Shown here: positions 1 through 64,000 of the stretch, piece by piece
Layout: the number at the start of each line of letters is the position of its first letter
Position numbering within the stretch: position 1 is the first letter of the stretch
Source: Hyphomicrobiales bacterium
GTDB lineage: Bacteria; Pseudomonadota; Alphaproteobacteria; MED-G09
Assembly (NCBI GenBank): GCA_028339975.1
Contig: JAOLDG010000008.1
Location: 2,154 to 66,153 of the forward strand
Direction: 5' to 3'
DNA: 64,000 nucleotides
The notes under the pieces: model-generated
The model's input: only the letters and a program-made list of their open reading frames with translations
Database searches by the model: none
What the model was told of the DNA's origin: nothing
Program-made: the position numbers and the translations under genes

Positions 1-456
1 ATAGGTAATTATTTAGATTATTCATTGGAGGCTAGTCTCGAAATGATAAAAAGTGAGCATTCTCTTCTCGGCCTTGGTGATGGAGGTGCTCATTGTGCAA
101 CGATTTGTGATGCAAGTTTTACAACTCATATGCTTACTTTTTGGGGTAGAGACAGGACTAGGGGAGAAAAACTAGAACTTCCATGGATCATAAAATCTTA
201 TACCCAAGATAATGCTCTCGCCATTGGACTTAAAGATAGAGGTGTAATATCTGAGGGAATGAAGGCGGATATTAATATAATAGATTTCGATAATTTGACT
301 CTTTATTCACCTGAATTGCTTTACGATCTTCCTGCCGGAGGAAAAAGATTGGTTCAGAAAGTTGATGGCTATAAATATACTATTGTTTCTGGAAGTGTAA
401 CTTATAAAGATGGTGTCTCAACCGGTGAGTTACCAGGAAGGTTAATAAGGGCGTAA
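1..456 (+). CDS. C-terminal part of an amidohydrolase (N-acyl-D-amino-acid deacylase / D-aminoacylase-like); the 5' end lies outside the window
   Basis: The reading frame is open from base 1 and in frame with the ORF at 25. The C-terminal motifs (DGGAHCATICDASFTTHML, KADINIIDFDNL) are typical of the amidohydrolase-3 / D-aminoacylase C-terminal domain. Confidence 0.55.
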   Translation: MGNYLDYSLEASLEMIKSEHSLLGLGDGGAHCATICDASFTTHMLTFWGRDRTRGEKLELPWIIKSYTQDNALAIGLKDRGVISEGMKADINIIDFDNLTLYSPELLYDLPAGGKRLVQKVDGYKYTIVSGSVTYKDGVSTGELPGRLIRA

Positions 457-462
457 GTTAAA

Positions 463-990
463 ATGATTATTCAAAAAAATTCTATTTTTCAACAAGCTTA
501 CTTTGTTAATAGTATTGAAGAATCTGTAAAAAGTTGGAGCAAGACATTTGGCGCCGGACCATTTGTTTTTACACATCACCATAAAACAGACAAATTTGAG
601 TATAGAGGTACCCCGCAAGAGTCTGATGTTTCCTATGCCTTCGGGTATCTTGGTGATACTATGATCCAGTTTATTGAGCAGCATGATGAAACACCATCCA
701 TCTATAGGGATATGTATAAACGGGGGGAAGAAGGCTTTCATCATATAGGTATTTTAGTTTCAGATTTTGACGAGGAGCTTGATAGATATTTAGATATGGG
801 TTTTGACTTAGCCTGCCGGTTATGGGCGGATGGAGTGGATGCGGCCTATATCGATACAAGATCTTTGAATGGAGTATTTACAGAGCTTCATGGAGATCCG
901 AATCATATTTTAGGAGAGTTTTCCCGCTGGAGGAGGGCTCATGAAAAATTTGTACCTGGAGATTCTTATAAACTAGAAAGAGTTAAATAA
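463..990 (+). CDS. VOC (glyoxalase/bleomycin-resistance/dioxygenase) family protein
   Basis: 175-aa protein with a duplicated beta-alpha-beta-beta-beta-like pattern (FHHIGILVSDFDEE) typical of the VOC superfamily. An SD-like AGG lies upstream. Confidence 0.5.
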   Translation: MIIQKNSIFQQAYFVNSIEESVKSWSKTFGAGPFVFTHHHKTDKFEYRGTPQESDVSYAFGYLGDTMIQFIEQHDETPSIYRDMYKRGEEGFHHIGILVSDFDEELDRYLDMGFDLACRLWADGVDAAYIDTRSLNGVFTELHGDPNHILGEFSRWRRAHEKFVPGDSYKLERVK

Positions 991-1011
991 AGGAGAACTA
1001 ATTTTAGGTTA

Positions 1012-1584
1012 CTAAATATAGTCTGGCTCATTTCCTTTATTCCATTTTATATTACACCCCATACTAGGATGCTGATCTTTTGAAGTAGGTATGCCATTAT
1101 TGATATTGTTAATTACTTTCCGTAAATCAATTCCGGTTACTGGTATTTTGTTACCGGGACTACTTTCATCAAATCTACCTCTGTAAATAAGCACCTTTTT
1201 ATTATTGAAAACGTAAAATTCAGGCGTACACATTGCTTGAAATTTCTTTGCAACAGATTGATTGGTGTCGATTAAATACGGAAATTCATATTTAAACTCA
1301 ACAATATCATTTTTCATCATATGAATATTATCCAAAGGATAATTATCCATATCATTTGAGTTGATTGCAAATACTCTAAAGTTATCTCTATGCGCCTGAT
1401 TTAATAACTCAGACATTTTTTCTTTAATATTAATTACATACGGACAGTGATTGCAAATAAATGAAAAAATATAACCCTTAAAGCTTCCTTCACTTATTTG
1501 GTATTTTATTTTATCTGTATCCATTAGTAATGATGAGGGTATTTTACTATCAAGTGGCAGCATAGTCGAATAAGTAAGGCTCAA
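1012..1584 (-). CDS. thioredoxin-fold protein (AhpC/TSA / thiol-disulfide oxidoreductase-like) with a CxxC motif
   Basis: Carries a CNHC(P) active-site-like motif in a thioredoxin-like context (FICNHCPYV). It is ~190 aa. Confidence 0.5.
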   Translation of the reverse strand: MSLTYSTMLPLDSKIPSSLLMDTDKIKYQISEGSFKGYIFSFICNHCPYVINIKEKMSELLNQAHRDNFRVFAINSNDMDNYPLDNIHMMKNDIVEFKYEFPYLIDTNQSVAKKFQAMCTPEFYVFNNKKVLIYRGRFDESSPGNKIPVTGIDLRKVINNINNGIPTSKDQHPSMGCNIKWNKGNEPDYI

Positions 1585-2162
1585 CTATCTTTTAACACTT
1601 TGTTATAAAGCATATCAATTCTATCTTGGCCCCAATATCTTTCATTTTTATATAAGAATGTAGGAACACCAAATACTTTATTTTCTCTCATAATTTTAGT
1701 AAACGACTTTAATCTTGTATCATAACCTTCATCATCCATAGCGCTTATTGCTAAATCCTTGTCAAATCCAATTTTAATACATATTTCCTCAATTACTTCT
1801 TTATTTCCGATATCAAGTTTTTCTTTCCATCTAGCATCAAACATTTCAATCATGAAGCTATCACCAAATCCATTTTCTTGAGCACATAGCCATGAAGCAT
1901 GAACTTTTGGCCAGTTTGCTTCTTTTGATATAGTTTCACTAACATTTTCAATTCCAATTTCTTTAAAAAGACGTTCGCAATCTTCAAATAAGTAGGATCT
2001 CTTATATTCGTTCTCTGAAGCAGTCGAAAGAAATTTTATAAGCTCTTTTGGAAGGTAGCAAACCGGAATATAGTCTAATTTTATTCCTCTCTCTTGAGCT
2101 TTTTTTACACCCAAATATCCATAAGGGCTTCTGAAATTAAAAAAACATGTTATTTTTTCCAC
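1581..2162 (-). CDS. DsbA-like thioredoxin-domain protein (2-hydroxychromene-2-carboxylate isomerase family)
   Basis: The N-terminal FNFRSPYGYLG matches the HCCA-isomerase / DsbA-like signature (FDFxSPYSYL). There is a 4-bp overlap with the upstream gene, consistent with an operon. Confidence 0.6.
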   Translation of the reverse strand: MEKITCFFNFRSPYGYLGVKKAQERGIKLDYIPVCYLPKELIKFLSTASENEYKRSYLFEDCERLFKEIGIENVSETISKEANWPKVHASWLCAQENGFGDSFMIEMFDARWKEKLDIGNKEVIEEICIKIGFDKDLAISAMDDEGYDTRLKSFTKIMRENKVFGVPTFLYKNERYWGQDRIDMLYNKVLKDS

Positions 2163-2210
2163 TTTAATCCTCCGTATACATTAAGAATATATTATAAATA
2201 ACTGATTTAT

Positions 2211-2660
2211 TTAAAATTTTTCTAATTTTAATGTGATTTCTTGATTGATTTCATTAAATATAAAAACTGCATCATCCCATTTAGGGGGACCAAACTTACC
2301 TTTTGCATTATTTGAGAAACCAAATGGCTCCTTTGGTATGCCAATAAAATTTCCTGATATTACTCCATTCCCATCAAAATCTTGAAAGCCTGAAACAACA
2401 TAAGAACCAAAAGGAATATCAAGTTTTACAATACCTTTTTGATTCACTATTTGCGTCACTGCACCAGTAAGAACCTTTTCTGTATTAAGTTTTTTATTAA
2501 CTTTTGCCTTACCAAAATTTTCCTTTTTATCGTAAATGCCAACAAGTGCTATACCTTTATTATAATCACTCTCTACGTTTATTGTTAAAATTTCAGCAAC
2601 TAAAACAGAGTTTAGAATAAAAAACACAATTAGCGATTTTAATATAGTTTTGTAAATCAT
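2211..2660 (-). CDS. secreted DUF2141-family protein
   Basis: Has a signal peptide and the conserved GIPKEPFGFSNN motif typical of DUF2141. Confidence 0.5.
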   Translation of the reverse strand: MIYKTILKSLIVFFILNSVLVAEILTINVESDYNKGIALVGIYDKKENFGKAKVNKKLNTEKVLTGAVTQIVNQKGIVKLDIPFGSYVVSGFQDFDGNGVISGNFIGIPKEPFGFSNNAKGKFGPPKWDDAVFIFNEINQEITLKLEKF

Positions 2661-3149
2661 TTACTTTACCATTAATTTCTTGGCAACATCTGCAGCTATT
2701 TTAGCACAATTTTCATCATTACCACCGCTATCGCCAGAAACACCAACCCCGCCAATATGATAACCGTCATCTAAAATAATTGGAACTCCACCTTTAATAA
2801 GTATTACACCTGGTAATGTTAATATTCCATTATTTGCAGAGTCTCCTTCAAATGCCATATCTCTTAATTCAGCAGTAGAATATGGTAAGCCCGCCGATGT
2901 CTTGCCCTTTAGACGCGATATCTCTTCAGATGCTGGATAGGTTCCATCCATTGATGAGTAATATTTTAATGATCCAGGAGATTCGTATATTGCAATATTT
3001 ACTTTCCAGCCGCTTTCTTTAGCAAGATTTATACAGGAATTTGCCATTTTTGATGCAATATCAAGTGTCAAAACTGGTTTTGTTGTAATTTCAGCATTTA
3101 AATTTATTGAAACTAGTATAATTACAAAAAAAGATAATATTCTGTTCAT
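2661..3149 (-). CDS. GlcG/HbpS-like (DUF336) heme-binding protein, secreted
   Basis: Has a signal peptide. The C-terminal GGVPI...GGVGVSG motif is characteristic of the GlcG/DUF336 family. Confidence 0.6.
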   Translation of the reverse strand: MNRILSFFVIILVSINLNAEITTKPVLTLDIASKMANSCINLAKESGWKVNIAIYESPGSLKYYSSMDGTYPASEEISRLKGKTSAGLPYSTAELRDMAFEGDSANNGILTLPGVILIKGGVPIILDDGYHIGGVGVSGDSGGNDENCAKIAADVAKKLMVK

Positions 3150-3232
3150 TTAATTTCCCCAAAGTTATAAATATGTTTATATTTGAAACTATAATTTTAA
3201 ATATAACAACAATAAAAATAATAGAGGTTAAT

Positions 3233-4663
3233 ATGAGCATACAAGCAACTGCTGCCAAATTACTTTTTAAGCTTCCAAAGCCAATATTAAGTAAAATTAT
3301 GAAGTCAATTCCTAAAAGTAATAATCCTCATGATCTTGTTGAAAAGCCATGGCACTTAAAGGGTAACTGGGCTCCCGTTAAAGATGAAATTATTGTAGAA
3401 AATTTGGAAATCAAAGGAGAAATTCCAAAGGAAATTAATGGAATGTACTTGAGGAATGGAATGAATCCAGTTTCTGGTCACAGTGATCATTGGTTTTTTG
3501 GAAACGGAATGCTTCATGGAGTTAATATTAGTGATGGCAAGGCCTCTTATATGAACAAGTATGTAAGGACACCTTACTTTGATGAAGATATGGGAATGAT
3601 GGAGAGTTCTTTTGATCTAAAAGCATCTCCTGCCAACACCCATGTAATAAGACATGCGGGTAAGATTTTAACACTTGAAGAAGCTCATCTTCCTTGGATT
3701 GTAAATGAAAATTTGGATACCATAGATTCCTATGATTTTGATGGAAAACTTGATGGCCCAATGACAGCTCATCCTAGGGTATGCCCAGAGACTGGAGAGC
3801 TTTTATTTTTTGGTTACCAGATGATGAAGAAACCATACTTAACCTATCATAGGGTTTCAAGGGAAGGTGTATTGGTTCAGTCAGAAGAAATTGATATACC
3901 AAGACCTGTTATGATGCATGATTGGAATATAACAAGAAATTATGTTGTATTTATGGATTTACCATTAGTATTTGATATTAATGACGCCGTTAGCGGGTCT
4001 GATCCATTTGGGTTTAAACCTGAGTGTGGGGCCAGGTTAGGTGTTATGCCAAGAAATGGATCTAACTCAGATATTAAATGGATTGATATAAATCCATGTT
4101 TTGTTTTTCATCCAATGAATGCATATGAAGAAGATGATAAGATAATTCTTCACGTTTGCAGACAAAACAAAGCTATGGTTGGTGGTATGGATGAAATTTA
4201 TGGAGGAGAGGATTCCACTGGAAAACTATGGAAATGGACCATTGATTTAACTTCTGGAAAATGTTCTGAAGAGCAAATTGACGATAGGCCATGTGATTTT
4301 GCAAGAATTGATGACAGATTGGTAGGCCTTAAGGCTAAAAATGGATACGCAATGGCCTTGGATGAAAAAGCTGAGACCTTAACATTTGATCAATATTTAT
4401 ATAAATTTGACTTAGAAAATAATAAACGTATTGATCATGATTTAGGCAATAATGTTTTTGGGGGGGAGCCAATTTTTGTTCCTAAATTTGATAATTCTTC
4501 AGAAAATGATGGTTGGGTTATGGCAATTGTGTATGATGCAAATATTTCTAAATCAAAATTAATCATCGTTGATACTGAAAACTTTGATAAGAAGCCTATT
4601 AGTGAAATTATTTTACCTCAAAGAGTACCATTTGGAGCGCATGGCAGTTGGCTGTCTAATTAA
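3233..4663 (+). CDS. carotenoid cleavage oxygenase (RPE65 / apocarotenoid dioxygenase family)
   Basis: Carries the four-His-containing motifs of the family (HDWNITRNYVVFMDLP, FHPMNAYEE, FVFHP, GAHGSW). The start is chosen at the ATG at 3233, which is preceded by GAGGT; the track ORF begins earlier at 3173. Confidence 0.8.
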   Translation: MSIQATAAKLLFKLPKPILSKIMKSIPKSNNPHDLVEKPWHLKGNWAPVKDEIIVENLEIKGEIPKEINGMYLRNGMNPVSGHSDHWFFGNGMLHGVNISDGKASYMNKYVRTPYFDEDMGMMESSFDLKASPANTHVIRHAGKILTLEEAHLPWIVNENLDTIDSYDFDGKLDGPMTAHPRVCPETGELLFFGYQMMKKPYLTYHRVSREGVLVQSEEIDIPRPVMMHDWNITRNYVVFMDLPLVFDINDAVSGSDPFGFKPECGARLGVMPRNGSNSDIKWIDINPCFVFHPMNAYEEDDKIILHVCRQNKAMVGGMDEIYGGEDSTGKLWKWTIDLTSGKCSEEQIDDRPCDFARIDDRLVGLKAKNGYAMALDEKAETLTFDQYLYKFDLENNKRIDHDLGNNVFGGEPIFVPKFDNSSENDGWVMAIVYDANISKSKLIIVDTENFDKKPISEIILPQRVPFGAHGSWLSN

Positions 4664-4667
4664 ATAA

Positions 4668-4973
4668 ATGAAAGCATTGATTTATAAACCATCAAAATCT
4701 GTCACCCAGTCTGGAAGTAAAAAAACTGATAAATGGATTTTAGAGTTCTCCAGATCTTCAAGTCCTACGATTGATCCACTAATGAAATGGACATCCTCAA
4801 CAGATACACAGAATCAAGTCAAAATGAAATTTAGTTCAAAAGACCTTGCAGTTGCCTATGCTGAAAAAAATTCTATTGAGTACAGAGTTAAAGAACCAAA
4901 AAAATCTAAAACTCGACCTAAGTCATATTCAGATAATTTTTCTTATGATAAAAAGACACCTTGGACACACTAA
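4668..4973 (+). CDS. ETC complex I subunit conserved-region protein (NDUFS4-like)
   Basis: ~100 aa, with the LEF...PLMGWTSS.D...QV.L.F.....A..YAEKN..EY pattern of the alphaproteobacterial NDUFS4 homologue (pfam ETC_C1_NDUFA4). Confidence 0.7.
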   Translation: MKALIYKPSKSVTQSGSKKTDKWILEFSRSSSPTIDPLMKWTSSTDTQNQVKMKFSSKDLAVAYAEKNSIEYRVKEPKKSKTRPKSYSDNFSYDKKTPWTH

Positions 4974-4991
4974 CTTTATCGAGAATCTTAT

Positions 4992-5549
4992 ATGGATACT
5001 ATCAAAACATTACTTACAAGAAAATCATCTCCAAGGCTAGATGAACCGTCGCCATCACCAGAAGAGCTTGATTTAATCTTTCAATCTGCCTTAAGGGCTC
5101 CTGATCATGCCGCGCTAAAGCCATGGAAATTTATAAAAGTTTCTGGTGAGGGAAGGGGTAAGCTAGCAAAAGCTTCTCTAGAAGCTCTTAAAAAAATTAA
5201 TCCTAGTAAGGCCAATGAAAACGAAGAAAAAATTCTTAATGCCCCCTACAGAGCACCATTAATAATAATAGTTGTTGCATCAATTAAAGATCATCACATC
5301 GTTCCAGATATTGAGCAAATTCTATCGGCTGGCGCTGCAGCCCAAAATATATTAATTGCAGCCCATTCTATGGGTTATTCTGGTATTTGGAGAACAGGAC
5401 TTATATCTTTCAATAAAGAGATTTCAAGATCTTTTGATTTGGATGATAATGATGTTGTTATTGGTTATTTATATATAGGAACATCTGAAAAAGAAATGAC
5501 ATTACCGCCAAAATCTAATATTAATGATTTTGTTATAAACTGGGATTAG
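4992..5549 (+). CDS. nitroreductase family protein
   Basis: Has the RKS.R signature near the N-terminus, and its overall ~185 aa length matches the NAD(P)H nitroreductase fold. Confidence 0.7.
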   Translation: MDTIKTLLTRKSSPRLDEPSPSPEELDLIFQSALRAPDHAALKPWKFIKVSGEGRGKLAKASLEALKKINPSKANENEEKILNAPYRAPLIIIVVASIKDHHIVPDIEQILSAGAAAQNILIAAHSMGYSGIWRTGLISFNKEISRSFDLDDNDVVIGYLYIGTSEKEMTLPPKSNINDFVINWD

Positions 5550-5570
5550 TAAACTGTAAAAGAGGGTAAT

Positions 5571-5999
5571 ATGAAAGAAACAAACAAAGAAGATTTAGCT
5601 AAAATTCAAGAACTTTTCGATACATGGGACGCAGCTGTTGAATCTGGGGATAGAGATGGCTACGTAAGTGGTTTAGATGAGAATATTACCCTGATGCCTC
5701 CTGGTGGAGTTGTTATCAAAGGAAAAGAAAATTATAGAGAATTCTTGGGTCCAGTTTTTGAGTCAGCAACCTATAGGGTGGAGAACAATAGTCCTAAAAA
5801 AATTGAAATATTCGAAGACATTGCAATAATTCATTCACACCTTACTGTTTACTTAACTTTTTTAGAAGGAGCGTCATCCATAGCATCCGAAGGGGCAATT
5901 CAGAACAACGTTTCTGAAGGAAAATACCTTGATGTTCTTAGAAGGCAAGAGGATGGATCTTGGAAATGTTTAGTTCATACTTGGAAGCAGATCAGTTAA
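5571..5999 (+). CDS. SnoaL-like / DUF4440 (NTF2-fold) protein
   Basis: A 142-aa protein with the NTF2-like pattern (IQELFDTWDAAVESGDRDGY ... GSWK). Confidence 0.45.
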   Translation: MKETNKEDLAKIQELFDTWDAAVESGDRDGYVSGLDENITLMPPGGVVIKGKENYREFLGPVFESATYRVENNSPKKIEIFEDIAIIHSHLTVYLTFLEGASSIASEGAIQNNVSEGKYLDVLRRQEDGSWKCLVHTWKQIS

Positions 6000-6639
6000 T
6001 AAACTCTTTTTCTGGGTTTTCATATTTTATAAATATTGATTGCTGGTCGTGATCTTTCCAAGTCATCAAGACCTCTGTTTCATGCTCTAAATAAATCAAT
6101 TTGATTTTATTAAAAAAATTCCAAATAGAGTTTTGATATTCGTTTATTTTTTTTTCAATATCATTATCACTAAGACTAGGAAATTCTTTTTCTAAATCAA
6201 TTTTAAGATTCAATCTGTAATCCAAGTATTCATTTAATACCTGACTTGCCTCTATGCTATCTTTGCCAAAATCATTAATCATTTTATCATGTTTTTGTGA
6301 TAAAAAGACAAGACTTTCAACATATGACAAATACTTTTTAGGGTTTTTTTGTTTATATTTTTTAGCTTCTTTTAGTGAATTAAAATAAAGCTCAAGTATA
6401 TTTTTTGTAATAATATTCAATTTTAAATTATTTTTTAAATTTTCTGTGCAACTTTCTTTTAAATTTATTAGATCAGATAAATCATGTGTCCAATTGAAAA
6501 TCTTAAAGGCCTTTATAAAGCCTATAAAGAGAGCATCACTGTAAAATTTTGATAAATCGTTTACCATTAAAGCCTTTCTAATTTTAATTAATATAAATTT
6601 AATTGATGATATCAGTAAAGTATTTTCTTGATACCCCAT
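5992..6639 (-). CDS. hypothetical protein
   Basis: A 215-aa lysine-rich ORF with no recognisable motif. It is the last gene before the tRNA hotspot. Confidence 0.35.
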   Translation of the reverse strand: MGYQENTLLISSIKFILIKIRKALMVNDLSKFYSDALFIGFIKAFKIFNWTHDLSDLINLKESCTENLKNNLKLNIITKNILELYFNSLKEAKKYKQKNPKKYLSYVESLVFLSQKHDKMINDFGKDSIEASQVLNEYLDYRLNLKIDLEKEFPSLSDNDIEKKINEYQNSIWNFFNKIKLIYLEHETEVLMTWKDHDQQSIFIKYENPEKEFIN

Positions 6640-6767
6640 CAGTGAATTTTAAACAAGATATTGCATCTTACTCATTATTGATTTAACTAGTATTTTTCTC
6701 CTAGTTATTTGACTTAATTATTAAATTTATTGGTTTTTATGTTAAAGTTATTAGTAAGTGAATTTGT

Positions 6768-6844
6768 GGTCCCGTAGCTCAGCTGGATAGAGCAACGGAT
6801 TTCTAATCCGTAGGTCAGTAGTTCGAATCTACTCGGGATCACCA
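6768..6844 (+). tRNA. tRNA-Arg (anticodon TCT)
   Basis: The 77-nt cloverleaf can be read directly. The acceptor stem is GGTCCCG/CGGGATC, the D-arm is GCTC-AGCTGGATA-GAGC, the anticodon stem is ACGGA/TCCGT with loop TTTCTAA (anticodon TCT), and the T-arm is AGTAG-TTCGAAT-CTACT, with an encoded CCA. Confidence 0.85.
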
Positions 6845-6850
6845 TTTAAA
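6800..6850 (+). repeat. attL core: 3' 45 nt of tRNA-Arg plus TTTAAA, the 51-bp direct-repeat partner of 15114-15164
   Basis: The string TTTCTAATCCGTAGGTCAGTAGTTCGAATCTACTCGGGATCACCATTTAAA is identical at 6800-6850 and 15114-15164. Confidence 0.85.
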
Positions 6851-6898
6851 TTTCATTGTAATACAACAGTTATCCTTAGTAAATAGCCAAATAACCAT

Positions 6899-6928
6899 CT
6901 GTACGTACATTCATCTCTAACTGTACGT
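6899..6928 (+). promoter_or_regulatory. putative integrase arm-type binding sites (CTGTACGT x2, 22-bp spacing) at the attL arm
   Basis: CATCTGTACGT is at 6896-6906 and AACTGTACGTTT at 6919-6930. Their reverse complements (ACGTACAG x2) are at 14945-14972 at the other end of the element. Confidence 0.5.
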
Positions 6929-7045
6929 TTTTATACCTTGATATACATTTCAATACATTTATACTTATTATGTTGTATAAAACGTTGTACAAAAATAATA
7001 ATAAAGCTTATTTCGGACAGTTAATCCGAAATTTGAGCATACGAG

Positions 7046-9190
7046 GTGTTACTGGTGACGAAATATCTAAATGTTCCTAAGATTAAAGAAAAGGATTATT
7101 CTATTAAGTACAAAGATGAGCCAATTTTTGTAATAGAACAATTCAGCAAGCTATCATTACGAATAGGTAAATTTAAAATCGCCTATTATTACAGAGATAG
7201 AAAGCAATCAATTAAACTTGGTGAGCATCCTCATCTATCCTTATATGAGGCTCGTCAAAAAGCTCGTGAGATTGAAGGCGAAGTTTCAGTTCCAGAACAA
7301 TACAGGGATAAAAAAACCCTCTTAGAAGCAATTTATGGGAATCCAGAGCTTTACTGTCAAAACTCTTACCACTCAAATGAACATATAAGAGAGAGTGTAT
7401 TAGAAGGAAGCTATCTGGCTCAATATAAGGATAGGACAAATACATCCTCTTTTATTGATAAGAAAAACAAAATTCGCCTTCTTGCTGACCATTATGTTGA
7501 TATTAATAACAACTGCTCGATAACTATTGATAAGCTTGATGGCTTGGAAATAAAGAAAATTGCAGAGGATTATCATTTAATTGATGGTAAATCCGCATTA
7601 GCTTCAAAAAGATTATTTAATGAATGGAAAACTTTCTTCAAATGGTTATCAAAAAATGAAGGTATTTCAAATATTCTTGCTGACCAAGAAGTAAGCAAAG
7701 TTAAAGTTCGGGTTAAAAGGCGTGAATATAGAGATCCAAGATTTAAACCTGAGGAAGTAAACTCTTTAATTAATTCTTATGAACAAATGAATGAGCCTTA
7801 TAAATGGATACATCCGTTTATGATGTTTACAGGTAGAAGAATGGCATCTGTTTTACGATTAGAGAAAACTGATATTGATTTCGATAAGAATATTATCAAT
7901 TTTAGAGCTGATAATGAAAAAATGTCTATGAATAACTCAGACAGCATTCCACCTGCATATACTGAGATTCCTATGTGTAAATCCTTAGAATCTCTTGTTA
8001 AAGATAGAATACTTCCTTTTAAACCTGATAATAAGTTTCTATTCGCTCATCCAACTATTAAAGATATTCCCCTTAAGGTTAACGATAGGGAGATGCGAGA
8101 TAAAGTTAGAGAGGTAACAGGTATCAAAAACTTTACCTACAAAGATATAAGAACCAACGTTAATACAGCCATGATTAATCTGGGTATAGACCTTAGAATA
8201 AGGCAATTCATATTAGGACAGAAATCAGAGAAGGTTGAGAGTAGGGAGCTACAGCAACCCAGATCATTATCTGTAAATGAGATATTCTATGATAAAAACA
8301 CGCATCTTGAGGAAAAAAGAGAAGCACTTAACAAGATTGAAGGCCTTTGGATTAAATTTTCAGAACAAAATCATAAATTAGATGATAAAATTAGTGAAAT
8401 AACTGAGGATGATGAACTTTCTTTTATTCTTAAGAAAGACTCAGATTTAGAAATAATTAACGATTATCTGAAAAGTATAAAATCTAAGCCAATAACAAGT
8501 ATTAGCGAGTATTTAACTAAAAGAGATGGTCTACATCATGAAGCATCCGATTTCATGCATTGTGTTACACAATTCTTTTTGTACAAACAATACGTTGATT
8601 TTTTAAAGGCAAAAAAACATTTTACTAGCGGTGTTAAATTATACTTAAAAGCATTTATTTACAGACAGTTAAAAACTAATCCTAATTATCATGGTCGTGA
8701 TTATTTAAAGAACTGGAATAAATTGCAAAGCCTAGTTGCGGAATTACCCGCTTCTCATTGGAAAAATAAATACGATTATGAGAAATTAAAAATAGCTAGT
8801 CAAATTCACTATTATCAAGGTGAGTACAATAATTGGAAAATAAAGAAGGAAAAACCTGATTGGACAAAGATTAAAAATTACGATCCAAAAGAAGATGGAT
8901 CTAAAGGTGAGCTTAATGACATACTTTCAGGTAAAGATGGTTTAAATTCAGCGATAGAGCGGTTTAATAATACTTTTTTAAAAGACGGAAAAGATCCTTC
9001 TCCAGAAACATTAGGGCATAGTAAAAGAGTGTATTTGAAATATTATGAAAGTCTAAAAGCCCTAGATTCTATCGCTTTTGTGCAACTATATAACTACCAA
9101 CTTGTTGCTGATATACCAGATGAAAAATTTGAGAGAATGATATCTTCTTCGCAAAGAGATGCTGTTAAAGAAATGGCTAAAGAGTTATAA
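7046..9190 (+). CDS. int: tyrosine-type integrase/recombinase (P4-like N-terminal arm-binding domain) with a long C-terminal extension
   Basis: Starts at GTG. The N-terminal DUF4102-like arm-binding motif is GEHPHLSLYEARQKAREI. The catalytic region contains TGRRMASVLRLEKTDIDF (box I Arg), YKDIR (the HxxR box with His replaced by Lys), and LGQKSE...NEIFY (candidate Tyr). It lies directly next to the tRNA attL. Its 714 aa are about 300 aa longer than typical integrases. Confidence 0.75.
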   Translation: MLLVTKYLNVPKIKEKDYSIKYKDEPIFVIEQFSKLSLRIGKFKIAYYYRDRKQSIKLGEHPHLSLYEARQKAREIEGEVSVPEQYRDKKTLLEAIYGNPELYCQNSYHSNEHIRESVLEGSYLAQYKDRTNTSSFIDKKNKIRLLADHYVDINNNCSITIDKLDGLEIKKIAEDYHLIDGKSALASKRLFNEWKTFFKWLSKNEGISNILADQEVSKVKVRVKRREYRDPRFKPEEVNSLINSYEQMNEPYKWIHPFMMFTGRRMASVLRLEKTDIDFDKNIINFRADNEKMSMNNSDSIPPAYTEIPMCKSLESLVKDRILPFKPDNKFLFAHPTIKDIPLKVNDREMRDKVREVTGIKNFTYKDIRTNVNTAMINLGIDLRIRQFILGQKSEKVESRELQQPRSLSVNEIFYDKNTHLEEKREALNKIEGLWIKFSEQNHKLDDKISEITEDDELSFILKKDSDLEIINDYLKSIKSKPITSISEYLTKRDGLHHEASDFMHCVTQFFLYKQYVDFLKAKKHFTSGVKLYLKAFIYRQLKTNPNYHGRDYLKNWNKLQSLVAELPASHWKNKYDYEKLKIASQIHYYQGEYNNWKIKKEKPDWTKIKNYDPKEDGSKGELNDILSGKDGLNSAIERFNNTFLKDGKDPSPETLGHSKRVYLKYYESLKALDSIAFVQLYNYQLVADIPDEKFERMISSSQRDAVKEMAKEL

Positions 9191-9196
9191 CTTAAT

Positions 9197-9631
9197 ATGT
9201 CAGTTCCTTGTCCAAATCCAAAATGTGGAATACTTGAAGGCAGAAATTATGAAGGGGCTAACCCAATTCTCTTTTTTATTCCTTACATTGCTCCATGGCT
9301 CTGGTTTGATGCAATTATTCCTAGAGATAAAGATATTGCTCAAATTATTACCGAGTCAGACAGAGAGGATTGGGGTATCGACGATTGGGTTGAACTTGGT
9401 GTTTGCGATAGGTGTGGTTATAGACTTGGTGACCCACAACCATGGCAAAAGAATGTTAGAATTAAAAGATTTATTGTATGGATACTAATAATCCTTTTTT
9501 TCTCTTGGGCGACTATTTACTCACTGCTAGAGGATAGTGGTTATTTTTGGGTTAGTTTATTTTTCCTATTCTTTTCCTTAATCTATTTTCGTTCTAACGA
9601 AATTTACGAATTATCGGATGATGACGAATAG
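9197..9631 (+). CDS. hypothetical zinc-ribbon membrane protein
   Basis: Has CPNPKC...CDRC (a CxxC pair) followed by two predicted TM helices and an acidic tail. It begins 7 nt after the integrase stop. Confidence 0.4.
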   Translation: MSVPCPNPKCGILEGRNYEGANPILFFIPYIAPWLWFDAIIPRDKDIAQIITESDREDWGIDDWVELGVCDRCGYRLGDPQPWQKNVRIKRFIVWILIILFFSWATIYSLLEDSGYFWVSLFFLFFSLIYFRSNEIYELSDDDE

Positions 9632-9636
9632 GTTAT

Positions 9637-9790
9637 GTGTAGCCGAGACAAACACGCTCTTGGTCGATAAGGGGATGAAGAGGTACAGAAGATAACCTAG
9701 GAAAACCCTATCAGAGCAAAACTCGACTACACAACGCTATCTGGGAAACAGGGTGAAAAAGATAATCCCCATAACCCAGACGCAAGCTAT
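9637..9790 (+). ncRNA. candidate structured RNA or recombination/packaging element (GC-rich intergenic region)
   Basis: There is no ORF here, and the local GC is ~48% against a ~29% background. A long-range helix pairs GTGTAGCCGAG (9637-9647) with CTCGACTACAC (9722-9732), 10 of 11 bp, and encloses nested hairpins (CTCTT/AAGAG and GATAACCTAGG...CCCTATC). A second helix pairs CTGGG with CCCAG at 9741-9778. Confidence 0.3.
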
Positions 9791-9826
9791 TTGCCTTTTG
9801 AGGCTTTCTTTTTAGCTACATATAAC
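9785..9826 (+). terminator. possible intrinsic terminator downstream of the int-orf operon
   Basis: Hairpin AGCTA-TTT-GCCT-TTTG-AGGC followed by a TTTCTTTTT run and closed by TAGCT. The stem is short, so the call is weak. Confidence 0.3.
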
Positions 9827-9944
9827 TCAGCCTTTCCTAAATTTATTAGGAATTGACCTTCGTTATCTTCAACATCAAGAACTTCATTAGCGGAAACAAT
9901 ATTCCCACTAACTATGATTGTATTTAATATTCTAACTTTCATGA

Positions 9945-11711
9945 TTACGTCGTTACAATATCGTTGATTGCTGAGAAGCCTTGAATGTGTCGAATACCAA
10001 CATCTACAAATCCAAAGATAGTCACTATCACATCACCTCGTGTTGAGAATGTGTAAGGGTCGACTATAAGTTCTGGAGCACCAAACTCACCAATAATAAC
10101 ATTACTCCAATCACCAAAGATGAGAGCTGATAGATTAGCACCAGTTCCTTTCGTTAGAGTGTTTGGAACGTTCTGGGATTGTAAATATCTATATCCTAGA
10201 AGCTCGTCACGATTGTTAGAGATGTATGTCGCATCAGTACCAGCCGGATTTCTCAATGTTGTTCTAAGTTTATTAGCAACCTGAGAGTTCGTGACAAATG
10301 TACCTCGACCAGTTAACAGGCCGTTAGCTGTATCAACGTTGGCAATCATAGTAGAGATATTATCATAAGTGATAGCACCACCATTTGCACCAGATGAAAC
10401 AAGAGATAGACCAGTAGTATTTAGAATACCTGTTGGTTGAACTCCACCAGTTCCATTAATAACGGCTTTATCTATCGCTTCTGATACGCCCATCATTAAA
10501 TCATTCCTCATTAAGTTTTCTAGAGGAGGTAACATCTGGGTTAGAGCTTGTCTGGTATAAGACACTCTAGATGATATTCCATTAGGACTTAGTGTGAGCT
10601 GGTCAAAAGTAGGTGTTGATTCAGTCGCTGGACTTCCTTCAGCTACCCATTCACCAGCAGACGCTAATGTCTTTCTTGGAATTGCTACGTTCTGATTCAG
10701 TCCAGCCATAGTGGTTGCACCAGCATCAATAGAAACATTGAAAGGTCTTAAAACATCAATGAAGGATTGAGGCATATACTCTGTACCAACTAGATTTGAA
10801 GTATTAGTTGTATCGAGTAGAGTTCTTTGTCCAAAAGCTGATGGTGGAACAAATGCACCAGTCGTTGTTCTATTTTGGCGAGTTGCTATTTCTTGAGACA
10901 TTTCTCTCTCAAAACCAGCATTAGACCAATCTGAATTTAACTGAGCTGATATCACTTTGCCTATTGAGTATTCTCTTTTAGACATTGCTTGGTCTTGTTC
11001 AAAGCTAGTGTAAGCAGAAGCAATAGGCTCTGTCTTAACTCTATCTAGTAATTTTGAACGGAACTCATCAAGAGGCATATCTTTCATTGCACAATCTGTA
11101 GCAAATTCGATTTGTCTGTGATGCTTTCCTAGGGCTAGTATTTCTTTAGAAGCTCTTTCATTGGATGCTTCTTTTATTTTAGTTTCGATTTTATTTTCCA
11201 TAATGGATTCCTTTGGTTTTGGATATGATCTTTGAATACCAATACTGTGATCTGCCGGTACTCCAACAACTGACACCTCGTAAGGTTGCCATGATGTAAC
11301 GAGTTGATTGCGACCAACTTCTTTGACTTCATCGATTGAATATCCGATTGATAGAAAGCGTAAGACCTTTGACTTGATGTCATTCCAAACTTCGGTTGCT
11401 CTGGTACTTTGTCCAAGTCTCAGAGTTCCTCTTAGTTTTTTATCCTCAGATATTCTAACGTTCTCAACTGTCCCAATGGGATCTTGTTGATCATGTCCGA
11501 ATAGAAGGGGTAAGCCTATATCCGCTCTTTCCATGTTTATTGCTGATGGTTCATGAACCAGTATCTCGTTATATTCACCACGAGGAACTGGTAACTCAGA
11601 AGAAAGACTGGCTTCAATAGTCCGGTTTTCTCCAGCACGTTCATCTAACTCAATGAGCAGAGTCCTGTGGTTTAAGTCATCACGAGCATCAGACACATTT
11701 TCATGAGTCAT
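9945..11711 (-). CDS. fused prohead protease (S78/U35, HK97 gp4-like) and HK97-fold major capsid protein
   Basis: The N-terminal ~170 aa carry LPLLFGHDQQDPIG and SIGYSIDE, matching the prohead-protease His/Ser regions. A coiled-coil linker follows, then a C-terminal MCP-like region (...IFGDWSNVIIGEFGAPELIVDPYTFSTRGDVIV...). An AGGAAA SD lies 8 nt upstream of the ATG. GC is ~43-45%, well above the surrounding ~29%. Confidence 0.75.
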   Translation of the reverse strand: MTHENVSDARDDLNHRTLLIELDERAGENRTIEASLSSELPVPRGEYNEILVHEPSAINMERADIGLPLLFGHDQQDPIGTVENVRISEDKKLRGTLRLGQSTRATEVWNDIKSKVLRFLSIGYSIDEVKEVGRNQLVTSWQPYEVSVVGVPADHSIGIQRSYPKPKESIMENKIETKIKEASNERASKEILALGKHHRQIEFATDCAMKDMPLDEFRSKLLDRVKTEPIASAYTSFEQDQAMSKREYSIGKVISAQLNSDWSNAGFEREMSQEIATRQNRTTTGAFVPPSAFGQRTLLDTTNTSNLVGTEYMPQSFIDVLRPFNVSIDAGATTMAGLNQNVAIPRKTLASAGEWVAEGSPATESTPTFDQLTLSPNGISSRVSYTRQALTQMLPPLENLMRNDLMMGVSEAIDKAVINGTGGVQPTGILNTTGLSLVSSGANGGAITYDNISTMIANVDTANGLLTGRGTFVTNSQVANKLRTTLRNPAGTDATYISNNRDELLGYRYLQSQNVPNTLTKGTGANLSALIFGDWSNVIIGEFGAPELIVDPYTFSTRGDVIVTIFGFVDVGIRHIQGFSAINDIVTT

Positions 11712-11967
11712 ACTTCGTTTCCTAATATGTTAAGTGAATTCCTCGACCAGAGGATTTGCCTGAGTCTACCCTGACTCATCTTACTCTTATATAAAACTTA
11801 ATCTCTAGAACCGAGTAAGAGTTCTATTAAGTTGAAAAGGTTTTGCTCTTAACATTCCATGTATTGAATCTCCGCTACCAGCAGAAAACAAACAAACCTG
11901 ATAGATTTAATATGGGATGATTTGCATTCTTATTCAAGTGAAGTAATCTAATTTTAAACGAAATGGG

Positions 11968-12219
11968 ATGGAGATGATTATGGGTATATTTTTGGTTATT
12001 TTTTATATTGTAGTTGGCATAATGTTTTTTTCGGCTTGGGTGGGTTTGTTTATAATAAATAACTCCATACAAAGCCTACTTAGTTATGTAAGAATTCAAA
12101 ATGTCCTTTTGAAAAATATTGTTAATAAAGATAGAACACCATCTCAAGAGAATTATTTTTTAAATCAGCAAGCAGAAAACGATGATTCTTTTTATAAGGG
12201 CGTTACACCAATAGAGTGA
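11968..12219 (+). CDS. small hypothetical membrane protein (cargo)
   Basis: An 83-aa ORF with two hydrophobic helices and no homology that I recognise. Confidence 0.3.
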   Translation: MEMIMGIFLVIFYIVVGIMFFSAWVGLFIINNSIQSLLSYVRIQNVLLKNIVNKDRTPSQENYFLNQQAENDDSFYKGVTPIE

Positions 12220-12232
12220 TTAGGAAAAGGTA

Positions 12233-12655
12233 ATGAATAAAATACTTATAGCGTTAGTCATGGCAGTTGTGATGTGTGGAAATGTTTATGCTTGGACAGA
12301 GAGAGGTGAGCAGATTGATGAAGGGTTATATATTTCTCATTATTTCGATGAGCAGAATATTAGGCATCAGGGTAAATATCTCTGGTATTGGACTTTAATG
12401 AACATACATCGTGATGATAAACAAATTTATGGAAAAGGTGTAAAAAGTTGGCTTAATTATTGGAGAATAGATTGCAATCAGAGGACTAATGCAGTTTTTA
12501 AACTTGTTAAATATTCAAAGTTAGGTGGGCAAGGCAGAGTTCTTGAATCAGAAGATTATGAAGGCGGAGCTAATGCACAAGGCACTCCAAATACTTTTTC
12601 ATATATTATTCCAAATTCTCAAGGCGATTTCATAGCACAGTCTTATTGTAAGTAA
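12233..12655 (+). CDS. hypothetical secreted protein (cargo)
   Basis: Has an N-terminal signal peptide (MNKILIALVMAVVMCGNVYA) and is 140 aa. It sits inside the element, separated from the small membrane ORF by 13 nt. Confidence 0.4.
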   Translation: MNKILIALVMAVVMCGNVYAWTERGEQIDEGLYISHYFDEQNIRHQGKYLWYWTLMNIHRDDKQIYGKGVKSWLNYWRIDCNQRTNAVFKLVKYSKLGGQGRVLESEDYEGGANAQGTPNTFSYIIPNSQGDFIAQSYCK

Positions 12656-12901
12656 ATTAAAGGGTATATCGAAACTATCTTTAGATGACTTCATTTAAGG
12701 GTATTTCTCGTTGAGGCCTTCTGCTAGGCACAGAGAATCCTCAATGCGTTTCGTTTAATAGCATATTCAAACTAAAAAATACCGCTTGTATGGTCTTTAA
12801 ATAGGTTGACGAAGTGCTTCTAAGTGTCTGTTACTAGGAGACTATCGTGATATACAGTGCCCACAGTGTGCAAAGGCTCAGAAGAACCTCGAACATACCC
12901 C

Positions 12902-13375
12902 TTAGTTAAGTTTTAATGGGTCTAAAAAACCTTCAGGATTATCTTTTACATTTGTACGACTAGCAACAATAATATCGGCATAATGCTCTCTATCTTCTCT
13001 ATCTTGAAAGATAGTCTCTACTTTATGCCAATCCCTGTCACTTACCTTGCATTCATATGGATACAATATAGACCATCCCATATTCATAACCCAATCAGCT
13101 TCTTTCTTTGTACTTTTAAATATCTTATGATCTGCCTCTTTTGAATCTATTTTCCATCCAAAATAACAGGCTACACTTACTGCTTTTTTTTGCATACACC
13201 ACAAGTCATATAGATTAGCTATACTCATCTCTGTTGGCCCTGTTCCAATAACGCTATTGATGGATATTTTTACATCTAACATACTCATCTGTTTTTTTTC
13301 TGAGTCACTGAAACCTCTAAAGTGTTCGTTTTCCAAAGCTTTTGAAAGGTTAAAAAATACATATTGTGGATCCAT
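12902..13375 (-). CDS. hypothetical protein (element-borne)
   Basis: A 157-aa ORF with no recognised motif. It has the same orientation as the replication/excision module. Confidence 0.35.
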   Translation of the reverse strand: MDPQYVFFNLSKALENEHFRGFSDSEKKQMSMLDVKISINSVIGTGPTEMSIANLYDLWCMQKKAVSVACYFGWKIDSKEADHKIFKSTKKEADWVMNMGWSILYPYECKVSDRDWHKVETIFQDREDREHYADIIVASRTNVKDNPEGFLDPLKLN

Positions 13376-13464
13376 TTTAATCTCCTGTTGTTGTTTTTAA
13401 ATTCTGTAAATTAAGTAGACAGACACTACTATTGCTAACCAAATTAGAATGAGGATTAACTCAA

Positions 13465-14283
13465 TCAATTTGCTATGCTCTTAAAAAGGTTGGTTGTTGT
13501 TTGTAAGTCTCGGTTATTATCGTGCCAATGCTGACCAATCTCATCGATTTCAAAGTCACTAAGATGACCCTTCCAAATATCATATCGCATTATGACATCA
13601 CCAGAATTATGCTTTTCTAGTTCCTTCCAGAATTCATTGAACTTATTTTCAGTAAAGGTCTTAGTCTTAGGCTTATCTGGATTTTCACCCCCATCAAGGG
13701 GAGGGTGAAAAGACTGATTAACTTCAGCATTAGTGTCTAATATATCTCTAGTTTCTTTTTTTTTATTCTTTTCTTCTCTTTTCTTATGCTTAAGTCCAAC
13801 TAACTCACTTTCCTTGTTTTCTGGGAAATTATCATCATCGCTATGTATAGGTTTGTCAGAGACTTGCTCAGAGTTTGTGGTCGACTTGTTGTCCTTTAGT
13901 AACTCATTGTATTGATCTAGTCGCTCTTTCGCCATTTCTCGTTTGGCTGTTGCACCTTTCTTGCCTTTTTCAACATTAGTGAGATGCTTTGCCATAGTTT
14001 CATAATATAGTTTTTCTCCGAATTCAAAGTAATATCCTTTATTGGGAACTTTCCTAAAGAATGGCTTTATAACTTCACATACTGCTTGATATTGTCTTGG
14101 ATCTAACTTGGTTCTATATAGAAACCAACTTTTATCATCCAAATTAACGGCCTTATATTCTTGCATCCATTGTGCATCTAATATGTCTCTTAAAGCTCCT
14201 CGCTCTATACCCTTAAGATGTCCAGTCATGTAATGAAATTCTGCTACCGGAAACGGCATCGTATGAAGTGTAATAGTAGACAT
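13465..14283 (-). CDS. DUF1376 (YdaU-like) prophage replication-associated protein
   Basis: The N-terminal FHYMTGHLKGIERGALRDILDAQW fits the DUF1376 signature (HL...E.GAYRRLLD). It is followed by a low-complexity lysine/glutamate-rich region. Confidence 0.55.
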   Translation of the reverse strand: MSTITLHTMPFPVAEFHYMTGHLKGIERGALRDILDAQWMQEYKAVNLDDKSWFLYRTKLDPRQYQAVCEVIKPFFRKVPNKGYYFEFGEKLYYETMAKHLTNVEKGKKGATAKREMAKERLDQYNELLKDNKSTTNSEQVSDKPIHSDDDNFPENKESELVGLKHKKREEKNKKKETRDILDTNAEVNQSFHPPLDGGENPDKPKTKTFTENKFNEFWKELEKHNSGDVIMRYDIWKGHLSDFEIDEIGQHWHDNNRDLQTTTNLFKSIAN

Positions 14284-14675
14284 TAGTTCTTAACCTTCTC
14301 GGCAACTGTCTGGGCTTGCGAACAAAACCTCATGCCTTTGTAGAGAAATGGTAAAAGATTGATCACAGGTCTACCCAAGTCGAACTGCTCTAATAAATCT
14401 TCCCTTTCATGGAAATAATGAAGTCTCCATCCATTACTTGATAACTCAAGAGCCATATAAGAGCTTATGCCTTTCTGGTAGTTCTCATGAATCATATCTA
14501 GGTTATCTAAATTAGCTATAACTTGAGCTGATAGATTGCTTGCATCTTGGACTTGCATACCAAAGCTCTCAAAGGTCGGAACTAGCTCACTCATCCAGAA
14601 ATTAACAATATTGATAGTTTCCTGAGGAAGATCATTAAAATCATCTGATTTAAGCATTAGACTTAATCCATGCAT
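14283..14675 (-). CDS. hypothetical protein, translationally coupled to the DUF1376 gene
   Basis: The track ORF extends to 14783, but that N-terminus overlaps the AlpA gene in another frame. An internal Met at 14675 or 14657 is the more likely start. The stop overlaps the start of the DUF1376 gene. Confidence 0.3.
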   Translation of the reverse strand: MHGLSLMLKSDDFNDLPQETINIVNFWMSELVPTFESFGMQVQDASNLSAQVIANLDNLDMIHENYQKGISSYMALELSSNGWRLHYFHEREDLLEQFDLGRPVINLLPFLYKGMRFCSQAQTVAEKVKN

Positions 14676-14880
14676 TAACTTCGCTTTCACGATACATAGC
14701 TTTGCACTTGTTATTAGGTCTCTTACTTTTTGGAAACAAACCTTCGCTTTCCCATCTCTGGATAGTTGCTGATGATTTACCAACTAAAGTCGCTACCTCA
14801 GTTCTTGATAGTAGGCGATTTTTAGTCTGACTAAGTTTTTCTAGTATTTTGTAAATTTCTGTTTCTAATTGTTTGTCCAT
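14650..14880 (-). CDS. AlpA-family phage transcriptional regulator / excisionase (HTH)
   Basis: A 76-aa protein with LLSRTEVATLVGKSSATIQRWESEGLFPKS...YRESEVNAWI, matching the AlpA/Xis-type HTH. It is the first gene inward from attR. Confidence 0.65.
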   Translation of the reverse strand: MDKQLETEIYKILEKLSQTKNRLLSRTEVATLVGKSSATIQRWESEGLFPKSKRPNNKCKAMYRESEVNAWIKSNA

Positions 14881-14944
14881 GAAGACCTCCTTTAAATGTA
14901 TAAGAAGTCTAACTCCATGATAGTGACGTTTAACATCAAATTTG

Positions 14945-14972
14945 ACGTACAGATGAAGCTAAAAACGTACAG
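14945..14972 (+). promoter_or_regulatory. putative integrase arm-type sites at the attR arm (ACGTACAG x2)
   Basis: ACGTACAG occurs at 14945-14952 and 14965-14972, the reverse complement of the CTGTACGT pair at 6899-6928. The extended matches are CATCTGTACGT and AACTGTACGTTT. Confidence 0.5.
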
Positions 14973-15113
14973 TTTAACTTTGATATTGAAGTTACTTTGA
15001 GCGTAATGTATTACTTTAAACTACAAGTTATAGGGATTAGGTGTTGTACAGAACGATGTACAAAAATCGAGAAAGATAAGCAATTACTTACGTTTGACTA
15101 TGGTGTTTTATGG

Positions 15114-15164
15114 TTTCTAATCCGTAGGTCAGTAGTTCGAATCTACTCGGGATCACCATTTAAA
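15114..15164 (+). repeat. attR core: 51-bp direct repeat of the tRNA-Arg 3' end
   Basis: Identical to 6800-6850. The identity breaks immediately outside on both sides. Confidence 0.85.
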
Positions 15165-15243
15165 AATAGCCATAAACCAATATCCACCTTAACTTCTTTT
15201 CAAAAACTATAATGAAGTGATATTTATGTTGTTTTGACTAATT

Positions 15244-15900
15244 TTAAAGTAGGGACCAACCATAGAAAATGGATATAAAAATTGTATAAATAGCCAGAAG
15301 AATAACGTTGACAGGGTTTCCAGATAGTTTTGGTGTTTTTATTTGAGAAACATTTAATATTGCAAGACATATTCCGCTGGCACCAAGAAAAAATGAAAAA
15401 AATGTATCTTCAAAGCGCTCTGCAAACATAAATAAAAAAACTAGAATAATACTATTGTTATCAATGGCTAGGCCAGTGTATTTTGCATCGCTTGATAATC
15501 CAAAGGTGCTAAAATAACTTAATCTAATAGCACCAAAAACTAGCATTATGAATGCAGGAATTAAAAAGAGCGGATTAAAATTCGAATAACTTAATATCAA
15601 AATAGCGGGGGTGACTCCATAACTTACAATATCTATTAGTAGATCAAGTTGGCCTCCAAATTTTTGATCGTCACCTGTTCTTCCCTTTATTTTACGAGCA
15701 ATAAGGCCATCAGCCCAATCAAAGGCAACTGCCCAAATCATTCCTATCATTGCGGCTTCATATATACCTATTATCAGGAAGTATATTGCAAGTAGTGAGC
15801 AGCCTAAGCCTGCAAGAGAGCATATATTGGGAATATCTCCAATGTAAGACAGGATAGATTTTGTTGGAAACTTTGTTGATATTGATCTTTTAGTTGTCAT
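15244..15900 (-). CDS. CDP-alcohol phosphatidyltransferase family protein
   Basis: Has the D(x2)DG(x2)AR...G(x3)D(x3)D signature (DWADGLIARKIKGRTGDDQKFGGQLDLLIDIVSYG) and is a multi-pass membrane protein. Confidence 0.75.
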   Translation of the reverse strand: MTTKRSISTKFPTKSILSYIGDIPNICSLAGLGCSLLAIYFLIIGIYEAAMIGMIWAVAFDWADGLIARKIKGRTGDDQKFGGQLDLLIDIVSYGVTPAILILSYSNFNPLFLIPAFIMLVFGAIRLSYFSTFGLSSDAKYTGLAIDNNSIILVFLFMFAERFEDTFFSFFLGASGICLAILNVSQIKTPKLSGNPVNVILLAIYTIFISIFYGWSLL

Positions 15901-15993
15901 AGCAAGTAATTTAACCTAATATGTAAAAGCATAATTTTATGTTAGATTTCTAACACTTTGCTATCATCATTTATGAGGTAGTAAAAGGAAAAA

Positions 15994-16500
15994 TTGAAAA
16001 TAGTTGTATACACTGTCGGTACCTTTGATTTACTTCATGTTGGTCATCTTGCTTTATTGAACCATTGCAAAACACTTGGAGACATCCTCGCGGTTGGGGT
16101 TGCTTCAGATGAAGTTGTTAATATGTACAAACCTAATGTTCCTATTGTTCCCTTAGAACAACGTATGGAGATGTTGCGAGCGCTTGGGTGCGTCGATATA
16201 GTTCGCCCATATCATGAACTTGAGTATATTTCAGGTTGCAAAGCCTTAAATGTTGATATTTTTGTTGTAGGTGAGGATTGGGGAAAGAAATCACATAACC
16301 TTGATGTTGATAACTATATTAGAGATATTGGTAAGAAAATTGAACAGGTTCACTATAATCCAAGAACTTCATCAACTAAAATAAAACAAATGGTTTTATC
16401 TCAGAATCAACTTCAAACCAAAATAAATGAGCAGAAATTACAAAGGTTTTCTGTATATAAAAAGAGTCCGAGCTATCCTTTTGCAAAACAAACTAAATAA
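15994..16500 (+). CDS. cytidylyltransferase (TagD-like glycerol-3-phosphate / phospho-alcohol cytidylyltransferase)
   Basis: Has the HxGH motif GTFDLLHVGH, plus FVVGEDWGKK and NPRTSSTKIK, matching the TagD-family pattern (FVMGDDWEGKF ... PRTEGISTTKIK). Confidence 0.7.
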   Translation: MKIVVYTVGTFDLLHVGHLALLNHCKTLGDILAVGVASDEVVNMYKPNVPIVPLEQRMEMLRALGCVDIVRPYHELEYISGCKALNVDIFVVGEDWGKKSHNLDVDNYIRDIGKKIEQVHYNPRTSSTKIKQMVLSQNQLQTKINEQKLQRFSVYKKSPSYPFAKQTK

Positions 16501-16583
16501 TTTATATTCAATGTTATGATATATCCGCACAAGAGTTTCCCTCAAGCATGTAACTAGAAATTGCTTACGCTATAAAAATTAAA

Positions 16584-16627
16584 TCAGTAGATTAGAAGTT
16601 CAAATCTTCTCGGGATCACCATTTAAA
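16584..16627 (+). repeat. degenerate relic copy of the tRNA-Arg 3' end (old att site)
   Basis: TCAGTAG...AGAAGTTCAAATCTTCTCGGGATCACCATTTAAA aligns to the tRNA T-arm and acceptor (AGTAGTTCGAATCTACTCGGGATCACCATTTAAA). There are 3 substitutions, two of them compensatory in the T-stem (AGAAG/CTTCT). The tRNA 5' half is absent. Confidence 0.55.
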
Positions 16628-16738
16628 AAATAGACAATTATATCCTAAAAATTATAAAAATTAATGCTTGTATGTTTTTAATAACCATTATTAACTAGTT
16701 TTTTTTATAACAAAAACTTAAAAAAATAGGAATTAATT

Positions 16739-17479
16739 ATGAGTTGTATCAAAGGAAAAGTAATTTTAATTACAGGTGCTAGTTCAGGATTTGGCATGGT
16801 AACTGCCAAAAAATGTGTTGAACACGGCGCAAAAGTTGTTCTGGCTGCAAGACGTGAAAATAGACTAAAGGATTTATGCGAATCTTTGGGTAGTGATAAT
16901 GCAATTTTTATGGCCACAGACGTAACCAGGAAAGAAGATTTAAATAATATAGTAAAATACGGAATTGATACCTTTAATCAAATTGACTCCTTGGTTAATA
17001 ATGCAGGAATTATGCCCTTGTCTTTTATTGAGCAAGGTAGAACTGATGAATGGGATCAGATGATTGATGTTAATATAAAAGGTGTTTTATATGCCATTGA
17101 TGCGGTTTATTCCCACATGATGGAAAGAGGTAGTGGTCAAATTATCAATATTTCGTCAGTGGCGGGTAAAAGACTTATTCCTGGAAGTGCAGTTTACTCT
17201 GGAACAAAATTTGCTGTAGCGGCTATCTCAGAAGGCCTAAGAATAGAAAGTGAGGGAAAGCTGCAGGTAACTTGTATTTTTCCAGGTGCTTTTGAAACCG
17301 AACTTGGAGCGTCAATTAAAGATGAAAAAATGCTAGAATATCTTACCAGTGAGGCTAAGTACGCTAATCTTGCCCAGCCTGCCGAGATAGTTGCAGATGC
17401 AATAATTTATTCCCTAGAACAAAAACCTGGTGTTGCTGCAAATGAGATAGTTTTAAGACCAACAGCCCAAGATTTTTAA
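16739..17479 (+). CDS. SDR family short-chain dehydrogenase/reductase
   Basis: Carries the TGASSGFG Rossmann motif, NNAG, and a YSGTK catalytic Tyr-x3-Lys. Confidence 0.8.
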   Translation: MSCIKGKVILITGASSGFGMVTAKKCVEHGAKVVLAARRENRLKDLCESLGSDNAIFMATDVTRKEDLNNIVKYGIDTFNQIDSLVNNAGIMPLSFIEQGRTDEWDQMIDVNIKGVLYAIDAVYSHMMERGSGQIINISSVAGKRLIPGSAVYSGTKFAVAAISEGLRIESEGKLQVTCIFPGAFETELGASIKDEKMLEYLTSEAKYANLAQPAEIVADAIIYSLEQKPGVAANEIVLRPTAQDF

Positions 17480-17505
17480 TCTTATAAAATCAAAAGGATA
17501 ATATA

Positions 17506-17952
17506 ATGACTAAATTAAATATAGTATATGCATCAGAAATGGGAACAGCAATGGATGTAGCTGATAAGACTGAAGCAATAGCTAAAGATAAAGGTGTTGA
17601 TGTTGTTCAGTTTGGGATGGATAGCGTATCAATGGATGAATTAAAAACCATGAGTAAATTAATGATTATAACAAGCACAACAGGTGATGGCGACCTTCCA
17701 ATGATGGGTGAAAATTTTTGGAATGAATTATCGGAATCTGACTTAGACTTAAGCTCTATTGAATATAGCGTCTGCGCCCTCGGGGATAGCTCTCATCATG
17801 AATTTTGTGGTGCTGGCAAAAAAGTTGATGGAAGATTACTAGAGCTTGGTGCAAAAAAAATTCTAGATATGCATGAATGCGATGGTGATACTGAAGGATC
17901 TGAAGAATGGGCGACGCTAGCAATGGATAAGCTAGGGGTTCTGCCTAATTAA
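17506..17952 (+). CDS. flavodoxin-domain protein
   Basis: IVYASEMGTA...TSTTGDGDLP is an FMN-binding flavodoxin-like signature in a 148-aa protein. Confidence 0.6.
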   Translation: MTKLNIVYASEMGTAMDVADKTEAIAKDKGVDVVQFGMDSVSMDELKTMSKLMIITSTTGDGDLPMMGENFWNELSESDLDLSSIEYSVCALGDSSHHEFCGAGKKVDGRLLELGAKKILDMHECDGDTEGSEEWATLAMDKLGVLPN

Positions 17953-18097
17953 GTATGTTGATTAACTGGGAGTAAGAAAACATGTTTTTTGCTAAATTAT
18001 TTTTGGGAACAATTTCCTGGCTTATTATTACTTATTTTCTTTGGGATTGGGTTGTCACTTGAGAATGGAAATATAATTTATTATTTGGAGAAAGAAG

Positions 18098-18553
18098 ATG
18101 AAAACTAAGATACCCCCGCCTTTAGTTGCTTTAATTGTAATGCTTCTAACATTCCTGTCTAGAGATTATCTGGATATATTCTATCTCCATCCACATCTTC
18201 AACGAACTTTGTTTCTTTTATTTTTAGTAATTGGAGTTTCAGTGATTTTCTTGGCAACAAGACAATTTAAAATTTCAAAAACCACTGTTAATCCTTTGAA
18301 GCCTGAAACTGCCTCTAGCTTAGTTACCTCAGGTATTTTTCGTCGAACACGTAACCCTATGTACTTGGGTCTTACCTCACTATTAATATCGTTTAGTATT
18401 TATTTTTCATCAGTATTTGGAATTATTATTTACCTTCCTTTGTTCATTTCTTATATTACTATTTTTCAAATTATTCCTGAAGAAGATGCAATGAATAAAT
18501 TATTTAGCAACGACTATAAAAGCTATTGCTTAAAAGTGAGAAGATGGATTTAA
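18098..18553 (+). CDS. membrane methyltransferase of the ICMT/PEMT (phospholipid methyltransferase) family
   Basis: A multi-TM protein with the conserved SGIFRRTRNPMYLG motif, matching the isoprenylcysteine carboxyl / phospholipid methyltransferase family. Confidence 0.6.
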   Translation: MKTKIPPPLVALIVMLLTFLSRDYLDIFYLHPHLQRTLFLLFLVIGVSVIFLATRQFKISKTTVNPLKPETASSLVTSGIFRRTRNPMYLGLTSLLISFSIYFSSVFGIIIYLPLFISYITIFQIIPEEDAMNKLFSNDYKSYCLKVRRWI

Positions 18554-18566
18554 ATAATTGAATATA

Positions 18567-18713
18567 ATGACTAATTTAAAAAAAGAAACTAAATCTCTAA
18601 AAGAAAGAAATGGTCATATTGTTTGTTATAATTGCAATTTTTCTAATCCTATAAAGGATTTATCTAAGAATCTGTGCTTAAAGTGCAGTCTATCACTTCC
18701 ATTTATATATTAA
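18567..18713 (+). CDS. possible small zinc-ribbon protein (48 aa)
   Basis: An unannotated ORF, MTNLKKETKSLKERNGHIVCYNCNFSNPIKDLSKNLCLKCSLSLPFIY, with a CxxC...CxxC pattern. It overlaps the 3' end of the convergent DUF1289 gene by ~10 nt. Confidence 0.2.
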   Translation: MTNLKKETKSLKERNGHIVCYNCNFSNPIKDLSKNLCLKCSLSLPFIY

Positions 18714-18891
18714 TTTTTCTATTTTTTAATTCATTCATAATGTCTTCTCTCTCTTTATCCGATAATATTGTCCAATTACGAATTTCGTATGGCGTTCTTT
18801 TGCAGCCAGTACAAGATGTTATATCGTTTATTTTTTCGAGCATGCATATACCAACACATGGCGAAGCAATATAATTTGATGAATTATTCAT
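18703..18891 (-). CDS. DUF1289 predicted Fe-S/cysteine-cluster protein
   Basis: CVGICMLEKINDITSCTGCKRTPYEIRNW matches the DUF1289 (YdhL-like) pattern C.G.C.......C.GC.RT..EI..W. Confidence 0.55.
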   Translation of the reverse strand: MNNSSNYIASPCVGICMLEKINDITSCTGCKRTPYEIRNWTILSDKEREDIMNELKNRKINI

Positions 18892-18921
18892 TAAAAGCTT
18901 ACCTTAAAATAATGTTTATAA

Positions 18922-19221
18922 TTATAGTGCATCAAAATGTCTAATAATTGGTTCACCATCAAAGCAGTCCTTGAATAGTTTCTTAGCATTTTTTACATGA
19001 AGACTTTTTGAGTGTTTCTTAATACTTTCAATATTTTTGTAATTTTCCATAATTATATAGTTAAGTGAATTTTGTTTATCCCTTGAGACTTGATAAAATA
19101 TATTACCTTCTTCATTTTCTCTTATTTCATTTGAGAGATTTATGAATATTTCTTCAAATTGCTTTTGTTTACTCTCTTTCACTTTAATTTTAACCAAAAC
19201 ACATATCATTATATCTTCCAT
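18922..19221 (-). CDS. antibiotic-biosynthesis-monooxygenase (ABM) domain protein
   Basis: Has the ferredoxin-like ABM pattern (...VKESKQKQFEE...ENEEGNIFYQVSRD...IIMENYKNIES). The start is chosen at the internal Met; the track ORF extends to 19242. Confidence 0.45.
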   Translation of the reverse strand: MEDIMICVLVKIKVKESKQKQFEEIFINLSNEIRENEEGNIFYQVSRDKQNSLNYIIMENYKNIESIKKHSKSLHVKNAKKLFKDCFDGEPIIRHFDAL

Positions 19222-19416
19222 TGTTTTAATTTTTACTTGCAATCACAACTAAATTCTTTGATTAAATAACAATGTTTAGAATTATTTGTCTATTTATCTT
19301 TCCAGTAATTACAGTATTAGCTCTACTTGTGTATCTAAAATTTTATATATAAAAAATAAAGCTATCTATTATTGAATTAACAATATAAAAACCGTTCAAA
19401 ATACAATGGATACTTA

Positions 19417-21231
19417 ATGAATCAAGAAATTAGAAATATTGCAATTATTGCTCATGTTGATCATGGAAAGACTACCCTTATAGATTCAATTATGAAGCAA
19501 AGTGGATTGTTTAGAGATAATCAACTTGTTGATGAAAGAGTTATGGATTCTGGTGATCTTGAAAAAGAACGTGGAATTACAATTCTTGCTAAACCAACCT
19601 CAATACCATGGGGTGATATTCGAATTAATATTATTGATACTCCAGGTCATGCAGATTTTGGCGGTGAGGTTGAAAGGGTGTTGGGAATGGCAGATGGCGT
19701 CATTTTACTTGTCGATTCCGCTGAAGGTCCAATGCCACAAACTAAGTTTGTTCTTGGAAAAGCTCTAAAGCAAGGATTAAGACCCATTGTTATTATCAAT
19801 AAAATAGATAGGCCTGATAGGCGACCTGATGAGGTGGTAAATGAAATTTTTGACCTTTTTGTTGCTTTAGATGCAGATGATGAGCAACTGGATTTTCCAA
19901 TATTATATGCATCTGGTAGGGCTGGTTGGTGTGTAAAAGATCTAGAAGAAAGTTCTGATAATTTAGACGATCTTATGGATTTAATTATTAAACATGTTCC
20001 TATCCCTGTTGTTGATGAGGTTAATGAATTTGCTATGCTTGCCACATTACTTGATTACGATTCATATCTTGGAAGATGTTTAACAGGTAAAGTTATCTCA
20101 GGTAGCGCAAAAATTAATGATCAAGTTAAGTCTATCAATTTAAATTCTGAGTTAGTAGAAAATGGTCGATTAACAAAATTATTCAAATTTGAAGGGACAA
20201 GTAAGGTCCCTGTTGACGAAGTTTTCTGTGGTGACATTATTTGTATTGCTGGTTTAACAAAAACCTCCGTGTCAGATACAATTTGCTATCCATCTATAAC
20301 CACACCATTAAAATCAACTCCTATTGATCCCCCTACAATGTCTATTACAATAACCGTCAACGATTCACCTTTTGCTGGGAGAGAGGGCAAAAAAGTAACA
20401 TCAACTGTTATTCGTGAGAGATTAATTGCTGAGTCAGAAACTAATGTTGCCATAACCTTCGCGGAAGGTCAGGGAAAGGATTCATTTGAAATAGGCGGAA
20501 GAGGGGAACTTCAGCTTGGCGTTTTAATTGAGACTATGCGCCGTGAAGGTTTTGAAATGACAGTATCAAGACCAAAGGTGTTATATAAAAAAGATGAATT
20601 AGGTAAAAAATTAGAGCCAATTGAGGAAGTTATTATTGATGTTGATGATGAATTTTCAAGTTCTGTTTTAGATAGTATGAACAGACGTAAGGGTGAAATG
20701 ATTGATATGAGGTCTTCAGGATCTGGTAAAACTAGAATAATTTTTTATGCACCTTCAAGGGCTTTAATTGGATATCAGAATCGATTCTTAACCCAAACAA
20801 AGGGAACTGGAGTAATTAACAGGATTTTTCATGAATATGGTCTCTATAAGGGTGATATTGAAAGTAGAAGGAATGGTGTTTTAGTTTCAACTGAGACAGG
20901 ACCAGCTGTTGCTTATGCATTATTTCATCTTCAGGATAGAGGGATAATGTTTTTAGGTCCCCAGACAGAGGTCTACGGTGGAATGATAGTTGGTGAACAT
21001 AATAGAGAAAATGATCTTGGTATTAATGTTTTAAAAGGAAAAAAACATTCAAATGTTAGATCTTCTGGAGCAGATGAAGCAGTTGTTCTTGTACCCCATC
21101 AACAAATGTCCTTAGAGGAAATGATGGCGTATATTGATAGCGATGAACTCTTAGAGGTAACACCAACTAAGTTACGTTTAAGAAAAAAATATCTCGATCC
21201 AAATGAAAGAAAAAAGATGGGTAAGCTATAA
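19417..21231 (+). CDS. typA: translational GTPase BipA/TypA
   Basis: Carries the G1-G4 motifs (AHVDHGKTT, DTPGH, NKID). The 604-aa length and EF-G-like domain order match BipA. Confidence 0.9.
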   Translation: MNQEIRNIAIIAHVDHGKTTLIDSIMKQSGLFRDNQLVDERVMDSGDLEKERGITILAKPTSIPWGDIRINIIDTPGHADFGGEVERVLGMADGVILLVDSAEGPMPQTKFVLGKALKQGLRPIVIINKIDRPDRRPDEVVNEIFDLFVALDADDEQLDFPILYASGRAGWCVKDLEESSDNLDDLMDLIIKHVPIPVVDEVNEFAMLATLLDYDSYLGRCLTGKVISGSAKINDQVKSINLNSELVENGRLTKLFKFEGTSKVPVDEVFCGDIICIAGLTKTSVSDTICYPSITTPLKSTPIDPPTMSITITVNDSPFAGREGKKVTSTVIRERLIAESETNVAITFAEGQGKDSFEIGGRGELQLGVLIETMRREGFEMTVSRPKVLYKKDELGKKLEPIEEVIIDVDDEFSSSVLDSMNRRKGEMIDMRSSGSGKTRIIFYAPSRALIGYQNRFLTQTKGTGVINRIFHEYGLYKGDIESRRNGVLVSTETGPAVAYALFHLQDRGIMFLGPQTEVYGGMIVGEHNRENDLGINVLKGKKHSNVRSSGADEAVVLVPHQQMSLEEMMAYIDSDELLEVTPTKLRLRKKYLDPNERKKMGKL

Positions 21232-21249
21232 TTTTTACTGAGGTTAAAA

Positions 21250-21402
21250 ATTCCTAAACAAATCCTAAAAAAAAATTTAGATACAAAAATTTGTCTTGTC
21301 TGTAAAAAAAGTTTTTCGTGGAGAAAAAAATGGAAATTTTCTTGGAAAAATGTTTTGTATTGTTCTGAAAGATGCAGAAGAAGTAAGAAGGGTAATGTTT
21401 AG
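21250..21402 (+). CDS. DUF2256 zinc-ribbon protein, apparently initiated at AUU
   Basis: The frame translates to (I)PKQILKKNLDTKICLVCKKSFSWRKKWKFSWKNVLYCSERCRRSKKGNV, a strong match to the DUF2256 consensus K.C..C.R.F.WRKKW...W..V.YCSERCR. There is no in-frame ATG, GTG or TTG, but GAGGT lies 6 nt upstream of ATT at 21250. Confidence 0.45.
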   Translation: MPKQILKKNLDTKICLVCKKSFSWRKKWKFSWKNVLYCSERCRRSKKGNV

Positions 21403-21829
21403 AAGAAATTTATCAAATTTATTAATATTATTTGGGAGCACACCTTTTGTTTTTTTCTCAATACTAAGTCTTTTTTCTTTAAATAATTTTTTAAATTACA
21501 ACATTATTTACCTTGCATCTCTTTACATCCTAACAATTGTTAGTTTTATATGCGGTACTTATTGGGGAATTTTTTTAAATAGCAAAAAAATTACAATTAA
21601 TTTATTAATTATAAGTAATTTATTAACTCTTTTAGTTTATTTTGGATTTTTAATTTTAAGTAGCTTTGCTTTTATTCTGTTATCAATACTTATATTTATA
21701 GTTCTTTTATTTGTTGATTTTTTTATTTTCAAAAATGATATGATTTTATTGAATTACCTAAAGGTTAGGGTTTATGTTTCTTTAATAGTATTGATTTCAT
21801 TATTTATTATTTTGTTTAATTCTTTTTAA
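21395..21829 (+). CDS. hypothetical 4-TM membrane protein
   Basis: An ATG at 21395 overlaps the DUF2256 stop (ATGTTTAG). The protein is hydrophobic and 144 aa. The track ORF starting at 21296 is a frame chimera in its first ~33 codons. Confidence 0.4.
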   Translation: MFRRNLSNLLILFGSTPFVFFSILSLFSLNNFLNYNIIYLASLYILTIVSFICGTYWGIFLNSKKITINLLIISNLLTLLVYFGFLILSSFAFILLSILIFIVLLFVDFFIFKNDMILLNYLKVRVYVSLIVLISLFIILFNSF

Positions 21830-22222
21830 AATACCGCTAAATGTTGAAATAGTTTCTTTTTTATTAAAAACCTCACCTTTTATGAAGAGCATTGAACCTG
21901 TTTCATTTGTAATTTCTCCTTTTCCATAAATGATATCATCATTAATTGAGGGTCTTAAAAACTCTGTAGAGCAGGATATAGTTACAAAAGATTCCTCCTT
22001 AACTTGCTTTAGTGAAACAACAAATAAAGTATAATCAATAAAGGACATTATCATTCCTCCATGGAGAGAACCCATTCCATTTAAGTGCTTTTTTTCGCAT
22101 CTAAAAGCTGCAATATTATTGTTATCATTTTCTAGATAATAAAAAGGACCTACATAATCTTCAAAGGGCTCTTCATTATGCCAACCCTTTTTAAAATTTT
22201 TTATATCAATTTCATTTTTCAT
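21800..22222 (-). CDS. PaaI/4HBT hotdog-fold thioesterase
   Basis: Has the HGG motif (GSLHGGMIMSFIDYTL) and a ~140-aa hotdog architecture. Confidence 0.65.
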   Translation of the reverse strand: MKNEIDIKNFKKGWHNEEPFEDYVGPFYYLENDNNNIAAFRCEKKHLNGMGSLHGGMIMSFIDYTLFVVSLKQVKEESFVTISCSTEFLRPSINDDIIYGKGEITNETGSMLFIKGEVFNKKETISTFSGILKRIKQNNK

Positions 22223-22508
22223 ATTGCTTATCTTCTTTTAAGTTTTAATTTTTTAAATAATATTAAATCATAGCAGAAATCGATATTCTTTGAAATAATT
22301 AGAAATATATCTTAAAATACTAAAATGAATAAAATTAAAGAAAACTGGAAAAAAATTGTAATGAATCCAAGAATATTTAATACCTCTTTTGGCTCTATTT
22401 CGTATTTACCACCGGTACAAAACACTGATAATAATTTTATTCATCCACCGCTAAGCATTTCTAAAACCGGTTTAGCTCAATTTAATCAATTTTGTGAGGG
22501 GAAGAAAG

Positions 22509-23018
22509 ATGAGTAATAATGAAGACTTAACTAGTAGTGAGATAAAAGCTTTAAGGGATTTACTTGATGTTGAGCAGATAAAAGAATTAAGGCTGCGATA
22601 TTCATACCATATGGACGCAAGAGATCTTGATAGCTTAATGCATGTTTTTGCAGAAGGAGCTGTTTGTGGTTATGGTCCGTATGGTGATTGGGTTGGTAAG
22701 GATGTTATTTATAACAACTACAAAGAAACATTTAAAGATACCCTTGATACTCCTTTTGTTAGTATGCATGTTAACACAAATCATCTAGTAAAAATCACTG
22801 GTCCAAATGAAGCCAAAGGAAGGGTCTACCTTCTAGACGGTATGACAAAAAATATGGATGGATCAGACATAAAGGAAGGCCAAAGTAATTTTTTATGGCT
22901 TGCTCTTTATGATGAAAATTATGTTAAGATTGATGGAAGCTGGAAAATAAAAAATATGAATTTAGAGTTTTTCTGGCCTGAAAGGCACATTTCAGATGGA
23001 TTTTCAGTAGATTTTTAA
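22509..23018 (+). CDS. SnoaL-like (NTF2-fold) protein
   Basis: NTF2-like pattern (ELRLRYSYHMDARDLDSL...DGSWKI). The start is chosen at the ATG at 22509, behind a GAGGGG SD. Confidence 0.45.
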   Translation: MSNNEDLTSSEIKALRDLLDVEQIKELRLRYSYHMDARDLDSLMHVFAEGAVCGYGPYGDWVGKDVIYNNYKETFKDTLDTPFVSMHVNTNHLVKITGPNEAKGRVYLLDGMTKNMDGSDIKEGQSNFLWLALYDENYVKIDGSWKIKNMNLEFFWPERHISDGFSVDF

Positions 23019-23027
23019 AGGATTTTA

Positions 23028-23573
23028 ATGACTAGATTTATATTTATATTAACTTTATTTCTTTTTTTACAAACGGCTAATGCCAATGCAGCAATTTCAA
23101 TCTTGGGAGATTCTGAGGCAGCTATTTGCTATAAGCATGCTAAATTAGGCTACTCATCGAGGTCATCAATAAATATTTGTTTAAATATCTTATCTGATAA
23201 GCCTTTACCGTTAAATATCAGGGATGCTACGAGGATAAATTTAGGTATCATATACAATAACGGCTTAAAACCTAATTTAGCTCTTGAGCAGTTTAATAAA
23301 GCTATTAAAAATGATTCTGTAAAAGCTGAAGCACTCTTAAATCAAGGAAACAGCCTTTACCTCCTTAAGAATTTTAGTGGTGCATTAGATAAATATGAGG
23401 AATCTCTAAAGAGTAATATTAATGATGTTTCTGCGGTTTATTATAACAAAGGCCTTGTTTTTGAAAAATTAGGTAATACGAAAGATGCAGTTTTATTTTA
23501 TAAGAAGGCTTTATCATTAAATCCCGATCTTATTTCCATTTTTGATAGAAGGTCTTCTTTAAATGAAGGATGA
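23028..23573 (+). CDS. secreted tetratricopeptide-repeat protein
   Basis: Has a signal peptide and three to four TPR-like 34-residue repeats (AEALLNQGNSLYLLKNFSGALDKYEESL ...). Confidence 0.55.
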   Translation: MTRFIFILTLFLFLQTANANAAISILGDSEAAICYKHAKLGYSSRSSINICLNILSDKPLPLNIRDATRINLGIIYNNGLKPNLALEQFNKAIKNDSVKAEALLNQGNSLYLLKNFSGALDKYEESLKSNINDVSAVYYNKGLVFEKLGNTKDAVLFYKKALSLNPDLISIFDRRSSLNEG

Positions 23574-23798
23574 AGAACCTAAAAAACCTAGATTAGAAAG
23601 GCAAAAGCAGGGTACTTACGAAAGAATTGTAAAAAGTAAAAAAATCTATAATAGAAAAAAGGAAGAACTTAATGATTAGGATAATATTTGGATTTATTCT
23701 TGGTGTTTTGTTTGCCTCTTATTTAAGTGTAGATTTAAAGGATGCAATATTATATTACTTTAATTCCTTTATATATAGTATTGAAAACTAAAACTAAA

Positions 23799-24536
23799 TT
23801 AATAATCAAAACTAAATTTAACACCATAAAATGAATTTGATTTGTCTGTAAGAGGCGGAGGAGATGAATCGTGGGTGTTTTCATATGTTATTATAGATGA
23901 AAATCGTTCTGATATTTTTAGTCGTAAGCCAAGAACTAGATAAGATCTTAATTCTGAAAAATCCTCAATATCAGGTTGAATGTATAATGTAGATTCAAGC
24001 GAAGCGTTATCAGAAATGTTAAAAGAATTAGTCGCATATGAGTTAATTCGAATTGTTTTCCTTGCGTCAGATAAAATTCTTTCCTCATTTTCATTAAATA
24101 TACCTAGTCCAAGCTTTACTGATTTATAAGGACTAAGCCTAATACCAGCTCCTACCAGCTCTCTTCTTTTAATCTTTTGAAGAGGTTTTTCGCTTAATTG
24201 AATAAATCCCTCAACTGCAAGAAGTGGTGATATTTTTCTAACACCCCTTAAATGCATAAATGTGTTGTTTGAGGTAATTGAATTATCTTTCTCTTCTCTT
24301 TTGTAGGAAAATATAGCAAACCTTTGCCACTCATTTGAATTAATATCCACTCTACCCTCAAGGCTATAATTTGTTCTGTCAACTGTACCGCTAGAGCCAT
24401 TTAAACCAAGGTTGAGTTGAAGATGTGATCCAAGTAAGTTTTCCTTCCTAGATGACTCCATATTAACGATTTGCGACAAACCAAGATTAGGATATACGAA
24501 TACAGATAGAATGAAGATTATTTTTATTAAATTCAT
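23799..24536 (-). CDS. outer-membrane beta-barrel protein (DUF481-like)
   Basis: Has a signal peptide (MNLIKIIFILSVFVYPNLGLS), alternating amphipathic beta-strands, and a C-terminal aromatic residue (FSFDY). The start is chosen at the internal Met at 24536, abutting the mscS stop. Confidence 0.5.
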   Translation of the reverse strand: MNLIKIIFILSVFVYPNLGLSQIVNMESSRKENLLGSHLQLNLGLNGSSGTVDRTNYSLEGRVDINSNEWQRFAIFSYKREEKDNSITSNNTFMHLRGVRKISPLLAVEGFIQLSEKPLQKIKRRELVGAGIRLSPYKSVKLGLGIFNENEERILSDARKTIRINSYATNSFNISDNASLESTLYIQPDIEDFSELRSYLVLGLRLKISERFSSIITYENTHDSSPPPLTDKSNSFYGVKFSFDY

Positions 24537-24537
24537 T

Positions 24538-25494
24538 TTAAACCTTTCCGTCCCTAATATGAATATCTCTCTGTGGATAAGGAATTTCAATACCATTATC
24601 TTTAAATTTGTTCCAAATGGAGAACAAAACATCACTTCTGGGTCCGTACCTTCCTTCAACTACATCGTTAACCCAGAATAAGAGGATAAAATTAACTGAG
24701 CTATCAGCAAACTCTTCTAGAAAACATAGAGCTTCTGGAGTTTTTGTTGTTCTTGGATGTTCTTTTGCAGCCTCTAATATTAGTGTTTGAGCTTTTTTGA
24801 TATCACAGTCATATGATACGCCAATACTAATCTTAATTCGGGCTTTTTTGTTACTGTGTGTGTAATTTATAACCCTATTTGTAATTAAGTCTTCATTTGG
24901 AACCATCACTTCTTTTCCGTCAAATGTTTCAATTAATGAAGCTCTTGAACCAGTATTTCTTAAAAAACCTAATGTTCCATCATTTAATTCTATCAAATCA
25001 TCGTTCTGCACAGTTTTTTCAAACAAAATAATAATACCGCTAATAAAATTCGATGTTATTTTTTGTAATCCAAAACCAATACCTATGCCAAGCGCACCAC
25101 TAAAAACAGCAAGAGCAGTTAAATCAATACCTAAAAAATTCATACCTATTTGAAAGGCAATAAAATAGATGAGTATCTGAAGTGCTTTGGTTATTAAGTT
25201 TCTATTGTTGGAATTGATTCCAGGGATCTTTTTAACAAATTTTGCGGCAATATCAGACAGCAAACCTGTAACCCATAATAATGTAGCAATTATCAATACG
25301 CCTTGGATAATTAAGTATGCAGAAAACTTAGATTCCCCAATACTAATAGACAAAGCATCTGCGGCTAGAAAATTTTTAATTGGCGATAAAAAAGGAAGAA
25401 ATTCAAGAGAAAAGAAAAACAAAACAAAGGCTAATAAGAGGAATTTTGCAAGACCCGATTCAGGTTTAAGTAATTTTTTCCAAAAGTTAGTCAT
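24538..25494 (-). CDS. small-conductance mechanosensitive channel (MscS family)
   Basis: Three N-terminal TM helices are followed by the MscS beta-domain (GIIILFEKTVQNDDLIELNDGTLGFLRNTGSRASLIETFDGKEVMVPNEDL). Confidence 0.8.
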   Translation of the reverse strand: MTNFWKKLLKPESGLAKFLLLAFVLFFFSLEFLPFLSPIKNFLAADALSISIGESKFSAYLIIQGVLIIATLLWVTGLLSDIAAKFVKKIPGINSNNRNLITKALQILIYFIAFQIGMNFLGIDLTALAVFSGALGIGIGFGLQKITSNFISGIIILFEKTVQNDDLIELNDGTLGFLRNTGSRASLIETFDGKEVMVPNEDLITNRVINYTHSNKKARIKISIGVSYDCDIKKAQTLILEAAKEHPRTTKTPEALCFLEEFADSSVNFILLFWVNDVVEGRYGPRSDVLFSIWNKFKDNGIEIPYPQRDIHIRDGKV

Positions 25495-25597
25495 TAATAG
25501 TTATTATCAGATTCGTTTGATTTATGTTAATATTCAAAAGATGGTTAATTATTGTATTGTAGTTGATTTAAACTTTTACTGAAAATGGAGAATTGTA

Positions 25598-25975
25598 ATG
25601 AAAAGTATATTTATTATTACTTTTATTAATATTTTTGCTTCAAGCCTTTTAAATGCTGAAGTTGCAGAATCTTATAAGTGTAAACTTAAAGAGGGTGTTT
25701 CGAGAGATCAAATTATAAGTTTGGGTGAAAGCTATATAGCTGTTGGAAAAAAAGATAATATGGACTTTAAATTAAGTATTCTTTTTCCAATGTATTCTTC
25801 AGATATATCAAATGGAGTTTTTTATTGGAACGGAACATCTTCCTCTTTAGCTTCTTTAGAGGAAGCAGTTAAAATTTGGGAAAGCGAGAAAAATATCGAC
25901 GCAATCAATCGTTGGGTTGCGATAGTTGATAATTGCCAAAACGCTAGCTTGTTCTACTCATTCAAAGTTAACTAA
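25598..25975 (+). CDS. hypothetical secreted protein
   Basis: Has a signal peptide and is 125 aa. Confidence 0.35.
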   Translation: MKSIFIITFINIFASSLLNAEVAESYKCKLKEGVSRDQIISLGESYIAVGKKDNMDFKLSILFPMYSSDISNGVFYWNGTSSSLASLEEAVKIWESEKNIDAINRWVAIVDNCQNASLFYSFKVN

Positions 25976-25979
25976 TACA

Positions 25980-26579
25980 CTATGGAAGTGTTTTTTCTAC
26001 TACTGACTGCCTATATTTAATAACGTAGCTTTTTATTTTCCATATTTCTTTTAGATCCTTTTCTACTGAAAAAATATATCTAGCTGTGCCAGTGATTTTA
26101 GTATTATTTAAGGTTTCCTCGGGTAGGTTTAGTCTAGAGGTATCAAGAGGAACATACATTACGTATGTCTCAACAATTGCTGAGTTACTTGTTTGTTCTT
26201 TTATATTAAGATTTGAAATAAAGTGAAGAGGGCCAACATTATTTTTTAGGGCACTGGACCTAAGTCCCAACATAAACTCTCTAAAACCATCACCTTGAAT
26301 AGTGACAGGATCACTGTCGTTTGTATAAACAGTACATTTAATGTCTTTAGAAAAAAGCTTTAGATATTCACTAAAGTTATTGTGATCATAATCATCCGCA
26401 TAAGAGTTAACCAAATTGATTATTGCCAGCCTATCCTTTACATTGAAGTTGGTTTGTCCAGGATGTTTAAAGTCTTCTGATATGGCTATAGCCGGAACCA
26501 AGCTTAAAATTAAAAAAACCAAACAAAGTTTAGCAACTGAGGTTAGAAAGTGAAATTTTTTTGTATTAATTTTCATCAT
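25980..26579 (-). CDS. hypothetical secreted protein (NTF2-like?)
   Basis: Has a signal peptide and is 199 aa. Confidence 0.35.
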   Translation of the reverse strand: MMKINTKKFHFLTSVAKLCLVFLILSLVPAIAISEDFKHPGQTNFNVKDRLAIINLVNSYADDYDHNNFSEYLKLFSKDIKCTVYTNDSDPVTIQGDGFREFMLGLRSSALKNNVGPLHFISNLNIKEQTSNSAIVETYVMYVPLDTSRLNLPEETLNNTKITGTARYIFSVEKDLKEIWKIKSYVIKYRQSVVEKTLP

Positions 26580-26638
26580 ATTTGATTACCTTATTTGAGA
26601 TTTTACGATCTATCAAAATTTTATTAAAGGAAAGTAGC

Positions 26639-27436
26639 ATGCAATTCAATGATTACAAGACTATTAAGTTTGAAAGAAATGAAAGGATACTGACTGTAAC
26701 TTTAAATCTTCCTGAAACTATGAATGCTGTTGGTGAAGAGTTACATACAGAATTATCTAAACTTTTTTATGACCTGCAAACGGATAAAGTTAGCGATATT
26801 ATTATCCTAACAGGTGCTGGAAAGGCCTTTAGCGCTGGAGGTGATGTTGATCAAATGAAAAAAAATAATGAATCGAAAGATCTTGATACAAATCAATTAG
26901 TAGAGGCAAAAAAAATGATCTTTGGATTGTTGGATCTTGAGAAACCTATTATAGCAAAAATTAATGGTGATGCTATGGGTTTGGGTGCAACAATTGCATT
27001 ATTTTGTGATATTATTTTTGCTAACGAAGAGGCTAGAATTGCCGACCCGCATGTCAGCGTAGGAATTGTTGCTGGAGATGGTGGAGCTGTAATATGGCCT
27101 CAATTAATCGGCTATGCTAGAGCAAAACACTATTTGATGACTGGCTCTATGATAAAAGGAAAAGAAGCTGCTGAAATTGGGTTAATTAACTTTTCATTGC
27201 CGTTATCTGATCTGGATGAAAAAGTAGATTCCTATGCAAGAAAACTTTCATTAGGATCCACAGATGCTATTAGATGGACAAAAGTTGCAGTCAATATAGG
27301 TTTAAAACAACTTGCCAGCAGTATAATGGATGTTGGTCTTGGCTATGAAGCTATCACAATTCGCTCCTCTGACCATGCTGAGGGTATTGCTTCTTTCCTA
27401 GAAAAACGTAAACCAAACTATGGTTCAAGAAAATAA
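26639..27436 (+). CDS. enoyl-CoA hydratase/isomerase (crotonase) family protein
   Basis: Has the crotonase oxyanion-hole motifs (GAGKAFSAGGDV, GDAMGLGATIALFCD). The start is chosen at the Met at 26639. Confidence 0.75.
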   Translation: MQFNDYKTIKFERNERILTVTLNLPETMNAVGEELHTELSKLFYDLQTDKVSDIIILTGAGKAFSAGGDVDQMKKNNESKDLDTNQLVEAKKMIFGLLDLEKPIIAKINGDAMGLGATIALFCDIIFANEEARIADPHVSVGIVAGDGGAVIWPQLIGYARAKHYLMTGSMIKGKEAAEIGLINFSLPLSDLDEKVDSYARKLSLGSTDAIRWTKVAVNIGLKQLASSIMDVGLGYEAITIRSSDHAEGIASFLEKRKPNYGSRK

Positions 27437-27498
27437 ATTAGTGTTACTTATTTAGTTTTTATGCTATTATTATTTCATTAAAAAATTGTTTACAAAAA

Positions 27499-28515
27499 AT
27501 GGGGAAACACATGTCTGAAACTTTTAAAAAACTAGTTGCAAATAAATACACAAAGGATTTCCGTGATGCTGGTGAAGTTATTGAGGTTCCCTTGGAACAA
27601 CCTGGGGCAAGGCAGATATTAATGCGTAACCATTTTGGTGGTGTTAATGCATCAGATGTAAATATTAGTGGTGGAGTATATTTTTCTGACGGATCCTTTC
27701 CATTCGACCTTGGGTGCGAATCTATTGGTGAAGTTGTTGCTGTCGGCGAAGATGTTACTGAGTTTTCTATAGGAGACAGTATTGTTTCACCTTGGCTTGG
27801 AAGTGCTTATACCGAAATGCTTTGTCGTAGTGTTGATGAAGGTGAGTTCGTTAAAGTACCTAAATGTACGCCAGCATATATGGGCGCAGCTGTTGCAGGC
27901 CTTACTGCATCAATTGGCCTCAAAGAGGCTGGAGAAATGGGCACGGGGGAAACTATTCTAATTACTGGTGCTGCTGGTGGTGTAGGTAACTGGTGTGTTC
28001 AAATTGCAAAGCTAGCCGGTAATCATGTTATTGGGACATGTAGTTCTGAAGAAAAGGCTAAGGAATTAAAAAGATTGGGTTGCGATAGGGTTATTATTTA
28101 TACAAAGGAAAATTTAGGCGAAGTGTTGTCCTCTGAGTACCCTGATGGAATAAATTTGATTTTTGAACAGATTGGAACAGATACTTTTGACGCATGTGTT
28201 GATAATTTAGCAACAAGAGGGCGTTTATTAATTTGCGGTTTTGTTTCTGAGTATATGGGTGATCCCCAAGAAGTGCTTGCTCCAAGAATTTATCACAAAC
28301 TATTATGGAAATCTGCTCAACTTAGAGCATTTTTATACAAAGATTGGCCTGACAAAGTATCTAGTCATATCAAAGATTTAGTTCAATTAGTTGATAGTGG
28401 AAAGATTGATCCATTGGTCGATAACACCCTTTTTAAAGGTGTTGATAGCTGTATAGATGCTGTAGAATATTTACATAGTGGCAAAAACATTGGCAAGGTT
28501 GTAGTTACATATTAA
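27499..28515 (+). CDS. MDR-family NADPH:quinone oxidoreductase / zinc-type alcohol dehydrogenase-like
   Basis: Has a GroES-like N-terminal domain and the GAAGGVG Rossmann motif. Confidence 0.7.
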   Translation: MGKHMSETFKKLVANKYTKDFRDAGEVIEVPLEQPGARQILMRNHFGGVNASDVNISGGVYFSDGSFPFDLGCESIGEVVAVGEDVTEFSIGDSIVSPWLGSAYTEMLCRSVDEGEFVKVPKCTPAYMGAAVAGLTASIGLKEAGEMGTGETILITGAAGGVGNWCVQIAKLAGNHVIGTCSSEEKAKELKRLGCDRVIIYTKENLGEVLSSEYPDGINLIFEQIGTDTFDACVDNLATRGRLLICGFVSEYMGDPQEVLAPRIYHKLLWKSAQLRAFLYKDWPDKVSSHIKDLVQLVDSGKIDPLVDNTLFKGVDSCIDAVEYLHSGKNIGKVVVTY

Positions 28516-28527
28516 TTGGGGGTTATA

Positions 28528-29925
28528 ATGGCAAACGGAAAAATACAAAAAATTTCAGAGAGATCTCCTTTTGAAAGTTATGAGGATATTTTAAATAACG
28601 ATACTGTGCCTTCGCCAGATTATCTTAAGGAAGGGCCAAATCCTGATATTAAGTCTGATCCAATTTCTGCGTCTCGTTACCATGATCAGGATTTTTTTAA
28701 TAAAGAGGTTAAGTATGTTTGGCCCAAAGTATGGCAATGGGTGTGTAGAGAGGAAGATATTCCAAATATTGGGGATCATCATATTTTTAATAATGTTGGT
28801 AAATCTTTGATAATCGTAAGAACTAAAGAAAAAGAAATTAAAGCTTTAGTGAATTCCTGCCTTCATAGAGGACGTCAGATTCTGGCTGATGATGGTAACC
28901 TTGATGAGTTTCGATGCGCATTTCATGGCTTATCCTGGAATTTTGATGGAACATTTAAAGAAAACCCTTTTGGTTGGGATTGTCCCCAGTGGAATGGAGG
29001 TGCACCGGATCTTCCTGAGGCTAAGGTTGAACTTTGGGGTGGGTTTGTATTTGTAAATATGGATTTAGATGCAGCTCCCTTGTCAACTGTTTTAGGCCCA
29101 ATGTCTGCTCATTTTGAAAGGTATGATCTTTCAAATAGATATAAAGCTGCGCACATATCAAAGAAAATTAATGCTAATTGGAAGCTTAGCACTGAGGCCT
29201 TTATGGAAAGTCATCATGTTCTTGGTACTCACCCTCAAGGCCTTCCTATGACCGGTGATATTAATAGTCAATATGATACATGGAATGATTATGTTGGGAG
29301 GCAATTATCAGCTCATACTGTAAAGAGCCCTCATATTAAACATGATATTTCTGAGCAAGAAATTTTTAATGCATTTACAGGAGCTGATCATGATTTAGAT
29401 AAAAATCCTGAAATGCGTGTTCCTGAAGGAGTAACTGCAAGAACTTTTACCGCACAAATGTTTAGAGATAATTTATCTAATGAAACTGGATATGATTATA
29501 GTCATGCAGGTGACGCTGAGATGGTTGACTCCCTTATATATAATGTCTTTCCTAACTATAGTATTTGGGCTGGTATGACATTTAATACAATTTATCGTTT
29601 TAGGCCAAACGGACTTGATCCCAATACATCAATTATGGATATTGTTTTGCTAAAACCAGTTCCAAAGAATGGTCCTCGCCCTGAACCAGCAAGCATTAAG
29701 CATCTCGATTTCCATGAGCCTGTAACGGATGCATCTGATGAACTTGGTGCTGGACTTGCTATGGTTTTTGAACAAGATGCAATTAATTTGCCTTATGTTC
29801 ATGATGGTTTAAGGGCTAGCGGTACACAAAAAGTTGAATTTTCTAACTACATGGAAAAAAGATTAAGGATGCATCATATTATGCACGATAGGCTTATAAA
29901 AGAAGGCGAGTCAAAAGAGGGCTAG
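28528..29925 (+). CDS. Rieske [2Fe-2S] non-heme iron oxygenase alpha subunit
   Basis: Has the Rieske motif CLHRGRQI...CAFHGLSW (CxH-x17-CxxH) and a C-terminal catalytic domain with His ligands. Confidence 0.75.
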   Translation: MANGKIQKISERSPFESYEDILNNDTVPSPDYLKEGPNPDIKSDPISASRYHDQDFFNKEVKYVWPKVWQWVCREEDIPNIGDHHIFNNVGKSLIIVRTKEKEIKALVNSCLHRGRQILADDGNLDEFRCAFHGLSWNFDGTFKENPFGWDCPQWNGGAPDLPEAKVELWGGFVFVNMDLDAAPLSTVLGPMSAHFERYDLSNRYKAAHISKKINANWKLSTEAFMESHHVLGTHPQGLPMTGDINSQYDTWNDYVGRQLSAHTVKSPHIKHDISEQEIFNAFTGADHDLDKNPEMRVPEGVTARTFTAQMFRDNLSNETGYDYSHAGDAEMVDSLIYNVFPNYSIWAGMTFNTIYRFRPNGLDPNTSIMDIVLLKPVPKNGPRPEPASIKHLDFHEPVTDASDELGAGLAMVFEQDAINLPYVHDGLRASGTQKVEFSNYMEKRLRMHHIMHDRLIKEGESKEG

Positions 29926-29977
29926 TAATTTTTAAATTAACCAGTATCTTCTACGTTAACTTGAATTGGAGCTAACT

Positions 29978-30334
29978 ATGGAAAAAACTGAAATTATTAT
30001 TACGGCAGTATTTGATTTTCCTCCTGAAAATATAGACAAAATTATTAAAACATCTAAAGATTTAATTGATGGAGCTCTTGATGAGGTGGGGTGTCAGGCT
30101 TACAGCTGGACCTTAGATCCTTATAAACCTGGACGCATATGGGTTATGGAGCGTTGGGAGACAGAACAGTCTTTAAAAGATCACTTTGATAGTAACTGGT
30201 ATAAAGATATGAGCGCAAATCTTAACGCCTCTGGTTTATTGGGAGGCGATGCTTTGAAATATAAAATTAGTAAACAAGAACCCGTTTATGATGAATCAGG
30301 TGTTCCTAGAGCTGACTTTTTTAGTAAGGATTAA
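29978..30334 (+). CDS. ABM-domain putative monooxygenase
   Basis: ~118 aa with an ABM-like fold pattern. It is co-oriented in the Rieske cluster. Confidence 0.45.
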   Translation: MEKTEIIITAVFDFPPENIDKIIKTSKDLIDGALDEVGCQAYSWTLDPYKPGRIWVMERWETEQSLKDHFDSNWYKDMSANLNASGLLGGDALKYKISKQEPVYDESGVPRADFFSKD

Positions 30335-30337
30335 ATT

Positions 30338-30796
30338 ATGAGCGATAAAGAAGAAATTAGAAATTTAGTAGAAAAATATGCCGATGCTGTTTGTCGTCGT
30401 GATGAGGCTGATTGGTCGTCTACATGGCATGATAATGCTATATGGAGCCTTGGAAGTATTCCTCCGGTTGAAGGTAAGGAGGCTATTGTAGGTCTTTGGG
30501 TTCAAGCTATGACCGGCTTTCCATTTGTAGCTCAGCTTATTCAAAATGGAACTGTTGAAGTTAATGGAGATAAAGCAATGGGTCGCTGGTACATTACAGA
30601 ACATCTTCAATTTCCAGAAAAAGATACGGAAGGAAATCCTACAGGCATGTTTAATATTGGTGTTTATCAAGATAAATATATAAAAGAGAATGGAAAATGG
30701 CTTTTTTCTGAAAGACATTATGGTGTTATTTATAATGATGATGGGAAAGGAAATATGTCAGGTACTGGAAACCCTTACCCAGAACTTATTAAATAA
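30338..30796 (+). CDS. SnoaL-like / NTF2-fold protein
   Basis: LVEKYADAVCRRDEADWSSTWHDNAIW is typical of the SnoaL_2/DUF4440 family. It lies 3 nt downstream of the previous gene. Confidence 0.5.
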   Translation: MSDKEEIRNLVEKYADAVCRRDEADWSSTWHDNAIWSLGSIPPVEGKEAIVGLWVQAMTGFPFVAQLIQNGTVEVNGDKAMGRWYITEHLQFPEKDTEGNPTGMFNIGVYQDKYIKENGKWLFSERHYGVIYNDDGKGNMSGTGNPYPELIK

Positions 30797-31675
30797 TTAG
30801 AATTCTTTAAAATCTTTCCCTAGCGGTATTTCTTTAGAAACCCAAAATGGATTAATTTTATAAGTAATATCTCTTAGGTATTTTGATAATTCTGTATTTG
30901 TTAGGCTTTCATCAATTTGATCGTATCGAATTGGATCACCAATGATTACAGGCACCTCAGTATTAACCCTTCTTTTAACTTCGTGAAAAAGTAAAGAAGA
31001 CCTGAGTGTTTCACTTAGATGACTTGCTGTTTGAAAGAGAAAGCTATTTTGACCCGTAAAATGCAAGGGGAGAATCGTTGGCTTTGATCTTTTTATTAAA
31101 CGCGACGTGAAGTTTCTCCACTCAGGATCTAGAGCAGTCTTATTATAGAATTTCTTAGTTGTTGATACTGTTCCACCAGGAAAAACAACAATTGTTCCGC
31201 CGTCATCTAAAATCTTACGTGCAGTTTTTCTTGTTTCAAGATTTGTTTTCATGGCATCTTTGCTTTCACTAAAATCAATGGGAAGAAGGTGATTTCTTGT
31301 TTCGGGCGCCCTTAATAGCATTGAATGAGTTAAAACTTTAAATTCAGATCTTATTTTGCTTGTTAGCCAGCATATTATTAAACCGTCAAGAACACCAAAG
31401 GGGTGGTTTGCCACTATCATTAATGGACCATCTTTTGGAACATTTTTAATTTTTTCTATGTCAAATTTAACATTTAACTCTAATAATTCAACACAACCAT
31501 CCCAGAAGCTCTCCCATCTATCAGGATTTTTTTGATATTCTTTATAGATGTTGTAAAGGTAGGGTTGCCCTGAGAAAAACTCTATTGATCTTATTAATGC
31601 CTTTCTATGAATAGGATCATCTGGGCTTGCATAGCTAAAGTATTTTGTATCTAAGTATTCCATTAAAGATCCCAA
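30797..31675 (-). CDS. lysophospholipid acyltransferase (PlsC-like) family protein
   Basis: Has the HX4D motif (ANHPFGVLDG) and a VFPGGT motif (equivalent to FPEGT). Confidence 0.6.
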   Translation of the reverse strand: MGSLMEYLDTKYFSYASPDDPIHRKALIRSIEFFSGQPYLYNIYKEYQKNPDRWESFWDGCVELLELNVKFDIEKIKNVPKDGPLMIVANHPFGVLDGLIICWLTSKIRSEFKVLTHSMLLRAPETRNHLLPIDFSESKDAMKTNLETRKTARKILDDGGTIVVFPGGTVSTTKKFYNKTALDPEWRNFTSRLIKRSKPTILPLHFTGQNSFLFQTASHLSETLRSSLLFHEVKRRVNTEVPVIIGDPIRYDQIDESLTNTELSKYLRDITYKINPFWVSKEIPLGKDFKEF

Positions 31676-32433
31676 AAATTATTCTTCGTTTTTTTATTTT
31701 TCCCAAGTTTTGGGATGTGTTTAAGCGAAGATTCTTTTTTAATATTTTCTAAAATATATGATTTTCTATCATTATGTCCAAAGATTTTTGTATCCTTTTT
31801 TTTAAAAAAAGGAGTGAGGATTACACCACAGATAAAACCACCCACGTGTGCTGAATATGCTACACCTGAAACACCTTGATCAAAAACATTCATAACCTGT
31901 AGGCCTATCCATACACTTATTACTATAAAAGCTGGGATTTTCAATATTTTTACAAAAATAACAACCCAGGCAAAAACAAATATTTTTGCCCTAGGATACA
32001 ATACTATATAAGCTCCCAATGTGCCGGCTATTGCCCCACTTGCTCCTATCATAGGAACATTACTCTCAGTATTAAAAAGTATTTGTGCTATTACGGCCCC
32101 AACTCCACAAAGTATATAGAATAATATAAAATTAAATCTACCAAACTCATCCTCGACATTATCTCCAAAAATCCATAAATAAAGGAGGTTTCCACCAAGG
32201 TGCATTAGACCTCCATGAAGAAACATTGAGCTAATTGAGGAATACCAGTAAATAAAGGTTTGATTTGTAAGAAGTATAGGTGTTGCACCATAGTTTTTAA
32301 TTAGAAATATTTCTTGGTTTTGACTTAACGAAGATTGAAATAAATAAACCAAACAACATATACCAATTATAATAAATGATATTATTGGAGTAGATTTTGT
32401 TGGGTTATCATCTTTAAAAGGGAAAAAAAACAT
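31663..32433 (-). CDS. rhomboid family intramembrane serine protease
   Basis: Has the GASGAIAG catalytic-Ser motif and a downstream His (AHVGGF), with 6 TM helices. Confidence 0.75.
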   Translation of the reverse strand: MFFFPFKDDNPTKSTPIISFIIIGICCLVYLFQSSLSQNQEIFLIKNYGATPILLTNQTFIYWYSSISSMFLHGGLMHLGGNLLYLWIFGDNVEDEFGRFNFILFYILCGVGAVIAQILFNTESNVPMIGASGAIAGTLGAYIVLYPRAKIFVFAWVVIFVKILKIPAFIVISVWIGLQVMNVFDQGVSGVAYSAHVGGFICGVILTPFFKKKDTKIFGHNDRKSYILENIKKESSLKHIPKLGKNKKTKNNFWDL

Positions 32434-32563
32434 TATAATCCAAATAGTTAATAATCAATTCTAACAAAAATTTTAAGTTACATAATGAAACAAGAGTTTA
32501 TTTCAATTTAGGCATGATTCATTAGATATTAGTCAATTATATTACATAGGCATTATTTCAAAT

Positions 32564-33916
32564 ATGAAAGATAAAAATATAGCTATAATACTTGCCGCTG
32601 GCAAGGGCTCGAGGATGAATTCATCTATACCAAAGCCTTTGCAAGAGGTTGCTGGAAGATCAATTCTTGATCATATTCTTTATAATATTAAGTCGGCTGG
32701 CTTTGATGAGACAATCGTTGTTATCAATAAAGATCATTTAAACTTTTTTGAATATTTAAATGCTTCAGATGAAAATATTAAAATTTCATTTCAGGAAAAT
32801 CAGTTAGGAACAGGCGATGCTGTAAAGTCTGGTCTAATTGGTCACGATTTATCTGAGGTAAATAATGTCTTAGTAGTTTTTGGCGACACCCCTCTACTCA
32901 CAAAAGAAACATTAGAAAATTTATATGAGTCTAATAATCAGAATAACCTCTCTGTACTTGGGTTTTTTGCTGATGAGCCTGGTAGGTATGGAAGGCTTAT
33001 TACAAAAGGAAATTCTTTAATAAAAATTGTTGAAGCTCTCGATGCTAACGATGAGGAAAAAAATATAAAACTCTGCAATGGCGGTGTAATGATGGTTAAA
33101 GCAAAAAACCTTAATGAGCGCCTTTCTTTAATGGGAAGTGATAACGCAAAAAATGAAATTATTCTTTCTGATTTAGTAGAAATAACAAATAACTCTGGGG
33201 AAAGCTCTGCCTATATTGAATGTTCTCATGAGGAAACTTTAGGTGTTGATACAAAAAAAGGTCTCAGTAAGGCTGAAAAAATCTATCAAAATCGATTAAG
33301 AGATGGCTTTATGAGCAATGGAACAACAATGTTAGATCCTGAGACGGTATTTTTTTCTTGGGACACATCCGTGGGAAAGGATGTAACAATTGGAGCAAAT
33401 ATTGTTTTTGGAGCAAATGTTATAATTGAAGATGGCGTTACCATTAACTCATTTTGCTCAATAGAGAGCTCTATTATAAAAGAAGGGGCATCTGTCGGCC
33501 CTTTTAGTCGTTTAAGAAATGGCGCTGAAATTGGTAAAAATTCGAAAATTGGAAATTTTGTAGAAATCAAAAACTCTTCTTTAAAAAGCGAGGTTAAGGT
33601 AAGCCATTTATCTTATATTGGAGATGCAGATATTGATGACAATGCAAATATTGGCGCTGGAACTATCACATGTAATTTTGATGGTACTAATAAAAACAAA
33701 ACTGTTATTGGCAAAAGAGCTTTTATTGGCTCAAATTCATCCTTAATCGCACCAATTAATATTGGTGATGATGCTAATATTGCTGCTGGATCTTCTATTT
33801 CAAAAGATGTAGAACCCGGATTTCTGGCAATAACAAGATCTCCAATAAAATTTATAAGTAATTGGTCAAAAAAAATTAAAAGAACAAATAATGAGGAAGA
33901 AAAATGTGTGGAATAA
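32564..33916 (+). CDS. glmU: bifunctional N-acetylglucosamine-1-phosphate uridyltransferase / glucosamine-1-phosphate acetyltransferase
   Basis: The N-terminus carries LAAGKGSRM, and the C-terminal domain has left-handed beta-helix hexapeptide repeats. The gene is followed by glmS. Confidence 0.85.
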   Translation: MKDKNIAIILAAGKGSRMNSSIPKPLQEVAGRSILDHILYNIKSAGFDETIVVINKDHLNFFEYLNASDENIKISFQENQLGTGDAVKSGLIGHDLSEVNNVLVVFGDTPLLTKETLENLYESNNQNNLSVLGFFADEPGRYGRLITKGNSLIKIVEALDANDEEKNIKLCNGGVMMVKAKNLNERLSLMGSDNAKNEIILSDLVEITNNSGESSAYIECSHEETLGVDTKKGLSKAEKIYQNRLRDGFMSNGTTMLDPETVFFSWDTSVGKDVTIGANIVFGANVIIEDGVTINSFCSIESSIIKEGASVGPFSRLRNGAEIGKNSKIGNFVEIKNSSLKSEVKVSHLSYIGDADIDDNANIGAGTITCNFDGTNKNKTVIGKRAFIGSNSSLIAPINIGDDANIAAGSSISKDVEPGFLAITRSPIKFISNWSKKIKRTNNEEEKCVE

Positions 33917-35733
33917 TTGGCTTAGTAAGCAATAAAGAGGTTTCCTCTACATTACTTGAAGGATTAAAGAGGCTTGAATATCGAGGCTATGATTCATCGG
34001 GTATAGCCACAATCAATGATAATAAGATTGAAAGAGTTCGATCAAAAGGTAATTTAAGCTTTTTAGAGGAAAAGCTTCTTAATACAACTTTGCCTGGAAA
34101 TATTGGAATAGGTCATACTCGATGGGCAACCCACGGGACGCCAGAAGAAAAAAATGCTCATCCTCATATTACAGATAAGGTAGCAATCGTTCACAATGGT
34201 ATCATTGAAAACAATAATCAGTTAAGAAATCAACTAATTGAGTCTGGAGTTGAGTTTTCTAGCGATACAGATACCGAGGTTGTATGCCATGTCTTAACGT
34301 CTTATCTTAATTCAGGCTTAAACGCCTATGATTCAGTTAGAGCAACAATGAATGATATTAGAGGTACATATGCTCTTGGGGTTTTAGTTCTTAATGATCC
34401 AGATAAGCTTTATGCTGTTAGGGGAGGTAGCCCTATAGCCATTGGTTCTGCTGAAAATCAAAATTTTATTGGATCAGATACTTACTCTTTGAGCGCTTAT
34501 TCAAATAATATAACCTACCTAAAGGATGGTGATATTGCTGTAATTGAAAGTAATTCTTATGATATTTATGATCATTCAGATTCCCCAGCTATTCGAGAAA
34601 AACAAAACATTATTGAAAGCGTAACACTTGCCGAAAAAGGAATTTTTAAACATTTTATGTCAAAGGAAATACACGAACAACCAGAAGTTGTTAGTAAATC
34701 TTTAGCAAATTATATAGATATGGATAGCAGTACACTTAATATGCCAAATTTACCTTATGATTTATCGAGTATTAGTAATGTTACTTTAGTTGCTTGTGGA
34801 AGTTCATTTTACGCAGGATTGATATCAAGAGATTGGTTTGAGAAGTTCACAAATGTTAAGGTTGATGTTGAGATAGCTTCAGAGTTTCGATACAGAGAAC
34901 CACCTATGGATGTTAACGGCTTAACTGTATTCATTTCTCAATCTGGAGAAACTGCTGATACTTTAGCTGCACTTAGACACTGTAAATCTCTTGGACAAAA
35001 AACAATTTCAATTGTCAATGTTGGTGATTCATCAATGTGTAGAAATTCGGATTCTTCTCTAAAGATTTATGCTGGACCTGAAATTGGTGTGGCATCAACA
35101 AAAGCCTTCACATGTCAGCTAGTTGTTCTTGCTTGTTTGGCTATTAAGATAGGCGTTTCAAATGGGTCTTTGAGTACTGAACAAGAAAAAGAATATGTTC
35201 AGTCTTTGTTGTCTGTTCCAAGACTGATATCAAACACTCTTGATAAAGAAGATGAGATTATTGATCTTGCTCATGGACTTTCCAATATTTCAACAACATT
35301 GTATCTCGGAAGAGGGCAAATGTATCCAGTAGCAATGGAAGGTGCCTTAAAACTAAAAGAGATTTCGTATGTTCATGCAGAAGGTTATCCTGCGGGAGAG
35401 ATGAAGCATGGCCCTATCGCGCTTCTTGAAAAAGATCTTCCAGTGTTTATGATGGCTCCAACCAATAAGCTTTATGAAAAAACTATATCAAATTTAAATG
35501 AAGTTATCGCAAGAGATGCGTCTGTTATTTTATTAACCGATGAAGAGGGTCTCAAAAATATAGGATATTTAGCAGGTAAGGTTAAAACGTTTATTTTGGA
35601 TAAGACTGACTTTATAACTGCTCCTTTTGTTTATACACTTCCTAATCAGTTAATTGCTTATCATATAGCTCTTCTTAAGGGTACCGATGTTGATCAGCCA
35701 AGAAATTTAGCGAAATCCGTAACGGTAGAGTAG
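33904..35733 (+). CDS. glmS: glutamine--fructose-6-phosphate aminotransferase
   Basis: MCGIIG at the N-terminus places Cys at position 2 (Ntn amidotransferase). There are two SIS domains. The gene overlaps the glmU 3' end by 13 nt. Confidence 0.9.
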   Translation: MCGIIGLVSNKEVSSTLLEGLKRLEYRGYDSSGIATINDNKIERVRSKGNLSFLEEKLLNTTLPGNIGIGHTRWATHGTPEEKNAHPHITDKVAIVHNGIIENNNQLRNQLIESGVEFSSDTDTEVVCHVLTSYLNSGLNAYDSVRATMNDIRGTYALGVLVLNDPDKLYAVRGGSPIAIGSAENQNFIGSDTYSLSAYSNNITYLKDGDIAVIESNSYDIYDHSDSPAIREKQNIIESVTLAEKGIFKHFMSKEIHEQPEVVSKSLANYIDMDSSTLNMPNLPYDLSSISNVTLVACGSSFYAGLISRDWFEKFTNVKVDVEIASEFRYREPPMDVNGLTVFISQSGETADTLAALRHCKSLGQKTISIVNVGDSSMCRNSDSSLKIYAGPEIGVASTKAFTCQLVVLACLAIKIGVSNGSLSTEQEKEYVQSLLSVPRLISNTLDKEDEIIDLAHGLSNISTTLYLGRGQMYPVAMEGALKLKEISYVHAEGYPAGEMKHGPIALLEKDLPVFMMAPTNKLYEKTISNLNEVIARDASVILLTDEEGLKNIGYLAGKVKTFILDKTDFITAPFVYTLPNQLIAYHIALLKGTDVDQPRNLAKSVTVE

Positions 35734-36039
35734 TTTATAACCGTTATTCGGTAAAAACTTTATCCTTGAACATTAGTTTTAGAAAAGTAACTAATCCGCT
35801 AAAAAAAAGCGACCATTATTAACTCATCAAGTTTATCCTTTTTATGAAAATAATGAAGAAAGAATATCAATTGCAGGTAACTTAGGGGTAATAGAGGTTA
35901 ACAATTAAAATAATTAATTAAATTCGAAGTCAATATGGTTGGTAACTGTTAAAAGCAACTTCTTAACAGTGGAGTGATCTAATCATTTAATTAGTAGGTT
36001 TTTCTGTTCAAATATTAAATTTCATCCTATCTTAATAAT

Positions 36040-37164
36040 ATGGATCAAATTGTAATTAGTGGTACAGGTGTTTTTACACCAGAAGAGTCAATTACAAACA
36101 AAGAATTGGTAAAAGCTTATAATACATATGCTGACATTTATAATTCAACAAATAAGAGCGATATAAGCCAAGGAAATAAAGTTGCTTTAGAGCTATCAAG
36201 TGAAGAATTTATTTATAAAGCATCAGGAATAAAAAATCGATATGTGATGGATAAGACTGGTATTCTTGATCCTAACATTATGCACCCAATTTTAAAAAAA
36301 AGAAGTAATGCCGAGCCTTCAATTCTTGCTGAAATGTCTGTAAAGGCTGCAAAAAAAGCTATGGAAAGTGCTGGAAAAACATCCAGTGATATTGATGCGG
36401 TTATCACCGCATGTTCAAACCTTGAAAGAGCATATCCTGCTATCTCTATCGAGGTTCAGGAGTTACTAGGAATAAAAGGTTTTGCTTTTGATATGAATGT
36501 AGCCTGTTCATCAGCCACTTTTGCAATACAAGCAGCTGCAGATATGATCAGGTCCGGAAGCGCTAAAACTATTTTAATAGTAGATCCTGAAATTTGCTCT
36601 GGACATTTAGATTTTAAAGATCGCGATTGTCATTTTATCTTTGGTGATGTCTGTACTGCTATGATACTCGAAAATAAAGAAACAGCTAATTCAAATAATT
36701 CTTTTGAAATATTATCAACGAAATGTGTTACTCAATTTTCAAATAATATAAGAAATAATTCTGGATTTTTAAATAATGCAAAAAAATCTACACCTCTAGA
36801 TAGAGATCTTTTATTTATGCAGGAGGGTAGGAAGGTTTTTAAAGAAGTTGTTCCTATGGTAAGCCAACTTATTACCGATCATATTAAAGAAGAAAAAATC
36901 AACGTAGAGAATATAAAAAGATTATGGCTTCATCAGGCTAATAAAAGTATGAATGATTTTATTGGAAAAAAGGTTTTAGGAAGAGTTCCAGAGGATCATG
37001 AGCAACCAAACATATTACAAGATTATGCAAACACATCGTCAGCGGGTTCAATAATAGCATTCTCTTTTTATAGCAAAGACATGAAAAGTGATGAAATTGG
37101 AGTTTTATGTTCTTTTGGAGCAGGGTATTCAGCTGGAAGTATAATTCTCAAGAAAATATCTTAA
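36040..37164 (+). CDS. 3-oxoacyl-ACP synthase III (FabH-like KAS III) family protein
   Basis: Has the active-site Cys context ACSSATFAIQAA, HQAN, and a C-terminal GAGYSAG. Its 374 aa are longer than canonical FabH. Confidence 0.7.
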   Translation: MDQIVISGTGVFTPEESITNKELVKAYNTYADIYNSTNKSDISQGNKVALELSSEEFIYKASGIKNRYVMDKTGILDPNIMHPILKKRSNAEPSILAEMSVKAAKKAMESAGKTSSDIDAVITACSNLERAYPAISIEVQELLGIKGFAFDMNVACSSATFAIQAAADMIRSGSAKTILIVDPEICSGHLDFKDRDCHFIFGDVCTAMILENKETANSNNSFEILSTKCVTQFSNNIRNNSGFLNNAKKSTPLDRDLLFMQEGRKVFKEVVPMVSQLITDHIKEEKINVENIKRLWLHQANKSMNDFIGKKVLGRVPEDHEQPNILQDYANTSSAGSIIAFSFYSKDMKSDEIGVLCSFGAGYSAGSIILKKIS

Positions 37165-37248
37165 TTTTTAGAGTTTAAAGAGTAACTTTTAAATTTCATT
37201 ATTGTTAAATAAGTTTGATTTAATTTTAGAACGCCTTATTATTAAATT

Positions 37249-37659
37249 ATGGATTTTAAATTTACAAAAATTACGAAAGGTCTTCACTGGACAACAGTTT
37301 CAAGCGAGAAAGTTCTTCTAGCTATTATTGGAATAGCAACTTGTATAGCCGCAGGTCAATATTTAATTTCAATGTATGAAGCAAGGGAGATTCAATTAGC
37401 TGATCTCTTTTTGTTGTTTATTTATGTTGAGATAATAGGAATGGTTGGGGCTTTTTATAGCACCAATAGAATTCCAGTCACTCTTCCAATTATTATTGCA
37501 ATAACAGCCCTTTGCCGATTAATTATTATGCAAAGTAAAGATATGGATGCTTTAATGCTGGTTGGAGAGGCAGCGGCAATACTAATTTTATCTATATCTG
37601 CATATATTATGAGCCTAAAAGATAAGTTGAGCCTTGAAAAAAAGAAAGATACTAAATAA
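37249..37659 (+). CDS. PsiE-family (phosphate-starvation-inducible) membrane protein
   Basis: A 136-aa 4-TM protein that aligns to E. coli PsiE (ADLFLLFIYVEIIGMVGAFY...IIIAITALCRLIIMQSKD). Confidence 0.55.
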   Translation: MDFKFTKITKGLHWTTVSSEKVLLAIIGIATCIAAGQYLISMYEAREIQLADLFLLFIYVEIIGMVGAFYSTNRIPVTLPIIIAITALCRLIIMQSKDMDALMLVGEAAAILILSISAYIMSLKDKLSLEKKKDTK

Positions 37660-37697
37660 TAATTAATTCAAATAAAGCTTTATAAATTAGGGATAAA

Positions 37698-38318
37698 ATG
37701 GGGTTTTACGAAAAGTTTATACTTCCTAGATTCTTAAACTGCGCATGCGCATCGAAACCAATTACATTTCAAAGAAATAAAGTTGTTCCTCTAGCCGAGG
37801 GTAAGATCTTAGAAGTTGGAATTGGATCAGGTTTAAATTTACCTTTTTACGATAAATCTAAAGTTGATGAATTGTGGGGTATAGATCCATCAGAAGAACT
37901 TACTTTGATGGCACAGAAAGTTGCTTTAGAGGAGGGTATTGAAGTAAACTTTATTTCATCAGGTGCAGAAGACATTCCTATGCAAGATGAATACTTTGAT
38001 ACTGTTTTAGTTACCTACACTATGTGTACTATTCCAGATGTTTTAAAGGCTAATAAAGAAATTAAAAGAGTTTTAAAAAAAGACGGTAAACTGATTTTTT
38101 GTGAACATGGGTTATCTCCCGATGAAAAAATACAGAAATGGCAAAATAGAATAAATCCCTTCTGGGGTAAAATAGCTGGAGGTTGTAATATCAATAGAAG
38201 TATTCCTCAATTAATAAGAGATTCTGGGTTTGATATTATTGAAATGGAAGAAATGTATCTCCCTAAAACACCTAAAATTGCAGGATATAATTATTGGGGT
38301 TATGCTTTAATAAGCTAA
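37698..38318 (+). CDS. class I SAM-dependent methyltransferase
   Basis: Motif I is LEVGIGSGLN, in a Methyltransf_11-like architecture. Confidence 0.7.
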   Translation: MGFYEKFILPRFLNCACASKPITFQRNKVVPLAEGKILEVGIGSGLNLPFYDKSKVDELWGIDPSEELTLMAQKVALEEGIEVNFISSGAEDIPMQDEYFDTVLVTYTMCTIPDVLKANKEIKRVLKKDGKLIFCEHGLSPDEKIQKWQNRINPFWGKIAGGCNINRSIPQLIRDSGFDIIEMEEMYLPKTPKIAGYNYWGYALIS

Positions 38319-38457
38319 ATTAATATCTATTTTTAAAATGACGATCTAATTTTGACTGGAATGTCACCAGATATCCTAAATAGCGATTTATTATCATCAA
38401 TTTATGAAATGCCTGTTAAGGTTAATAAAGAAACAAATAATATTAGGTATTATTAAT

Positions 38458-39180
38458 ATGAGCATTAAAAAAGCTAAATATGAAAATGAAGCTATTTCTC
38501 TTATGAGATCTAACGATGTGGCAATACTTTCAACATTATCAAAAAAACAAGATGAATATCCATTTGGAAGCTTTGTCACTTACTGCTCTGGGATTGATAG
38601 ATCTATCTATATTTATGCAAGTGATATTGCCGAACACACAAGAAATATTAAGAATAATCCAAAATCTTGTTTAACAATTTTCAAGATTAACAATGAATTT
38701 GATAAGCAAAATAGTCCAAGGCTAAGTATAATGGGAGATTTGAAGAAAGTAAGTGATAGTGAGGTCGAATATTGCAGTGAAAGATTTATTAAATTCCTAC
38801 CTGATAGTAAGGAATATTCTAAGATGCATGACTTTAATTTTTATAAACTAGATACAACTAAAGTTAGATGGATAGGCGGATTTGGTCAAATAGGGTGGCT
38901 AAAAAATGATAATTGGCTGAAGAAAGATTTAGATTGGTTGGGCAAAGAAAAATCAATGCTAAAACATATGAATGAAGGCCATAGCGATTCACTTTCTGCA
39001 GCTTTATGGTCACTTAAGGGTATTAAGGATGATAAATCAAAAATATTAGCGATTTGTATTGATGGTTATTACGTCCAATCAAATGAAGATATTTATTTTA
39101 TTCAATTTGAGGATATATCCTTTACCTCAGCTGAAATTAAAGATTCTTTAGTTATTCATGCTAAAATGTTTAAACATTAA
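38458..39180 (+). CDS. HugZ-like heme-utilisation protein (PNPOx-like FMN-binding fold plus DUF2470)
   Basis: Has an N-terminal pyridoxamine-5'-phosphate-oxidase-like split barrel (AILSTLSKKQDEYPFGSFVTY) and a C-terminal DUF2470-like region. The start is chosen at the Met at 38458. Confidence 0.55.
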   Translation: MSIKKAKYENEAISLMRSNDVAILSTLSKKQDEYPFGSFVTYCSGIDRSIYIYASDIAEHTRNIKNNPKSCLTIFKINNEFDKQNSPRLSIMGDLKKVSDSEVEYCSERFIKFLPDSKEYSKMHDFNFYKLDTTKVRWIGGFGQIGWLKNDNWLKKDLDWLGKEKSMLKHMNEGHSDSLSAALWSLKGIKDDKSKILAICIDGYYVQSNEDIYFIQFEDISFTSAEIKDSLVIHAKMFKH

Positions 39181-39191
39181 CGTTCTTATTT

Positions 39192-39638
39192 TTATTTATT
39201 ATTCCCTCTGATTAAGAAAAATAATCCTAGTACCAATAAAAAAAGTTGTTCACTTGCAAATAAAACCGCACCTCTTTCGCCAATAAAAATACTCCAATGA
39301 GAGTGGCCTATAAATAAAGCATTTATCATAATAATTACTATAGTTAATGCTGAAAATCTTGTTATTAAATTTCCTAAAGTTGAAGATCTTAATGATAAAA
39401 TCCCCCCTATAATCAAACCTAATCCAGACAATATTTCGGCCCAAGCTACAATATAAGCGGATATGTTGGAAAACGGAACTCCCTTTGAGGACAAGAAGTC
39501 AATAAATCCCTGGCTAATTGGTATTTTACCATAACCATGCAAGAAAAAAGATATACCAAGGCAAAACTGGACTAAAAGTTTAACAAAATAGTCTAGGGGA
39601 GAGGTTGCTTTATTTAAAAAGTTATTAATTTTTTCCAT
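39192..39638 (-). CDS. DoxX family membrane protein
   Basis: Has 4 TM helices and a DoxX-like pattern (FLHGYGKI...AWAEILSGLGLIIG). Confidence 0.6.
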   Translation of the reverse strand: MEKINNFLNKATSPLDYFVKLLVQFCLGISFFLHGYGKIPISQGFIDFLSSKGVPFSNISAYIVAWAEILSGLGLIIGGILSLRSSTLGNLITRFSALTIVIIMINALFIGHSHWSIFIGERGAVLFASEQLFLLVLGLFFLIRGNNK

Positions 39639-39732
39639 AATTTTCCTCGAATATATAAATAATATGTATAAACTATTTTATTATAAAATATTAACAACAA
39701 AAATAACTATATTTTTTTAATCTAATCAATTC

Positions 39733-40704
39733 ATGAGATCATTAATGTCCTTTTTCAAAAAAAATAACTCTTTTTTCATAAGTCTATCCGCCTCTATACT
39801 ATTTTTTATTGGTTATTTTATTTTAGGTAGTGCCGGTCTTATAACAACTCTTGAGCCCCAGGAATCAATTGGTGATATTTCTCGTTGGTGTGAGAGGGTT
39901 AGTTCGGGCATCTTTAGGGAGCCAGTTAATGCCCTTAGTAATTTGGGTTTTATGTTCATTGGTTTGTTAATTTTTTGGACTTTATCAAAAGATAAAGAGG
40001 GTAATGAGAACCAATTCATTGGCCTGACAACTATCTCAATTTTATATGCAAGTGTAGTAATTTTCTTAGGACCTGGATCGTTACTAATGCATGGTACTCA
40101 TTCATATTGGGGTCAGTGGATTGATAACGTTAGTATGGTTATGTTTATAATTTTACCCTGGCTATTAAATATTAAGCACCTTGCTCGATGGACGGATAAG
40201 ACTTTTTTTGCAACCTACGTCTCAATAGTTATTTCCTTCTCTTTGTTAAGTTGGTTTTTTGGTACCAATATGGGAATTAATCTTGATTTATTCGGAGTCT
40301 CTATTGCTTTATGGGTAATTTCAGAAATTTTATATAGATTTTGGTCACCTTCTCTTAGAGTCTTATCAGGATTTGTCGGCTTTTTCGTTGCTGCAATTTT
40401 TGGAATAATGCCATCGGAAATATTTGGTAATTTAACTGAATACTGGTGGATTATCCTTTTTTGGCTTCCCGCCTTATTTTCTTCAAACAAACCAATGACT
40501 ATAAGAGTCTATTCTCCCTGGTTTTTTTTAGGAATGGGGACTTACATGCTTGCTTTCGTTATATGGCTTCAAGGGTATCCAGGCACAAAGCTATGCAATC
40601 CAGATTCCCTTATTCAACCACATGGAATTTGGCATTTACTAACTGCCTTTTCTACTTTATGCTTTTTTAAATTCTTTAGAACTGAAAAATTAATCACAAA
40701 ATAA
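39733..40704 (+). CDS. alkaline ceramidase-family membrane hydrolase (putative)
   Basis: Has the RWCE...REPVNALSNLGF motif (ceramidase WCE...EP.N..SN..F) and a C-terminal HGIWHL (H..WH), with 7 TM helices. Confidence 0.5.
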   Translation: MRSLMSFFKKNNSFFISLSASILFFIGYFILGSAGLITTLEPQESIGDISRWCERVSSGIFREPVNALSNLGFMFIGLLIFWTLSKDKEGNENQFIGLTTISILYASVVIFLGPGSLLMHGTHSYWGQWIDNVSMVMFIILPWLLNIKHLARWTDKTFFATYVSIVISFSLLSWFFGTNMGINLDLFGVSIALWVISEILYRFWSPSLRVLSGFVGFFVAAIFGIMPSEIFGNLTEYWWIILFWLPALFSSNKPMTIRVYSPWFFLGMGTYMLAFVIWLQGYPGTKLCNPDSLIQPHGIWHLLTAFSTLCFFKFFRTEKLITK

Positions 40705-40774
40705 ATATGACAAAATAAAGCTTTCATTATTGTTAATAATTTGCTGTATATGTTTATAAAAAAGAGGTGTTTAT

Positions 40775-42229
40775 ATGTCTGATGTAGGAATTTCATCAAT
40801 TGCCGGATACTTACCGCGCCTAAGATTATCAAAAAAGTCTGTTTCCCAAGCAAATGCTTGGTTAGCTCCAAATTTAGTTGGTAAAGGCAAAGGTACTCGG
40901 GCTATGGCTAATTGGGATGAAGATAGTGTAACAATGTCTGTGGAGGCAATTAGACGAATTTTAGGCACGAATGATGATAGATCTCATGTTGATAGTCTTT
41001 TCTTTGCTTCTACAACCATGCCTTTTAGTGATCGTTTAAATTCAGGAATTATTAGAGCAGCATTAACCCTTGAAGAGCAAACAGAATGTATAGATATTGC
41101 TTCAACTCTAAAATCAGGAACATCTGCCTTAATTCAAGCCTTAGATAAGGTTAAAAGTGGTAATAGTAAATATTCAATAGTTTCTGCAGCCGATAAGAGA
41201 AAGGCGAGGGCAGCAAGCCCTCAGGAGCTTGACTTTGGTGATGCCTCAGTAGCCTTGTCCGTTGATACAGATAATTTGATAGCAAAATACATTAATAGTT
41301 CATCATTAAGTATTGATTTTATTGATCATTTTCGTCAACCAGGTGAAGAATTTGATTATAATTGGGAAGAGCGATGGATTCGTGACGAAGGGTTTTTAAA
41401 AATCGTACCCAAAGCTATTAATGATTTATTTGATAAAACTGATATTGATGGCTCTGAAATTGATCATTTTATTATCCCTAGTGTTTTTCCAAGGGTTGAT
41501 CAGATGATTGCTAAAAAATGTGGCATTGATCCTGATAAGGTAGTTGGTAACATGGCTCTTACTGTTGGAAATACAGGATCAGCTCACTCTTTATTAATGC
41601 TAGCCTCGGTTTTAGAAAGGGCAAAGCCTGGAGAAAAAATACTTGTTTGTAGTTTTGGCAATGGCTCGGATGCAATACTTTTTGAGACAACCGATAATAT
41701 AAAAAACTTTAAACCTCATCAAACAATTGAAAATCTTATTGAGACCGGTGTTGAAGAGAATAATTATTTAAAATATTTAACTTTTAATGATCTTGTTAAG
41801 TGGGAAAAGGGTATGCGAGGCGAACAAGATCGTAAAACAGCCCTAACAACTCTTTATCGTCATAATGATGCAATAATGGGTCTAGTTGGGGGTAAATGTT
41901 CAAAAACTGGTACAATTCAATACCCTGCATCACCAATATCTGTAAGTCCAAATAGTCCTGAATTAAATACACAACAGCCTTATAAGTTTGCTGAAAGGAA
42001 GGCCAAGATTTTATCCTGGTCTGCTGATTACCTATCCTTTTCTATAAATCCCCCTAATCATTATGGTGTAGTTGATTTTGAGGGCGGTGGAAGGATTATG
42101 ATTGATTTTACTGATATTGAAAAAGGTGAAATTGATTCAGGAATGGAAGTAAAAATGGTTTTCAGAGTAAAAATTGTTGATGACATAAGGGGTTTTACTA
42201 GATATTTCTGGAAAGCAATTCCAGTTTAA
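40775..42229 (+). CDS. HMG-CoA-synthase-like condensing-enzyme domain fused to a DUF35 OB-fold/zinc-ribbon domain
   Basis: The N-terminus has the thiolase fold with a GYLPRLRLS start typical of HMGS/FabH-like initiators. The C-terminal ~130 aa carry the DUF35 pattern (CSKTGTIQYPASPIS ... GVVDFEGGGRIMIDFTD). Confidence 0.55.
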   Translation: MSDVGISSIAGYLPRLRLSKKSVSQANAWLAPNLVGKGKGTRAMANWDEDSVTMSVEAIRRILGTNDDRSHVDSLFFASTTMPFSDRLNSGIIRAALTLEEQTECIDIASTLKSGTSALIQALDKVKSGNSKYSIVSAADKRKARAASPQELDFGDASVALSVDTDNLIAKYINSSSLSIDFIDHFRQPGEEFDYNWEERWIRDEGFLKIVPKAINDLFDKTDIDGSEIDHFIIPSVFPRVDQMIAKKCGIDPDKVVGNMALTVGNTGSAHSLLMLASVLERAKPGEKILVCSFGNGSDAILFETTDNIKNFKPHQTIENLIETGVEENNYLKYLTFNDLVKWEKGMRGEQDRKTALTTLYRHNDAIMGLVGGKCSKTGTIQYPASPISVSPNSPELNTQQPYKFAERKAKILSWSADYLSFSINPPNHYGVVDFEGGGRIMIDFTDIEKGEIDSGMEVKMVFRVKIVDDIRGFTRYFWKAIPV

Positions 42230-42263
42230 TAATTTAAGTTTTTATACTATAGTTAATAAAAAA

Positions 42264-43478
42264 ATGGAGAGTTCTATGGCTACTGGCATTAGAGATAAGG
42301 TTGCAATACTTGGTATGGGGTGTTCTAAATTTGGAGAACGTTGGGATGCAAGTCCTGAAGACTTAATGGTTGAGTCTTATGTTGAAGCTATGGATGATGC
42401 TGGAATTGAGCCAAATCAACTTGACGCAGCATGGTTCTCTCATCATATAGATGATATTGGAGCAGGTAAGGGAGGAACCCCTATGTCGATAGCCCTAAGG
42501 CTTCCTAATATTGCCGTTACAAGAGTTGAAAACTATTGTGCCTCTGGCTCTGAAGCTTTTAGAGGAGCTGTATACGCTGTAGCTGCAGGTGCTGCGGATA
42601 TTGCTATCGCCGTTGGAATGGAAAAACTTAAAGATACTGGTTTTGGTGGTTTGTCGCCAACAAATTACGGAACTCTTACGCCACAAATTGGTCCATCAGG
42701 TTCTGCACCAGGGAATTTTGCTCAACTAGCAACTGCCTATAGAGCCAAACATAATGTTTCTGCCGAAGACTTGAAAAGAGCGATTGCTCATGTATCAGTT
42801 AAAAGTCATGCAAATGGAGCAAAAAATCCAAAAGCTCACCTTCAGAAAGTTGTTACTGAAGAGCAAGTTCTTAATGCACCAATGATCGCTGAGCCTTTAG
42901 GCTTATTTGATTGCTGTGGTGTTTCAGATGGAGCTGCCGCCGCAATTGTTACTACTCCAGAAATAGCCAGAAGCTTAGGTAAAGATAATTTGATTTCTGT
43001 TAAAGCTCTTCAGCTTTCAGTTTCGAACGGTTTAGAAAATCAACATAATAGTTGGGATGGTTCTTATTTTCATACTGTGAGGATTGCTGCTAAAAAGGCT
43101 TATGCTGAAGCTGGAATTACAAAGCCTCGTGAACAAGTTTCAATGATGGAGGTTCATGATTGTTTTTCAGTGACTGAGCTTGTTACCATGGAAGATCTCT
43201 TTATTTCAGAAGAAGGTGCTGCAGTAAAAGATGTTATGGATGGTTTTTACGATGCTGATGGTAAGATTCCATGTCAAATTGATGGTGGATTAAAATGTTT
43301 TGGGCATCCAATTGGTGCTTCTGGTCTTAGAATGCTTTATGAGATGTATCTGCAGCTGCAGGGTAAGGCCGGGCCAAGGCAATTAGCAAATCCATCAATT
43401 GGCCTAACGCATAATTTAGGTGGCCAACCAGCTAATAATGTTTGCTCTATTGCTATCATTGGTGCTCACGACGCCTAG
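42264..43478 (+). CDS. SCP-x-type thiolase (nonspecific lipid-transfer protein / propanoyl-CoA C-acyltransferase-like)
   Basis: Has the thiolase active-site Cys context (VENYCASGSEAF) and a C-terminal GHPIGASG. It is a frequent partner of DUF35 proteins. Confidence 0.7.
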   Translation: MESSMATGIRDKVAILGMGCSKFGERWDASPEDLMVESYVEAMDDAGIEPNQLDAAWFSHHIDDIGAGKGGTPMSIALRLPNIAVTRVENYCASGSEAFRGAVYAVAAGAADIAIAVGMEKLKDTGFGGLSPTNYGTLTPQIGPSGSAPGNFAQLATAYRAKHNVSAEDLKRAIAHVSVKSHANGAKNPKAHLQKVVTEEQVLNAPMIAEPLGLFDCCGVSDGAAAAIVTTPEIARSLGKDNLISVKALQLSVSNGLENQHNSWDGSYFHTVRIAAKKAYAEAGITKPREQVSMMEVHDCFSVTELVTMEDLFISEEGAAVKDVMDGFYDADGKIPCQIDGGLKCFGHPIGASGLRMLYEMYLQLQGKAGPRQLANPSIGLTHNLGGQPANNVCSIAIIGAHDA

Positions 43479-43849
43479 GGTTTATTTTTTTCATCTAAAA
43501 AGCTCGAATAATTTGGTTGATCAATCTCAAGTTTTTCCATTGTTGTTTTAAATAAATGATCGATTAACTCGTTATTATCGATATCAATATTATTATTATC
43601 TATCTTTGAGCAAAGAATTTTATTCATTTCCTTAATTGTTTTGTCAGTTTTTAGGATTTTTGATAATCGATCTTTTTCTTTCTCACTAGAGACCTCTTCT
43701 AGTTTGAGTTGTCTAAGAACTATATTTAACGAATTTTTAGCAACATGAGCATGGAATCTTTTTTGCCCTTTTAATTCTTGAATGATGTCATTTTCTAAAA
43801 ATTCAATAATCGAAACAATTAGATCCTCTTTTGAAGGTGGATTAATCAT
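43475..43849 (-). CDS. hypothetical protein, coupled to the phosphotransferase gene
   Basis: 124 aa. The start overlaps the upstream APH-family gene by 8 nt. Confidence 0.35.
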   Translation of the reverse strand: MINPPSKEDLIVSIIEFLENDIIQELKGQKRFHAHVAKNSLNIVLRQLKLEEVSSEKEKDRLSKILKTDKTIKEMNKILCSKIDNNNIDIDNNELIDHLFKTTMEKLEIDQPNYSSFLDEKNKP

Positions 43850-44900
43850 TGTCTTGCTCCCTAGTTATCAATCTTAAAAGATCTATTTCTGTTTCTGATA
43901 CTCTTCTTCCAATTGAAGCTCTATCAACACTTCTATCGTAACCAGAATTATATATATTATACATTTTTAAACACATAATACCCCACTTTAAACTACCCAT
44001 AACTTCCCAGAATTTTAAAGAATCTTTGTTAAGTGTTTTTCCAGATATTTTTTGATAGGATTTATAAAAATCAATTCTTTTTCCAAACCCACCAACAGGT
44101 AGTTTTATTTTTCCAAATCGCCAACTATTCACACACATCCAGGCCAAGTCTTCATGCATATCACCTACATGAAGTAACTCCCAGTCAAGAACAGATGTAA
44201 TTCCCTTGTTGGGAGATACTAGTATATTGCCATTTCGAAAGTCCCCATGAAGAAGGCTCTTCTCATTGTCTTTGTTAGGAAGGTTATCTTCTAGCCATTT
44301 AAATGCCATATTGAAGACCGGAATGCTTAAAGAGAAATCTTTATAAACTTCTCTATATTTTATTAGTTCATCATTTGCCATTGAGGTATTCAAATTTTTA
44401 ATTTGAGAAAAGGGAATTGAGTGAATTTTAGCTAATATACTACCAGCCTGTGAGGCTAGGCTTGGATTTAATTCATGTATTTGAGTGTTTTGAACTATTT
44501 TATTTCCAAGTGACATTCCCTCAACAAATTCCATAAAAAATCCCTCACCAAGAATTGACTTATTATTTAATTTATAGATAATTTTAGGTACCGGAATGTT
44601 ATTGTTATATGCAATTTCCATTACCGATGCCTCTATTGATAAAGACAGAGGAGGGTATAGGTTGCTTTTGTCTTTAATGCCTGAATGATGGCGCCTTAGG
44701 ATGATTTTTTCTTCTTTATTGTTATCAAAGTAGTTAATTACCAAGGTTTCATTACTAGAACCTCCTGGAAGTTTTCCAATTTTTGATATTGAATTAAACT
44801 TTCTATCCTTATGAATTAAATATTCTTTAATCTGAAATTTTTTATCATTCATATTTATCAGTTTTGTAATAGTTTTTAATATAATCATTTTATGGTACAA
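43842..44900 (-). CDS. phosphotransferase (APH / choline-kinase-like) family kinase
   Basis: Has the Brenner motif HGDFRNGNILV and DWELLHVGD (the DxD of the APH family). Confidence 0.7.
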   Translation of the reverse strand: MYHKMIILKTITKLINMNDKKFQIKEYLIHKDRKFNSISKIGKLPGGSSNETLVINYFDNNKEEKIILRRHHSGIKDKSNLYPPLSLSIEASVMEIAYNNNIPVPKIIYKLNNKSILGEGFFMEFVEGMSLGNKIVQNTQIHELNPSLASQAGSILAKIHSIPFSQIKNLNTSMANDELIKYREVYKDFSLSIPVFNMAFKWLEDNLPNKDNEKSLLHGDFRNGNILVSPNKGITSVLDWELLHVGDMHEDLAWMCVNSWRFGKIKLPVGGFGKRIDFYKSYQKISGKTLNKDSLKFWEVMGSLKWGIMCLKMYNIYNSGYDRSVDRASIGRRVSETEIDLLRLITREQDND

Positions 44901-44907
44901 ACTAATT

Positions 44908-45552
44908 ATGGCAAAGAATAAAGATTCTAAAATAAAATTAAAACCAAAATTCTTTGGTAAAATTCGAACATATTTCCTAACAGGGATTGTTGTTGCGGCT
45001 CCTATTACAGTTACTGGTTGGGTTACTTTATGGTTTATTCAAGCTGTTGATGGATGGTTTTCTCCATTTGCACCAAACGGTTTTGAAACACTTCCATTAG
45101 GTATACCTGGCTTTGGTATAATTTCAGCTTTTGTTATCCTTACTTTACTTGGCGCCTTAACGACTAATTTTTTTGGTAAATCAATAATTGGATACGGAGA
45201 AAGATTAGTTGATAGACTTCCGGTTATTAGAAATATATATGGTGCTTTAAAACAAATTTTTCAAACAATCGCTTCAAAAAGTGAAAATAATTTTCAACGT
45301 GTTGTAATGCTTGAGTATCCAAAAAAAGATTGCTGGGCAATTGCTTTTGTAACAACAGAAGCAAAAGGTGAGATAGCCGCTAAGCATAAAAAAGAATTAA
45401 TATGTGTATTTTTACCTACCACACCAAATCCTACATCAGGATTTCTTTTGTTCGTTCCTAAAGATGATGTTATCGAGCTCGACATGACGGTAGAAAGTGC
45501 AGCAAAATTAATTATTTCTGCAGGACTAGTTATGCCTGAAAAGATCAATTAG
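44908..45552 (+). CDS. DUF502 family membrane protein
   Basis: The N-terminal FLTGIVVAAPITVTGWV and overall layout match DUF502. Confidence 0.6.
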   Translation: MAKNKDSKIKLKPKFFGKIRTYFLTGIVVAAPITVTGWVTLWFIQAVDGWFSPFAPNGFETLPLGIPGFGIISAFVILTLLGALTTNFFGKSIIGYGERLVDRLPVIRNIYGALKQIFQTIASKSENNFQRVVMLEYPKKDCWAIAFVTTEAKGEIAAKHKKELICVFLPTTPNPTSGFLLFVPKDDVIELDMTVESAAKLIISAGLVMPEKIN

Positions 45553-47654
45553 CCGGCATCTAAGTATTTTAATGCCTCTTCTTTGTTAAAGAGGTGCAAA
45601 AGTATCTTTAAATTTTTCCCTCTATCAGAGTTATTGAGAAGGTTATTTTCTATTATATAGTTTGAATCATTTCTTGCTGTTTCCAATAAGTCTCTATCGG
45701 TGGATAAATTAGCTATTTTAAAATACGGTAAACCAGATTGTTTTGTTCCTAATACTTCGCCAGCACCCCTTAAGATAAGATCTTCTTCGGCAATAATAAA
45801 CCCATCGTCAGTTTCCCTTAAGGTTTCAATTCTCTTTTTTGCATTTTCTCCAAGGGGGGATCGATAAAGAAGTAAACAACTGGATGCTTTATCACTTCTT
45901 CCTACTCTCCCTCTTAGCTGGTGAAGTTGGGAAAGACCAAATCTTTCAGAATGTTCTATGATCATAAATGTAGCGTCAGGGACATCTATTCCAACTTCTA
46001 TTACAGTTGTTGCCACGAGAATATTTTTATTACCATATTTAAATTCCTTCATAGTCTCTTCTCTTTCTTCAATTGACATCCTGCCATGAACCAATCCAAC
46101 CCTATTGCCGTATATGTTTTTAAGTGATGCAAAGCGATCCTCAGCTGCTGCTAAATCAATTTTTTCTGATTCCTCTATTAAAGGGCATACCCAATATGCC
46201 TTTTCACCATTCTCCATTAGTCTTTTTAAAGATTCTGTTGCCTCATCAACCTTACTCAATGGCTTTGCAATTGTTTTAATTGGTTTTCTACCAACTGGTT
46301 TATCTAAAAGCCTTGATACCTGCATTGAACCATAAGCTGTTAATTCTAGTGTTCTTGGTATTGGTGTTGCGCTCATTATTATAATATCGGGAGGATTGTT
46401 AGAATTTTTCGACGTTAGTGATAATCTCTGATGGACACCAAACCTATGCTGCTCGTCAATAACGACCAACCCTAAATTATGAAAAGAAATTTTATCTTGA
46501 AAGAGAGCATGTGTTCCCAATATTATATCAATATCACCCGCACTAAGATCATGAACTATTCTCTCCCTGTCTAATCGTTTAGTTTTCCCCGTTAGTATTT
46601 CTACTTTAATATTTGATTTTAAACATAAGTTCTTAATACTTTCAAAATGCTGTCTTGCTAAAAGTTCAGTAGGTGCCATCATAGCAGCTTGTTTTGAGTT
46701 ACCTGAAGCTTGAAATAAAGCTGCAAGAGCAACTATAGTTTTTCCTGAACCAACATCGCCCTGTAAGAGTCGAATCATTCTATTTGGCCTTTCTAGGCCC
46801 TGAGAAATTTCTTCAATTGCTACTTTCTGTGAGTTAGTTAATTCGAAGGGTATGTTTTTATAAAGTGAATTCAATAAGATATTATTTTTTTTAATACTTT
46901 GGCCAACAGGTGCTTCAAAATTCTTAGCAAGCAATGCTAAAGATAGCTGGTTAGCTAATAATTCATCATATGCTAGCCTTTGTCTTGCGGGATTTTTATG
47001 GTCTATATCACTTTCATTTTTTGGATTATGAGCATTTTTTAAAGCTTCTGAAAAACTTGGCCACTTCATACTTTTATAAAATTCAGCATCCTGCCATTCA
47101 GAAAAATCTGGAATAATATTAATTGCTCTATTAATATGATTTGATATTACTTTATTTGTTAGGCCTTGAGTTAGGCTATAAACTGGCTCTACATTAGGAA
47201 GACTTTTACTTTTAGTCGATAAAACAATATGTTGAGGATGAATTATCTGTTTTTTCTCTTTATAGGCTTCTAATTTACCGCTAACTATAAAATTTTCTCC
47301 AATTGGTAAAAGCTCTTCTAGGTATTGCCTTCTTCCATTAAACCAGATTAAATCTATCTCACCAGTTTCATCTATGCATTTAACCTTATAAGGTAAACCT
47401 CGCCTTTTAGAGGGATTATGCTTAAGGACTGTGACTTCAATTGTAACTATCCGATCTTTTTCTGCGTTAGAAATTGTCGGTGTGTAGCTTCTATCAATAA
47501 TATTGTTAGGTAGGTGCCAAAGAAGGTCAATAATATTTTCACCAATTAAATATTTCAAGCGTAGCTTGAGTCTTGGCCCTATACCTCTTGCTGTTTCAAT
47601 AGGTTTAAATAATTGATCTAGAATCTTTGGTCGCATTGCTCTATTAAAGTACAA
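45549..47654 (-). CDS. recG: ATP-dependent DNA helicase RecG
   Basis: Has a wedge domain plus SF2 helicase motifs (GDVGSGKT, DEQHRFGV, the QLRGRVGR arginine finger). It is 701 aa. Confidence 0.9.
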   Translation of the reverse strand: MYFNRAMRPKILDQLFKPIETARGIGPRLKLRLKYLIGENIIDLLWHLPNNIIDRSYTPTISNAEKDRIVTIEVTVLKHNPSKRRGLPYKVKCIDETGEIDLIWFNGRRQYLEELLPIGENFIVSGKLEAYKEKKQIIHPQHIVLSTKSKSLPNVEPVYSLTQGLTNKVISNHINRAINIIPDFSEWQDAEFYKSMKWPSFSEALKNAHNPKNESDIDHKNPARQRLAYDELLANQLSLALLAKNFEAPVGQSIKKNNILLNSLYKNIPFELTNSQKVAIEEISQGLERPNRMIRLLQGDVGSGKTIVALAALFQASGNSKQAAMMAPTELLARQHFESIKNLCLKSNIKVEILTGKTKRLDRERIVHDLSAGDIDIILGTHALFQDKISFHNLGLVVIDEQHRFGVHQRLSLTSKNSNNPPDIIIMSATPIPRTLELTAYGSMQVSRLLDKPVGRKPIKTIAKPLSKVDEATESLKRLMENGEKAYWVCPLIEESEKIDLAAAEDRFASLKNIYGNRVGLVHGRMSIEEREETMKEFKYGNKNILVATTVIEVGIDVPDATFMIIEHSERFGLSQLHQLRGRVGRSDKASSCLLLYRSPLGENAKKRIETLRETDDGFIIAEEDLILRGAGEVLGTKQSGLPYFKIANLSTDRDLLETARNDSNYIIENNLLNNSDRGKNLKILLHLFNKEEALKYLDAG

Positions 47655-47657
47655 ATT

Positions 47658-47918
47658 ATGATAAAAGAAACAGAAAATTTTAGAAAAAAATTATTATTTC
47701 GCTCCAGTCACCGGGGTACTAAAGAGATGGATATTATTCTAGGTACATATGCAGAAGAAAATCTTCCAAATATGAATGATATTGAATTAAGAAAATTTCA
47801 AGAATTTCTTAATTTATCAGATCCTGATTTATATAAATGGATTATGTCAGGAGATAAATCTTACTCTGATGAATACAAAGAAATTATAGAAGATATAATC
47901 TCTACCAAAGACCTCTAA
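47658..47918 (+). CDS. sdhE: succinate dehydrogenase flavinylation factor SdhE (DUF339)
   Basis: RKKLLFRSSHRGTKEMDIILGTY...DPDLYKW matches the SdhE/Sdh5 RGxxE signature. Confidence 0.65.
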   Translation: MIKETENFRKKLLFRSSHRGTKEMDIILGTYAEENLPNMNDIELRKFQEFLNLSDPDLYKWIMSGDKSYSDEYKEIIEDIISTKDL

Positions 47919-47929
47919 AGATATAATTA

Positions 47930-50900
47930 ATGATTAATCTAAGGGATATAATTCAAAATGAATACTTGGTTAATTCTGACAAAGTAAAAGAATTTAATGA
48001 AATTCCCGAGGGATCTGAGGCTCTAATTTTTAAAGAATTATCATCATCTACAGACAGAGATATAATAATTATTTCAAGAGATTTGAAGAGATATCAGCAA
48101 TTAAAGGATTCTATTGAATTTTTTTTAGAAAAAAATATTCTTTTTTTTCCACAATGGGACTGTATTCCGTATGACAGAATATCACCCAATAAATCAATTA
48201 CATCAAAACGTCTAGAGACACTATCCAGTCTAGCTGAAGGGGGTAGGCCTAATAAGATTATTTTAGCGACTATTCAGTCCTCATTTCAAAGAACATTGGC
48301 AGTTGATGAGATAAAAGATAAATCTTTAAATCTAAAACCTGGACAAGTATTAAATGTTGATGATCTTTTGTTGTTTTTTGTAAACAATGGTTATTCAAAA
48401 GTAGGTACGGTTAGGGAGTATGGGGAGTTTTCGTTAAGAGGGGGAATAATAGACTTTTATTCACCTTTAAATCTTCCGACTCGAGTTGATTTATTTGGCA
48501 GTACAATTGAATCAATTAAAAGTTTTGATTTAATATCTCAAAGATCTATTGAGCTTATTGATAGTGTCAAAATTTTTCCATCCTCTGAGGTATCACTAAA
48601 TAGCTCAAGTATTGAATTGTTTAGAAAAAATTTTAATAATACATTTGGAAGTCAGAGAAAAAAAATTAAAGTTTATGAAAGTATTTCAGAAGGCATTACT
48701 TATCCTGGAATGGAACATTGGCTTCCATTTTTTTATAAAGAGACAGGGACTATTTTCGACTATCTTGATAGTCCAATTGTTATTTTAGATTCATTATACA
48801 ATGAATCTCTAGATAATTTTATTGAAACAATAAATGATCATTATGAATCTAGAAAAGAATATGATGATAACGATTTATCAAAAGATGAGAATAAATATTT
48901 CTCCCTTAAGCCAGAGCAATTATATCAAAACAGAGATTTATTCTTAGAAAATCTATCAAATTCTAATAATATTGAGATAAGTACATTCAAGAAACCAACG
49001 GGTATTAATTTTAATGGAAAAAAATCAAAAAACTATTTTGGAAAAGATGTTAAGAGCAAAGATCTTGAGTTATATGATCAATTAAAAAATGATATTAAAA
49101 AATTTCTTAATGAAGGTAAGGTTGTAATTATATCATGCTCAAGCGAAGGTTCTTCAGATAGAATTTCTAAAATACTAAGAAATAAAAATGTTGAGAGTAA
49201 ATCATTAAACTCAGTAAATTTTATTAAAAATACAATAAATTCAGATATTTATACAATTATACTAAATCTAAACTCTGGATTTCATATTGATAATTATGTT
49301 TTTATTTCTGAGCAAGATATTTTTGGGGAAAAATTCTATAGACCAAGGGTTATTCGAAAAGCAGAAAATTTTCTCAGAGAGGTTTCTAGTATAATGCCTG
49401 GCGACGCAGTTGTTCATATCGAGCATGGCATCGGAAGATTCGAAAATTTAATAACTCTTGAAATCAATGACGCTAAGCATGAATGCCTACTCTTGAAGTA
49501 TGCAAATGATGATAAGCTATATCTTCCAGTTGAAAATATTGAGGTATTATCAAAATATGGGTCTGATATATCAGATGTATCCTTAGACAAGCTAGGTGGG
49601 GTTTCTTGGGGTTCACGTAAAGAAAAACTTAAAAAAAGGATTAAATTTTTAGCCGAAGAGTTAATGGCTGTTGCAGCAAAAAGACAGATGGCTATAGCTG
49701 ATATAATTAATGTTCCTGATGATTTTTACGAAGAATTTTGTTCTAAATTTCCTTTCGAGGAAACAAATGATCAATATAATGCTATAGACGATGTCATAAA
49801 AGACCTAGAGAGGGGTCAACCAATGGATAGGCTTATCTGTGGTGATGTTGGGTTCGGAAAAACAGAGGTAGCCCTAAGGGCATCTTTCTTATCGGCTATG
49901 AGTGGAAAGCAAGTTGCTATTCTCGCGCCTACAACTCTTCTTGCAAGGCAGCACTTTGAGACATTTAAGGCTAGATTTAAAGGATTCCCAATAAACATAA
50001 GTGAATTATCAAGATTATCATCTAATAAGGATGGGATAATTAAGGATATTAATTCAGGGTTTTCTGACATTACGATTGGAACACATTCCTTGTTGGGTGA
50101 AAAAGTTGAATTTAATGACCTAGGACTTCTTATTGTCGATGAAGAACAACATTTCGGAGTTAAACATAAAGAAAAAATAAAAAAACTTAAAAGTAATATT
50201 CATATTCTAACCCTTACAGCAACGCCAATTCCTCGAACTCTTCAGTTAGCAATGACTGGCGTGAGGGATTTATCTATAATTGCATCTCCACCTGTTGATA
50301 GACGAACAATTGAAACGTACGTTTTTCCTACAGACCCTTTAGTCCTTAGGGAATCTATATTGAGAGAGAGGCACAGGGGTGGTCAGGTTTTCTATGTAGT
50401 CCCTAGAATAGCAGACATAGATGAAATTGAGGACTTTCTCAGGGAAAGTGTTCCAGAGGTTAATTTTATAACCGTGCACGGCCAAATGCCAGCAAAACAA
50501 ATCGAGGATAGGATTAATGATTTTTATTCTGGTTCATATGATGTTTTAGTTTCTACAACTATAATAGAATCTGGGTTGGATATACCTAATGCCAATACAT
50601 TAATAGTTCACAGAGCTGACATGTTTGGTTTGTCGCAGCTTTATCAGATAAGGGGCAGAGTAGGGCGATCCAAGATAAAGGCATATGCTTATTTAACTTA
50701 TAAAAATAAACAGATATTAGGAAAAAAAGCACTGAAAAGGCTTGAGGTACTCCAGTCACTAGATTCTCTTGGGGCCGGGTTTAATTTGGCTAGTTATGAC
50801 CTTGATATTAGAGGTTCTGGTAACTTACTTGGCGAAGAACAATCAGGACAGATTAAAGAAGTTGGTATTGAGCTTTATCAAAATATGCTTGAAGAAACAA

Positions 50901-51397
50901 TTGAGGGTTTAAAAAATCAAACAAATGATATTGTTGAAAATGATTGGTCGCCAAAGGTTTCCTTGCCATTATCGGTACTAATTCCTGAATTTTATATTCC
51001 TGATCTAACAACAAGAATGGAAATTTATAAGCGATTATCCTTAATTGAAGACGAAAATGAAACTGACGAGATAGCTGCAGAGCTTATTGATCGATTTGGA
51101 AAACTTCCTGCTGAGGTCGAAACTTTAATTGACACCATTGATTTAAAAAATATTTGTAAACTAGCAAATATTGAAAAGATTGATTGTGGAAAAACTGGAT
51201 ATTTAATAAAATTTAAGAATAACGAATTTTCTAATCCTAAGGATTTAATATCCTATATTACATACCACAATAAGAACTTTAGTATCAGGCCAGATCAAAG
51301 GATATCAGTAAAATTTAATGCAAAAGATATATCTATAATTGATAATATTAAGACAACAGTTAGAGAGCTGGTTGAGCTATCACAAATTGAAAGTTAA
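47930..51397 (+). CDS. mfd: transcription-repair coupling factor Mfd
   Basis: 1155 aa. It has UvrB-homology N-terminal domains, an RNAP-interacting domain, and SF2 translocase motifs (GDVGFGKTE, DEEQHFGV, QIRGRVGRS). Confidence 0.9.
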   Translation: MINLRDIIQNEYLVNSDKVKEFNEIPEGSEALIFKELSSSTDRDIIIISRDLKRYQQLKDSIEFFLEKNILFFPQWDCIPYDRISPNKSITSKRLETLSSLAEGGRPNKIILATIQSSFQRTLAVDEIKDKSLNLKPGQVLNVDDLLLFFVNNGYSKVGTVREYGEFSLRGGIIDFYSPLNLPTRVDLFGSTIESIKSFDLISQRSIELIDSVKIFPSSEVSLNSSSIELFRKNFNNTFGSQRKKIKVYESISEGITYPGMEHWLPFFYKETGTIFDYLDSPIVILDSLYNESLDNFIETINDHYESRKEYDDNDLSKDENKYFSLKPEQLYQNRDLFLENLSNSNNIEISTFKKPTGINFNGKKSKNYFGKDVKSKDLELYDQLKNDIKKFLNEGKVVIISCSSEGSSDRISKILRNKNVESKSLNSVNFIKNTINSDIYTIILNLNSGFHIDNYVFISEQDIFGEKFYRPRVIRKAENFLREVSSIMPGDAVVHIEHGIGRFENLITLEINDAKHECLLLKYANDDKLYLPVENIEVLSKYGSDISDVSLDKLGGVSWGSRKEKLKKRIKFLAEELMAVAAKRQMAIADIINVPDDFYEEFCSKFPFEETNDQYNAIDDVIKDLERGQPMDRLICGDVGFGKTEVALRASFLSAMSGKQVAILAPTTLLARQHFETFKARFKGFPINISELSRLSSNKDGIIKDINSGFSDITIGTHSLLGEKVEFNDLGLLIVDEEQHFGVKHKEKIKKLKSNIHILTLTATPIPRTLQLAMTGVRDLSIIASPPVDRRTIETYVFPTDPLVLRESILRERHRGGQVFYVVPRIADIDEIEDFLRESVPEVNFITVHGQMPAKQIEDRINDFYSGSYDVLVSTTIIESGLDIPNANTLIVHRADMFGLSQLYQIRGRVGRSKIKAYAYLTYKNKQILGKKALKRLEVLQSLDSLGAGFNLASYDLDIRGSGNLLGEEQSGQIKEVGIELYQNMLEETIEGLKNQTNDIVENDWSPKVSLPLSVLIPEFYIPDLTTRMEIYKRLSLIEDENETDEIAAELIDRFGKLPAEVETLIDTIDLKNICKLANIEKIDCGKTGYLIKFKNNEFSNPKDLISYITYHNKNFSIRPDQRISVKFNAKDISIIDNIKTTVRELVELSQIES

Positions 51398-52020
51398 CTT
51401 TTGTTTAAATGTTCAAGCAACTTAACAATTGATATTACTGGTTGAGATCCGGTTAATGTTATTCCATCGTCAATTATATAAGCAGGAACACCCATTACTC
51501 CGTTTTGCCTATTTGTCTGTTCTTGATCTATAAGAGTCGTTCTATCATCATCATTATTAAATTTTTTTCTTATTTTTTGAGGATCTAATCCCACTTTTTC
51601 GGCTATATCTATCAATATATTAATATCTCCGATATCTTTTGATTCTTCGAAATATGATTTAAATATCTCTTCAACAGTCTCTAATTGAGAATTATTTTCT
51701 TTCGACCAATATATTAAACGATGACTATTAAATGTATTAGGTATTATTCCTATAGTATTGTTTATATTACTAATTCCAGATTTTATAGCTTCATTTTTAA
51801 TGTTATTTTTTATATTAATATACTGTTCTTTATCAAATTTTTTGGAAACATAGTCACTACGATCAATGCCCTCGGGAGGCATGTTTGGATCTAGTTGAAA
51901 TGTTGAGTATTCAAAAGAAACCTTAATATCAGGGACTTGTTTTAATGCTAAATCAAAATTTCTTTTACCTATATAACACCATGGACAGATTGTATCTGAG
52001 ATAACTTTTACTTTTATCAT
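51394..52020 (-). CDS. DsbA-family (FrnE-like) thiol-disulfide oxidoreductase
   Basis: The CPWC active site lies in SDTICPWCYIGK. Confidence 0.7.
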   Translation of the reverse strand: MIKVKVISDTICPWCYIGKRNFDLALKQVPDIKVSFEYSTFQLDPNMPPEGIDRSDYVSKKFDKEQYINIKNNIKNEAIKSGISNINNTIGIIPNTFNSHRLIYWSKENNSQLETVEEIFKSYFEESKDIGDINILIDIAEKVGLDPQKIRKKFNNDDDRTTLIDQEQTNRQNGVMGVPAYIIDDGITLTGSQPVISIVKLLEHLNKS

Positions 52021-52082
52021 AGTTAATTTATACCCTTAATAATAAACCAAAATCTTGCTTATTCTAAAATCTAAAGGCATAA

Positions 52083-52892
52083 GTGTCTATAATGGAATTA
52101 GAATCATCATATTTAGTTGATAGCCACTGTCACTTGAACTTTAAAGATTTTGAGGATGACTTTGAGGAAGTAATAAAAAGAGCGAGAGATTCTAATGTTG
52201 GAATTATGGTGTCGATTTCCACCGAGCTGGATGAAATTGATCAAATTATTAATATAGCTGAGAAGTATAAAAATATATTCTGTACTGTAGGTGTCCATCC
52301 TCATTCTGCAAATATTCAAAAAGATTTAAATGAGAGCTACTTAGTGGAAAAAGCTTCTAATCCTAATGTTATTGGAATAGGTGAGACGGGTCTTGATTTT
52401 TTCCATGAAAATTCATTAAAAGAGGATCAAATTGATAGTTTTATTAAGCACATAAACGTATCGAGAGAAACACAGCTTCCATTAATTATTCATACGAGAG
52501 AAGCTGATGACAAAACATGCGAAATTCTAGAAAGTGAGTATAGAAAGGGCGCTTTTCCAGGAATTATTCATTGCTTCACAGCAGGAGAAAATTTAGCAAA
52601 AAGAGTCATTGATCTAGGTTTTTATATTTCTCTTTCAGGAATAGTTACATTTAAAAATGCATCTGAGTTAAGAGAGACTATTAAAAATATTCCCCTAGAT
52701 AGGATAATTGTTGAAACAGATTCACCTTATTTATCTCCAGAGCCTCTGAGGGGAAGAAGAAACGAACCTTCACACGTTCTTCATACTGCAAAATTCTTAG
52801 CTAATTTTTATGAAAAGGATGAAAAAGACTTTTTTTCATTAACAACAAATAATTTTTTTAAAATCTTTAAAAAAGCCAATAGGCCAGTATAG
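52083..52892 (+). CDS. tatD: TatD-family metal-dependent hydrolase (DNase)
   Basis: Has the DSHCHLNF N-terminal motif, GETGLD, and the conserved His and Asp residues of the TIM-barrel. Confidence 0.8.
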   Translation: MSIMELESSYLVDSHCHLNFKDFEDDFEEVIKRARDSNVGIMVSISTELDEIDQIINIAEKYKNIFCTVGVHPHSANIQKDLNESYLVEKASNPNVIGIGETGLDFFHENSLKEDQIDSFIKHINVSRETQLPLIIHTREADDKTCEILESEYRKGAFPGIIHCFTAGENLAKRVIDLGFYISLSGIVTFKNASELRETIKNIPLDRIIVETDSPYLSPEPLRGRRNEPSHVLHTAKFLANFYEKDEKDFFSLTTNNFFKIFKKANRPV

Positions 52893-52896
52893 CACA

Positions 52897-53706
52897 ATGG
52901 GTGAAAGAGTTTTAGTTACTATTTTAGGTTGTGGTTCTTCAGGTGGGGTTCCTAGAATTGATGGTGACTGGGGTGATTGTGACCCGAATGAAATAAAAAA
53001 CTTTCGTTCACGTTGCTCTTTGCTGGTTCAAAAATTTAATGCCAAAAATGACGTAACATCAGTTCTTATTGACACATCGCCAGATATTAGAAATCAACTA
53101 TTAAAGGCAAATGTAAAGAATATTGATGCAGTTCTATACACACATGATCATGCTGATCAATCTGGTGGTATAGATGATTTAAGGGTTTTTGCACTTAGAA
53201 GACGAAAAAAAGTTCAAGTTTACCTAGATGAAAAAACAGCATCTAGGTTAATTCCTAGATTTAGTTATTGCTTCAATACATTCGACGATAAGGTTTATCC
53301 AGCAATATTAGAAAAAAATACAATCAACCCATACGAAGGTTTCCATATCGAAGGCCCAGGCGGTAATATTTATTTTATGCCGTTCTTACAAAAGCACGGT
53401 AAAATTGATTCAATTGGTTTCAAATTCAATAATGTCGCTTATTCCAGTGATGTGGTAGATTTTTATGATAAATCTTTTGATATGTTAGATAATCTTGATT
53501 ATTGGATTGTTGATGCTCTTAGGCATGATCCTCATCCAACTCACGCACACCTTAATAAAACACTTGGCTGGATTAAGGATCTTAATACTTCCAAAGGTAT
53601 TTTAACAAATCTTCATATAGATCTCGACTACAATAAATTAAAGAATTCTTTACCAAATAATGTAAAGCCTGCTTATGATAACCTTAGTTTTGAGATTCCA
53701 TTGTAA
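52897..53706 (+). CDS. MBL-fold metallo-hydrolase (PhnP-like)
   Basis: Has LGCGSSGGVPR at the N-terminus and the HTHDHADQSGG (HxHxDH) motif. Confidence 0.6.
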   Translation: MGERVLVTILGCGSSGGVPRIDGDWGDCDPNEIKNFRSRCSLLVQKFNAKNDVTSVLIDTSPDIRNQLLKANVKNIDAVLYTHDHADQSGGIDDLRVFALRRRKKVQVYLDEKTASRLIPRFSYCFNTFDDKVYPAILEKNTINPYEGFHIEGPGGNIYFMPFLQKHGKIDSIGFKFNNVAYSSDVVDFYDKSFDMLDNLDYWIVDALRHDPHPTHAHLNKTLGWIKDLNTSKGILTNLHIDLDYNKLKNSLPNNVKPAYDNLSFEIPL

Positions 53707-53739
53707 AGGTTTGTATATTAGTTATACATAATATATATT

Positions 53740-54672
53740 ATGCGCATAAATATGATTAAATTTATCACTAAAAGACTCCTTATAGCCATCCCCACTCTTT
53801 TAATAATAATTGCATTTGGCTTTATAATGATGAGAGTTGCTCCTGGCGGGCCTTTTACTAATGAGAGAGCTTTACCTCCTGAGATAGAAAGAAATATCCA
53901 AGAAGCTTATAATCTTAATAAACCATTGTATGAACAATTTTTTATTTATATTAAAAATTTAAGTGTTGGCGATTTTGGCCCCTCTTTTAAATATAAAGAT
54001 TTTACCGTAAATGAATTAATAATTAGTGGGCTTCCTGTAAGTGCTACTCTAGGCTTATCATCAATAATAATTTCCTTATTTTTAGGTTCATTTCTTGGTA
54101 TTATTGCTGCCGTTAAAAGAAATACTTATTTTGATTATTCTGTTATGAGTGTCTCATTAGTGGGAATATGTGTTCCGAGTTTTGTTATGGCCCCTATCCT
54201 TTCATTATTTTTTGGCCTCTATCTTGGTATTTTACCTACATCAGGATGGAATGGAGGAAGTATATTAAACTTAATCTTACCTATAACAGCCTTATCACTT
54301 CCGCAAATAGCAGTAATATCAAGAATGATGAGAGCAAGCACTATAGAGGTGTTAAATTCTAACTTTATAAGAACAGCAAGATCAAAAGGTTTAAAATCAT
54401 CCTATATAATAAGAAAACATGTGATTAGAGCATCAATACTTCCAATTATTGAATATTTGGCTCCTGCTTCAGCAGGTTTAATGACAGGATCTATAATAGT
54501 TGAACAAATTTTTGGATTACCTGGAATTGGACGATATTTTGTTGTGGGAGCCCTTCAACGTGATTACACTTTAGTTAGCGGGGTAATGATACTTTATGCT
54601 TCATTATTGATTATTTTAATACTTATTACAGACATTTTAAGGGCTTATTTAGATCCAAGGGTTAAAATTTAG
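53740..54672 (+). CDS. ABC transporter permease (OppB/DppB family)
   Basis: Has 6 TM helices and the EAA-like loop (IRTARSKGL). Confidence 0.8.
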   Translation: MRINMIKFITKRLLIAIPTLLIIIAFGFIMMRVAPGGPFTNERALPPEIERNIQEAYNLNKPLYEQFFIYIKNLSVGDFGPSFKYKDFTVNELIISGLPVSATLGLSSIIISLFLGSFLGIIAAVKRNTYFDYSVMSVSLVGICVPSFVMAPILSLFFGLYLGILPTSGWNGGSILNLILPITALSLPQIAVISRMMRASTIEVLNSNFIRTARSKGLKSSYIIRKHVIRASILPIIEYLAPASAGLMTGSIIVEQIFGLPGIGRYFVVGALQRDYTLVSGVMILYASLLIILILITDILRAYLDPRVKI

Positions 54673-54679
54673 GTTTATC

Positions 54680-55576
54680 ATGAGATTATTAAAAAAAACT
54701 GATAACCTAGAAATGTCTTATAGCTTAAAGGGAAGATCTCTTTGGGTTGATGCAAGAAGAAGGTTATTTCAAAATAAAGCCGCCGTTATATCATTGTTTA
54801 TATTAATTTTTATTTCAATTATTTCAGTTTTTGGTCCATTTTTTATCCAATATGGCTTTAGCGATACCGATTGGAGTTCTATCTATCAACCACCCAGCTT
54901 AGAAAATGGCCACTACCTTGGCACAGACGGTAATGGGAGAGATTTACTTGTTAGAATTTTACATGGCGGCAGGTTAAGCCTTTCAATAGGTGTAATAGCA
55001 ACATTTGTAAGTGTATTTATTGGCGTTATTTATGGTACTATAGCAGGGTTCTTTGGCGGTAAACTAGATACCTTTATGATGAGAGTTGTTGAGATTCTTT
55101 ATGCAATGCCATATTTGATCTTTGTTATTATTCTAATGGTTGTATTTGGAAGAAATATTTATTTTCTCTTTATTGCAATAGGCGCGGTAGAATGGTTAAC
55201 AATGGCCAGAATAGTAAGAGGTCAGACTATATCACTAAAAGAAAAAGAATTTATTGAAACAAGTAGAGCGCTTGGGCAATCAAATACCTTAATAATAATA
55301 AAACATATTATTCCTAATTTAGCTGGTCCCATCATCGTTTATATTACTTTAATGGTTCCATCGGTTATTATTTTAGAGAGTTTTTTATCATTCTTAGGTC
55401 TTGGTGTTCAAGAACCTCTAACATCATGGGGTGTTCTTATATCAGAAGGATCTAGAGAAATGGAAACTGCATGGTGGTTATTGATCTTTCCGGGATCTTT
55501 TATGGTTATTACTTTGGCTTCTTTGAATTTTATAGGGGATGGACTTAGAGATGCAATCGACCCAAAAGAATATTAA
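54680..55576 (+). CDS. ABC transporter permease (OppC/DppC family)
   Basis: Has the N-terminal OppC extension, 6 TM helices, and an EAA-like loop (IETSRALGQS). Confidence 0.8.
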   Translation: MRLLKKTDNLEMSYSLKGRSLWVDARRRLFQNKAAVISLFILIFISIISVFGPFFIQYGFSDTDWSSIYQPPSLENGHYLGTDGNGRDLLVRILHGGRLSLSIGVIATFVSVFIGVIYGTIAGFFGGKLDTFMMRVVEILYAMPYLIFVIILMVVFGRNIYFLFIAIGAVEWLTMARIVRGQTISLKEKEFIETSRALGQSNTLIIIKHIIPNLAGPIIVYITLMVPSVIILESFLSFLGLGVQEPLTSWGVLISEGSREMETAWWLLIFPGSFMVITLASLNFIGDGLRDAIDPKEY

Positions 55577-56372
55577 AAACAATGATTTATTACTCGAAGT
55601 TAATAATTTAAATGTTTTTTTTAATACAACAGATGGCTTAATCAAGGCTGTAAATAATATTAACCTTTCGATCAATAAAGGAGAATGTCTAGGTGTGGTG
55701 GGTGAATCTGGATCTGGAAAAACTCAAACATTTTTTTCCATAACAGGTCTTCTTTCAAACAATGGTTATTGCAAAGGTTCTGCTATATTTAAGGGTTTTG
55801 ATCTAATATCTTCATCAAAAAAAGAAAGAATGAAGTACCTTGGTAAATCAATTGGTTTTATTTTTCAGGATCCAATGACTAGCTTGACTCCTCATATGAA
55901 AATCGGTGATCAATTATCTGAGATTTCAATTTTTCATGATAATTTAACAAAAAAAGAATCATTGAAAAGAGCTCTAGAGGTTTTGGATATAGTAAAATTA
56001 CCAAAATCAAGGAATCTAATCACCTCTTATCCTCATGAGCTGTCAGGTGGAATGAAACAGAGAATAATGATTGCTATATCATTGATGTGTAGTCCTGAGC
56101 TAATAATAGCCGATGAACCAACAACTGCTCTTGATGTTACCACTCAATCAGAAATACTTAATATTTTCAATGATTTAAAGAACCAATTAGGTATTAGTAT
56201 TATTTTAATTTCTCATAATATTGGAGTTATTGCAGAAACTTCAGATAATATAATTGTAATGAAAGATGGTAGTATTGTTGAAAATGGATCGACTTATAAT
56301 GTTTTGACTAATCCTCAGGATAAATACACAAAACTCCTTCTTTCATGTATACCTCCTTGGCTGGACGTTTAA
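55539..56372 (+). CDS. ABC transporter ATP-binding protein (OppD-like)
   Basis: Has Walker A GESGSGKT, the signature LSGGMKQR, and Walker B IIADEP. Confidence 0.8.
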   Translation: MDLEMQSTQKNIKNNDLLLEVNNLNVFFNTTDGLIKAVNNINLSINKGECLGVVGESGSGKTQTFFSITGLLSNNGYCKGSAIFKGFDLISSSKKERMKYLGKSIGFIFQDPMTSLTPHMKIGDQLSEISIFHDNLTKKESLKRALEVLDIVKLPKSRNLITSYPHELSGGMKQRIMIAISLMCSPELIIADEPTTALDVTTQSEILNIFNDLKNQLGISIILISHNIGVIAETSDNIIVMKDGSIVENGSTYNVLTNPQDKYTKLLLSCIPPWLDV

Positions 56373-56376
56373 GTAT

Positions 56377-57189
56377 ATGAAAAATGAAGCAACAAACATT
56401 CTTACTGTAGATAATTTAAAGCTGCACTATTCTTCTGCTAAAGGTTTTTTTTCTAAAAAAGAAATAGTTAAGGCTGTTGATGATATTTCTTTTAATCTTT
56501 TAGAGGGCGAGACACTTGGTATTGTTGGTGAATCAGGATCTGGAAAATCAAGTATATGTCGATTAGTCCTTAACCTTATTTCAAAAAGTTCAGGAAAAAT
56601 AACTTGGTTTGATAAGGATTTAGATACATTTAACAAAAAACAAATGAAAGAATTTAGAAGAAAAGTTCAAATAATTTTTCAAGACCCTTACGGTAGTTTA
56701 GATCCAAGAATGACTATTGGAAGCATTATAAAAGAACCATTGGATATATTTAATAAGAAATTCCTTAAAAAAGAAAAAGAAAAAATAATAACTGAACTAA
56801 TGAATGATGTTGGTCTTTCAAATGAATTATTTAATCGATACCCTCATGAATTATCCGGTGGTCAATGCCAAAGAGTTGGTATTGCAAGAGCAATAATCAA
56901 TAAACCTTCGGTATTAATCTGTGATGAACCAGTCTCTGCATTGGATTTGTCAATTCAAGCACAAATATTAGATCTTCTTAAAAACTTAAAGAATAAATAT
57001 AGCCTTACATTAGTATTTGTAAGTCATGACCTTTCAGTAATAAAATCAATTTGTGATAATGTTATAGTATTGAGGTCTGGAAAAATTGTAGAGAATAGAG
57101 AAGTTAATGATTTATTTAGGAATCCAGAGAATGAATACACAAAGAAATTAATTTCTTCAGTTCCCTCCCCTATTCCACTTAAAAGATAA
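56377..57189 (+). CDS. ABC transporter ATP-binding protein (OppF-like)
   Basis: Has Walker A GESGSGKS, the signature LSGGQCQR, and Walker B LICDEP. Confidence 0.8.
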   Translation: MKNEATNILTVDNLKLHYSSAKGFFSKKEIVKAVDDISFNLLEGETLGIVGESGSGKSSICRLVLNLISKSSGKITWFDKDLDTFNKKQMKEFRRKVQIIFQDPYGSLDPRMTIGSIIKEPLDIFNKKFLKKEKEKIITELMNDVGLSNELFNRYPHELSGGQCQRVGIARAIINKPSVLICDEPVSALDLSIQAQILDLLKNLKNKYSLTLVFVSHDLSVIKSICDNVIVLRSGKIVENREVNDLFRNPENEYTKKLISSVPSPIPLKR

Positions 57190-57227
57190 GTCAGAATTTA
57201 ATCATAAAATCTAAACTTTAATTTAAA

Positions 57228-57680
57228 TTATTGAGCTCTTGGCGCCACAGCTAGAATAGTCTCAGCTCCAGACCTTTTTCTAGAAATGCTTATAATAGCA
57301 GTTCTTAAGTCTTTTTCATAAACTAAGAATATTTGATTGCCCTGTTGCTCCATAATTAAAAACCAACCTGTATCAGGCATATGCTCTTTAAAATAACTGA
57401 AAACCGAATTGGCATCTAATCCGGAGTTAAAGTAAATTTGACCAAACCAATTTTCATCACTTCCAACAACAACAGATTTAGTTAAGTCTAGATAAGTTTC
57501 AGGAGGAAAAGCCACGTCACTAAATTGATTTAAAACATCTTCCTGAGTTGGCTCTGCATCAATTGATATATCATCATTGCTTACAGTTGACCCACCAGGA
57601 TTTGTAATAGATTCAAGTTGGGCACAAGAAACCAAAAAAACTAGCATAAGAGAAGCTAATAAATTACGAAATAAAGACAT
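57228..57680 (-). CDS. hypothetical lipoprotein
   Basis: Has a lipobox (LVFLVSC) after the signal peptide and is 150 aa. Confidence 0.45.
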   Translation of the reverse strand: MSLFRNLLASLMLVFLVSCAQLESITNPGGSTVSNDDISIDAEPTQEDVLNQFSDVAFPPETYLDLTKSVVVGSDENWFGQIYFNSGLDANSVFSYFKEHMPDTGWFLIMEQQGNQIFLVYEKDLRTAIISISRKRSGAETILAVAPRAQ

Positions 57681-57746
57681 CGATGACCTCCTAAAGAAAT
57701 AATAGTTAATAATTAACCCTTTATTAATGAGTCGGTCAAATAATTG

Positions 57747-58130
57747 TTAAAATATACACATTAAAGACGCTAATATCATAATGCTCCAACTACCTAGCGC
57801 ACCAACCATTCTTGGTAAATTATCTGGCCCTAATCCTTCTTCTGCAATTATTCCATATGCATGTGCTATACGACTCAAAATAAAACCTATTCCAAAGATA
57901 TGAACAAAAAATTCACTACCTCTGTATTCCATTAACATTAAAAGAATTATCATTAATGGTGCATGTTCTATAAGATTTCCAAATGCTCTTGATCTTTTAA
58001 GAAGAATAGAGTCATCTCCACCTAAGGCTGTTTTTGTTTCCATTCTTCGGAAAGCTGTATTTAAGGCCAAAGCAACAGCCATAATAACTAATATACCAGC
58101 ATAAAAAGCTGATCCGTTTAATTCATCCAT
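57747..58130 (-). CDS. MAPEG-family membrane protein
   Basis: 127 aa with 3-4 TM helices and a conserved NLIEHAP...R motif typical of MAPEG. Confidence 0.55.
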   Translation of the reverse strand: MDELNGSAFYAGILVIMAVALALNTAFRRMETKTALGGDDSILLKRSRAFGNLIEHAPLMIILLMLMEYRGSEFFVHIFGIGFILSRIAHAYGIIAEEGLGPDNLPRMVGALGSWSIMILASLMCIF

Positions 58131-58232
58131 TTCGCACCCTTATAAATATAATTTATTAACCCTATGATTCTATTAAAACAGCAATATTTAAGATCTTATT
58201 TGTAATTAGAAAATTTTGTTATACTTTAGAGT

Positions 58233-59471
58233 ATGTCTTTAACAGTAAAAATTATCACAGGTATGATTTTAGGTTTTTTAACTGGATTATTGATAAATGT
58301 TCTTTCGTTAAATAGTAATGAAATGATCAATATATATTTAGTTAATGGTTTGTTTGATACTATTGGTTCAATTTTTATTTCATCTTTAAAGCTAATGGTT
58401 GTTCCTCTTGTCTTTTTTTCACTATCAACAGGGGTTGCGTCTTTTGACAAAGATAAAAAATTATCAGTAATAGCTTTAAAAACGATTTCTCTTTATTTGC
58501 TGACAACAGCTATAGCTATATCCCTGGGCTTATTTATTGCAATTTTATTCTCACCTGGTGAAGGCTTAAATTTAACATCATCTGCTGAGTATATCGCACC
58601 TTCTCCTCCAGGAATTAAATCAGTTATTATTGATATATTTCCAACAAATCCTATTTCCGCGATGGCTGAAGGTAAAATGCTTCAAATAATTATATTTTCT
58701 ATATTTTTTGGTGTCGCACTAAGGTCAATTAAGGATAAAAACTCAGAACTCGTTAAAATAATGGAGAGCACAACCAATGTAGTAATGAAGATGGTATTTA
58801 TTTTAATAAACTTAGCTCCTTTTGGCGTTTATTGTTTAATGGCAAATTTATTTGCTACTCAAGGAATAGGTATTGTGGGAAATTTATTTCAATATTTTTT
58901 ACTTGTTGTTTTTGTTTTAATTATTCATGGTTTTGTTGTTTATCCTGCATTGTTATATTCTTTTACAAAAATAAAACCTTTTGGGTTTTATAAAAAATTA
59001 CGTCCAGTTATGCTGTTTGCTTTTTCAACATCGTCTTCAAATGCAACAATGCCCGTTACCTTAAAAACAGTTACGCAAGATTTAGGTGTAAATCCAAAAA
59101 TTGCTTCTTTTACGATACCTTTAGGGGCAACAGTCAATATGGATGGAACAGCTATAATGCAAGGTGTTGCAACTATTTTTATTGCTAATGCTTATAATAT
59201 TGATTTATCAACTATTGATTATTTAATGGTCATACTAACAGCCACAATGGCATCTATTGGAACCGCTGGAGTGCCAGGTGTTGGTTTAATAATGCTAGCG
59301 ATGGTTTTATCACAGGTTGGACTTCCAACAGAGGGTATTGCTTTAATATTGGGTGTTGATAGACTCCTTGATATGATTAGAACTGTTGTAAATGTTACTG
59401 GGGATAGTACCGTCTCAACTATAGTGGCGCATTCAGAGGGTGCTTTAGATAATAATAAAAATAATAATTAA
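58233..59471 (+). CDS. dicarboxylate/amino acid:cation symporter (DAACS, GltP family)
   Basis: Has the conserved DAACS motifs (TSSSNATMPV, GATVNMDGTA, VDRLLDMIRTVVNVTGD). Confidence 0.8.
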   Translation: MSLTVKIITGMILGFLTGLLINVLSLNSNEMINIYLVNGLFDTIGSIFISSLKLMVVPLVFFSLSTGVASFDKDKKLSVIALKTISLYLLTTAIAISLGLFIAILFSPGEGLNLTSSAEYIAPSPPGIKSVIIDIFPTNPISAMAEGKMLQIIIFSIFFGVALRSIKDKNSELVKIMESTTNVVMKMVFILINLAPFGVYCLMANLFATQGIGIVGNLFQYFLLVVFVLIIHGFVVYPALLYSFTKIKPFGFYKKLRPVMLFAFSTSSSNATMPVTLKTVTQDLGVNPKIASFTIPLGATVNMDGTAIMQGVATIFIANAYNIDLSTIDYLMVILTATMASIGTAGVPGVGLIMLAMVLSQVGLPTEGIALILGVDRLLDMIRTVVNVTGDSTVSTIVAHSEGALDNNKNNN

Positions 59472-59495
59472 TTTATTTAAATAAAGGAGAAGTAA

Positions 59496-60545
59496 ATGAA
59501 AAGTGAAGCAATTGTTGAGTTTGGAAAACCTCTTAAAACTATCGAAAGCGAAACACCTAAGCCTAAGGGTAAAGAGGTTTTATTAAAAATCACATATAGC
59601 GGTGTCTGTCATTCAGATGTCCATCTTCATGATGGTTATTTTGATCTTGGTGGTGGAAATCAATTACCTGTTGGTGCGGCAATGAATTTACCACATACAC
59701 TTGGACATGAGATTGAAGGAGAGGTTGTAAGTGTTGGGCCTGATGTGTCTGATGTAGAGATTGGATCAAGTGTTGTTGCTTATCCATGGATAGGTTGTGG
59801 GGAATGTTCTACCTGCGAAACAGGTGATGAACATTATTGTAATGCACCTCAGCAATTAGGTATTCAACTACCTGGAGGTTTTTCCGACTTTTGTTTAATT
59901 CCTGATTCAAAGTATCTTCTAGATTATACAGGTATAAGACCAGGCTTAGCGGCAACTTATATGTGCTCTGGCTTAACAGCATTTGGTGCTTTAAAAAAAT
60001 TAGTAAATGTAAATGCTGACGATCATATTCTTATAATGGGATTGGGTGGAGTTGGCATGATGGGTCTTCAATTTGCAAGATCACTGTTTAATTGCAAAAT
60101 TTTAGCAGCAGATATTGACCCCAATAAACTTCAGGCAGCACAAGGAGCTGGTGCGGATGAAGTCTACGACACATCTGATGAGTTATCATTATTAAAACTA
60201 ATAGAAGATACCAAGGGCGGTGTTAAGGCAGCTGTAGATTTTGTTGGTGCAGAAAAAACACTTAAATATTCAATGGATTCAACAAAAAAAGGTGGTCAGA
60301 TTATTGTTGTTGGTCTTTTTGGCGGAGCATTTCAGATGCCTATACCGATGTTTCCTCTTTCAGCTAAAAGTATTGGTGGAAGTTTTGTTGGCAATCTCGA
60401 TGAAACAAAAGAAATGTTGGAGTTAGTAAAATCAGGTAAGGTTGACCCTATACCCGTAGCAAATCGTGAAATGAATCAAGCATCACAAACTCTTGATGAT
60501 TTAAGGGAAGGTGCAATTACAGGTAGGGTTGTTCTACAACCTTAA
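59496..60545 (+). CDS. zinc-dependent alcohol dehydrogenase
   Basis: Has GVCHSD at the catalytic zinc site, the structural zinc CGECSTCETGDEHYC, and the Rossmann motif GLGGVG. Confidence 0.8.
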   Translation: MKSEAIVEFGKPLKTIESETPKPKGKEVLLKITYSGVCHSDVHLHDGYFDLGGGNQLPVGAAMNLPHTLGHEIEGEVVSVGPDVSDVEIGSSVVAYPWIGCGECSTCETGDEHYCNAPQQLGIQLPGGFSDFCLIPDSKYLLDYTGIRPGLAATYMCSGLTAFGALKKLVNVNADDHILIMGLGGVGMMGLQFARSLFNCKILAADIDPNKLQAAQGAGADEVYDTSDELSLLKLIEDTKGGVKAAVDFVGAEKTLKYSMDSTKKGGQIIVVGLFGGAFQMPIPMFPLSAKSIGGSFVGNLDETKEMLELVKSGKVDPIPVANREMNQASQTLDDLREGAITGRVVLQP

Positions 60546-60580
60546 TATTTTAAATTAAATAATCTTGAGGGAGAATAATT

Positions 60581-61351
60581 ATGAATACCTGGAAGCATAT
60601 ATCGCCAAAAGACTATGACTGGAGTCTCTTTGGAGATAAAAACGGTCGAGAAACATCGATGGTAAAAACCTTTTTCGAAGGAAACCAATTTATTTGGGAA
60701 GCCTCTCTAAAACCTAACTATTTAGCAGAATCACACTGGCACCCATATGATATCGTACAGATATTTCTTGAGGGAGAATTTATATCTGAAGAAGAAGGAT
60801 CGTTTTTTCCTGGGGATGTTAGATGGGTAAAGGCTGGAAAGTCGACAATTGAAAGTGCTGGAAGTGAAGGATCTAGATTCTACTTAATAGCATTGGGCGG
60901 AAATATACCTTTAATGTGGGACGATCTATACGAAGTTCCCGATGATCTGAAAAATCAATTAACAGAAAGAGGCAGCCCAGTTGGAAATGCCAATATTAAT
61001 AAGCTTCCATTTATTCCCTTTGAGGATGAAAATGGTCGGCCTACTCAACCAGTACAGATAATATGTGATGAGTCCCCTTATATTGTAAGGACAACCTTTG
61101 AACCCGGATATTCAGCATCAGATCACTGGCATAAGTATGATACAATGTATTTTATAATGGATGGAGAAATGTCTTTCAGCAAAGATGAGCCGTTATATAA
61201 AAAGGGAGATATTAGAGTTGTTAAGGGTGGCTATTCTTATGGTCCAGAAAAGCCAGGAAAAGATGGAGTAACATTTATATTAATTTCCAACGGAGGACCC
61301 ATAGACTTAAATTGGTCAGATATTAAAAAACCACCTGTAATGCAACTTTAA
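60581..61351 (+). CDS. bicupin (two cupin-domain) protein
   Basis: Two repeats of ~120 aa each contain HWH...(beta-barrel)...G motifs (ESHWHPYD and SDHWHKYD). Confidence 0.45.
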   Translation: MNTWKHISPKDYDWSLFGDKNGRETSMVKTFFEGNQFIWEASLKPNYLAESHWHPYDIVQIFLEGEFISEEEGSFFPGDVRWVKAGKSTIESAGSEGSRFYLIALGGNIPLMWDDLYEVPDDLKNQLTERGSPVGNANINKLPFIPFEDENGRPTQPVQIICDESPYIVRTTFEPGYSASDHWHKYDTMYFIMDGEMSFSKDEPLYKKGDIRVVKGGYSYGPEKPGKDGVTFILISNGGPIDLNWSDIKKPPVMQL

Positions 61352-61364
61352 TATAGCATTTATT

Positions 61365-62639
61365 TTATTTTTTTCCAGCAAACCAGAACATTGGAATAGA
61401 TAAAGATGATATTAAGGTAAAAAATAATAGTGTTTTTGTATAAGGCTCTGAAATAGGAACCAAGGCATTCTCATTATACATGATTAATGTATCTAAAATA
61501 ATTCCAGTTCCAGTTGTTCCTATAAACATTCCAATCATATTTAAATTTAAAATAAAGAAAGCGATTACTGTAGCCTTCATATGCGAGGGTGCTAACTCTT
61601 GAACGGTTGCAAAAATAGGTCCATAAACTGCTCCTAATTGGAAAGATCCAGCCATCATTGCAATCCAAAATATATAGGTATCAGGCGAAACAATTCGACC
61701 CAAAATATTTAATGGGAGTAATAAAAGCATCACCCAAAATAAAAACATTGGCCTCCCAAGATTAAATTTCTTTGAAAACCAATCCGATCCTAATCCACCA
61801 AATAAGTTACCCAAAATACCAAATACTACAACAATATAACCTGTGTATTGAGCAATTTCGGCTTTATCAAAACCACGCTCTTTAACATACCAAACTTGAT
61901 CATAAACGGCTGCACCCAATACAAAGTGATAAATAACACCGCCATATATGCATAATGTTAAAGGTTTGGAATCTTTAAGGGCTTTAATTAAATCATTTTT
62001 AATTAATCGAAGATCAATTTTTTTCTTTTCACTATTATTTATTTTAATGGATCTAGGGGTTTCCTTAATAAAAAACATTATTAATGATAAAATTACTCCT
62101 AGGCCTCCAAGTATATAAAAGCACATTCTCCAACCAATAATTGGACCTAAGGAACCGGCTATTATCAAACTAAGACCAGCACCAATAGGTATACCCATGT
62201 AATAAGCGCCAGTAACAAAGCCCATTTTACTCTGAGGAAATCTATCTCCAAGTATTGATATTGATGTGGGAGTTAAAATTGACTCACCAACACCAATGAA
62301 CATTCTAGGAAGTAAAAGACCGGTAAATCCCTTTGCTGCTCCTGATAATGCGGTTAAAAAGCTCCACAGAGCTACACCAATAGCAATTAATCTTGGTCGA
62401 TGGACTTTATCAGCTAAAATACCCATAAAAAGACCCATAATTGAATAAAAAAATAGAAACCCAAATCCTGTTAGAATCCCAAATTGGGTATTTGAAAGAG
62501 AAAGGTCAGGGATTATAAAGTTTGCAAAGCTTGCTAATAACTGTCTATCAACGAAATTCATTACATTTAGTAATATTAAAAATACTAAAAATATATAATG
62601 TCTGGATTCAGTTTTTTCTTTTTCTTTTTTATCTATCAT
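61365..62639 (-). CDS. MFS transporter
   Basis: Has 12 predicted TM helices and the MFS motif A-like GILADKVHRPRLIAIG. Confidence 0.75.
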   Translation of the reverse strand: MIDKKEKEKTESRHYIFLVFLILLNVMNFVDRQLLASFANFIIPDLSLSNTQFGILTGFGFLFFYSIMGLFMGILADKVHRPRLIAIGVALWSFLTALSGAAKGFTGLLLPRMFIGVGESILTPTSISILGDRFPQSKMGFVTGAYYMGIPIGAGLSLIIAGSLGPIIGWRMCFYILGGLGVILSLIMFFIKETPRSIKINNSEKKKIDLRLIKNDLIKALKDSKPLTLCIYGGVIYHFVLGAAVYDQVWYVKERGFDKAEIAQYTGYIVVVFGILGNLFGGLGSDWFSKKFNLGRPMFLFWVMLLLLPLNILGRIVSPDTYIFWIAMMAGSFQLGAVYGPIFATVQELAPSHMKATVIAFFILNLNMIGMFIGTTGTGIILDTLIMYNENALVPISEPYTKTLLFFTLISSLSIPMFWFAGKK

Positions 62640-62708
62640 ATTAAATTATAAATTGTATGATAAAGACATAACATTATTTTATAAATTTAACTAAATTAAG
62701 ATGAAAAA

Positions 62709-63032
62709 ATGAAAAAAGCTTACGTACTTATTTTGATATTTACTTTTATTTCCCCATTTAATCTCGCACTTTCCAGTGAGAGAGAGTGTTTTGATACTAA
62801 GGATATTGAGAATATTAAATTCAAAAAAGATTATTTATTATTCAAAAATAGAAAAAATTTGAACTATTCAGTAACTTGCAAGGGTAATCGACATTTAACA
62901 TTTCAAAGTCCTTTAATTATTGAACCTCAGAAAATGGGTTATAAAATTTGTTCAAATGATGTTTTAAAGCTCAAAGAATACTCATGCTTTATCGATGAGA
63001 TTAAATTAATCGTCGATGAAAATAAAGATTAA
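62709..63032 (+). CDS. hypothetical secreted protein
   Basis: Has a signal peptide. It is 107 aa with 4 Cys. Confidence 0.35.
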   Translation: MKKAYVLILIFTFISPFNLALSSERECFDTKDIENIKFKKDYLLFKNRKNLNYSVTCKGNRHLTFQSPLIIEPQKMGYKICSNDVLKLKEYSCFIDEIKLIVDENKD

Positions 63033-63199
63033 TTATATATTTCAATTACTAATTTACTTATATTAATTTAGTTAAATTAAAAAAAATGAAAAAAATTCTT
63101 ATACTATTAACTGTAATATTATTATTTATAATTTTTTTATTAGGTTTTCTTGTGATGATAAATAAAATCCTATTATTTTTTTATGGTTTTTAAAAAATA

Positions 63200-63505
63200 C
63201 TAATCATCGTCAAGATCGAATATCTCTAAATTATCAAGTTCTTCATTCCATCCAGGAGTAAGGTAATTATCAATCTTTATAGCCTTCTTTATCTCAGGAT
63301 CACTTTTATCTAACTCATCCAAATAAAGATCAACTTCAGCCTTGCCTTTGCTTATTTCTTCCTCGGTAAGATTTTCAGAAAAACTTTCTGCTAGATATAG
63401 AGCCTCATTTGATTCCTCTTTGGTTGGAGCTGTTATATGAAGAACAAGAGCATTTTTAAAGGCTTCATAAAAATTTTCAGGCTCTTTCGTGGTATCAATA
63501 GTCAT
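63200..63505 (-). CDS. hypothetical acidic protein
   Basis: 101 aa, highly acidic. Its start overlaps the stop of the upstream small ORF (TAAATG). Confidence 0.35.
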   Translation of the reverse strand: MTIDTTKEPENFYEAFKNALVLHITAPTKEESNEALYLAESFSENLTEEEISKGKAEVDLYLDELDKSDPEIKKAIKIDNYLTPGWNEELDNLEIFDLDDD

Positions 63506-63665
63506 TTAAAAACTCTTATTCTTAAAATTTTTATTTCTCAATTCAACTTCAACTTCTTGCTTGGCTTTATCGATTTCTTGTTTTGTTAATTTATTTATAT
63601 AAAAAGAACCATTTTCACCAGTCAATAAAGCTGATTTATAAAAATTATAGTTTTTTTTACTCATT
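63506..63665 (-). CDS. unannotated 52-aa ORF (MSKKNYNFYKSALLTGENGSFYINKLTKQEIDKAKQEVEVELRNKNFKNKSF)
   Basis: Found by manual translation. It sits between the MazG-like gene and the acidic protein. It starts 5 nt after the MazG-like start-proximal boundary, and its stop overlaps the next start. Confidence 0.25.
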
Positions 63666-63669
63666 TAAA

Positions 63670-63966
63670 CTAACTGTCACCCTCTTTTATAAAAATTCCA
63701 TCAACCATTCGCCCCTTCCTGTCCTTAATATCGTTATATGCTGTAGAGAGACACTCCTCCATACTGACGCCCTGCCTTTCCATGATATTAAGCATTACAA
63801 CCATCATATCCCCTAGGTCATCCTTCACATCCTTTCCCTTGCAAACACTATCACTTAGCTCTCCAAGCTCTTGTATTAGCTTTAAAACCTGATCTTTGTC
63901 TGAACTTCCATCTATAAGATTTCTATCATGATGCCATTGAACAATTAAATTAGTTAGCTCTTCCAT
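63670..63966 (-). CDS. MazG-like nucleotide pyrophosphohydrolase family protein
   Basis: 98 aa with a MazG-fold E..E...E..D pattern (QELGELSD...DDLGDMMV). Confidence 0.55.
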   Translation of the reverse strand: MEELTNLIVQWHHDRNLIDGSSDKDQVLKLIQELGELSDSVCKGKDVKDDLGDMMVVMLNIMERQGVSMEECLSTAYNDIKDRKGRMVDGIFIKEGDS

Positions 63967-64000
63967 ATTATCTCCTTAATTTACTCAACAATGTCTAAAA

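Follow-up and report, generated by a model that had tools for sequence, protein, structure and literature searches.

A putative helper-dependent, capsid-only phage satellite integrated in tRNA-Arg(TCT) of an unclassified alphaproteobacterium

Small elements with a major capsid protein (MCP) gene have already been reported, namely PICI-like tycheposons and 'twilight-zone' HK97 mini-genomes, and they have been little studied. The former are described as having "either a terS or MCP" (Hackl et al., bioRxiv 10.1101/2020.12.28.424599; Cell 2023), and tycheposon-related elements have been reported in Alphaproteobacteria (Hackl et al., bioRxiv 10.1101/2020.12.28.424599). The 'twilight-zone' mini-genomes are gut genomes of 8.9 kb within a class of 5-11.6 kb (Aguilar et al., bioRxiv 10.1101/2025.06.18.659913). 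VEIMEs, which are reported to be integrated in Alphaproteobacteria, have no major capsid gene (Eppley et al. 2022, PMC9618062), and for both VEIMEs and PICMIs packaging is reported to occur as concatemers inside native capsids of the helper (PMC9618062; Barcia-Cruz et al. 2024, PMC10803314). Marine and gut metagenomes have yielded MCP-only satellites, and for none of these has the mechanism been explained. In the literature searched, we know of no experimental demonstration that an MCP-only satellite works on a foreign portal. The element described here is a well-documented example of an MCP carrier, and its gene content suggests that it is probably a site-specific integrative phage satellite of the capsid-only type, which depends on a helper.

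The mobile unit, bracketed by two 51-nt repeats, comprises 8,314 bp (about 8.3 kb) of a 64-kb window, which is the whole stretch of DNA that was analysed. Its features are compiled in Table 1. The gene order given in a preliminary description, from the integrase through the AlpA-type gene next to attR, was reproduced by the ORF list together with Pfam and PHROGs, and the perfect direct repeat of the tRNA 3' end was recovered to the exact nucleotide.

Table 1. Features of the element and its insertion site (positions within the window)
Feature	Position	Strand	Evidence or remark
tRNA-Arg(TCT), intact, integration target	6768..6844	+	ARAGORN; Rfam RF00005, 70.2 bits
attL core, first base of anticodon loop to tRNA 3' end plus TTTAAA	6800..6850	+	perfect 51-nt direct repeat with 15114-15164
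Left (P') arm	6851..7045	.	candidate arm-type integrase sites CTGTACGT at 6899 and 6921; 26-nt repeat 6971-6996
Tyrosine integrase, 714 aa	7046..9190	+	PF00589 7.8e-10; PF13356 3.9e-5; phrog_1 2.4e-20
144-aa protein, CxxC...CxxC, two C-terminal TM helices	9197..9631	+	travels with integrase
Structured, relatively GC-rich intergenic region between convergent operons	9632..9786	.	MFE versus shuffles
51-aa ORF of capsid cassette, directly downstream of MCP	9787..9942	-	kept in L103, L188, L189
Fused prohead protease/scaffold/HK97 MCP, 588 aa	9945..11711	-	PF04586 and PF05065; phrog_617 5e-111; NCBIfam fusion model, TIGR01554
TM protein, 83 aa, variable cargo slot	11968..12219	+	ORF list; no family
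Adhesin_E family secreted or lipoprotein, 140 aa, cargo	12233..12655	+	PF16747 4.6e-12
157-aa protein, function unknown, last gene of AlpA-Rep operon	12902..13375	-	ORF list; no family
YdaU/DUF1376 protein, 272 aa	13465..14283	-	PF07120; phrog_4118, phrog_9327 'primosomal protein'; NCBI 'YdaU family protein'
About 124-aa protein, function unknown	14283..14657	-	homolog, 93% identical in DNA, after AlpA-like gene in L188
AlpA/HTH_17 excisionase-regulator, 76 aa	14650..14880	-	PF12728 3.4e-7; PF05930 2.6e-5; phrog_66 9.5e-10
Right (P) arm	14881..15113	.	CTGTACGT, minus strand, at 14945 and 14965; 26-nt repeat 15042-15067
attR core, partial copy of tRNA 3' half	15114..15164	+	100% identical to 6800-6850

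For the 24-nt core within the repeat, the chance expectation is 0 matches. The motif CTGTACGT is present in four copies in the 64 kb (0.29 expected), exclusively in the two arms of the element and in inverted orientation. As read from these junctions, the element was inserted by tyrosine-integrase recombination at the anticodon loop of tRNA-Arg(TCT), and the tRNA was regenerated with the element's own copy of the 3' half. The recombination apparatus is intact in sequence, as both the integrase and an AlpA-type excisionase are encoded and each arm retains its arm-type sites; perfect att repeats and empty sites complete the own site-specific recombination system that characterizes a phage satellite. 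A third, degenerate att copy (16577-16627, 80% identity) was overlooked in the preliminary description, and the last 44 nt of the right arm persist as a scar in strains without the element, e.g., in L101. Such debris, which tRNA sites gather, would fit a decaying prophage remnant, i.e., a complete siphophage that shed its portal, terminase and tails and of which capsid and integrase survive by chance. This explanation is strongly disfavoured, and the perfect repeats and intact arm sites are the first of several observations against it.

Three contigs of the same species (L101, L103, L190) have empty sites, in which the tRNA is followed by the post-attR flank without the 8.3 kb, so that the near-identical strains lacking the insert that had been anticipated were indeed found. 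The flanks of L101 and L103 are 98.6% identical, the three empty-site contigs about 98.5%, and L190, a 281-kb NCBI MAG contig, encodes an identical BipA. From this distribution it can be read that the element is mobile and is carried by only some strains of the species, and a presence/absence polymorphism among such similar strains also argues against a decaying prophage. Judged by BipA, the host is an unclassified alphaproteobacterium whose nearest relatives are SAR116-type MAGs: the identity is 76% to SAR116/Puniceispirillum-type MAGs versus 62% to Pelagibacteraceae, and the host is not SAR11-like, contrary to the earlier suggestion. The NCBI label of the MAG is 'Hyphomicrobiales bacterium'.

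The capsid gene encodes an S78 protease (about residues 28-160), a scaffold-like linker (about 161-310) and an HK97-fold MCP (about 310-588). The fusion of prohead protease and HK97 MCP had been recognized before, and Pfam, PHROGs and NCBIfam all place its domains in the HK97/S78 families. In the protease part, H73 and S121 are invariant, and MCPs of at least 90% identity are found on more than 10 contigs. The dN/dS value of the MCP is 0.11 versus L010, and the comparison with L103 revealed 0 nonsynonymous and about 16 synonymous changes. This substitution pattern indicates purifying selection on the capsid gene, which is at odds with survival by chance in a prophage remnant. The 51-aa ORF has a weak match to the gene after the MCP in phage CRP-406 (E = 2.5e-4, small database). 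Genuine phages employ the same fused gene type as capsid gene, and among solved structures the R4C T=7 capsid is the nearest. While a prophage remnant would explain the homology to MCPs of complete phages, in an NJ tree (without support values) all seven island-context MCPs form one clade that includes 0 portal-linked members. The capsid gene of the element therefore seems to belong to a clade of portal-less, island-borne genes, apart from the phage capsid genes adjacent to portal and terminase. Neither this separate clade, which reaches down to about 39% identity, nor the finding that compact units of this layout (7.4-8.7 kb) recur in combination with varying integrases and replication genes is expected for a remnant.

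A fused protease-scaffold-MCP is in principle enough for shell assembly (HK97 gp4/gp5 co-expression). This favours the idea that the element is an autonomous 'mini' HK97 virus without portal and tail, or an encapsulin-like compartment, and that the shell encloses element DNA or protein cargo without a helper. Size, gene classes and the missing portal, terminase and tail resemble the 8.9-kb gut mini-genomes as well. We nevertheless regard this idea as very improbable. No encapsulin (Linocin_M18) domain was found in the MCP, for which Pfam at E <= 0.01 yielded only Phage_capsid and Peptidase_S78 and NCBIfam only HK97 MCP/protease models, and no cargo-type partner was found with Pfam and NCBIfam. 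Furthermore, the MCP groups with genuine tailed-phage MCPs, relatives have head-tail joining genes, and no mechanism is known by which dsDNA would enter without portal and terminase.

Portal, terminase and tail genes were found nowhere in the 64-kb window with Pfam, PHROGs, NCBIfam and tblastn probes, and connectors, TerS and HNH were not detected with these tools either. Portal and TerL of CRP-406 served as tblastn probes, with phage contigs as positive control. About 70 of 80 IMG/VR contigs with 31-38%-identical MCPs were positive, with the portal, and usually TerL, directly upstream, whereas the probes yielded nothing either in the window or at the 16 loci whose MCPs are at least 39% identical. 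The earlier statement that these genes are missing is thereby corroborated. As is typical for satellites, the virion module is incomplete and its homologs of morphogenesis genes are limited to the protease-MCP and the 51-aa ORF. A complete or recently defective prophage was rejected, because the att-bounded unit contains no terminase, portal or tail gene and its flanks are cellular genes. The earlier preference for a satellite over a complete prophage agrees with the absence of these genes, the selected capsid gene, the empty sites and the island-borne MCP clade. Because a capsid-shell gene is present without packaging or tail genes, the element most likely borrows packaging and tails from a helper phage; we infer this dependence, and the helper phage itself, from the gene content.

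Excised forms had been expected, and attP junctions were indeed found for two sibling elements with the same architecture. The contigs L001/L002 are attP junctions of a sibling from the Tara <0.22 µm virome, the integrated form of which is L003, and L188 is the attP form of a sibling integrated in L103. For this exact element the expectation did not hold, i.e., no excised, circular or packaged copy was found, and a search of IMG/VR revealed no close relatives of the MCP, integrase or YdaU gene. The existence of sibling attP forms also disfavours a prophage remnant. The virome attP contig could derive from vesicles or free circles instead of capsids.

On other contigs this integrase module is associated with non-viral cargo, i.e., an RTX-like protein in L105 and Czc efflux in L106, and thereby resembles cargo tycheposons, which are reportedly enriched in vesicles. 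This would suit the explanation that the capsid gene serves mainly in anti-phage interference, as a dominant-negative protein or decoy that poisons related phages, and that the island spreads by vesicles or other routes. The strong purifying selection proves a function, not which one, and a packaging-specificity gene or site (TerS, HNH, pac, cos) was not recognisable in the element with Pfam, PHROGs and NCBIfam. The defence explanation fits the same anatomy and overlaps partly with the satellite explanation. Nevertheless, we consider it unlikely: PADLOC matches nothing among the element proteins except the AlpA-like HTH protein, and a simple decoy would not need the conserved protease and scaffold with their invariant catalytic residues. 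The small gene after the MCP is kept, the relative L013 adds a gpZ-like head-tail gene, and the sibling attP contig stems from a virome of the <0.22 µm fraction.

The integrase has an arm-binding N-terminus and a catalytic domain (about residues 190-400), followed by a C-terminal extension of some 300 residues that is uncharacterised; the N-terminal part has a dN/dS of 0.095, the extension one of 0.34. Only four homologs were detected, none of them named, and a 99%-identical integrase is present at the same tRNA in another sample. A 72%-identical copy of the 144-aa protein adjoins the 99%-identical integrase in L105. This protein had been called a small Zn-ribbon protein; the CxxC...CxxC pattern is present and is the basis of the call, while Pfam, PHROGs and NCBIfam gave no family match. 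The GC-rich structured non-coding region noted earlier is confirmed by its folding (MFE z = -3.8 on the plus and -4.8 on the minus strand versus shuffles); it has no Rfam match, is probably a bidirectional terminator, and forms the edge of the module that the element has in common with L103/L188. A 91%-identical copy of the Adhesin_E cargo protein adjoins a 61%-identical MCP in L004. The proposed DUF1376 replication-associated gene is named YdaU family by NCBI, but its PF07120 score of 28.0 bits is just below the Pfam threshold of 30.1; together with the PHROG 'primosomal protein' matches (4.5e-7) this makes it a weakly assigned candidate for a replication initiator or primosome-loading protein, and a replication origin was not found. 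The mechanical ORF of the following gene runs to 14783 and overlaps AlpA, so that the true start of the roughly 124-aa protein is probably near 14657.

If the element is a helper-dependent satellite, its cycle would begin when a helper siphophage with the same fused capsid gene type, such as a relative of the CRP-406/R4C-like roseophages, infects or is induced. AlpA and integrase would then excise the element and the YdaU/DUF1376 module would replicate it. Its capsid protein would build, or co-assemble into, procapsids on the helper portal, and helper terminase and tails would finish the particles, which might carry monomers in smaller shells or concatemers in full-size shells. The yield of the helper would probably be lowered. 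The satellite reading demands that the portal of another phage accept a foreign capsid protein. More tentatively, and with rather less confidence, the capsid-only islands may constitute an old, monophyletic and unnamed satellite family, in which the fused gene builds procapsids that are specific to the satellite and perhaps smaller, using a stolen portal, and siblings with integrases of about 700 aa use opposite halves of the tRNA. Two relatives could then share one tRNA gene without competition for att sites.

The locus offers an unusually complete natural history, with exact att sites, empty alleles, mosaic siblings, attP forms and an MCP phylogeny that splits satellite and phage lineages. 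A shell of its own, built on a borrowed portal, would add to the ways in which satellites are known to exploit phages, and a capsid-only family would represent a third capsid strategy, beside remodelling of helper capsids (P4, SaPI, PLE) and encoding of a full head (cf-PICI). Such a shell would also bear on the question of the 'missing small tailed-phage capsids' and would provide streamlined marine Alphaproteobacteria with a further route of transduction. Although the host is uncultured, the 588-aa gene is directly testable by heterologous expression.

The element shares with cf-PICIs the integrative lifestyle, an own HK97-type MCP with prohead protease and the supply of missing virion parts by a helper, which is presumed here. 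However, cf-PICIs have a packaging module of about nine genes including portal, head-tail connectors, TerS and HNH and need only tails, whereas this element, with only the fused protease-MCP and the 51-aa ORF, would also need the portal and terminase of its helper. Capsid-forming PICIs, with which it had been compared initially, were therefore rejected as its class, since portal, connectors, TerS and HNH are absent. A P4-like satellite was likewise rejected, as Psu/Sid/Delta and the alpha primase-helicase had no matches in Pfam, PHROGs and NCBIfam. VEIMEs and PICMIs are, like this element, small (5-11 kb) marine integrative elements with integrase, AlpA and replication genes (a candidate one here); assignment to the VEIMEs was rejected because the element encodes an MCP. 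The Roseobacter phages CRP-406 and R4C as well as VP882 and phiHAP-1 have the same fused gene type (29-33% identity over 95-99% of the protein), but such siphophages are complete (29-44 kb): their MCP is immediately preceded by TerS, TerL and portal, and tail genes follow it.

The 'twilight-zone' mini-genomes match the element in size (about 8-9 kb; here 8,314 bp) and gene content, i.e., MCP and scaffold, an integrase, in some cases an excisionase, and replication genes (putative here), and neither has terminase, portal or tail genes. Their clade stems from the human gut and has MCPs enriched in encapsulin-type domains, which are lacking in the MCP of this element, a protein with an S78 protease; they are defined as DTR contigs, while this element was observed in its integrated form. 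An autonomous or encapsulin-related nature is preferred by their authors, whereas the present evidence favours a satellite. The PICI-like tycheposons are also small and marine. They adjoin a full-length tRNA, part of which is repeated at their distal end; an inward-facing tyrosine integrase marks one terminus and a small replication module (putative here) the other, and a single packaging-type phage gene (MCP or terS) is present without other virion genes. Both have same-integrase siblings with ecological cargo, and repeated integrations create tRNA islands, as the third att copy exemplifies here. In comparison with the published description of tycheposons, to which the likeness refers, the element differs by the long C-terminal extension of its integrase of about 700 aa and by YdaU/DUF1376 in place of a primase or helicase; its MCP is a protease-scaffold-MCP fusion, a trait on which that description is silent for tycheposon MCPs. 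With regard to the tRNA site with its distal partial copy, the gene map and the lone MCP, the tycheposon comparison drawn in the preliminary description agrees with the published layout.

The boundaries of the element are precise. The tRNA-Arg(TCT) gene is the only tRNA gene of the window (ARAGORN and Rfam), Rfam matched nothing else within the element even at E <= 1, and the perfect 51-nt direct repeat of the preliminary description was recovered base for base by a repeat search. It starts at the first anticodon-loop base (TTTCTAA, 6800-6806) and ends with the tRNA 3' end plus TTTAAA; its 24-nt core had a chance expectation of zero in shuffled sequences, and the size of the unit is 8,314 bp. 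The motif CTGTACGT is present four times in the window versus 0.29 times expected. Two of the copies are direct and lie in the left arm, the other two are inverted and lie in the right arm, and a 26-nt repeat is common to both arms. As read from the sequence, arm-type sites for an integrase with an arm-binding domain are expected to be arranged in this way, and the arrangement makes the recombination apparatus look intact and the insertion recent.

Alleles lacking the element, which the preliminary description proposed to look for, exist in three contigs of the same species. Five contigs were obtained when metagenomes were scanned with the complete tRNA sequence followed by TTTAAA. One of them, L101, is 98.6% identical to positions 1-6850 of the window and continues directly with the post-attR sequence, and L103 likewise has an element-less junction, on the right-hand side. 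The third, L190, spans 281 kb and belongs to a different NCBI MAG, whose BipA is identical; it contains neither the element nor a scar. Past the SnoaL-like gene, L101 and L103 carry 44 nt identical to the right end of the element and then a degenerate att copy, which is the scar of an earlier occupancy. Three alleles were therefore seen, i.e., SnoaL with the scar (L101, L103), SnoaL without it (L190), and neither (the window). The element is a recently inserted, strain-variable integrative island with an intact recombination module. An exact search of IMG/VR for its predicted attP junction gave no match. The repeat search also uncovered a third att copy, 80% identical, that the preliminary description had missed. 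It bounds a 1.4-kb two-gene lipid cassette, which is retained in all strains seen (L103, L190) and looks like a fixed remnant of an older integration; SDR-anchored contigs end at this third copy.

NCBI MAGs under the label "Hyphomicrobiales bacterium" contain the MCP, BipA and YdaU proteins of the window. Among GTDB species representatives, the identity of BipA does not exceed 76%; the best matches are SAR116/Puniceispirillum-type and unclassified alphaproteobacterial MAGs, in contrast to about 62% for Pelagibacteraceae. The earlier assignment to a SAR11-like genome thus has to be given up; the host is a streamlined marine alphaproteobacterium. The left flank is syntenic with a 1.48-Mb contig of a relative. 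The BipA-anchored loci of GTDB species representatives showed no synteny and hence gave no empty-site information, and a search for proteins identical to the product of the ORF to the left of the tRNA was without a match.

The gene content is compiled in the table. The DUF1376 match is slightly below the Pfam threshold, and the NCBI name of the protein is "YdaU family". The mechanically called ORF at 14283-14783 begins with a TTG at 14783 and thereby shares 134 nt with the AlpA gene; its true start is probably near 14657, as is suggested by the homolog in the sibling contig L188, which has 119 aa. The 155 nt between the convergent operons fold far more stably than shuffled sequences (z = -3.8 and -4.8), match no Rfam family and are not conserved in the related loci L010 and L001. 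They are probably a bidirectional terminator but could, alternatively, be a packaging or recombination signal. They coincide exactly with the start of the module common to L103/L188, and in L010 another hairpin, with a similar GUGUAGUCG stem motif, lies just past the MCP stop codon.

Features of the element, its flanks and related loci (positions refer to the window unless a contig or locus is named)
Feature	Position	Strand	Remarks
Left flank			RPE65, nitroreductase, DUF4440
tRNA-Arg(TCT)	6768-6844
51-nt att repeat	6800-6850; 15114-15164
Tyrosine integrase, 714 aa	7046-9190	+	arm-binding domain, catalytic domain, ~300-residue extension matching nothing
Integrase extension	8246-9190	+	residues about 400-714
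CxxC...CxxC/TM protein, 144 aa		+
Structured region	9632-9786
Protease-MCP, 588 aa		-	Peptidase_S78 + Phage_capsid; phrog_617 5e-111; NCBIfam "prohead protease/major capsid protein fusion"
51-aa ORF		-	after protease-MCP
Cargo slot		+	83-aa TM protein, 140-aa Adhesin_E-family protein
~60-nt conserved stretch	12226-12291; L105:9017-9082; L106:12932-12990; L188:3050-3109		starts of different cargo genes
Operon, in transcription order		-	AlpA (76 aa), ~124-aa ORF, YdaU/DUF1376 (272 aa), 157-aa ORF
Lipid cassette	15165-16627		bounded by third att copy
CDP-alcohol phosphatidyltransferase	15244-15900	-
Cytidylyltransferase	15994-16500	+
Third att copy	16577-16627
Right flank			CDP-alcohol phosphatidyltransferase, cytidylyltransferase, SDR, flavodoxin, PEMT, BipA
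SnoaL-like gene, 176 aa	L101:9437-10111; L103:7509-8183		after tRNA in element-less strains
L190, gene order			RPE65, nitroreductase, DUF4440, tRNA, post-attR flank, SnoaL-like gene, CDP-OH transferase
L103 sibling	L103:8261-11998		also small TM protein, same 51-aa ORF, MCP region of 97.8% DNA identity
L103 integrase, 725 aa	L103:8482-10659		26% identical; adjoins tRNA and diverges from it
L188 sibling (L188:1-8742), order			integrase, 5' 40 nt of tRNA-Arg, AlpA-like gene, homolog of ~124-aa ORF
L001 integrase	L001:2915-5038
L001 tRNA 5' half in attP, to anticodon loop	L001:5170-5215
L105 island	L105:114-9959		99%-identical integrase, at tRNA-Arg
L106 island	L106:9708-22097		62%-identical integrase, same tRNA
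L013 island	L013:6116-13242		integrase, D5_N primase, protease-MCP, Minor_tail_Z (gpZ-like) gene

The domain assignments are unambiguous, and the domain and family matches bear out the earlier reading of the capsid gene as an HK97-family capsid and protease. The full-length homologs, 29-33% identical, serve as capsid genes in genuine siphophages (CRP roseophages, VP882, phiHAP-1, S-LBS1), in which the gene order is TerS, TerL, portal, MCP, tail. Among solved structures, the T=7 capsid of roseophage R4C is the nearest. The gene is under strong constraint, with a dN/dS of 0.11 versus L010 (80% aa identity), about 16 synonymous and no nonsynonymous changes in 223 codons versus L103, and protease residues H73 and S121 invariant across 15 relatives. 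By these measures of selection, the MCP is a maintained single-gene procapsid module. A scaffold-linker of 155 versus 168 aa was considered as a sign of a small capsid and was discarded, because the difference is modest and confounded by phylogeny.

The flanks consist of ordinary cellular genes. Portal and TerL of the complete roseophage CRP-406, used as tblastn probes, had no match in the 64-kb window, in agreement with the preliminary description, which had found neither portal nor terminase. This negative result is meaningful, because in about 70 of 80 IMG/VR contigs these probes did find a portal, located immediately upstream of the MCP, with TerL usually beyond. P4-type genes are also absent from the element. 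Portal and TerL were likewise missing from all 16 loci with an MCP at least 39% identical to that of the window. In most of these loci an integrase gene is only a few kb away, and the integrases (about 700, 380, 325 and 420 aa) and replication genes (YdaU, HTH_36/DnaD-like, D5 primase) vary. In a neighbor-joining tree of 141 sequences, calculated without support values, seven island-context MCPs form one clade devoid of portal-linked members, and this pattern agrees with the identity ranking. By homology, the element belongs to this portal-less MCP lineage, and the single clade together with the ranking favours an old capsid-only island lineage over recurrent prophage decay. That the element is mere prophage debris is thus very improbable. 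The island in L013, an unrelated bacterial genome, indicates that the capsid-only lineage reaches other hosts, sometimes with an added head-tail joining gene. Single-sequence MCP scans of reference genomes and IMG/VR, and IMG/VR scans with the integrase and the YdaU protein, gave no match.

L103 contains a mirror-image element that lies 5' of the tRNA-Arg gene, and L188 (8,742 bp) is this sibling in attP configuration; its tRNA piece comprises exactly the 5' 40 nt and stops in the anticodon loop, and a full tRNA is not present. A more distant sibling is located at tRNA-Thr(TGT) (MCP 61% identical, integrase 707 aa). L003 equals L001/L002 over the integrase and the 5' half of the tRNA; past the anticodon loop, L003 continues with the rest of the tRNA (integrated form) and L001/L002 with AlpA-like and HTH_36/DnaD-like replication genes (attP form). 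L001/L002 stem from run ERR599377 (PRJEB4419) of the Tara Oceans <0.22 µm viromes. Therefore, judging from contig structure, elements of this family excise and are present in the virus-size fraction. A role in defence or as a decoy, with transfer by a non-capsid route, is plausible, though we consider it unlikely; PADLOC found no defence system on the element, and only the AlpA-like HTH matched "mad1".

Of tRNA-Arg, the window element takes the 3' half and the L103/L188 sibling the 5' half; both cross over in the anticodon loop, the only stretch (6800-6807) common to their identity blocks. Since the siblings at Arg-TCT and Thr-TGT carry the tRNA 5' half and sit 5' of the gene, they must supply the tRNA promoter. 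To our knowledge, attP sites nearly always hold the 3' part of a tRNA, and a 5'-half polarity is unusual. Three divergent integrases of the family have about 700-725 aa, around twice the usual size, and no Pfam, NCBIfam or PHROG family matched their C-terminal extensions. The extension of the window integrase is under weaker, still purifying selection (dN/dS 0.34); such extensions are shared only in part between lineages, and homologs are too few for a useful alignment. The family is most unusual in these large integrases and in the mirror-image way in which sibling elements use both halves of one tRNA.

Modules recur in islands with different cargo. The integrase and CxxC/TM pair (6765-9639) has a 96.7% identical copy in L105, where a 1,925-aa RTX-like (HemolysinCabind) protein replaces the capsid cassette, and the integrase of L106 adjoins a CzcCBA-type RND and CDF metal-efflux block; no capsid gene is found within the stretches seen of these two loci. 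A 91%-identical copy of the Adhesin_E-like gene adjoins a 61%-identical MCP. About 60 nt, including the RBS and the signal peptide encoded by the first ~20 codons of this gene, are 88% identical across relatives and may represent a leader common to these genes or a joint at which cargo is swapped by recombination.

Taken as a whole, the finding is real and well supported. In the mechanism we propose, portal, terminase and tails would come from a helper siphophage, the element's own MCP would build the capsid or co-assemble, and the element would probably interfere with the helper. Capsid-forming PICIs encode the whole head-packaging module, about 9 genes, in contrast to the fused protease-MCP and 51-aa ORF only of the window element, and VEIMEs are explicitly devoid of MCP genes (PMC9618062), while the window element has one. 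The archaeal Charybdis elements, which lack an HK97 gene, are unrelated. A literature search retrieved no description of satellites with only a fused protease-MCP or of their mechanism. "Twilight-zone" HK97 gut genomes of about 8.9 kb encode an integrase, an excisionase and replication proteins and lack portal, terminase and tail genes (bioRxiv 10.1101/2025.06.18.659913). However, their MCPs are encapsulin-like and that of the window is not; an autonomous portal-less particle or encapsulin is a quite unlikely explanation, if slightly less so than prophage debris. In the PICI-like tycheposons the integrase faces inward, a small replication module is optional and the tRNA repeats are partial, and related elements occur in Alphaproteobacteria (bioRxiv 10.1101/2020.12.28.424599). 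In view of these and the "twilight-zone" precedents, the element does not constitute a new category. Tycheposons are closest in architecture, a likeness distinct from membership, which rests on integrase and hallmark profiles, and the recurrence of modules with different cargo together with the third att copy is the pattern described for tycheposon islands.

Follow-up and report, generated by a model that had tools for sequence, protein, structure and literature searches.

The window analysed here, a stretch of 64,000 nucleotides from a Hyphomicrobiales bacterium, contains an open reading frame for a predicted tyrosine integrase that continues far beyond the catalytic domain. Does this long tail belong to a working integrase, and what might it contribute? 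Our preferred reading, to which we give a probability of roughly 0.55, is a functional site-specific integrase acting at tRNA-Arg(TCT) and carrying a regulatory tail that neither binds DNA nor serves as a recombination directionality factor (RDF). The enzyme type is well known; the protein is an uncommon variant of it and not a new kind of system.

A fused gene with a P4-sized recombinase unit

The ORF 7046..9190 (+), 714 aa from a GTG codon, was confirmed, and the motifs quoted for it in the preliminary description were all found. The probable start is the GTG at 7055, which gives 711 aa; homologues begin at the equivalent site, and a GAGGTG Shine-Dalgarno sequence (7043-7048) lies six nucleotides 5' of it. 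The gene and the parts of its product are as follows.

7055..9190 (+), integrase gene; 711 aa when read from GTG 7055, the mechanical ORF opening at 7046
7055..7309 (+), arm-binding (DUF4102-like) domain, residues 4-88
7310..7735 (+), core-binding domain, residues 89-230; a helical bundle in the AF2 model, pLDDT 70-90
7736..8350 (+), catalytic domain, residues 231-435; PF00589; R265, S268, K292(?), K366, R369, Q392, Y415
8351..8431 (+), variable linker, residues 436-462; acidic in the window protein
8432..9187 (+), orphan all-alpha C-terminal domain, residues 463-714

The integrase belongs to a family of four lineages (42-99% identity), found on seven contigs from independent samples and encoding proteins of 692-711 aa. 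Word-indexed searches of 5.8e9 proteins, one of them at E<=10, returned four family clusters and two outgroup proteins, both of which carry PF13356 or PF22022 alongside PF00589; these nearest non-family proteins reached only E of about 0.07. Scans of IMG/VR, GTDB and JGI metagenomes added one further copy, L088, of the L003 type, while conserved peptide patterns retrieved no relative from IMG/VR or from the GTDB representatives and tblastn against 50,697 phage genomes gave no match at E<=1e-3. The lineage is very small, deeply divergent and distantly P4-like (IntSXT-type).

The tail could also be a separate gene joined to the integrase by a frameshift, as an assembly or sequencing artefact. 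In one case, Logan contig L006, the region is indeed presented as three ORFs. However, the DNA of L006 is 99.8% identical to that of L001 and differs by a single indel, and it is therefore a broken copy of the fused gene and not an ancestral state. The window and six further independent contigs, at 42-99% protein identity, all have the fused frame uninterrupted, and no stand-alone tail homologue occurs among 1.84e9 representative proteins. Within the window, the 279 codons past W435 contain no stop, against 17-45 in the other five frames; the chance of the frame staying open is about 5e-12. The dN/dS ratio is at most about 0.3-0.4 for the tail and about 0.1 for the N-terminal part, while the window and its 99% identical twin in L002 differ by too few changes (3 synonymous, 9 nonsynonymous) for an estimate. 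Since the tail is kept in every family member and is under purifying selection, a frame merge is excluded as an explanation, and we consider the residual chance of such an artefact negligible. The extension, which the preliminary description had advised checking as a possible separate gene, is a genuine fusion: all four lineages carry it in frame, the sole split copy being the broken one.

Residues 4-435 form an arm-binding, core-binding and catalytic tyrosine-recombinase unit of the size of P4 Int. Pfam PF00589 covers residues 232-394 (E=7.8e-10, 39.2 bits against a cut-off of 27.1), a PHROGs profile search matched the integrase PHROG_1 (E=2.4e-20), and a scan of the entire protein with NCBIfam models yielded matches to Xer-type integrases alone, none of which extended past residue 394. 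In Foldseek searches, the predicted integrase model matched Tn1549 Int, XerA, lambda Int and XerH with probabilities of 0.93-1.0 (1.0 for the first three, whose matches are full-length). The arm-binding domain is less certain: Arm-DNA-bind_3/DUF4102 (PF13356) scores 24.1 bits at residues 31-80, just under its cut-off of 27, a PDB profile match to 3ju0 has E=0.3, and Foldseek, in a region modelled at low confidence, finds 3jtz and 3ju0 (the arm-binding domains of the HPI and HAI7 integrases) with probabilities of 0.93 and 0.87. The earlier proposal of an N-terminal P4-type integrase with an arm-binding start and divergent catalytic boxes is supported, for a P4-sized unit of about 435 aa.

The catalytic motifs lie at residues 262-273 (TGRRMASVLRLE), 365-369 (YKDIR), 390-392 (LGQ) and 411-415 (NEIFY). 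R265 (TGxR) and R369 (xxxR) align with the arginines of XerA, P4 Int and P0008, a canonical outgroup, and both are invariant in the family, as are S268, K292, K366, Q392 and Y415. In the HMMER alignment to XerA (5hxy), H-V-L-R corresponds to K366-D-I-R369 and LGH to LGQ392, which bears out box II as YKDIR and the replacement of LGH by LGQ. A tyrosine farther from box II than usual had also been described; Tyr415 indeed follows Q392 by 23 residues, against 10 from His to Tyr in P4 Int, relative to which a 13-residue insertion precedes the tyrosine. A third active-site deviation, absent from the preliminary description, is Ser268, three residues past Arg-I at the Glu/Asp position. All three substitution-tolerant positions are therefore changed: Ser268 (Glu/Asp), Lys366 (His) and Gln392 (His/Trp).

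Y415 is followed by the P4-like LEE(K/R)R...W helix, here LEEKRxxLxxxxxxW435, with which the catalytic domain ends; the tyrosine itself lies outside the HMM alignments and in a low-confidence part of the model. K292, the sole invariant lysine of its loop, is 2-3 residues off the aligned lysine positions of XerA and P4 Int, an offset within the 5-residue tolerance of Gibb et al. (PMC2943603). Because the AF2 model is of low confidence over the catalytic region 339-490, the geometry of K366, Q392 and Y415 is provisional, as is the assignment of K292, and a MAFFT alignment with P4 Int offers an alternative register with LQQ403-404 opposite LSH. Judged from these alignments, the R-K-R-Y core appears to be kept as Arg265, probably Lys292, Arg369 and Tyr415. 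In Cre, the positions of Glu176, His289 and Trp315, which are conserved at 79-92%, can be changed in many ways, but neither Tyr nor Lys can be dispensed with (Gibb et al. 2010, PMC2943603). As the same positions are concerned, S268, K366 and Q392 are compatible with both membership of the tyrosine recombinase superfamily and activity. If active, the enzyme would be a natural counterpart to the Cre mutagenesis, with only the R-K-R-Y core kept and all three recombinase-specific residues replaced.

The integration site and the element

Around the integrase gene, the following features were found.

6768..6844 (+), tRNA-Arg(TCT), putative integration target (ARAGORN; Rfam tRNA 70.2 bits), its 3' part inside the att core
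6800..6850 (+), attL core, a 51-bp identity block that opens with base 1 of the anticodon loop and extends 6 nt beyond the 3' end of the tRNA
6899..6928 (+), two CTGTACGT repeats (6899-6906, 6921-6928) in the arm next to int, possible arm-type sites
6938..6965 (+), promoter-like sequence ahead of int, TTGATA-16-TATACT, a 10/12 consensus match only
6972..6994 (+), GTTGTAYAAAA twice in tandem at 12-bp spacing, a possible second class of arm-type site
7014..7028 (+), palindrome CGGA-N7-TCCG within the leader of int, a mimic of the anticodon arm of the tRNA (6796-6810); it may act as a pseudo-core site in autoregulation
9197..9631 (+), gene for a small Cys-rich membrane protein, 6 nt past the int stop
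9945..11711 (-), prohead protease-major capsid protein fusion, cargo
13465..14283 (-), DUF1376/primosomal-like protein, candidate replication function
14650..14880 (-), AlpA/HTH_17 excisionase-type gene, candidate separate RDF
14945..15065 (.), attR-side arm; two minus-strand copies of CTGTACGT (14945, 14965), and GTTGTACAGAA/GATGTACAAAA in tandem (15043, 15055)
15114..15164 (+), attR core, a perfect 51-bp copy of the tRNA 3' part
16577..16627 (+), third, degenerate (80%) core copy, bounding a decayed earlier island (15165-16627)

The segments 6800-6850 and 15114-15164 form a perfect direct repeat and bound an element of 8.3 kb that is satellite-like; a 24-nt probe from the tRNA 3' end found a match in none of the shuffled sequences (0/100). 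Directly upstream of int lies the tRNA-Arg(TCT) gene, both in the window and at six family loci (L001-L005, L088). The available flanks of these loci contained neither an excised form nor an attR. Beside the element, tandem decayed remnants of an earlier insertion are present, and the 37 bp that follow attR match the int-proximal arm of the L005 type.

The candidate regulatory and arm-type sites are conserved to varying degrees. Only four copies of CTGTACGT occur in the 64 kb, all within the att arms (0.29 expected), and one copy is kept in L001-L004. The window, L001 and L002 share the -10 region TTTATACT, in which L003 has a single base change. Copies of the tandem pair co-vary at each locus (GTGGTA/GTGGTA in L001, GTGGTG/GTGGTG in L003, GTGGCT/GTGGCT in L005). 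As for CGGA-N7-TCCG, the anticodon arm and the leader copy are its only matches in the window (0.06 expected); the leader palindrome is found upstream of int in L001-L004, L006 and L088 and is absent from L005.

Similarity between the window and L002 extends over the block 6765-9639 (96.7% identity) and stops at 9639. The Cys-rich membrane protein gene, for which no family match was obtained, is part of the int module common to both. Further inwards, the capsid-protease fusion (PF05065 E=5e-36, PF04586 E=5e-11, phrog_617 E=5e-111) is 33% identical to its counterpart in Roseobacter phage CRP-406 and relatives. The DUF1376 protein matches PF07120 with 28 bits, under the cut-off of 30.1, and the primosomal protein family phrog_4118 with E=4.5e-7; the AlpA-type gene product scores 30.8 bits with PF12728 (cut-off 27) and 24.5 bits with PF05930 (cut-off 21). 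Cargo varies among the family members and comprises a capsid satellite, RND efflux systems, RTX giants and type I restriction-modification.

From the att repeats, the tRNA site, the varied cargo, the remnants, the arm repeats and the pseudo-core site, we infer that the integrase is probably active. Its mode of integration may be proposed from this anatomy and the precedent of other tRNA integrases. The attP core would recombine with the part of tRNA-Arg(TCT) that begins at the anticodon loop and reaches the 3' end, the CGGA/TCCG of the anticodon stem serving as inverted core sites around a 7-nt overlap, and the element would supply a replacement tRNA 3' half. The repeats of both arms, together with the pseudo-core palindrome of the leader, might take part in intasome assembly and autoregulation.

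The tail and its possible role

The preliminary description had noted an extension without recognisable motif, and this holds over all 279 residues past W435, to which no Pfam, PHROG or PADLOC family could be consistently assigned. The linker is only 19-30% identical to those of the three non-identical lineages, contains indels and is modelled with pLDDT below 50. When the tail region was modelled alone, AF2 returned about 11 helices with pLDDT 70.6 and pTM 0.56. An exhaustive HMMER search of 1.84e9 representative proteins with the tail profile retrieved only its own family, the profile matched no PDB sequence, and Foldseek found no match to the predicted structure outside the family in PDB and BFVD. 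A duplicated core-binding or other integrase domain was rejected as well (hhalign probability 0.1%). The tail evolves 2-3 times faster than the integrase core, and its invariant residues are mostly hydrophobic or aromatic.

We picture the tail as an independently folding all-helical domain on a flexible linker, tied to the end of the post-tyrosine helix; this is the least certain part of our reading. By analogy with Cre-type recombinases, that helix would contact the neighbouring protomer, and the tail could then act as a protein-protein module controlling the assembly, activity or timing of the recombination complex, either through self-association or through binding of a partner from the element, the host or a helper phage. 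A protein-interaction or regulatory role is our best guess, based on the position of the tail, its charge and the absence of other signatures. We do not think that it is a DNA-binding, RDF or enzymatic domain. The replication function once suggested for it, or any enzymatic one, left no signature in the sequence, in keeping with the nature of its invariant residues.

The strongest case for another role can be made for a second sequence-specific DNA-binding domain, targeting or architectural, which would recognise one of the two arm-repeat classes, leaving the other to the N-terminal arm-binding domain, and which possibly replaces a host bending factor. Both att arms carry two distinct repeat classes, the tandem pair co-varies with the integrase lineage, no protein other than the integrase is shared by all family elements, and the window tail is basic (pI 9.1, net charge +8). 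With two repeat classes, two 'extra' domains and this charge, such a role is conceivable at least for the window protein. However, the tails of the other lineages have net charges of +1, -1 and -12, whereas the bona fide DNA-binding domains of the protein (arm-binding, core-binding and catalytic) are basic in every lineage. Moreover, sequence, profile and Foldseek searches matched no HTH or other DNA-binding family or fold, and the AlpA-type protein or a host factor might just as well bind the second class of repeats. Because of the variable charge we disfavour DNA binding, and the targeting role raised earlier is weakened accordingly; on balance, we regard it as unlikely. The same description had proposed an RDF-like fusion, to which a sensor of integration or excision, responding for example to helper-phage infection, may be added. 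No AlpA or Xis gene was seen in the readable parts of L001, L002, L003 and L005, which stop short of the far ends of these islands; the fast evolution of the tail is as expected of a partner-tracking domain, and the window element resembles a phage satellite. Yet RDFs are typically small and basic, while the tail is large and not consistently basic, and the window element has its own AlpA/HTH_17 protein beside attR. Given this separate gene, a fused RDF or sensor seems to us quite improbable.

It is also conceivable that the recombinase is decaying or domesticated and catalytically impaired, the tail being functionless lineage-specific baggage. Three of the seven active-site positions are non-canonical, an insertion lies ahead of the tyrosine, nonsynonymous changes outnumber synonymous ones between the window and L002, and the family is extremely rare, with 4 clusters among 5.8e9 proteins. 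Set against this are the perfect att repeats, the different cargo of the lineages at one and the same site, the invariance of R265, K292, R369 and Y415, the low dN/dS of both parts of the protein, the conservation of arm sites and promoter, and the tolerance of the replaced positions in Cre (PMC2943603), which together make decay very unlikely. Within the preferred reading of a regulatory tail, we can only speculate about a built-in helical control module that gates tetramer assembly or directionality via a cellular or helper-phage protein, and so specific a version would have to be called a long shot. If it were true, minimal islands in streamlined marine genomes could dispense with some accessory factors, and the lineage would stand as the first example of an integrase coupled to a sensor. 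In any case, a structured domain of about 250 residues, without a relative in about 15 billion proteins and conserved on an integrase, suggests that site-specific recombination has a hitherto unrecognised level of control or of partner recognition. As the family is very rare and the role of its tail only proposed, the immediate impact is modest.

Comparison with known integrases and elements

The apparent R-K-R-Y core of the window integrase corresponds to that of type IB topoisomerases, which likewise have a Lys three residues before Arg-II (vaccinia Lys220; PMC2943603). In the topoisomerases this Lys points away from the scissile phosphate, and the last pentad position is His, where the window integrase has Gln. 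By its fold and context, the window protein is clearly a recombinase.

Its closest parallels are with P4 Int and the P4 cluster of the IntSXT subgroup (Smyshlyaev et al. 2021, PMC8138268), with which it shares the domain order (arm-binding, probably of DUF4102 type, core-binding, catalytic). P4 Int has 440 aa, against about 435 for the window integrase unit; insertion at a tRNA gene with the proposed regeneration of its 3' end, the post-tyrosine motif Y-x5/6-L-E-E-(K/R)-R...W and an AlpA/Vis-type small regulator within the element are further likenesses. In contrast, identity to P4 Int is only about 20%, in the active site of the window integrase Ser replaces Glu, and Lys and Gln each replace a His, and the protein possesses the 13-residue insertion and a tail of about 275 aa. 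RitC and other tyrosine recombinases with appended elements provide a precedent for lineage-specific additions C-terminal to the catalytic domain (PMC8138268), but the addition in RitC is a single helix, whereas the window tail is a multi-helix domain of about 250 residues behind a linker.

That long P4-family integrases exist is shown by IntB13 of ICEclc. This protein is reportedly 657 aa long and is said to have an uncharacterised C-terminal extension. Since the tail profile found only its own family, the two extensions are not detectably related, the comparison being an indirect one. A review places IntB13, from Pseudomonas knackmussii B13, among the P4-family tyrosine recombinases, notes its 'unusual long length' and gives the 3' end of a tRNA gene as its integration site (PMC5812530). 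Its element is conjugative and 100 kb in size, and its target is tRNA-Gly, with a core of 18 bp, whereas the window integrase targets tRNA-Arg(TCT). No account was found of the function of such long P4-family extensions.

As a whole, the element resembles the tycheposons, both PICI-like and cargo-carrying (Hackl et al., bioRxiv 10.1101/2020.12.28.424599). Both have an inward-facing tyrosine integrase beside a tRNA gene, a small replication module at the opposite end, adaptive cargo or else a capsid (MCP) gene, tRNA remnants left behind by tandem insertions, and a marine streamlined host. For the window, the host could be placed as an uncultured marine alphaproteobacterium; its TypA protein is at best 76% identical to those of MAGs labelled Puniceispirillum or Alphaproteobacteria. 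Compared by organisation, the window element agrees with the tycheposon definition of integrase, cargo/MCP/terS, replication module and tRNA remnants; tycheposons themselves were defined in Prochlorococcus by a lineage-specific integrase clade and a hallmark gene set, so that the likeness is one of organisation. Large tyrosine recombinases with extra domains had been called a hallmark of some marine mobile elements, a statement that finds no echo in the main text of the tycheposon preprint, where neither 'C-terminal' nor 'large tyrosine' occurs. The family marks a tRNA-Arg hot spot in uncultured marine alphaproteobacteria, at which a capsid-bearing satellite, efflux pumps, RTX giants and restriction systems are swapped, pointing to tycheposon-like plasticity outside cyanobacteria.

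Integrase gene and fused C-terminal domain

The integrase ORF (7046-9190, + strand) opens at a GTG codon and encodes 714 aa, and contains every motif quoted in the preliminary description. The Shine-Dalgarno sequence GAGGTG (7043-7048) overlaps this GTG. Since a second GTG codon, at position 7055, is found 6 nt past the Shine-Dalgarno sequence and the equivalent codon is the start in homologues, a length of 711 aa is most likely; residue numbers below follow the 714-residue version. The product matches PF00589 of Pfam (residues 232-394, 39.2 bits against a curated threshold of 27.1), Arm-DNA-bind_3 (DUF4102; residues 31-80, 24.1 bits, slightly under the threshold of 27) and PHROG_1 'integrase' (E=2.4e-20).

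Among 5.8 billion proteins searched, only four related clusters were found, which are 99, 62, 63 and 42% identical to the window integrase. The nearest proteins outside this family reached only E about 0.07; their domains are of the P4 type, PF00589 being accompanied by either PF13356 or PF22022. No tblastn match to the integrase was obtained in 50,697 phage genomes. Judged by sequence, the lineage is remote.

We considered whether the long C-terminal tail could be a separate ORF in homologues, merged with the integrase here by a sequencing error, as the preliminary description had allowed. All four clusters, taken from independent ENA and JGI assemblies, are fused proteins of 692-711 aa with the tail aligning end to end, so the fused frame stands. 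The tail frame contains no stops, whereas the remaining five frames contain 17-45 each; 275 open codons would arise by chance at this base composition with a probability of ~5e-12. In the three closer lineages, tail pN was 0.31-0.37 against pS of 0.61, giving a dN/dS of at most ~0.3-0.4 with dS near saturation; the value for the N-terminal part was ~0.1. The fusion of integrase and tail is genuine. In one Logan contig (L006, SRR25454913), an indel and a stop split the integrase gene, of the type found on contig L001, into three ORFs. Because this contig is 99.8% identical to L001 at the DNA level with one indel, it represents a broken copy, whether a true pseudogene or the product of a sequencing error, and was ruled out as evidence for separate genes.

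Domains and active site

Residues 4-88 behave as an arm-binding domain, residues 89-230 as a core-binding domain and residues 231-435 as a catalytic domain; each of them is basic in every family member. A full-length model of low confidence retrieves Tn1549 Int, XerA, lambda Int, XerH and IntI, as well as the arm-binding domains of the HPI and HAI7 integrases.

Active-site positions, all invariant across the family (from alignments to XerA, P4 Int and the canonical outgroup integrase P0008 unless another basis is given)
Arg-I: R265
Glu/Asp at Arg-I+3: S268
Beta-hairpin Lys: K292 (probable); no other Lys of the loop is invariant, and K292 lies 2-3 residues off the Lys aligned in XerA and P4
His of HxxR: K366
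Arg-II: R369
His/Trp of LGH: Q392
Tyr nucleophile: Y415 (putative); invariant, then LEEKR...W435, resembling LDERR...WW of P4

The spacing from Q392 to Y415 is 23 residues, compared to 10 from His to Tyr in P4; an alternative MAFFT register pairs LQQ403-404 with LSH. In Cre, only Tyr and Lys are strictly required, and positions Glu176, His289 and Trp315 accept many substitutions (Gibb et al. 2010, PMC2943603); TopIB enzymes carry a Lys three residues ahead of Arg-II (PMC2943603). As aligned, the R-K-R-Y core appears to be retained exactly, while the three tolerant positions have all changed. Because Cre tolerates many substitutions there, such an active site would be unusual, yet compatible with activity.

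The tRNA site and the 8.3-kb element

Features of the element and its attachment site
6768-6844, + strand: tRNA-Arg(TCT)
6800-6850 and 15114-15164: perfect 51-bp repeat, first base at the start of the anticodon loop
9787-9942, - strand: 51-aa gene, phrog_2616
9945-11711, - strand: prohead protease-MCP fusion (phrog_617, E=5e-111; 33% identity to Roseobacter phages CRP-406/811/821 and Vibrio phage VP882)
12233-12655, + strand: Adhesin_E-like lipoprotein (PF16747, E=4.6e-12), a moron-like gene inside the element
14650-14880, - strand: AlpA/HTH_17 excisionase-type gene, 76 aa, adjoining attR
Within the element: DUF1376/primosomal-like protein

In every family locus, tRNA-Arg(TCT) lies directly upstream of the integrase in the same orientation; in the window, the 51-bp repeats delimit an 8.3-kb element. 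Both the integrase and its orphan domain are conserved, and they are encoded at a tRNA hot spot whose att repeats are fresh, in an uncultured marine alphaproteobacterium. Because a degenerate third att-core copy (80%) is present at 16577-16627 and 37 bp of the int-proximal arm of the L005 locus type directly follow attR, the stretch 15165-16627 is recognised as a decayed earlier (tandem) insertion. It holds, after this arm segment, CDP-alcohol phosphatidyltransferase and cytidylyltransferase genes; its far boundary is the third core copy.

The T-stem of the tRNA varies by compensatory pairs (CAGTAG/CTACTC in L001 9757-9775, CAGAAG/CTTCTC in L002 166-184, CAGAGG/CCTCTC in window 6816-6834), and the L002-type stem is present in the degenerate third repeat. 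Upstream of the tRNA, the chromosomal flank in window 1-6640 is syntenic with positions 1-7325 of L001, a 1.48-Mb JGI contig (67-79% DNA identity; RPE65-type dioxygenase, NDUS4, nitroreductase and DUF4440 genes), with two additional genes before the tRNA in L001, encoding an aldehyde dehydrogenase and a methyltransferase.

The protease-capsid fusion and the phrog_2616 gene are the only structural phage genes of the element, which resembles a capsid-bearing phage satellite of the PICI-like tycheposon kind. Elsewhere in the family, the cargo includes RND/CzcD efflux genes, RTX giants or a type I restriction subunit. The conserved int module stops at 9639, and the 30-bp stretch 9610-9639 putatively marks a cargo-swap boundary; it equals L003 2489-2518 and L088 2435-2464 and persists in lineages without the small downstream gene. 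Three elements share a lipoprotein signal-peptide segment of ~60 bp within cargo genes that are otherwise unrelated (window 12226-12291, L002 9017-9082, L001 12932-12990). The annotated start of ORF 14283-14783 falls within the AlpA/HTH_17 ORF, which is missing from the mechanical 90-aa ORF list.

Several repeats could serve as binding sites. Four copies of CTGTACGT are present in 64 kb, all within the att arms (6899-6928, 14945-14972), with two direct copies per side and opposite orientation between sides. A tandem GTTGTAYAAAA pair is found on both arms (6972-6994, 15043-15065), and both its copies co-vary within each family lineage. We infer that these repeat classes are candidate arm-type sites. 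The window has only two CGGA-N7-TCCG matches, one located in the anticodon arm at the core edge (6796-6810), the other in the int leader (7014-7028), 3' of a promoter-like site at 6938-6965; the leader copy is kept in three of the four lineages (L001 9935-9949, L002 363-377, L003 328-342). It mimics the anticodon arm, a putative core site, and is a candidate Int operator (pseudo-core) for autoregulation.

Proposed role of the tail and relation to known integrases

Behind W435, a linker (residues 436-462) with indels shares 19-30% identity with the three non-identical lineages; it is acidic in the window protein and in family clusters P0001 and P0004. A domain of ~250 residues follows. The preliminary description saw no recognisable motif in the extension, and no consistent match to the domain was obtained in Pfam, PHROGs, PADLOC or PDB sequences. 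A tail profile (HMMER, 1.84 billion cluster representatives) retrieved nothing outside its own family, namely P0003, P0004 and two P0002-type fragments. Derivation from the integrase's own domains was also considered; hhalign gave no consistent match. The tail has a rate of evolution two to three times that of the core, as identity to the three non-identical lineages is 21-46% in the tail and 55-84% in the core, and the tail's invariant residues are for the most part hydrophobic or aromatic.

An RDF-like or targeting function had been suggested for the extension. Because the tail's net charge is not conserved (+8, +6, +1, -1 and -12 in five sequences) and the AlpA-type gene is separate, DNA binding and an RDF fusion are both disfavoured. 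The tail is tethered to the post-tyrosine helix, which in the Cre type would pack on the neighbouring protomer; on account of this tethering, we tentatively suggest, at less than even odds, that the tail might act in assembly of the recombination complex, in activity control or in partner binding. In the proposed mechanism, crossover would take place in or near the anticodon loop, with the anticodon stem providing inverted core sites, the intasome would assemble on the arm repeats, and the AlpA-type protein would aid excision. To the explanation as a whole, we assign a probability of roughly 55%.

The enzyme would perform an ordinary job, integration at a tRNA site, while being atypical and rare, with an orphan domain appended. 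The closest known enzymes are those of the P4 cluster of IntSXT-type integrases, whereas in architecture the nearest precedent is IntB13 of ICEclc, for which a review gives the description 'P4-family ... but with unusual long length' (PMC5812530). IntB13 is compared with our integrase on the basis of this description, and the tail-profile search detected no relation between its extension and the tail. The organisation described for tycheposons, of both PICI-like and cargo types, is that of the window element and its family.

Follow-up and report, generated by a model that had tools for sequence, protein, structure and literature searches.

We propose, with a probability of about 0.7, that a tripartite capsid gene in a low-GC marine bacterium is the sole virion gene of an intact phage satellite that uses a helper phage, and that the gene gives two in-frame products. 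The gene lies in the window, which is the whole 64-kb stretch of a Hyphomicrobiales bacterium MAG that we analyzed, where it occupies exactly 9945..11711 on the minus strand and encodes 588 aa. It combines a prohead serine protease domain (aa 28-160, 11232..11630), a helical scaffold-like (delta-like) region (aa 175-280, 10872..11189) and an HK97-fold major capsid protein core (aa 315-588, 9948..10769), all on the minus strand. Pfam Peptidase_S78 (PF04586) matched aa 64-157 (E=5e-11, 43.4 bits against a cutoff of 21), and Phage_capsid (PF05065) matched aa 330-582 (E=5e-36, 124.9 bits against 24.2). PHROG 617 ('major head protein') aligned from end to end, with aa 27-585 on profile positions 23-624 of 626 (E=5e-111), and the protease profiles PHROG 80 and PHROG 4523 matched as well. 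The ORF scored 99 with TIGR01554 (cutoff 27.5) and 44.3 with TIGR01543, which is under the equivalog cutoff of 59. The NCBIfam model NF045541 ('prohead protease/major capsid protein fusion protein') gave 120.5 bits against a cutoff of 525 and aligned only to aa 28-282; the ORF shares the architecture of this family but falls outside its narrow clade.

The structure prediction agrees with this division. The AlphaFold2 model of the 588-aa protein (mean pLDDT 72.8) is beta-rich at aa 28-160 (pLDDT ~85), has six predicted helices at aa 175-280 and adopts the HK97 fold at aa 315-588, and its best Foldseek matches are phage and GTA capsids (8gta from R4C, 6tb9 and HK97; probability 1.00). A profile search against the PDB also returned 8gta (2.6e-63), with an alignment spanning aa 307-578. 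Alignment of 28 homologs with 34-83% identity revealed that H73 and S121 are invariant and that an ERxRVxEILAxG motif is conserved in the helical linker. We take the spacing of H73 and S121 to resemble that of the catalytic His and Ser of HK97 gp4, and the two residues are the putative catalytic pair of the protease. The initial annotation had described an S78 protease N-domain and an HK97-like MCP C-domain in one ORF, which Pfam, PHROG 617, AlphaFold2 and Foldseek bear out, and a scaffold-like linker, which we recovered as the helical and conserved stretch at aa 175-280. An encapsulin identity was rejected: PF05065 is the sole match of the ORF in the phage_coat clan, no encapsulin family matched, and the first encapsulin stands at rank 43 in the fold list.

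The capsid protein itself is of an ordinary type. The fusion had been called an uncommon architecture, which is not the case, as it occurs at full length in >450 database proteins and at least 54 cultured-phage records and has a dedicated PHROG and an NCBI product name. Cultured phages with the full-length fusion include the Roseobacter phages CRP-406 to CRP-831, Vibrio phage VP882, Halomonas phage phiHAP-1, Synechococcus phage S-LBS1 and Enterobacter phage Arya. These homologs share the S78-scaffold-HK97 architecture with the island gene over 95-99% of the protein, but their identity is only 29-33% and they reside in 29-44 kb genomes with a full set of head and tail genes. Roseophage R4C, whose capsid has been solved (PDB 8gta, 415 capsid-protein copies per head), has a homolog of the C-terminal part only. 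Gifsy-2-type fusion genes likewise join a protease, a scaffold-like middle and an HK97-fold capsid in one ORF, but they are part of complete phages that also have portal, terminase and tail genes, and the Gifsy-2 protease is ClpP-like rather than S78. Within IMG/VR viral contigs, we found no close relative of the capsid gene, and a profile search there gave only relatives with at most 38% identity.

We next consider how a single ORF could supply both a protease and a shell protein. A conserved internal ATG, M171 (11199..11201, minus strand), is preceded by AAGGAA with a 7-nt spacer, and translation from it is predicted to give a scaffold-capsid product of 418 aa. Position 171 is a methionine in 134 of 153 aligned homologs, within a linker that is otherwise variable. 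Shine-Dalgarno pairing at this ATG has a mean of -6.8 kcal/mol compared with -2.0 for 1933 control internal ATGs (p=1.6e-58), and a Shine-Dalgarno-like sequence precedes it in 90% of 126 non-redundant genes compared with 16% of the control ATGs. These features suggest that the gene probably encodes nested long (588 aa) and short (418 aa) in-frame products. Lambda C/Nu3, Mu I/Z and herpesvirus UL26/UL26.5 are nested protease/scaffold genes, in which an in-frame internal start gives a shorter assembly protein, presumably the more abundant one, beside the long form that bears the protease. The arrangement predicted here is similar, except that the short product of the island would contain the capsid protein itself, whereas the short products of lambda, Mu and herpesvirus are scaffold only. 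S78 proteases and herpesvirus assemblin have a common fold (Cheng et al. 2004). We found no description of a conserved internal start in fused capsid genes in the literature that we searched. Its retention in >120 homologs gives a simple prediction of how fused capsid genes fix the stoichiometry of their subunits.

Purifying selection acts on all three domains of the capsid gene. Compared with the 80%-identical ortholog in the related locus L088, dN/dS is 0.08-0.12 per domain. Compared with locus L171, the 418 scaffold-plus-capsid codons have synonymous differences (pS 0.07-0.11) and not one amino-acid change.

The element around the capsid gene is 8,314 bp long, measured as the start-to-start spacing of 51-bp direct repeats at the 3' end of a tRNA-Arg gene (anticodon TCT; ARAGORN, 6768..6844, plus strand), which is the integration target. 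The attL copy (6800..6850, plus strand) covers the 3' part of the tRNA gene and is 100% identical to attR (15114..15164, plus strand), found by repeat search. A 26-bp repeat, TGTTGTAYARAACGWTGTACAAAAAT, lies just inside each end of the element (6971..6996, plus strand, and a second copy at 15042-15067 with 88% identity), and these repeats may be arm-type sites of the integrase. A third, degenerate copy of the tRNA-Arg 3' end, located by blastn and alignment at 16582..16632 (plus strand), marks an older insertion between 15165 and 16632. The tyrosine integrase (7046..9190, plus strand, 714 aa) matches Pfam Phage_integrase at aa 232-394 and PHROG 1, with Arm-DNA-bind_3 below the cutoff; its C-terminal extension of ~310 aa matched no family, and only four homologs were found, all of 692-711 aa. 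At the other end of the element, an excisionase-type regulator of 76 aa (14650..14880, minus strand) matches HTH_17 (E=3.4e-7) and Phage_AlpA (E=2.6e-5, 24.5 bits against a cutoff of 21). The protein encoded at 13465..14283 (minus strand) has a DUF1376 score of 28 bits, below the cutoff of 30.1, and matches PHROG 4118 and PHROG 9327 ('primosomal protein'); it probably serves replication, judging from these profiles, and the related locus L172 has a homolog in the same position. The adjoining integrase and the small, satellite-like setting that had been claimed for the capsid gene were thus confirmed.

The remaining ORFs are small. A 144-aa protein with CxxC pairs and hydrophobic segments, seen by eye (9197..9631, plus strand), matched no family and occupies a variable cargo slot, which in L088 holds a 71-aa secreted repeat protein. 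A 51-aa ORF (9787..9942, minus strand) starts 2 nt past the capsid stop codon; it is absent from L088, and L171 encodes a protein 100% identical to it within DNA that is 96.7% identical. Upstream of the capsid gene, homology to L171, L172 and L174 (~97% at the nucleotide level) begins at 11945-11949, so that a non-coding leader (11712..11945, minus strand) travels with the capsid module. A promoter or packaging site may lie within this leader, in which inverted-repeat and folding analysis gave nothing significant (z=-1.1). The next two genes are cargo, namely an 83-aa ORF with the look of a membrane protein and only a weak match to DUF3139 (11968..12219, plus strand) and a 140-aa Adhesin_E-like lipoprotein (PF16747, E=4.6e-12; 12233..12655, plus strand), whose signal-peptide region is joined to different genes in L169, L170 and L172. 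Two further ORFs on the minus strand matched no family, one of 157 aa (12902..13375) and one of up to 166 aa (14283..14783). With the listed TTG start, the latter would run into the AlpA-like gene, and its actual start is therefore probably close to 14657. All island ORFs are intact, and apart from the integrase and the capsid gene the largest has at most 272 aa. Searches of the island ORFs against portal, terminase and tail families with Pfam, PHROG and NCBIfam profiles gave no match, and the 64-kb window contained no further phage structural gene and no second phage region as a potential helper. The capsid gene is hence the only recognisable virion gene of an intact element. A PADLOC scan for defence genes gave a generic HTH match only, and a scan for promoters and terminators across the island gave counts no higher than in shuffled sequence.

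We then asked in which contexts the relatives of the capsid gene occur. The fusion stands after a lambda-family portal (PF05136) and a gpA-type large terminase in 92 of 157 related loci, and both portal and terminase are absent from 35 of the 157, all with enough flanking DNA. These 35 loci carry integrases together with helicase, primase or other replication genes. Such portal-less islands (at least 35) are found in Prochlorococcus, roseobacters, Nitrospirales and others, and 19 of them, including three from a metagenome scan, have direct repeats of 28 bp or more at their ends, nearly all derived from tRNA genes, with a spacing of 6.9-11.0 kb in 16 of the 19. In a neighbor-joining tree, the island capsid gene falls into a different portal-less clade than the cyanobacterial ones. 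Modules occur in different combinations: L170 has an integrase with 99% amino-acid identity followed by an RTX protein, L169 has an integrase with 62% amino-acid identity at the syntenic tRNA gene followed by metal and RND efflux genes, and L172 has a 97%-identical capsid module beside a different replication module. When all island proteins were compared with the ORFs of 87 related loci using phmmer, only the capsid gene matched, so that at this sensitivity the other modules are not shared. Small metagenomic contigs with related genes (L001, L007, L008, L077, L178, L184 and others) had no terminal overlap indicating a circular or concatemeric form. Domain lengths, compared between satellite and phage homologs, gave no hint at smaller heads in satellites, with a core of ~275 aa in both and overlapping scaffold lengths.

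Among known mobile elements, the island most resembles the PICI-like tycheposons carrying an MCP described by Hackl et al. (bioRxiv 10.1101/2020.12.28.424599; later Cell 2023). Both have tRNA-adjacent integration with partial-tRNA repeats, a tyrosine recombinase, an excisionase-type regulator, a replication module, a capsid gene as the sole virion gene, and an integration module that is also used by cargo-only elements. The Prochlorococcus loci in our set have the tycheposon layout, and their capsid genes are homologs of the fusion over the full length with 33-34% identity. The hosts differ, as tycheposons belong to a cyanobacterium and the island to a low-GC marine MAG; the replication protein of the island is of the DUF1376 type, whereas PICIs and tycheposons typically have a primase/helicase; and phmmer gave no match at E<=1e-4 between the ~700-aa island integrase and the integrases of the Prochlorococcus loci. 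Given the partial-tRNA repeats next to a tRNA gene, the recombinase and replication genes (DUF1376 being below its cutoff) with the MCP as the only packaging gene, and the shared integration module, the element appears to be a PICI-like satellite of the tycheposon type.

Other small elements are similar in part. The cf-PICIs (PDB 9gyi, EcCI2 capsid) make their own HK97-fold capsid and obtain part of the virion from a helper, as proposed for the island. Their genomes reportedly also include genes for a portal, head-tail connectors, terminase subunits and a separate protease, and a cf-PICI identity was rejected, as no island ORF matches portal, connector or terminase families. VEIMEs and 'mini' HK97 entities are, like the island, small (5-17 kb) integrative elements with integrase, AlpA and replication genes, and they belong to marine or gut settings and oligotrophic bacteria. 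VEIMEs, which are marine satellites packaged in virions, are reported to have no major capsid gene and to travel as concatemers in full-size heads (Eppley et al., PNAS 2022, PMC9618062), so a capsid encoded by the satellite is unnecessary for transfer; a VEIME identity was rejected for the island, which does encode one. The temperate 'mini' HK97 entities of Aguilar et al. (2025) are 8.9±0.6 kb long and have capsid and scaffold, integrase and replication genes without portal, terminase or tail. Their capsid proteins are encapsulin-like and they come from gut samples, whereas the island has a PF05065 capsid and a marine host. The Charybdis element was also considered and is unrelated.

In the satellite life cycle that we propose, the element would integrate by means of its own tyrosine integrase, with the AlpA-like protein controlling excision and the DUF1376 protein acting in replication. 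Infection by a helper phage would cause the element to excise and replicate, and the island capsid protein would assemble on the helper portal. The short 418-aa scaffold-capsid form would build most of the procapsid shell, and the long 588-aa form would bring the protease inside by covalent tethering. The protease would then excise itself together with the scaffold, so that the mature capsid protein would have ~280-290 aa. The helper terminase would package the element DNA, and the helper tail would be attached. Since the phage-borne homologs of the capsid gene are accompanied by a lambda-type portal and a gpA-type cos terminase, the helper is probably a relative that has both. Dependence on a helper, the size of the capsid, the synthesis of two proteins and the place of cleavage are what we infer from the locus and its relatives; we found neither a helper phage nor a packaging site or small terminase for the element.

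The locus is a clean and apparently active case of a satellite kind that has received little study, with a capsid gene as the sole virion gene, in a low-GC marine bacterium, and it raises the question of how one gene redirects head assembly of a helper and how the head size is specified for an 8-kb genome. We know of no characterised tailed-phage-type capsid of ~T=3 size. According to the model of Luque et al., T=3 capsids correspond to genomes of 8.1-17.1 kb (95% interval), and the 8.3 kb of the element are only just within this range. More speculatively, and we hold this broader idea to be rather doubtful, the gene could belong to an old lineage of 'capsid-only' satellites that spans Cyanobacteria, Alpha- and Gammaproteobacteria, Nitrospirota and Verrucomicrobiota and consists of portal-less, tRNA-integrating elements, mostly of 7-11 kb, with the nested protease-scaffold-capsid ORF as the sole virion gene. 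The capsid would have been inherited within the lineage instead of being recaptured from helpers, it would form a small (~T=3) head on a stolen portal, and the internal start would set the ratio of protease to shell. If this is true, no smaller genomes than those of capsid-only satellites are known to specify an HK97 capsid of their own.

The element could instead be a helper-free mini-virus without tail and portal, or form an encapsulin-like procapsid compartment, with DNA taken up by another route or with a cellular or defensive role, and its gene content is indeed of the same kind as that of the mini entities of Aguilar et al. (2025). We consider this unlikely, as the capsid is an ordinary PF05065 protein lacking an encapsulin-family match, and its closest relatives of known context lie in complete tailed-phage head modules with portal and terminase. 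Nor do we know of a mechanism by which a closed HK97 shell is filled with 8 kb of dsDNA without a portal. The capsid gene might also serve mainly in phage interference, its product co-assembling with or titrating the portal, scaffold or capsid of an invader while being dispensable for transfer of the island. The literature describes satellites as often disturbing the capsid assembly of their helpers, and the element has no recognised defence gene that would explain its retention otherwise. This is quite improbable as the main function, since the strong purifying selection on the catalytic residues, scaffold and core fits a working assembly pathway, and the narrow 7-11 kb span of most such islands suggests a packaging constraint; interference is also compatible with the satellite explanation and does not exclude it. 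A prophage in decay, of which a capsid gene beside an integrase is left, would account for a lone structural gene that lacks the portal and terminase genes usually next to it, and the degenerate third att copy indicates that decay does occur at the tRNA-Arg gene. It is, however, very unlikely in view of the perfect 51-bp att repeats, the intact ORFs, a dN/dS of ~0.1 and the lack of any amino-acid change at a pS of ~0.09 from the closest relative. In addition, elements with this minimal gene set, mostly of 7-11 kb, are found in dozens of genomes from different phyla, a pattern that independent decay would not yield.

The initial annotation had attributed the capsid module to a higher-GC phage lineage, a reading that amounts to its recent import into an AT-rich island. 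The base composition gives some reason for this idea, as the capsid ORF has a GC content of 39.8% compared with 32.8% for the window and is the GC-richest 1767-bp stretch within the 64 kb (99.8th percentile). The claimed 43-45% is never reached, as the highest 500-bp window within the ORF has 42.0%, and the flanks range over 28-37% in 500-bp windows instead of a uniform 25-30%. A host gene at 42264-43478 exceeds the capsid ORF with 41.7%. By codon position, the capsid gene has 50.8/43.1/25.5% GC compared with a host mean of 42.2/33.5/22.7% (sd 6.5/5.6/3.2), so that ~87% of its excess falls on positions 1 and 2 and therefore on sites fixed by the protein sequence. Consistently, Gly, Ala, Arg and Pro make up 25.0% of the capsid protein compared with 18.8±5.0% in the host, and Phe, Tyr, Met, Ile, Asn and Lys make up 24.7% compared with 34.8±5.8%. 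Across orthologs, GC2 is steady at 0.43-0.46 whatever the GC content of the host, whereas GC3 follows the contig, with 0.22 in AT-rich contigs and 0.60 in one contig of 52% GC. The raised GC is a by-product of the amino-acid composition of the capsid protein. An import from a higher-GC lineage is thus extremely improbable, and the suggested mosaicism exists in the gene content of the modules but is absent from their base composition. Where a capsid gene stands out by its GC content in an AT-rich genome, caution is advisable, as the difference may reflect amino-acid composition alone. The integrase had been described as AT-rich and host-like, and it is, with 31.4% GC and a GC3 of 24.6%, level with the 25.5% of the capsid gene, which is itself within 1 sd of the host genes. 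The synonymous codon usage of the capsid gene is mildly atypical, at the lower limit of what host genes show (z=-2.1), which would be in line with an import. The replication genes of the island deviate further (z=-3.3 and -3.9), and the deviation therefore belongs to the element as a whole rather than to the capsid module.

The initial annotation had placed at 9945-11711 a fusion of prohead protease, linker and HK97-fold major capsid protein, and both its position and its domain content were borne out. The ORF lies on the minus strand, encodes 588 aa and matches Peptidase_S78 (aa 64-157, E=5e-11) and Phage_capsid PF05065 (aa 330-582, E=5e-36) above the curated Pfam cutoffs. PHROG 617 ('major head protein', a 626-position profile) covers aa 27-585 with E=5e-111, and the N-terminus matches PHROG 4523 ('major head and protease protein'). 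An AlphaFold2 model computed from 28 homologs (mean pLDDT 72.8) consists of a beta-rich domain (28-160), six helices (175-280) and an HK97 fold with a long spine helix (315-588), with low-confidence hinges at 162-178, 227-244 and 296-314. Foldseek ranked capsid proteins highest, namely those of roseophage R4C (8gta), the Rhodobacter GTA and HK97, and aa 307-578 align in sequence to the 268-aa mature R4C capsid chain. H73 and S121 of the protease domain are invariant among homologs of 34-83% identity, and the linker is helical and conserved. Together, the profile, structure and conservation data confirm the three-part architecture, and the capsid protein is of a well-known kind.

The fusion had also been called uncommon, a description that did not survive the searches. 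We found 453 relatives at E<=1e-10, with both Pfam domains in almost all of the 120 listed, and tblastn matched 110 cultured-phage records (54 with a query coverage of at least 80%), including seven Roseobacter CRP phages, VP882, phiHAP-1, S-LBS1, Arya and Persinger. NCBI names such products under NF045541, a narrow family whose cutoff the window protein does not reach. Actinobacteriophage genes are routinely annotated as 'capsid and protease fusion', and the 'tripartite capsid gene' of Gifsy-2 has been on record since 2010. Hence, this is an established architecture and not a rare one.

The term 'single polypeptide' is probably only half the story, because the gene has a conserved internal start. 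M171, located just past the protease domain, is methionine in 134 of the 153 homologs aligned, in a stretch of linker with little other conservation. Comparing 126 non-redundant genes with 1,933 other in-frame internal ATGs, we found the M171 codon to be ATG in all 126 and to be preceded by a Shine-Dalgarno-like sequence (mean anti-SD pairing -6.8 versus -2.0 kcal/mol in controls; energies <=-4 in 90% of genes versus 16% of controls; Mann-Whitney p=1.6e-58). In the window, the internal start reads AAGGAA, 7 nt, ATG (11199-11201), and the annotated start AGGAAA, 6 nt, ATG. Two nested products are therefore likely, a 588-aa protease-bearing form and a predicted 418-aa scaffold-capsid form, which would be analogous to the nested protease/scaffold gene pairs C/Nu3 of lambda, I/Z of Mu and UL26/UL26.5 of herpesvirus.

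The capsid gene resides in an element integrated at tRNA-Arg(TCT) (6768-6844). The left repeat, attL (6800-6850), comprises the last 45 nt of the tRNA gene and 6 nt downstream, and attR (15114-15164) is a perfect copy 8,314 bp away. Just within each end lies a copy of a 26-bp repeat (6971-6996 and 15042-15067), which may be an integrase arm site. The plus strand encodes a 714-aa tyrosine integrase (7046-9190), a 144-aa ORF (9197-9631) and an 83-aa membrane-protein-like ORF with an Adhesin_E-like lipoprotein (11968-12655); on the minus strand, the capsid gene is accompanied by ORFs of 51 aa (9787-9942), 157 aa (12902-13375) and up to 166 aa (14283-14783), a DUF1376 or 'primosomal' protein (13465-14283) and an AlpA/HTH_17 regulator (14650-14880). 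No island ORF matched portal, terminase, connector or tail families, and those lacking an assigned function are too short for a portal or large terminase. We found no phage structural genes elsewhere in the 64-kb window and, using PADLOC, no defence systems in the island. The stretch from attR to a degenerate third tRNA-Arg 3' end at ~16582-16632 (15165-16632) appears to mark an older insertion at the same site. Genes within it encode a CDP-alcohol phosphatidyltransferase (15244-15900) and what by eye resembles a cytidylyltransferase (15994-16500).

When the neighbours of 157 related capsid genes, drawn from genomes and viral contigs, were clustered, a lambda-family portal (PF05136) preceded the fusion in 92 loci and a gpA-type large terminase in 69, with Nu1-like small terminase, FII-like and tape-measure genes nearby. 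Another 35 loci lack portal and terminase despite at least 2.5 kb of upstream flank. Their hosts include Prochlorococcus, Synechococcus, Nitrospirales, Sphingobium, Woeseia, Akkermansiaceae and the roseobacters Pseudooceanicola, Shimia, Phaeobacter, Aliiroseovarius and Sedimentitalea, and the capsid genes there sit beside integrases, AAA_25 or VirE helicases and a Prim-Pol primase. Direct repeats of at least 28 bp, tRNA-derived by appearance in 15 cases, bound 16 of these loci, spaced 6.9-11.0 kb apart in 14 and 12.4 and 16.9 kb in the other two; a metagenome scan added three repeat-bounded loci (4.7, 7.7 and 8.7 kb). In a neighbour-joining tree, the window gene falls in a 30-leaf clade with no portal-linked leaf and a second portal-less clade, of 12 leaves, groups the genes from cyanobacteria, but monophyly is only suggested because the deep branches are very short and support values absent. 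In contig L175, a capsid-fusion island (7186-11994) lies between two tRNA-Thr copies only 4.7 kb apart; it is much smaller than the other islands and could be a reduced or minimal variant. Prochlorococcus sp. AG-388-A01 (L052) carries tandem capsid-fusion islands (9971-11581 and 16792-18432), each with its own helicase and one bounded by repeats 6.9 kb apart.

From these data, we infer that the element is a helper-dependent satellite. It has a complete capsid-shell gene, predicted to be self-processing, without portal, terminase or tail genes, itself supplies integration, excision control and probably replication, is maintained by selection and belongs to a recurrent size class. The element would excise and replicate during phage infection, its own shell would assemble on a helper portal, and the helper terminase would fill the shell before a helper tail is attached. 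Judging by the phage-borne relatives, such a helper would probably carry a lambda-type portal and a gpA terminase of the cos type, an enzyme that packages unit lengths between cos sites. In the model of Luque et al., T=3 shells hold a mean of 11.8 kb (95% interval 8.1-17.1 kb) and T=4 shells 13.2-24.5 kb, placing 8.3 kb at the lower bound of the former and under the latter. Alternatively, 4-5 copies could fill a T=7 head as in R4C (415 capsid-protein copies), as reported for VEIMEs, marine virion-packaged satellites with multiple copies per head (PMC9618062). According to the same paper (modules 2, 6 and 8), VEIMEs carry no capsid genes; it also lists 'periplasmic serine proteases' in module 2 (Pelagibacter/Alphaproteobacteria), citing a prohead-protease paper for them, and these might be unrecognised protease-capsid fusions. 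That the locus is instead a portal-less mini-virus or a procapsid compartment we consider unlikely, and a capsid gene acting mainly in interference with phage quite unlikely.

A decaying prophage remnant is very improbable, given the perfect att repeats and the selection on the capsid gene. Against the ortholog at the same tRNA-Arg in L088 (capsid protein 80%, integrase 62% identical), dN/dS was 0.12 for protease and scaffold and 0.08 for capsid, with synonymous sites near saturation. A cleaner picture comes from L171, a relative of 96.7% nucleotide identity, against which the 418 scaffold-plus-capsid codons have pS 0.07-0.11 and zero amino-acid changes, and the downstream 51-aa protein is identical. 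Repeats and selection signals together indicate a functional capsid gene within a functional element. Relative to L171, divergence is higher in the protease part (pS 0.22, 94% aa) than in scaffold and capsid (100% aa), which may point to a recombination breakpoint close to the internal start.

The capsid module had also been proposed to come from a higher-GC phage lineage, which we now regard as barely credible. At 39.8% GC, the ORF is indeed richer than the window (32.8%) and the GC-richest among stretches of its length, but 500-bp windows inside it peak at 42.0% rather than the 43-45% estimated earlier, and a host gene (42264-43478) reaches 41.7%. GC at codon positions 1/2/3 is 50.8/43.1/25.5%, against 42.2/33.5/22.7% (sd 6.5/5.6/3.2) in 63 host ORFs; GC3 is thus near the host value (integrase, 24.6%), and ~87% of the excess falls on positions 1 and 2. 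This follows from amino-acid composition, with Gly/Ala/Arg/Pro at 25.0% versus 18.8±5.0% in host proteins and Phe/Tyr/Met/Ile/Asn/Lys at 24.7% versus 34.8±5.8%. Among orthologs, GC2 is steady (0.43-0.46) and GC3 tracks the host (0.22 in two AT-rich contigs, 0.60 in a 52%-GC contig). In synonymous codon usage, the gene departs slightly from the host (z=-2.1) and the island replication genes more strongly (z=-3.3 and -3.9); the deviation is therefore a trait of the mobile element as a whole and not of an imported capsid module.

The locus is an intact addition to a satellite class already known from marine bacteria, MCP-carrying and tRNA-integrating. Three features may be novel: the conserved nested start, how widespread and how uniform in size the portal-less islands are, and cargo swapping at this tRNA-Arg in a low-GC marine lineage (NCBI label Hyphomicrobiales bacterium). 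The integrase has only four database homologs, all of 692-711 aa. In L170 (a 9,959-bp contig), DNA 96.7% identical to 6765-9639 encodes a 99% identical integrase, followed by a 1,925-aa RTX-type protein in place of the capsid module. L169 (1.48-Mb contig, 10001-22097) has syntenic host flanks and, at the same tRNA, an integrase of 62% identity, with small ORFs and metal (cation) efflux and RND pump genes downstream; neither element contains a capsid gene. In L172, a 97% identical capsid module is joined to a different AlpA/DUF1376-like/107-aa module and a lipoprotein that differs from the window's but has the same signal peptide. Homology of the 97% relatives to the window starts at 11945-11949, and the capsid module therefore travels with a 234-bp leader. 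Integrase/att and capsid modules are thus shared among different cargo, as in tycheposons, the tRNA-integrating elements that show the same module swapping (Hackl et al., bioRxiv 10.1101/2020.12.28.424599).

The window integrase has a C-terminal extension of ~310 aa (aa ~400-714) without family match. All four homologs retain the long form (692-714 aa), and so does the very divergent integrase of the related locus L001 (707 aa, 22% identity over the catalytic core). The ~60-nt lipoprotein signal-peptide segment (MNKILIALV...; window 12233-12291, L169 12932-12990, L170 9017-9082, L172 2526-2586) fronts different proteins of 79, 140, 157 and 311 aa and resembles an exchangeable cargo cassette whose 5' end stays constant.
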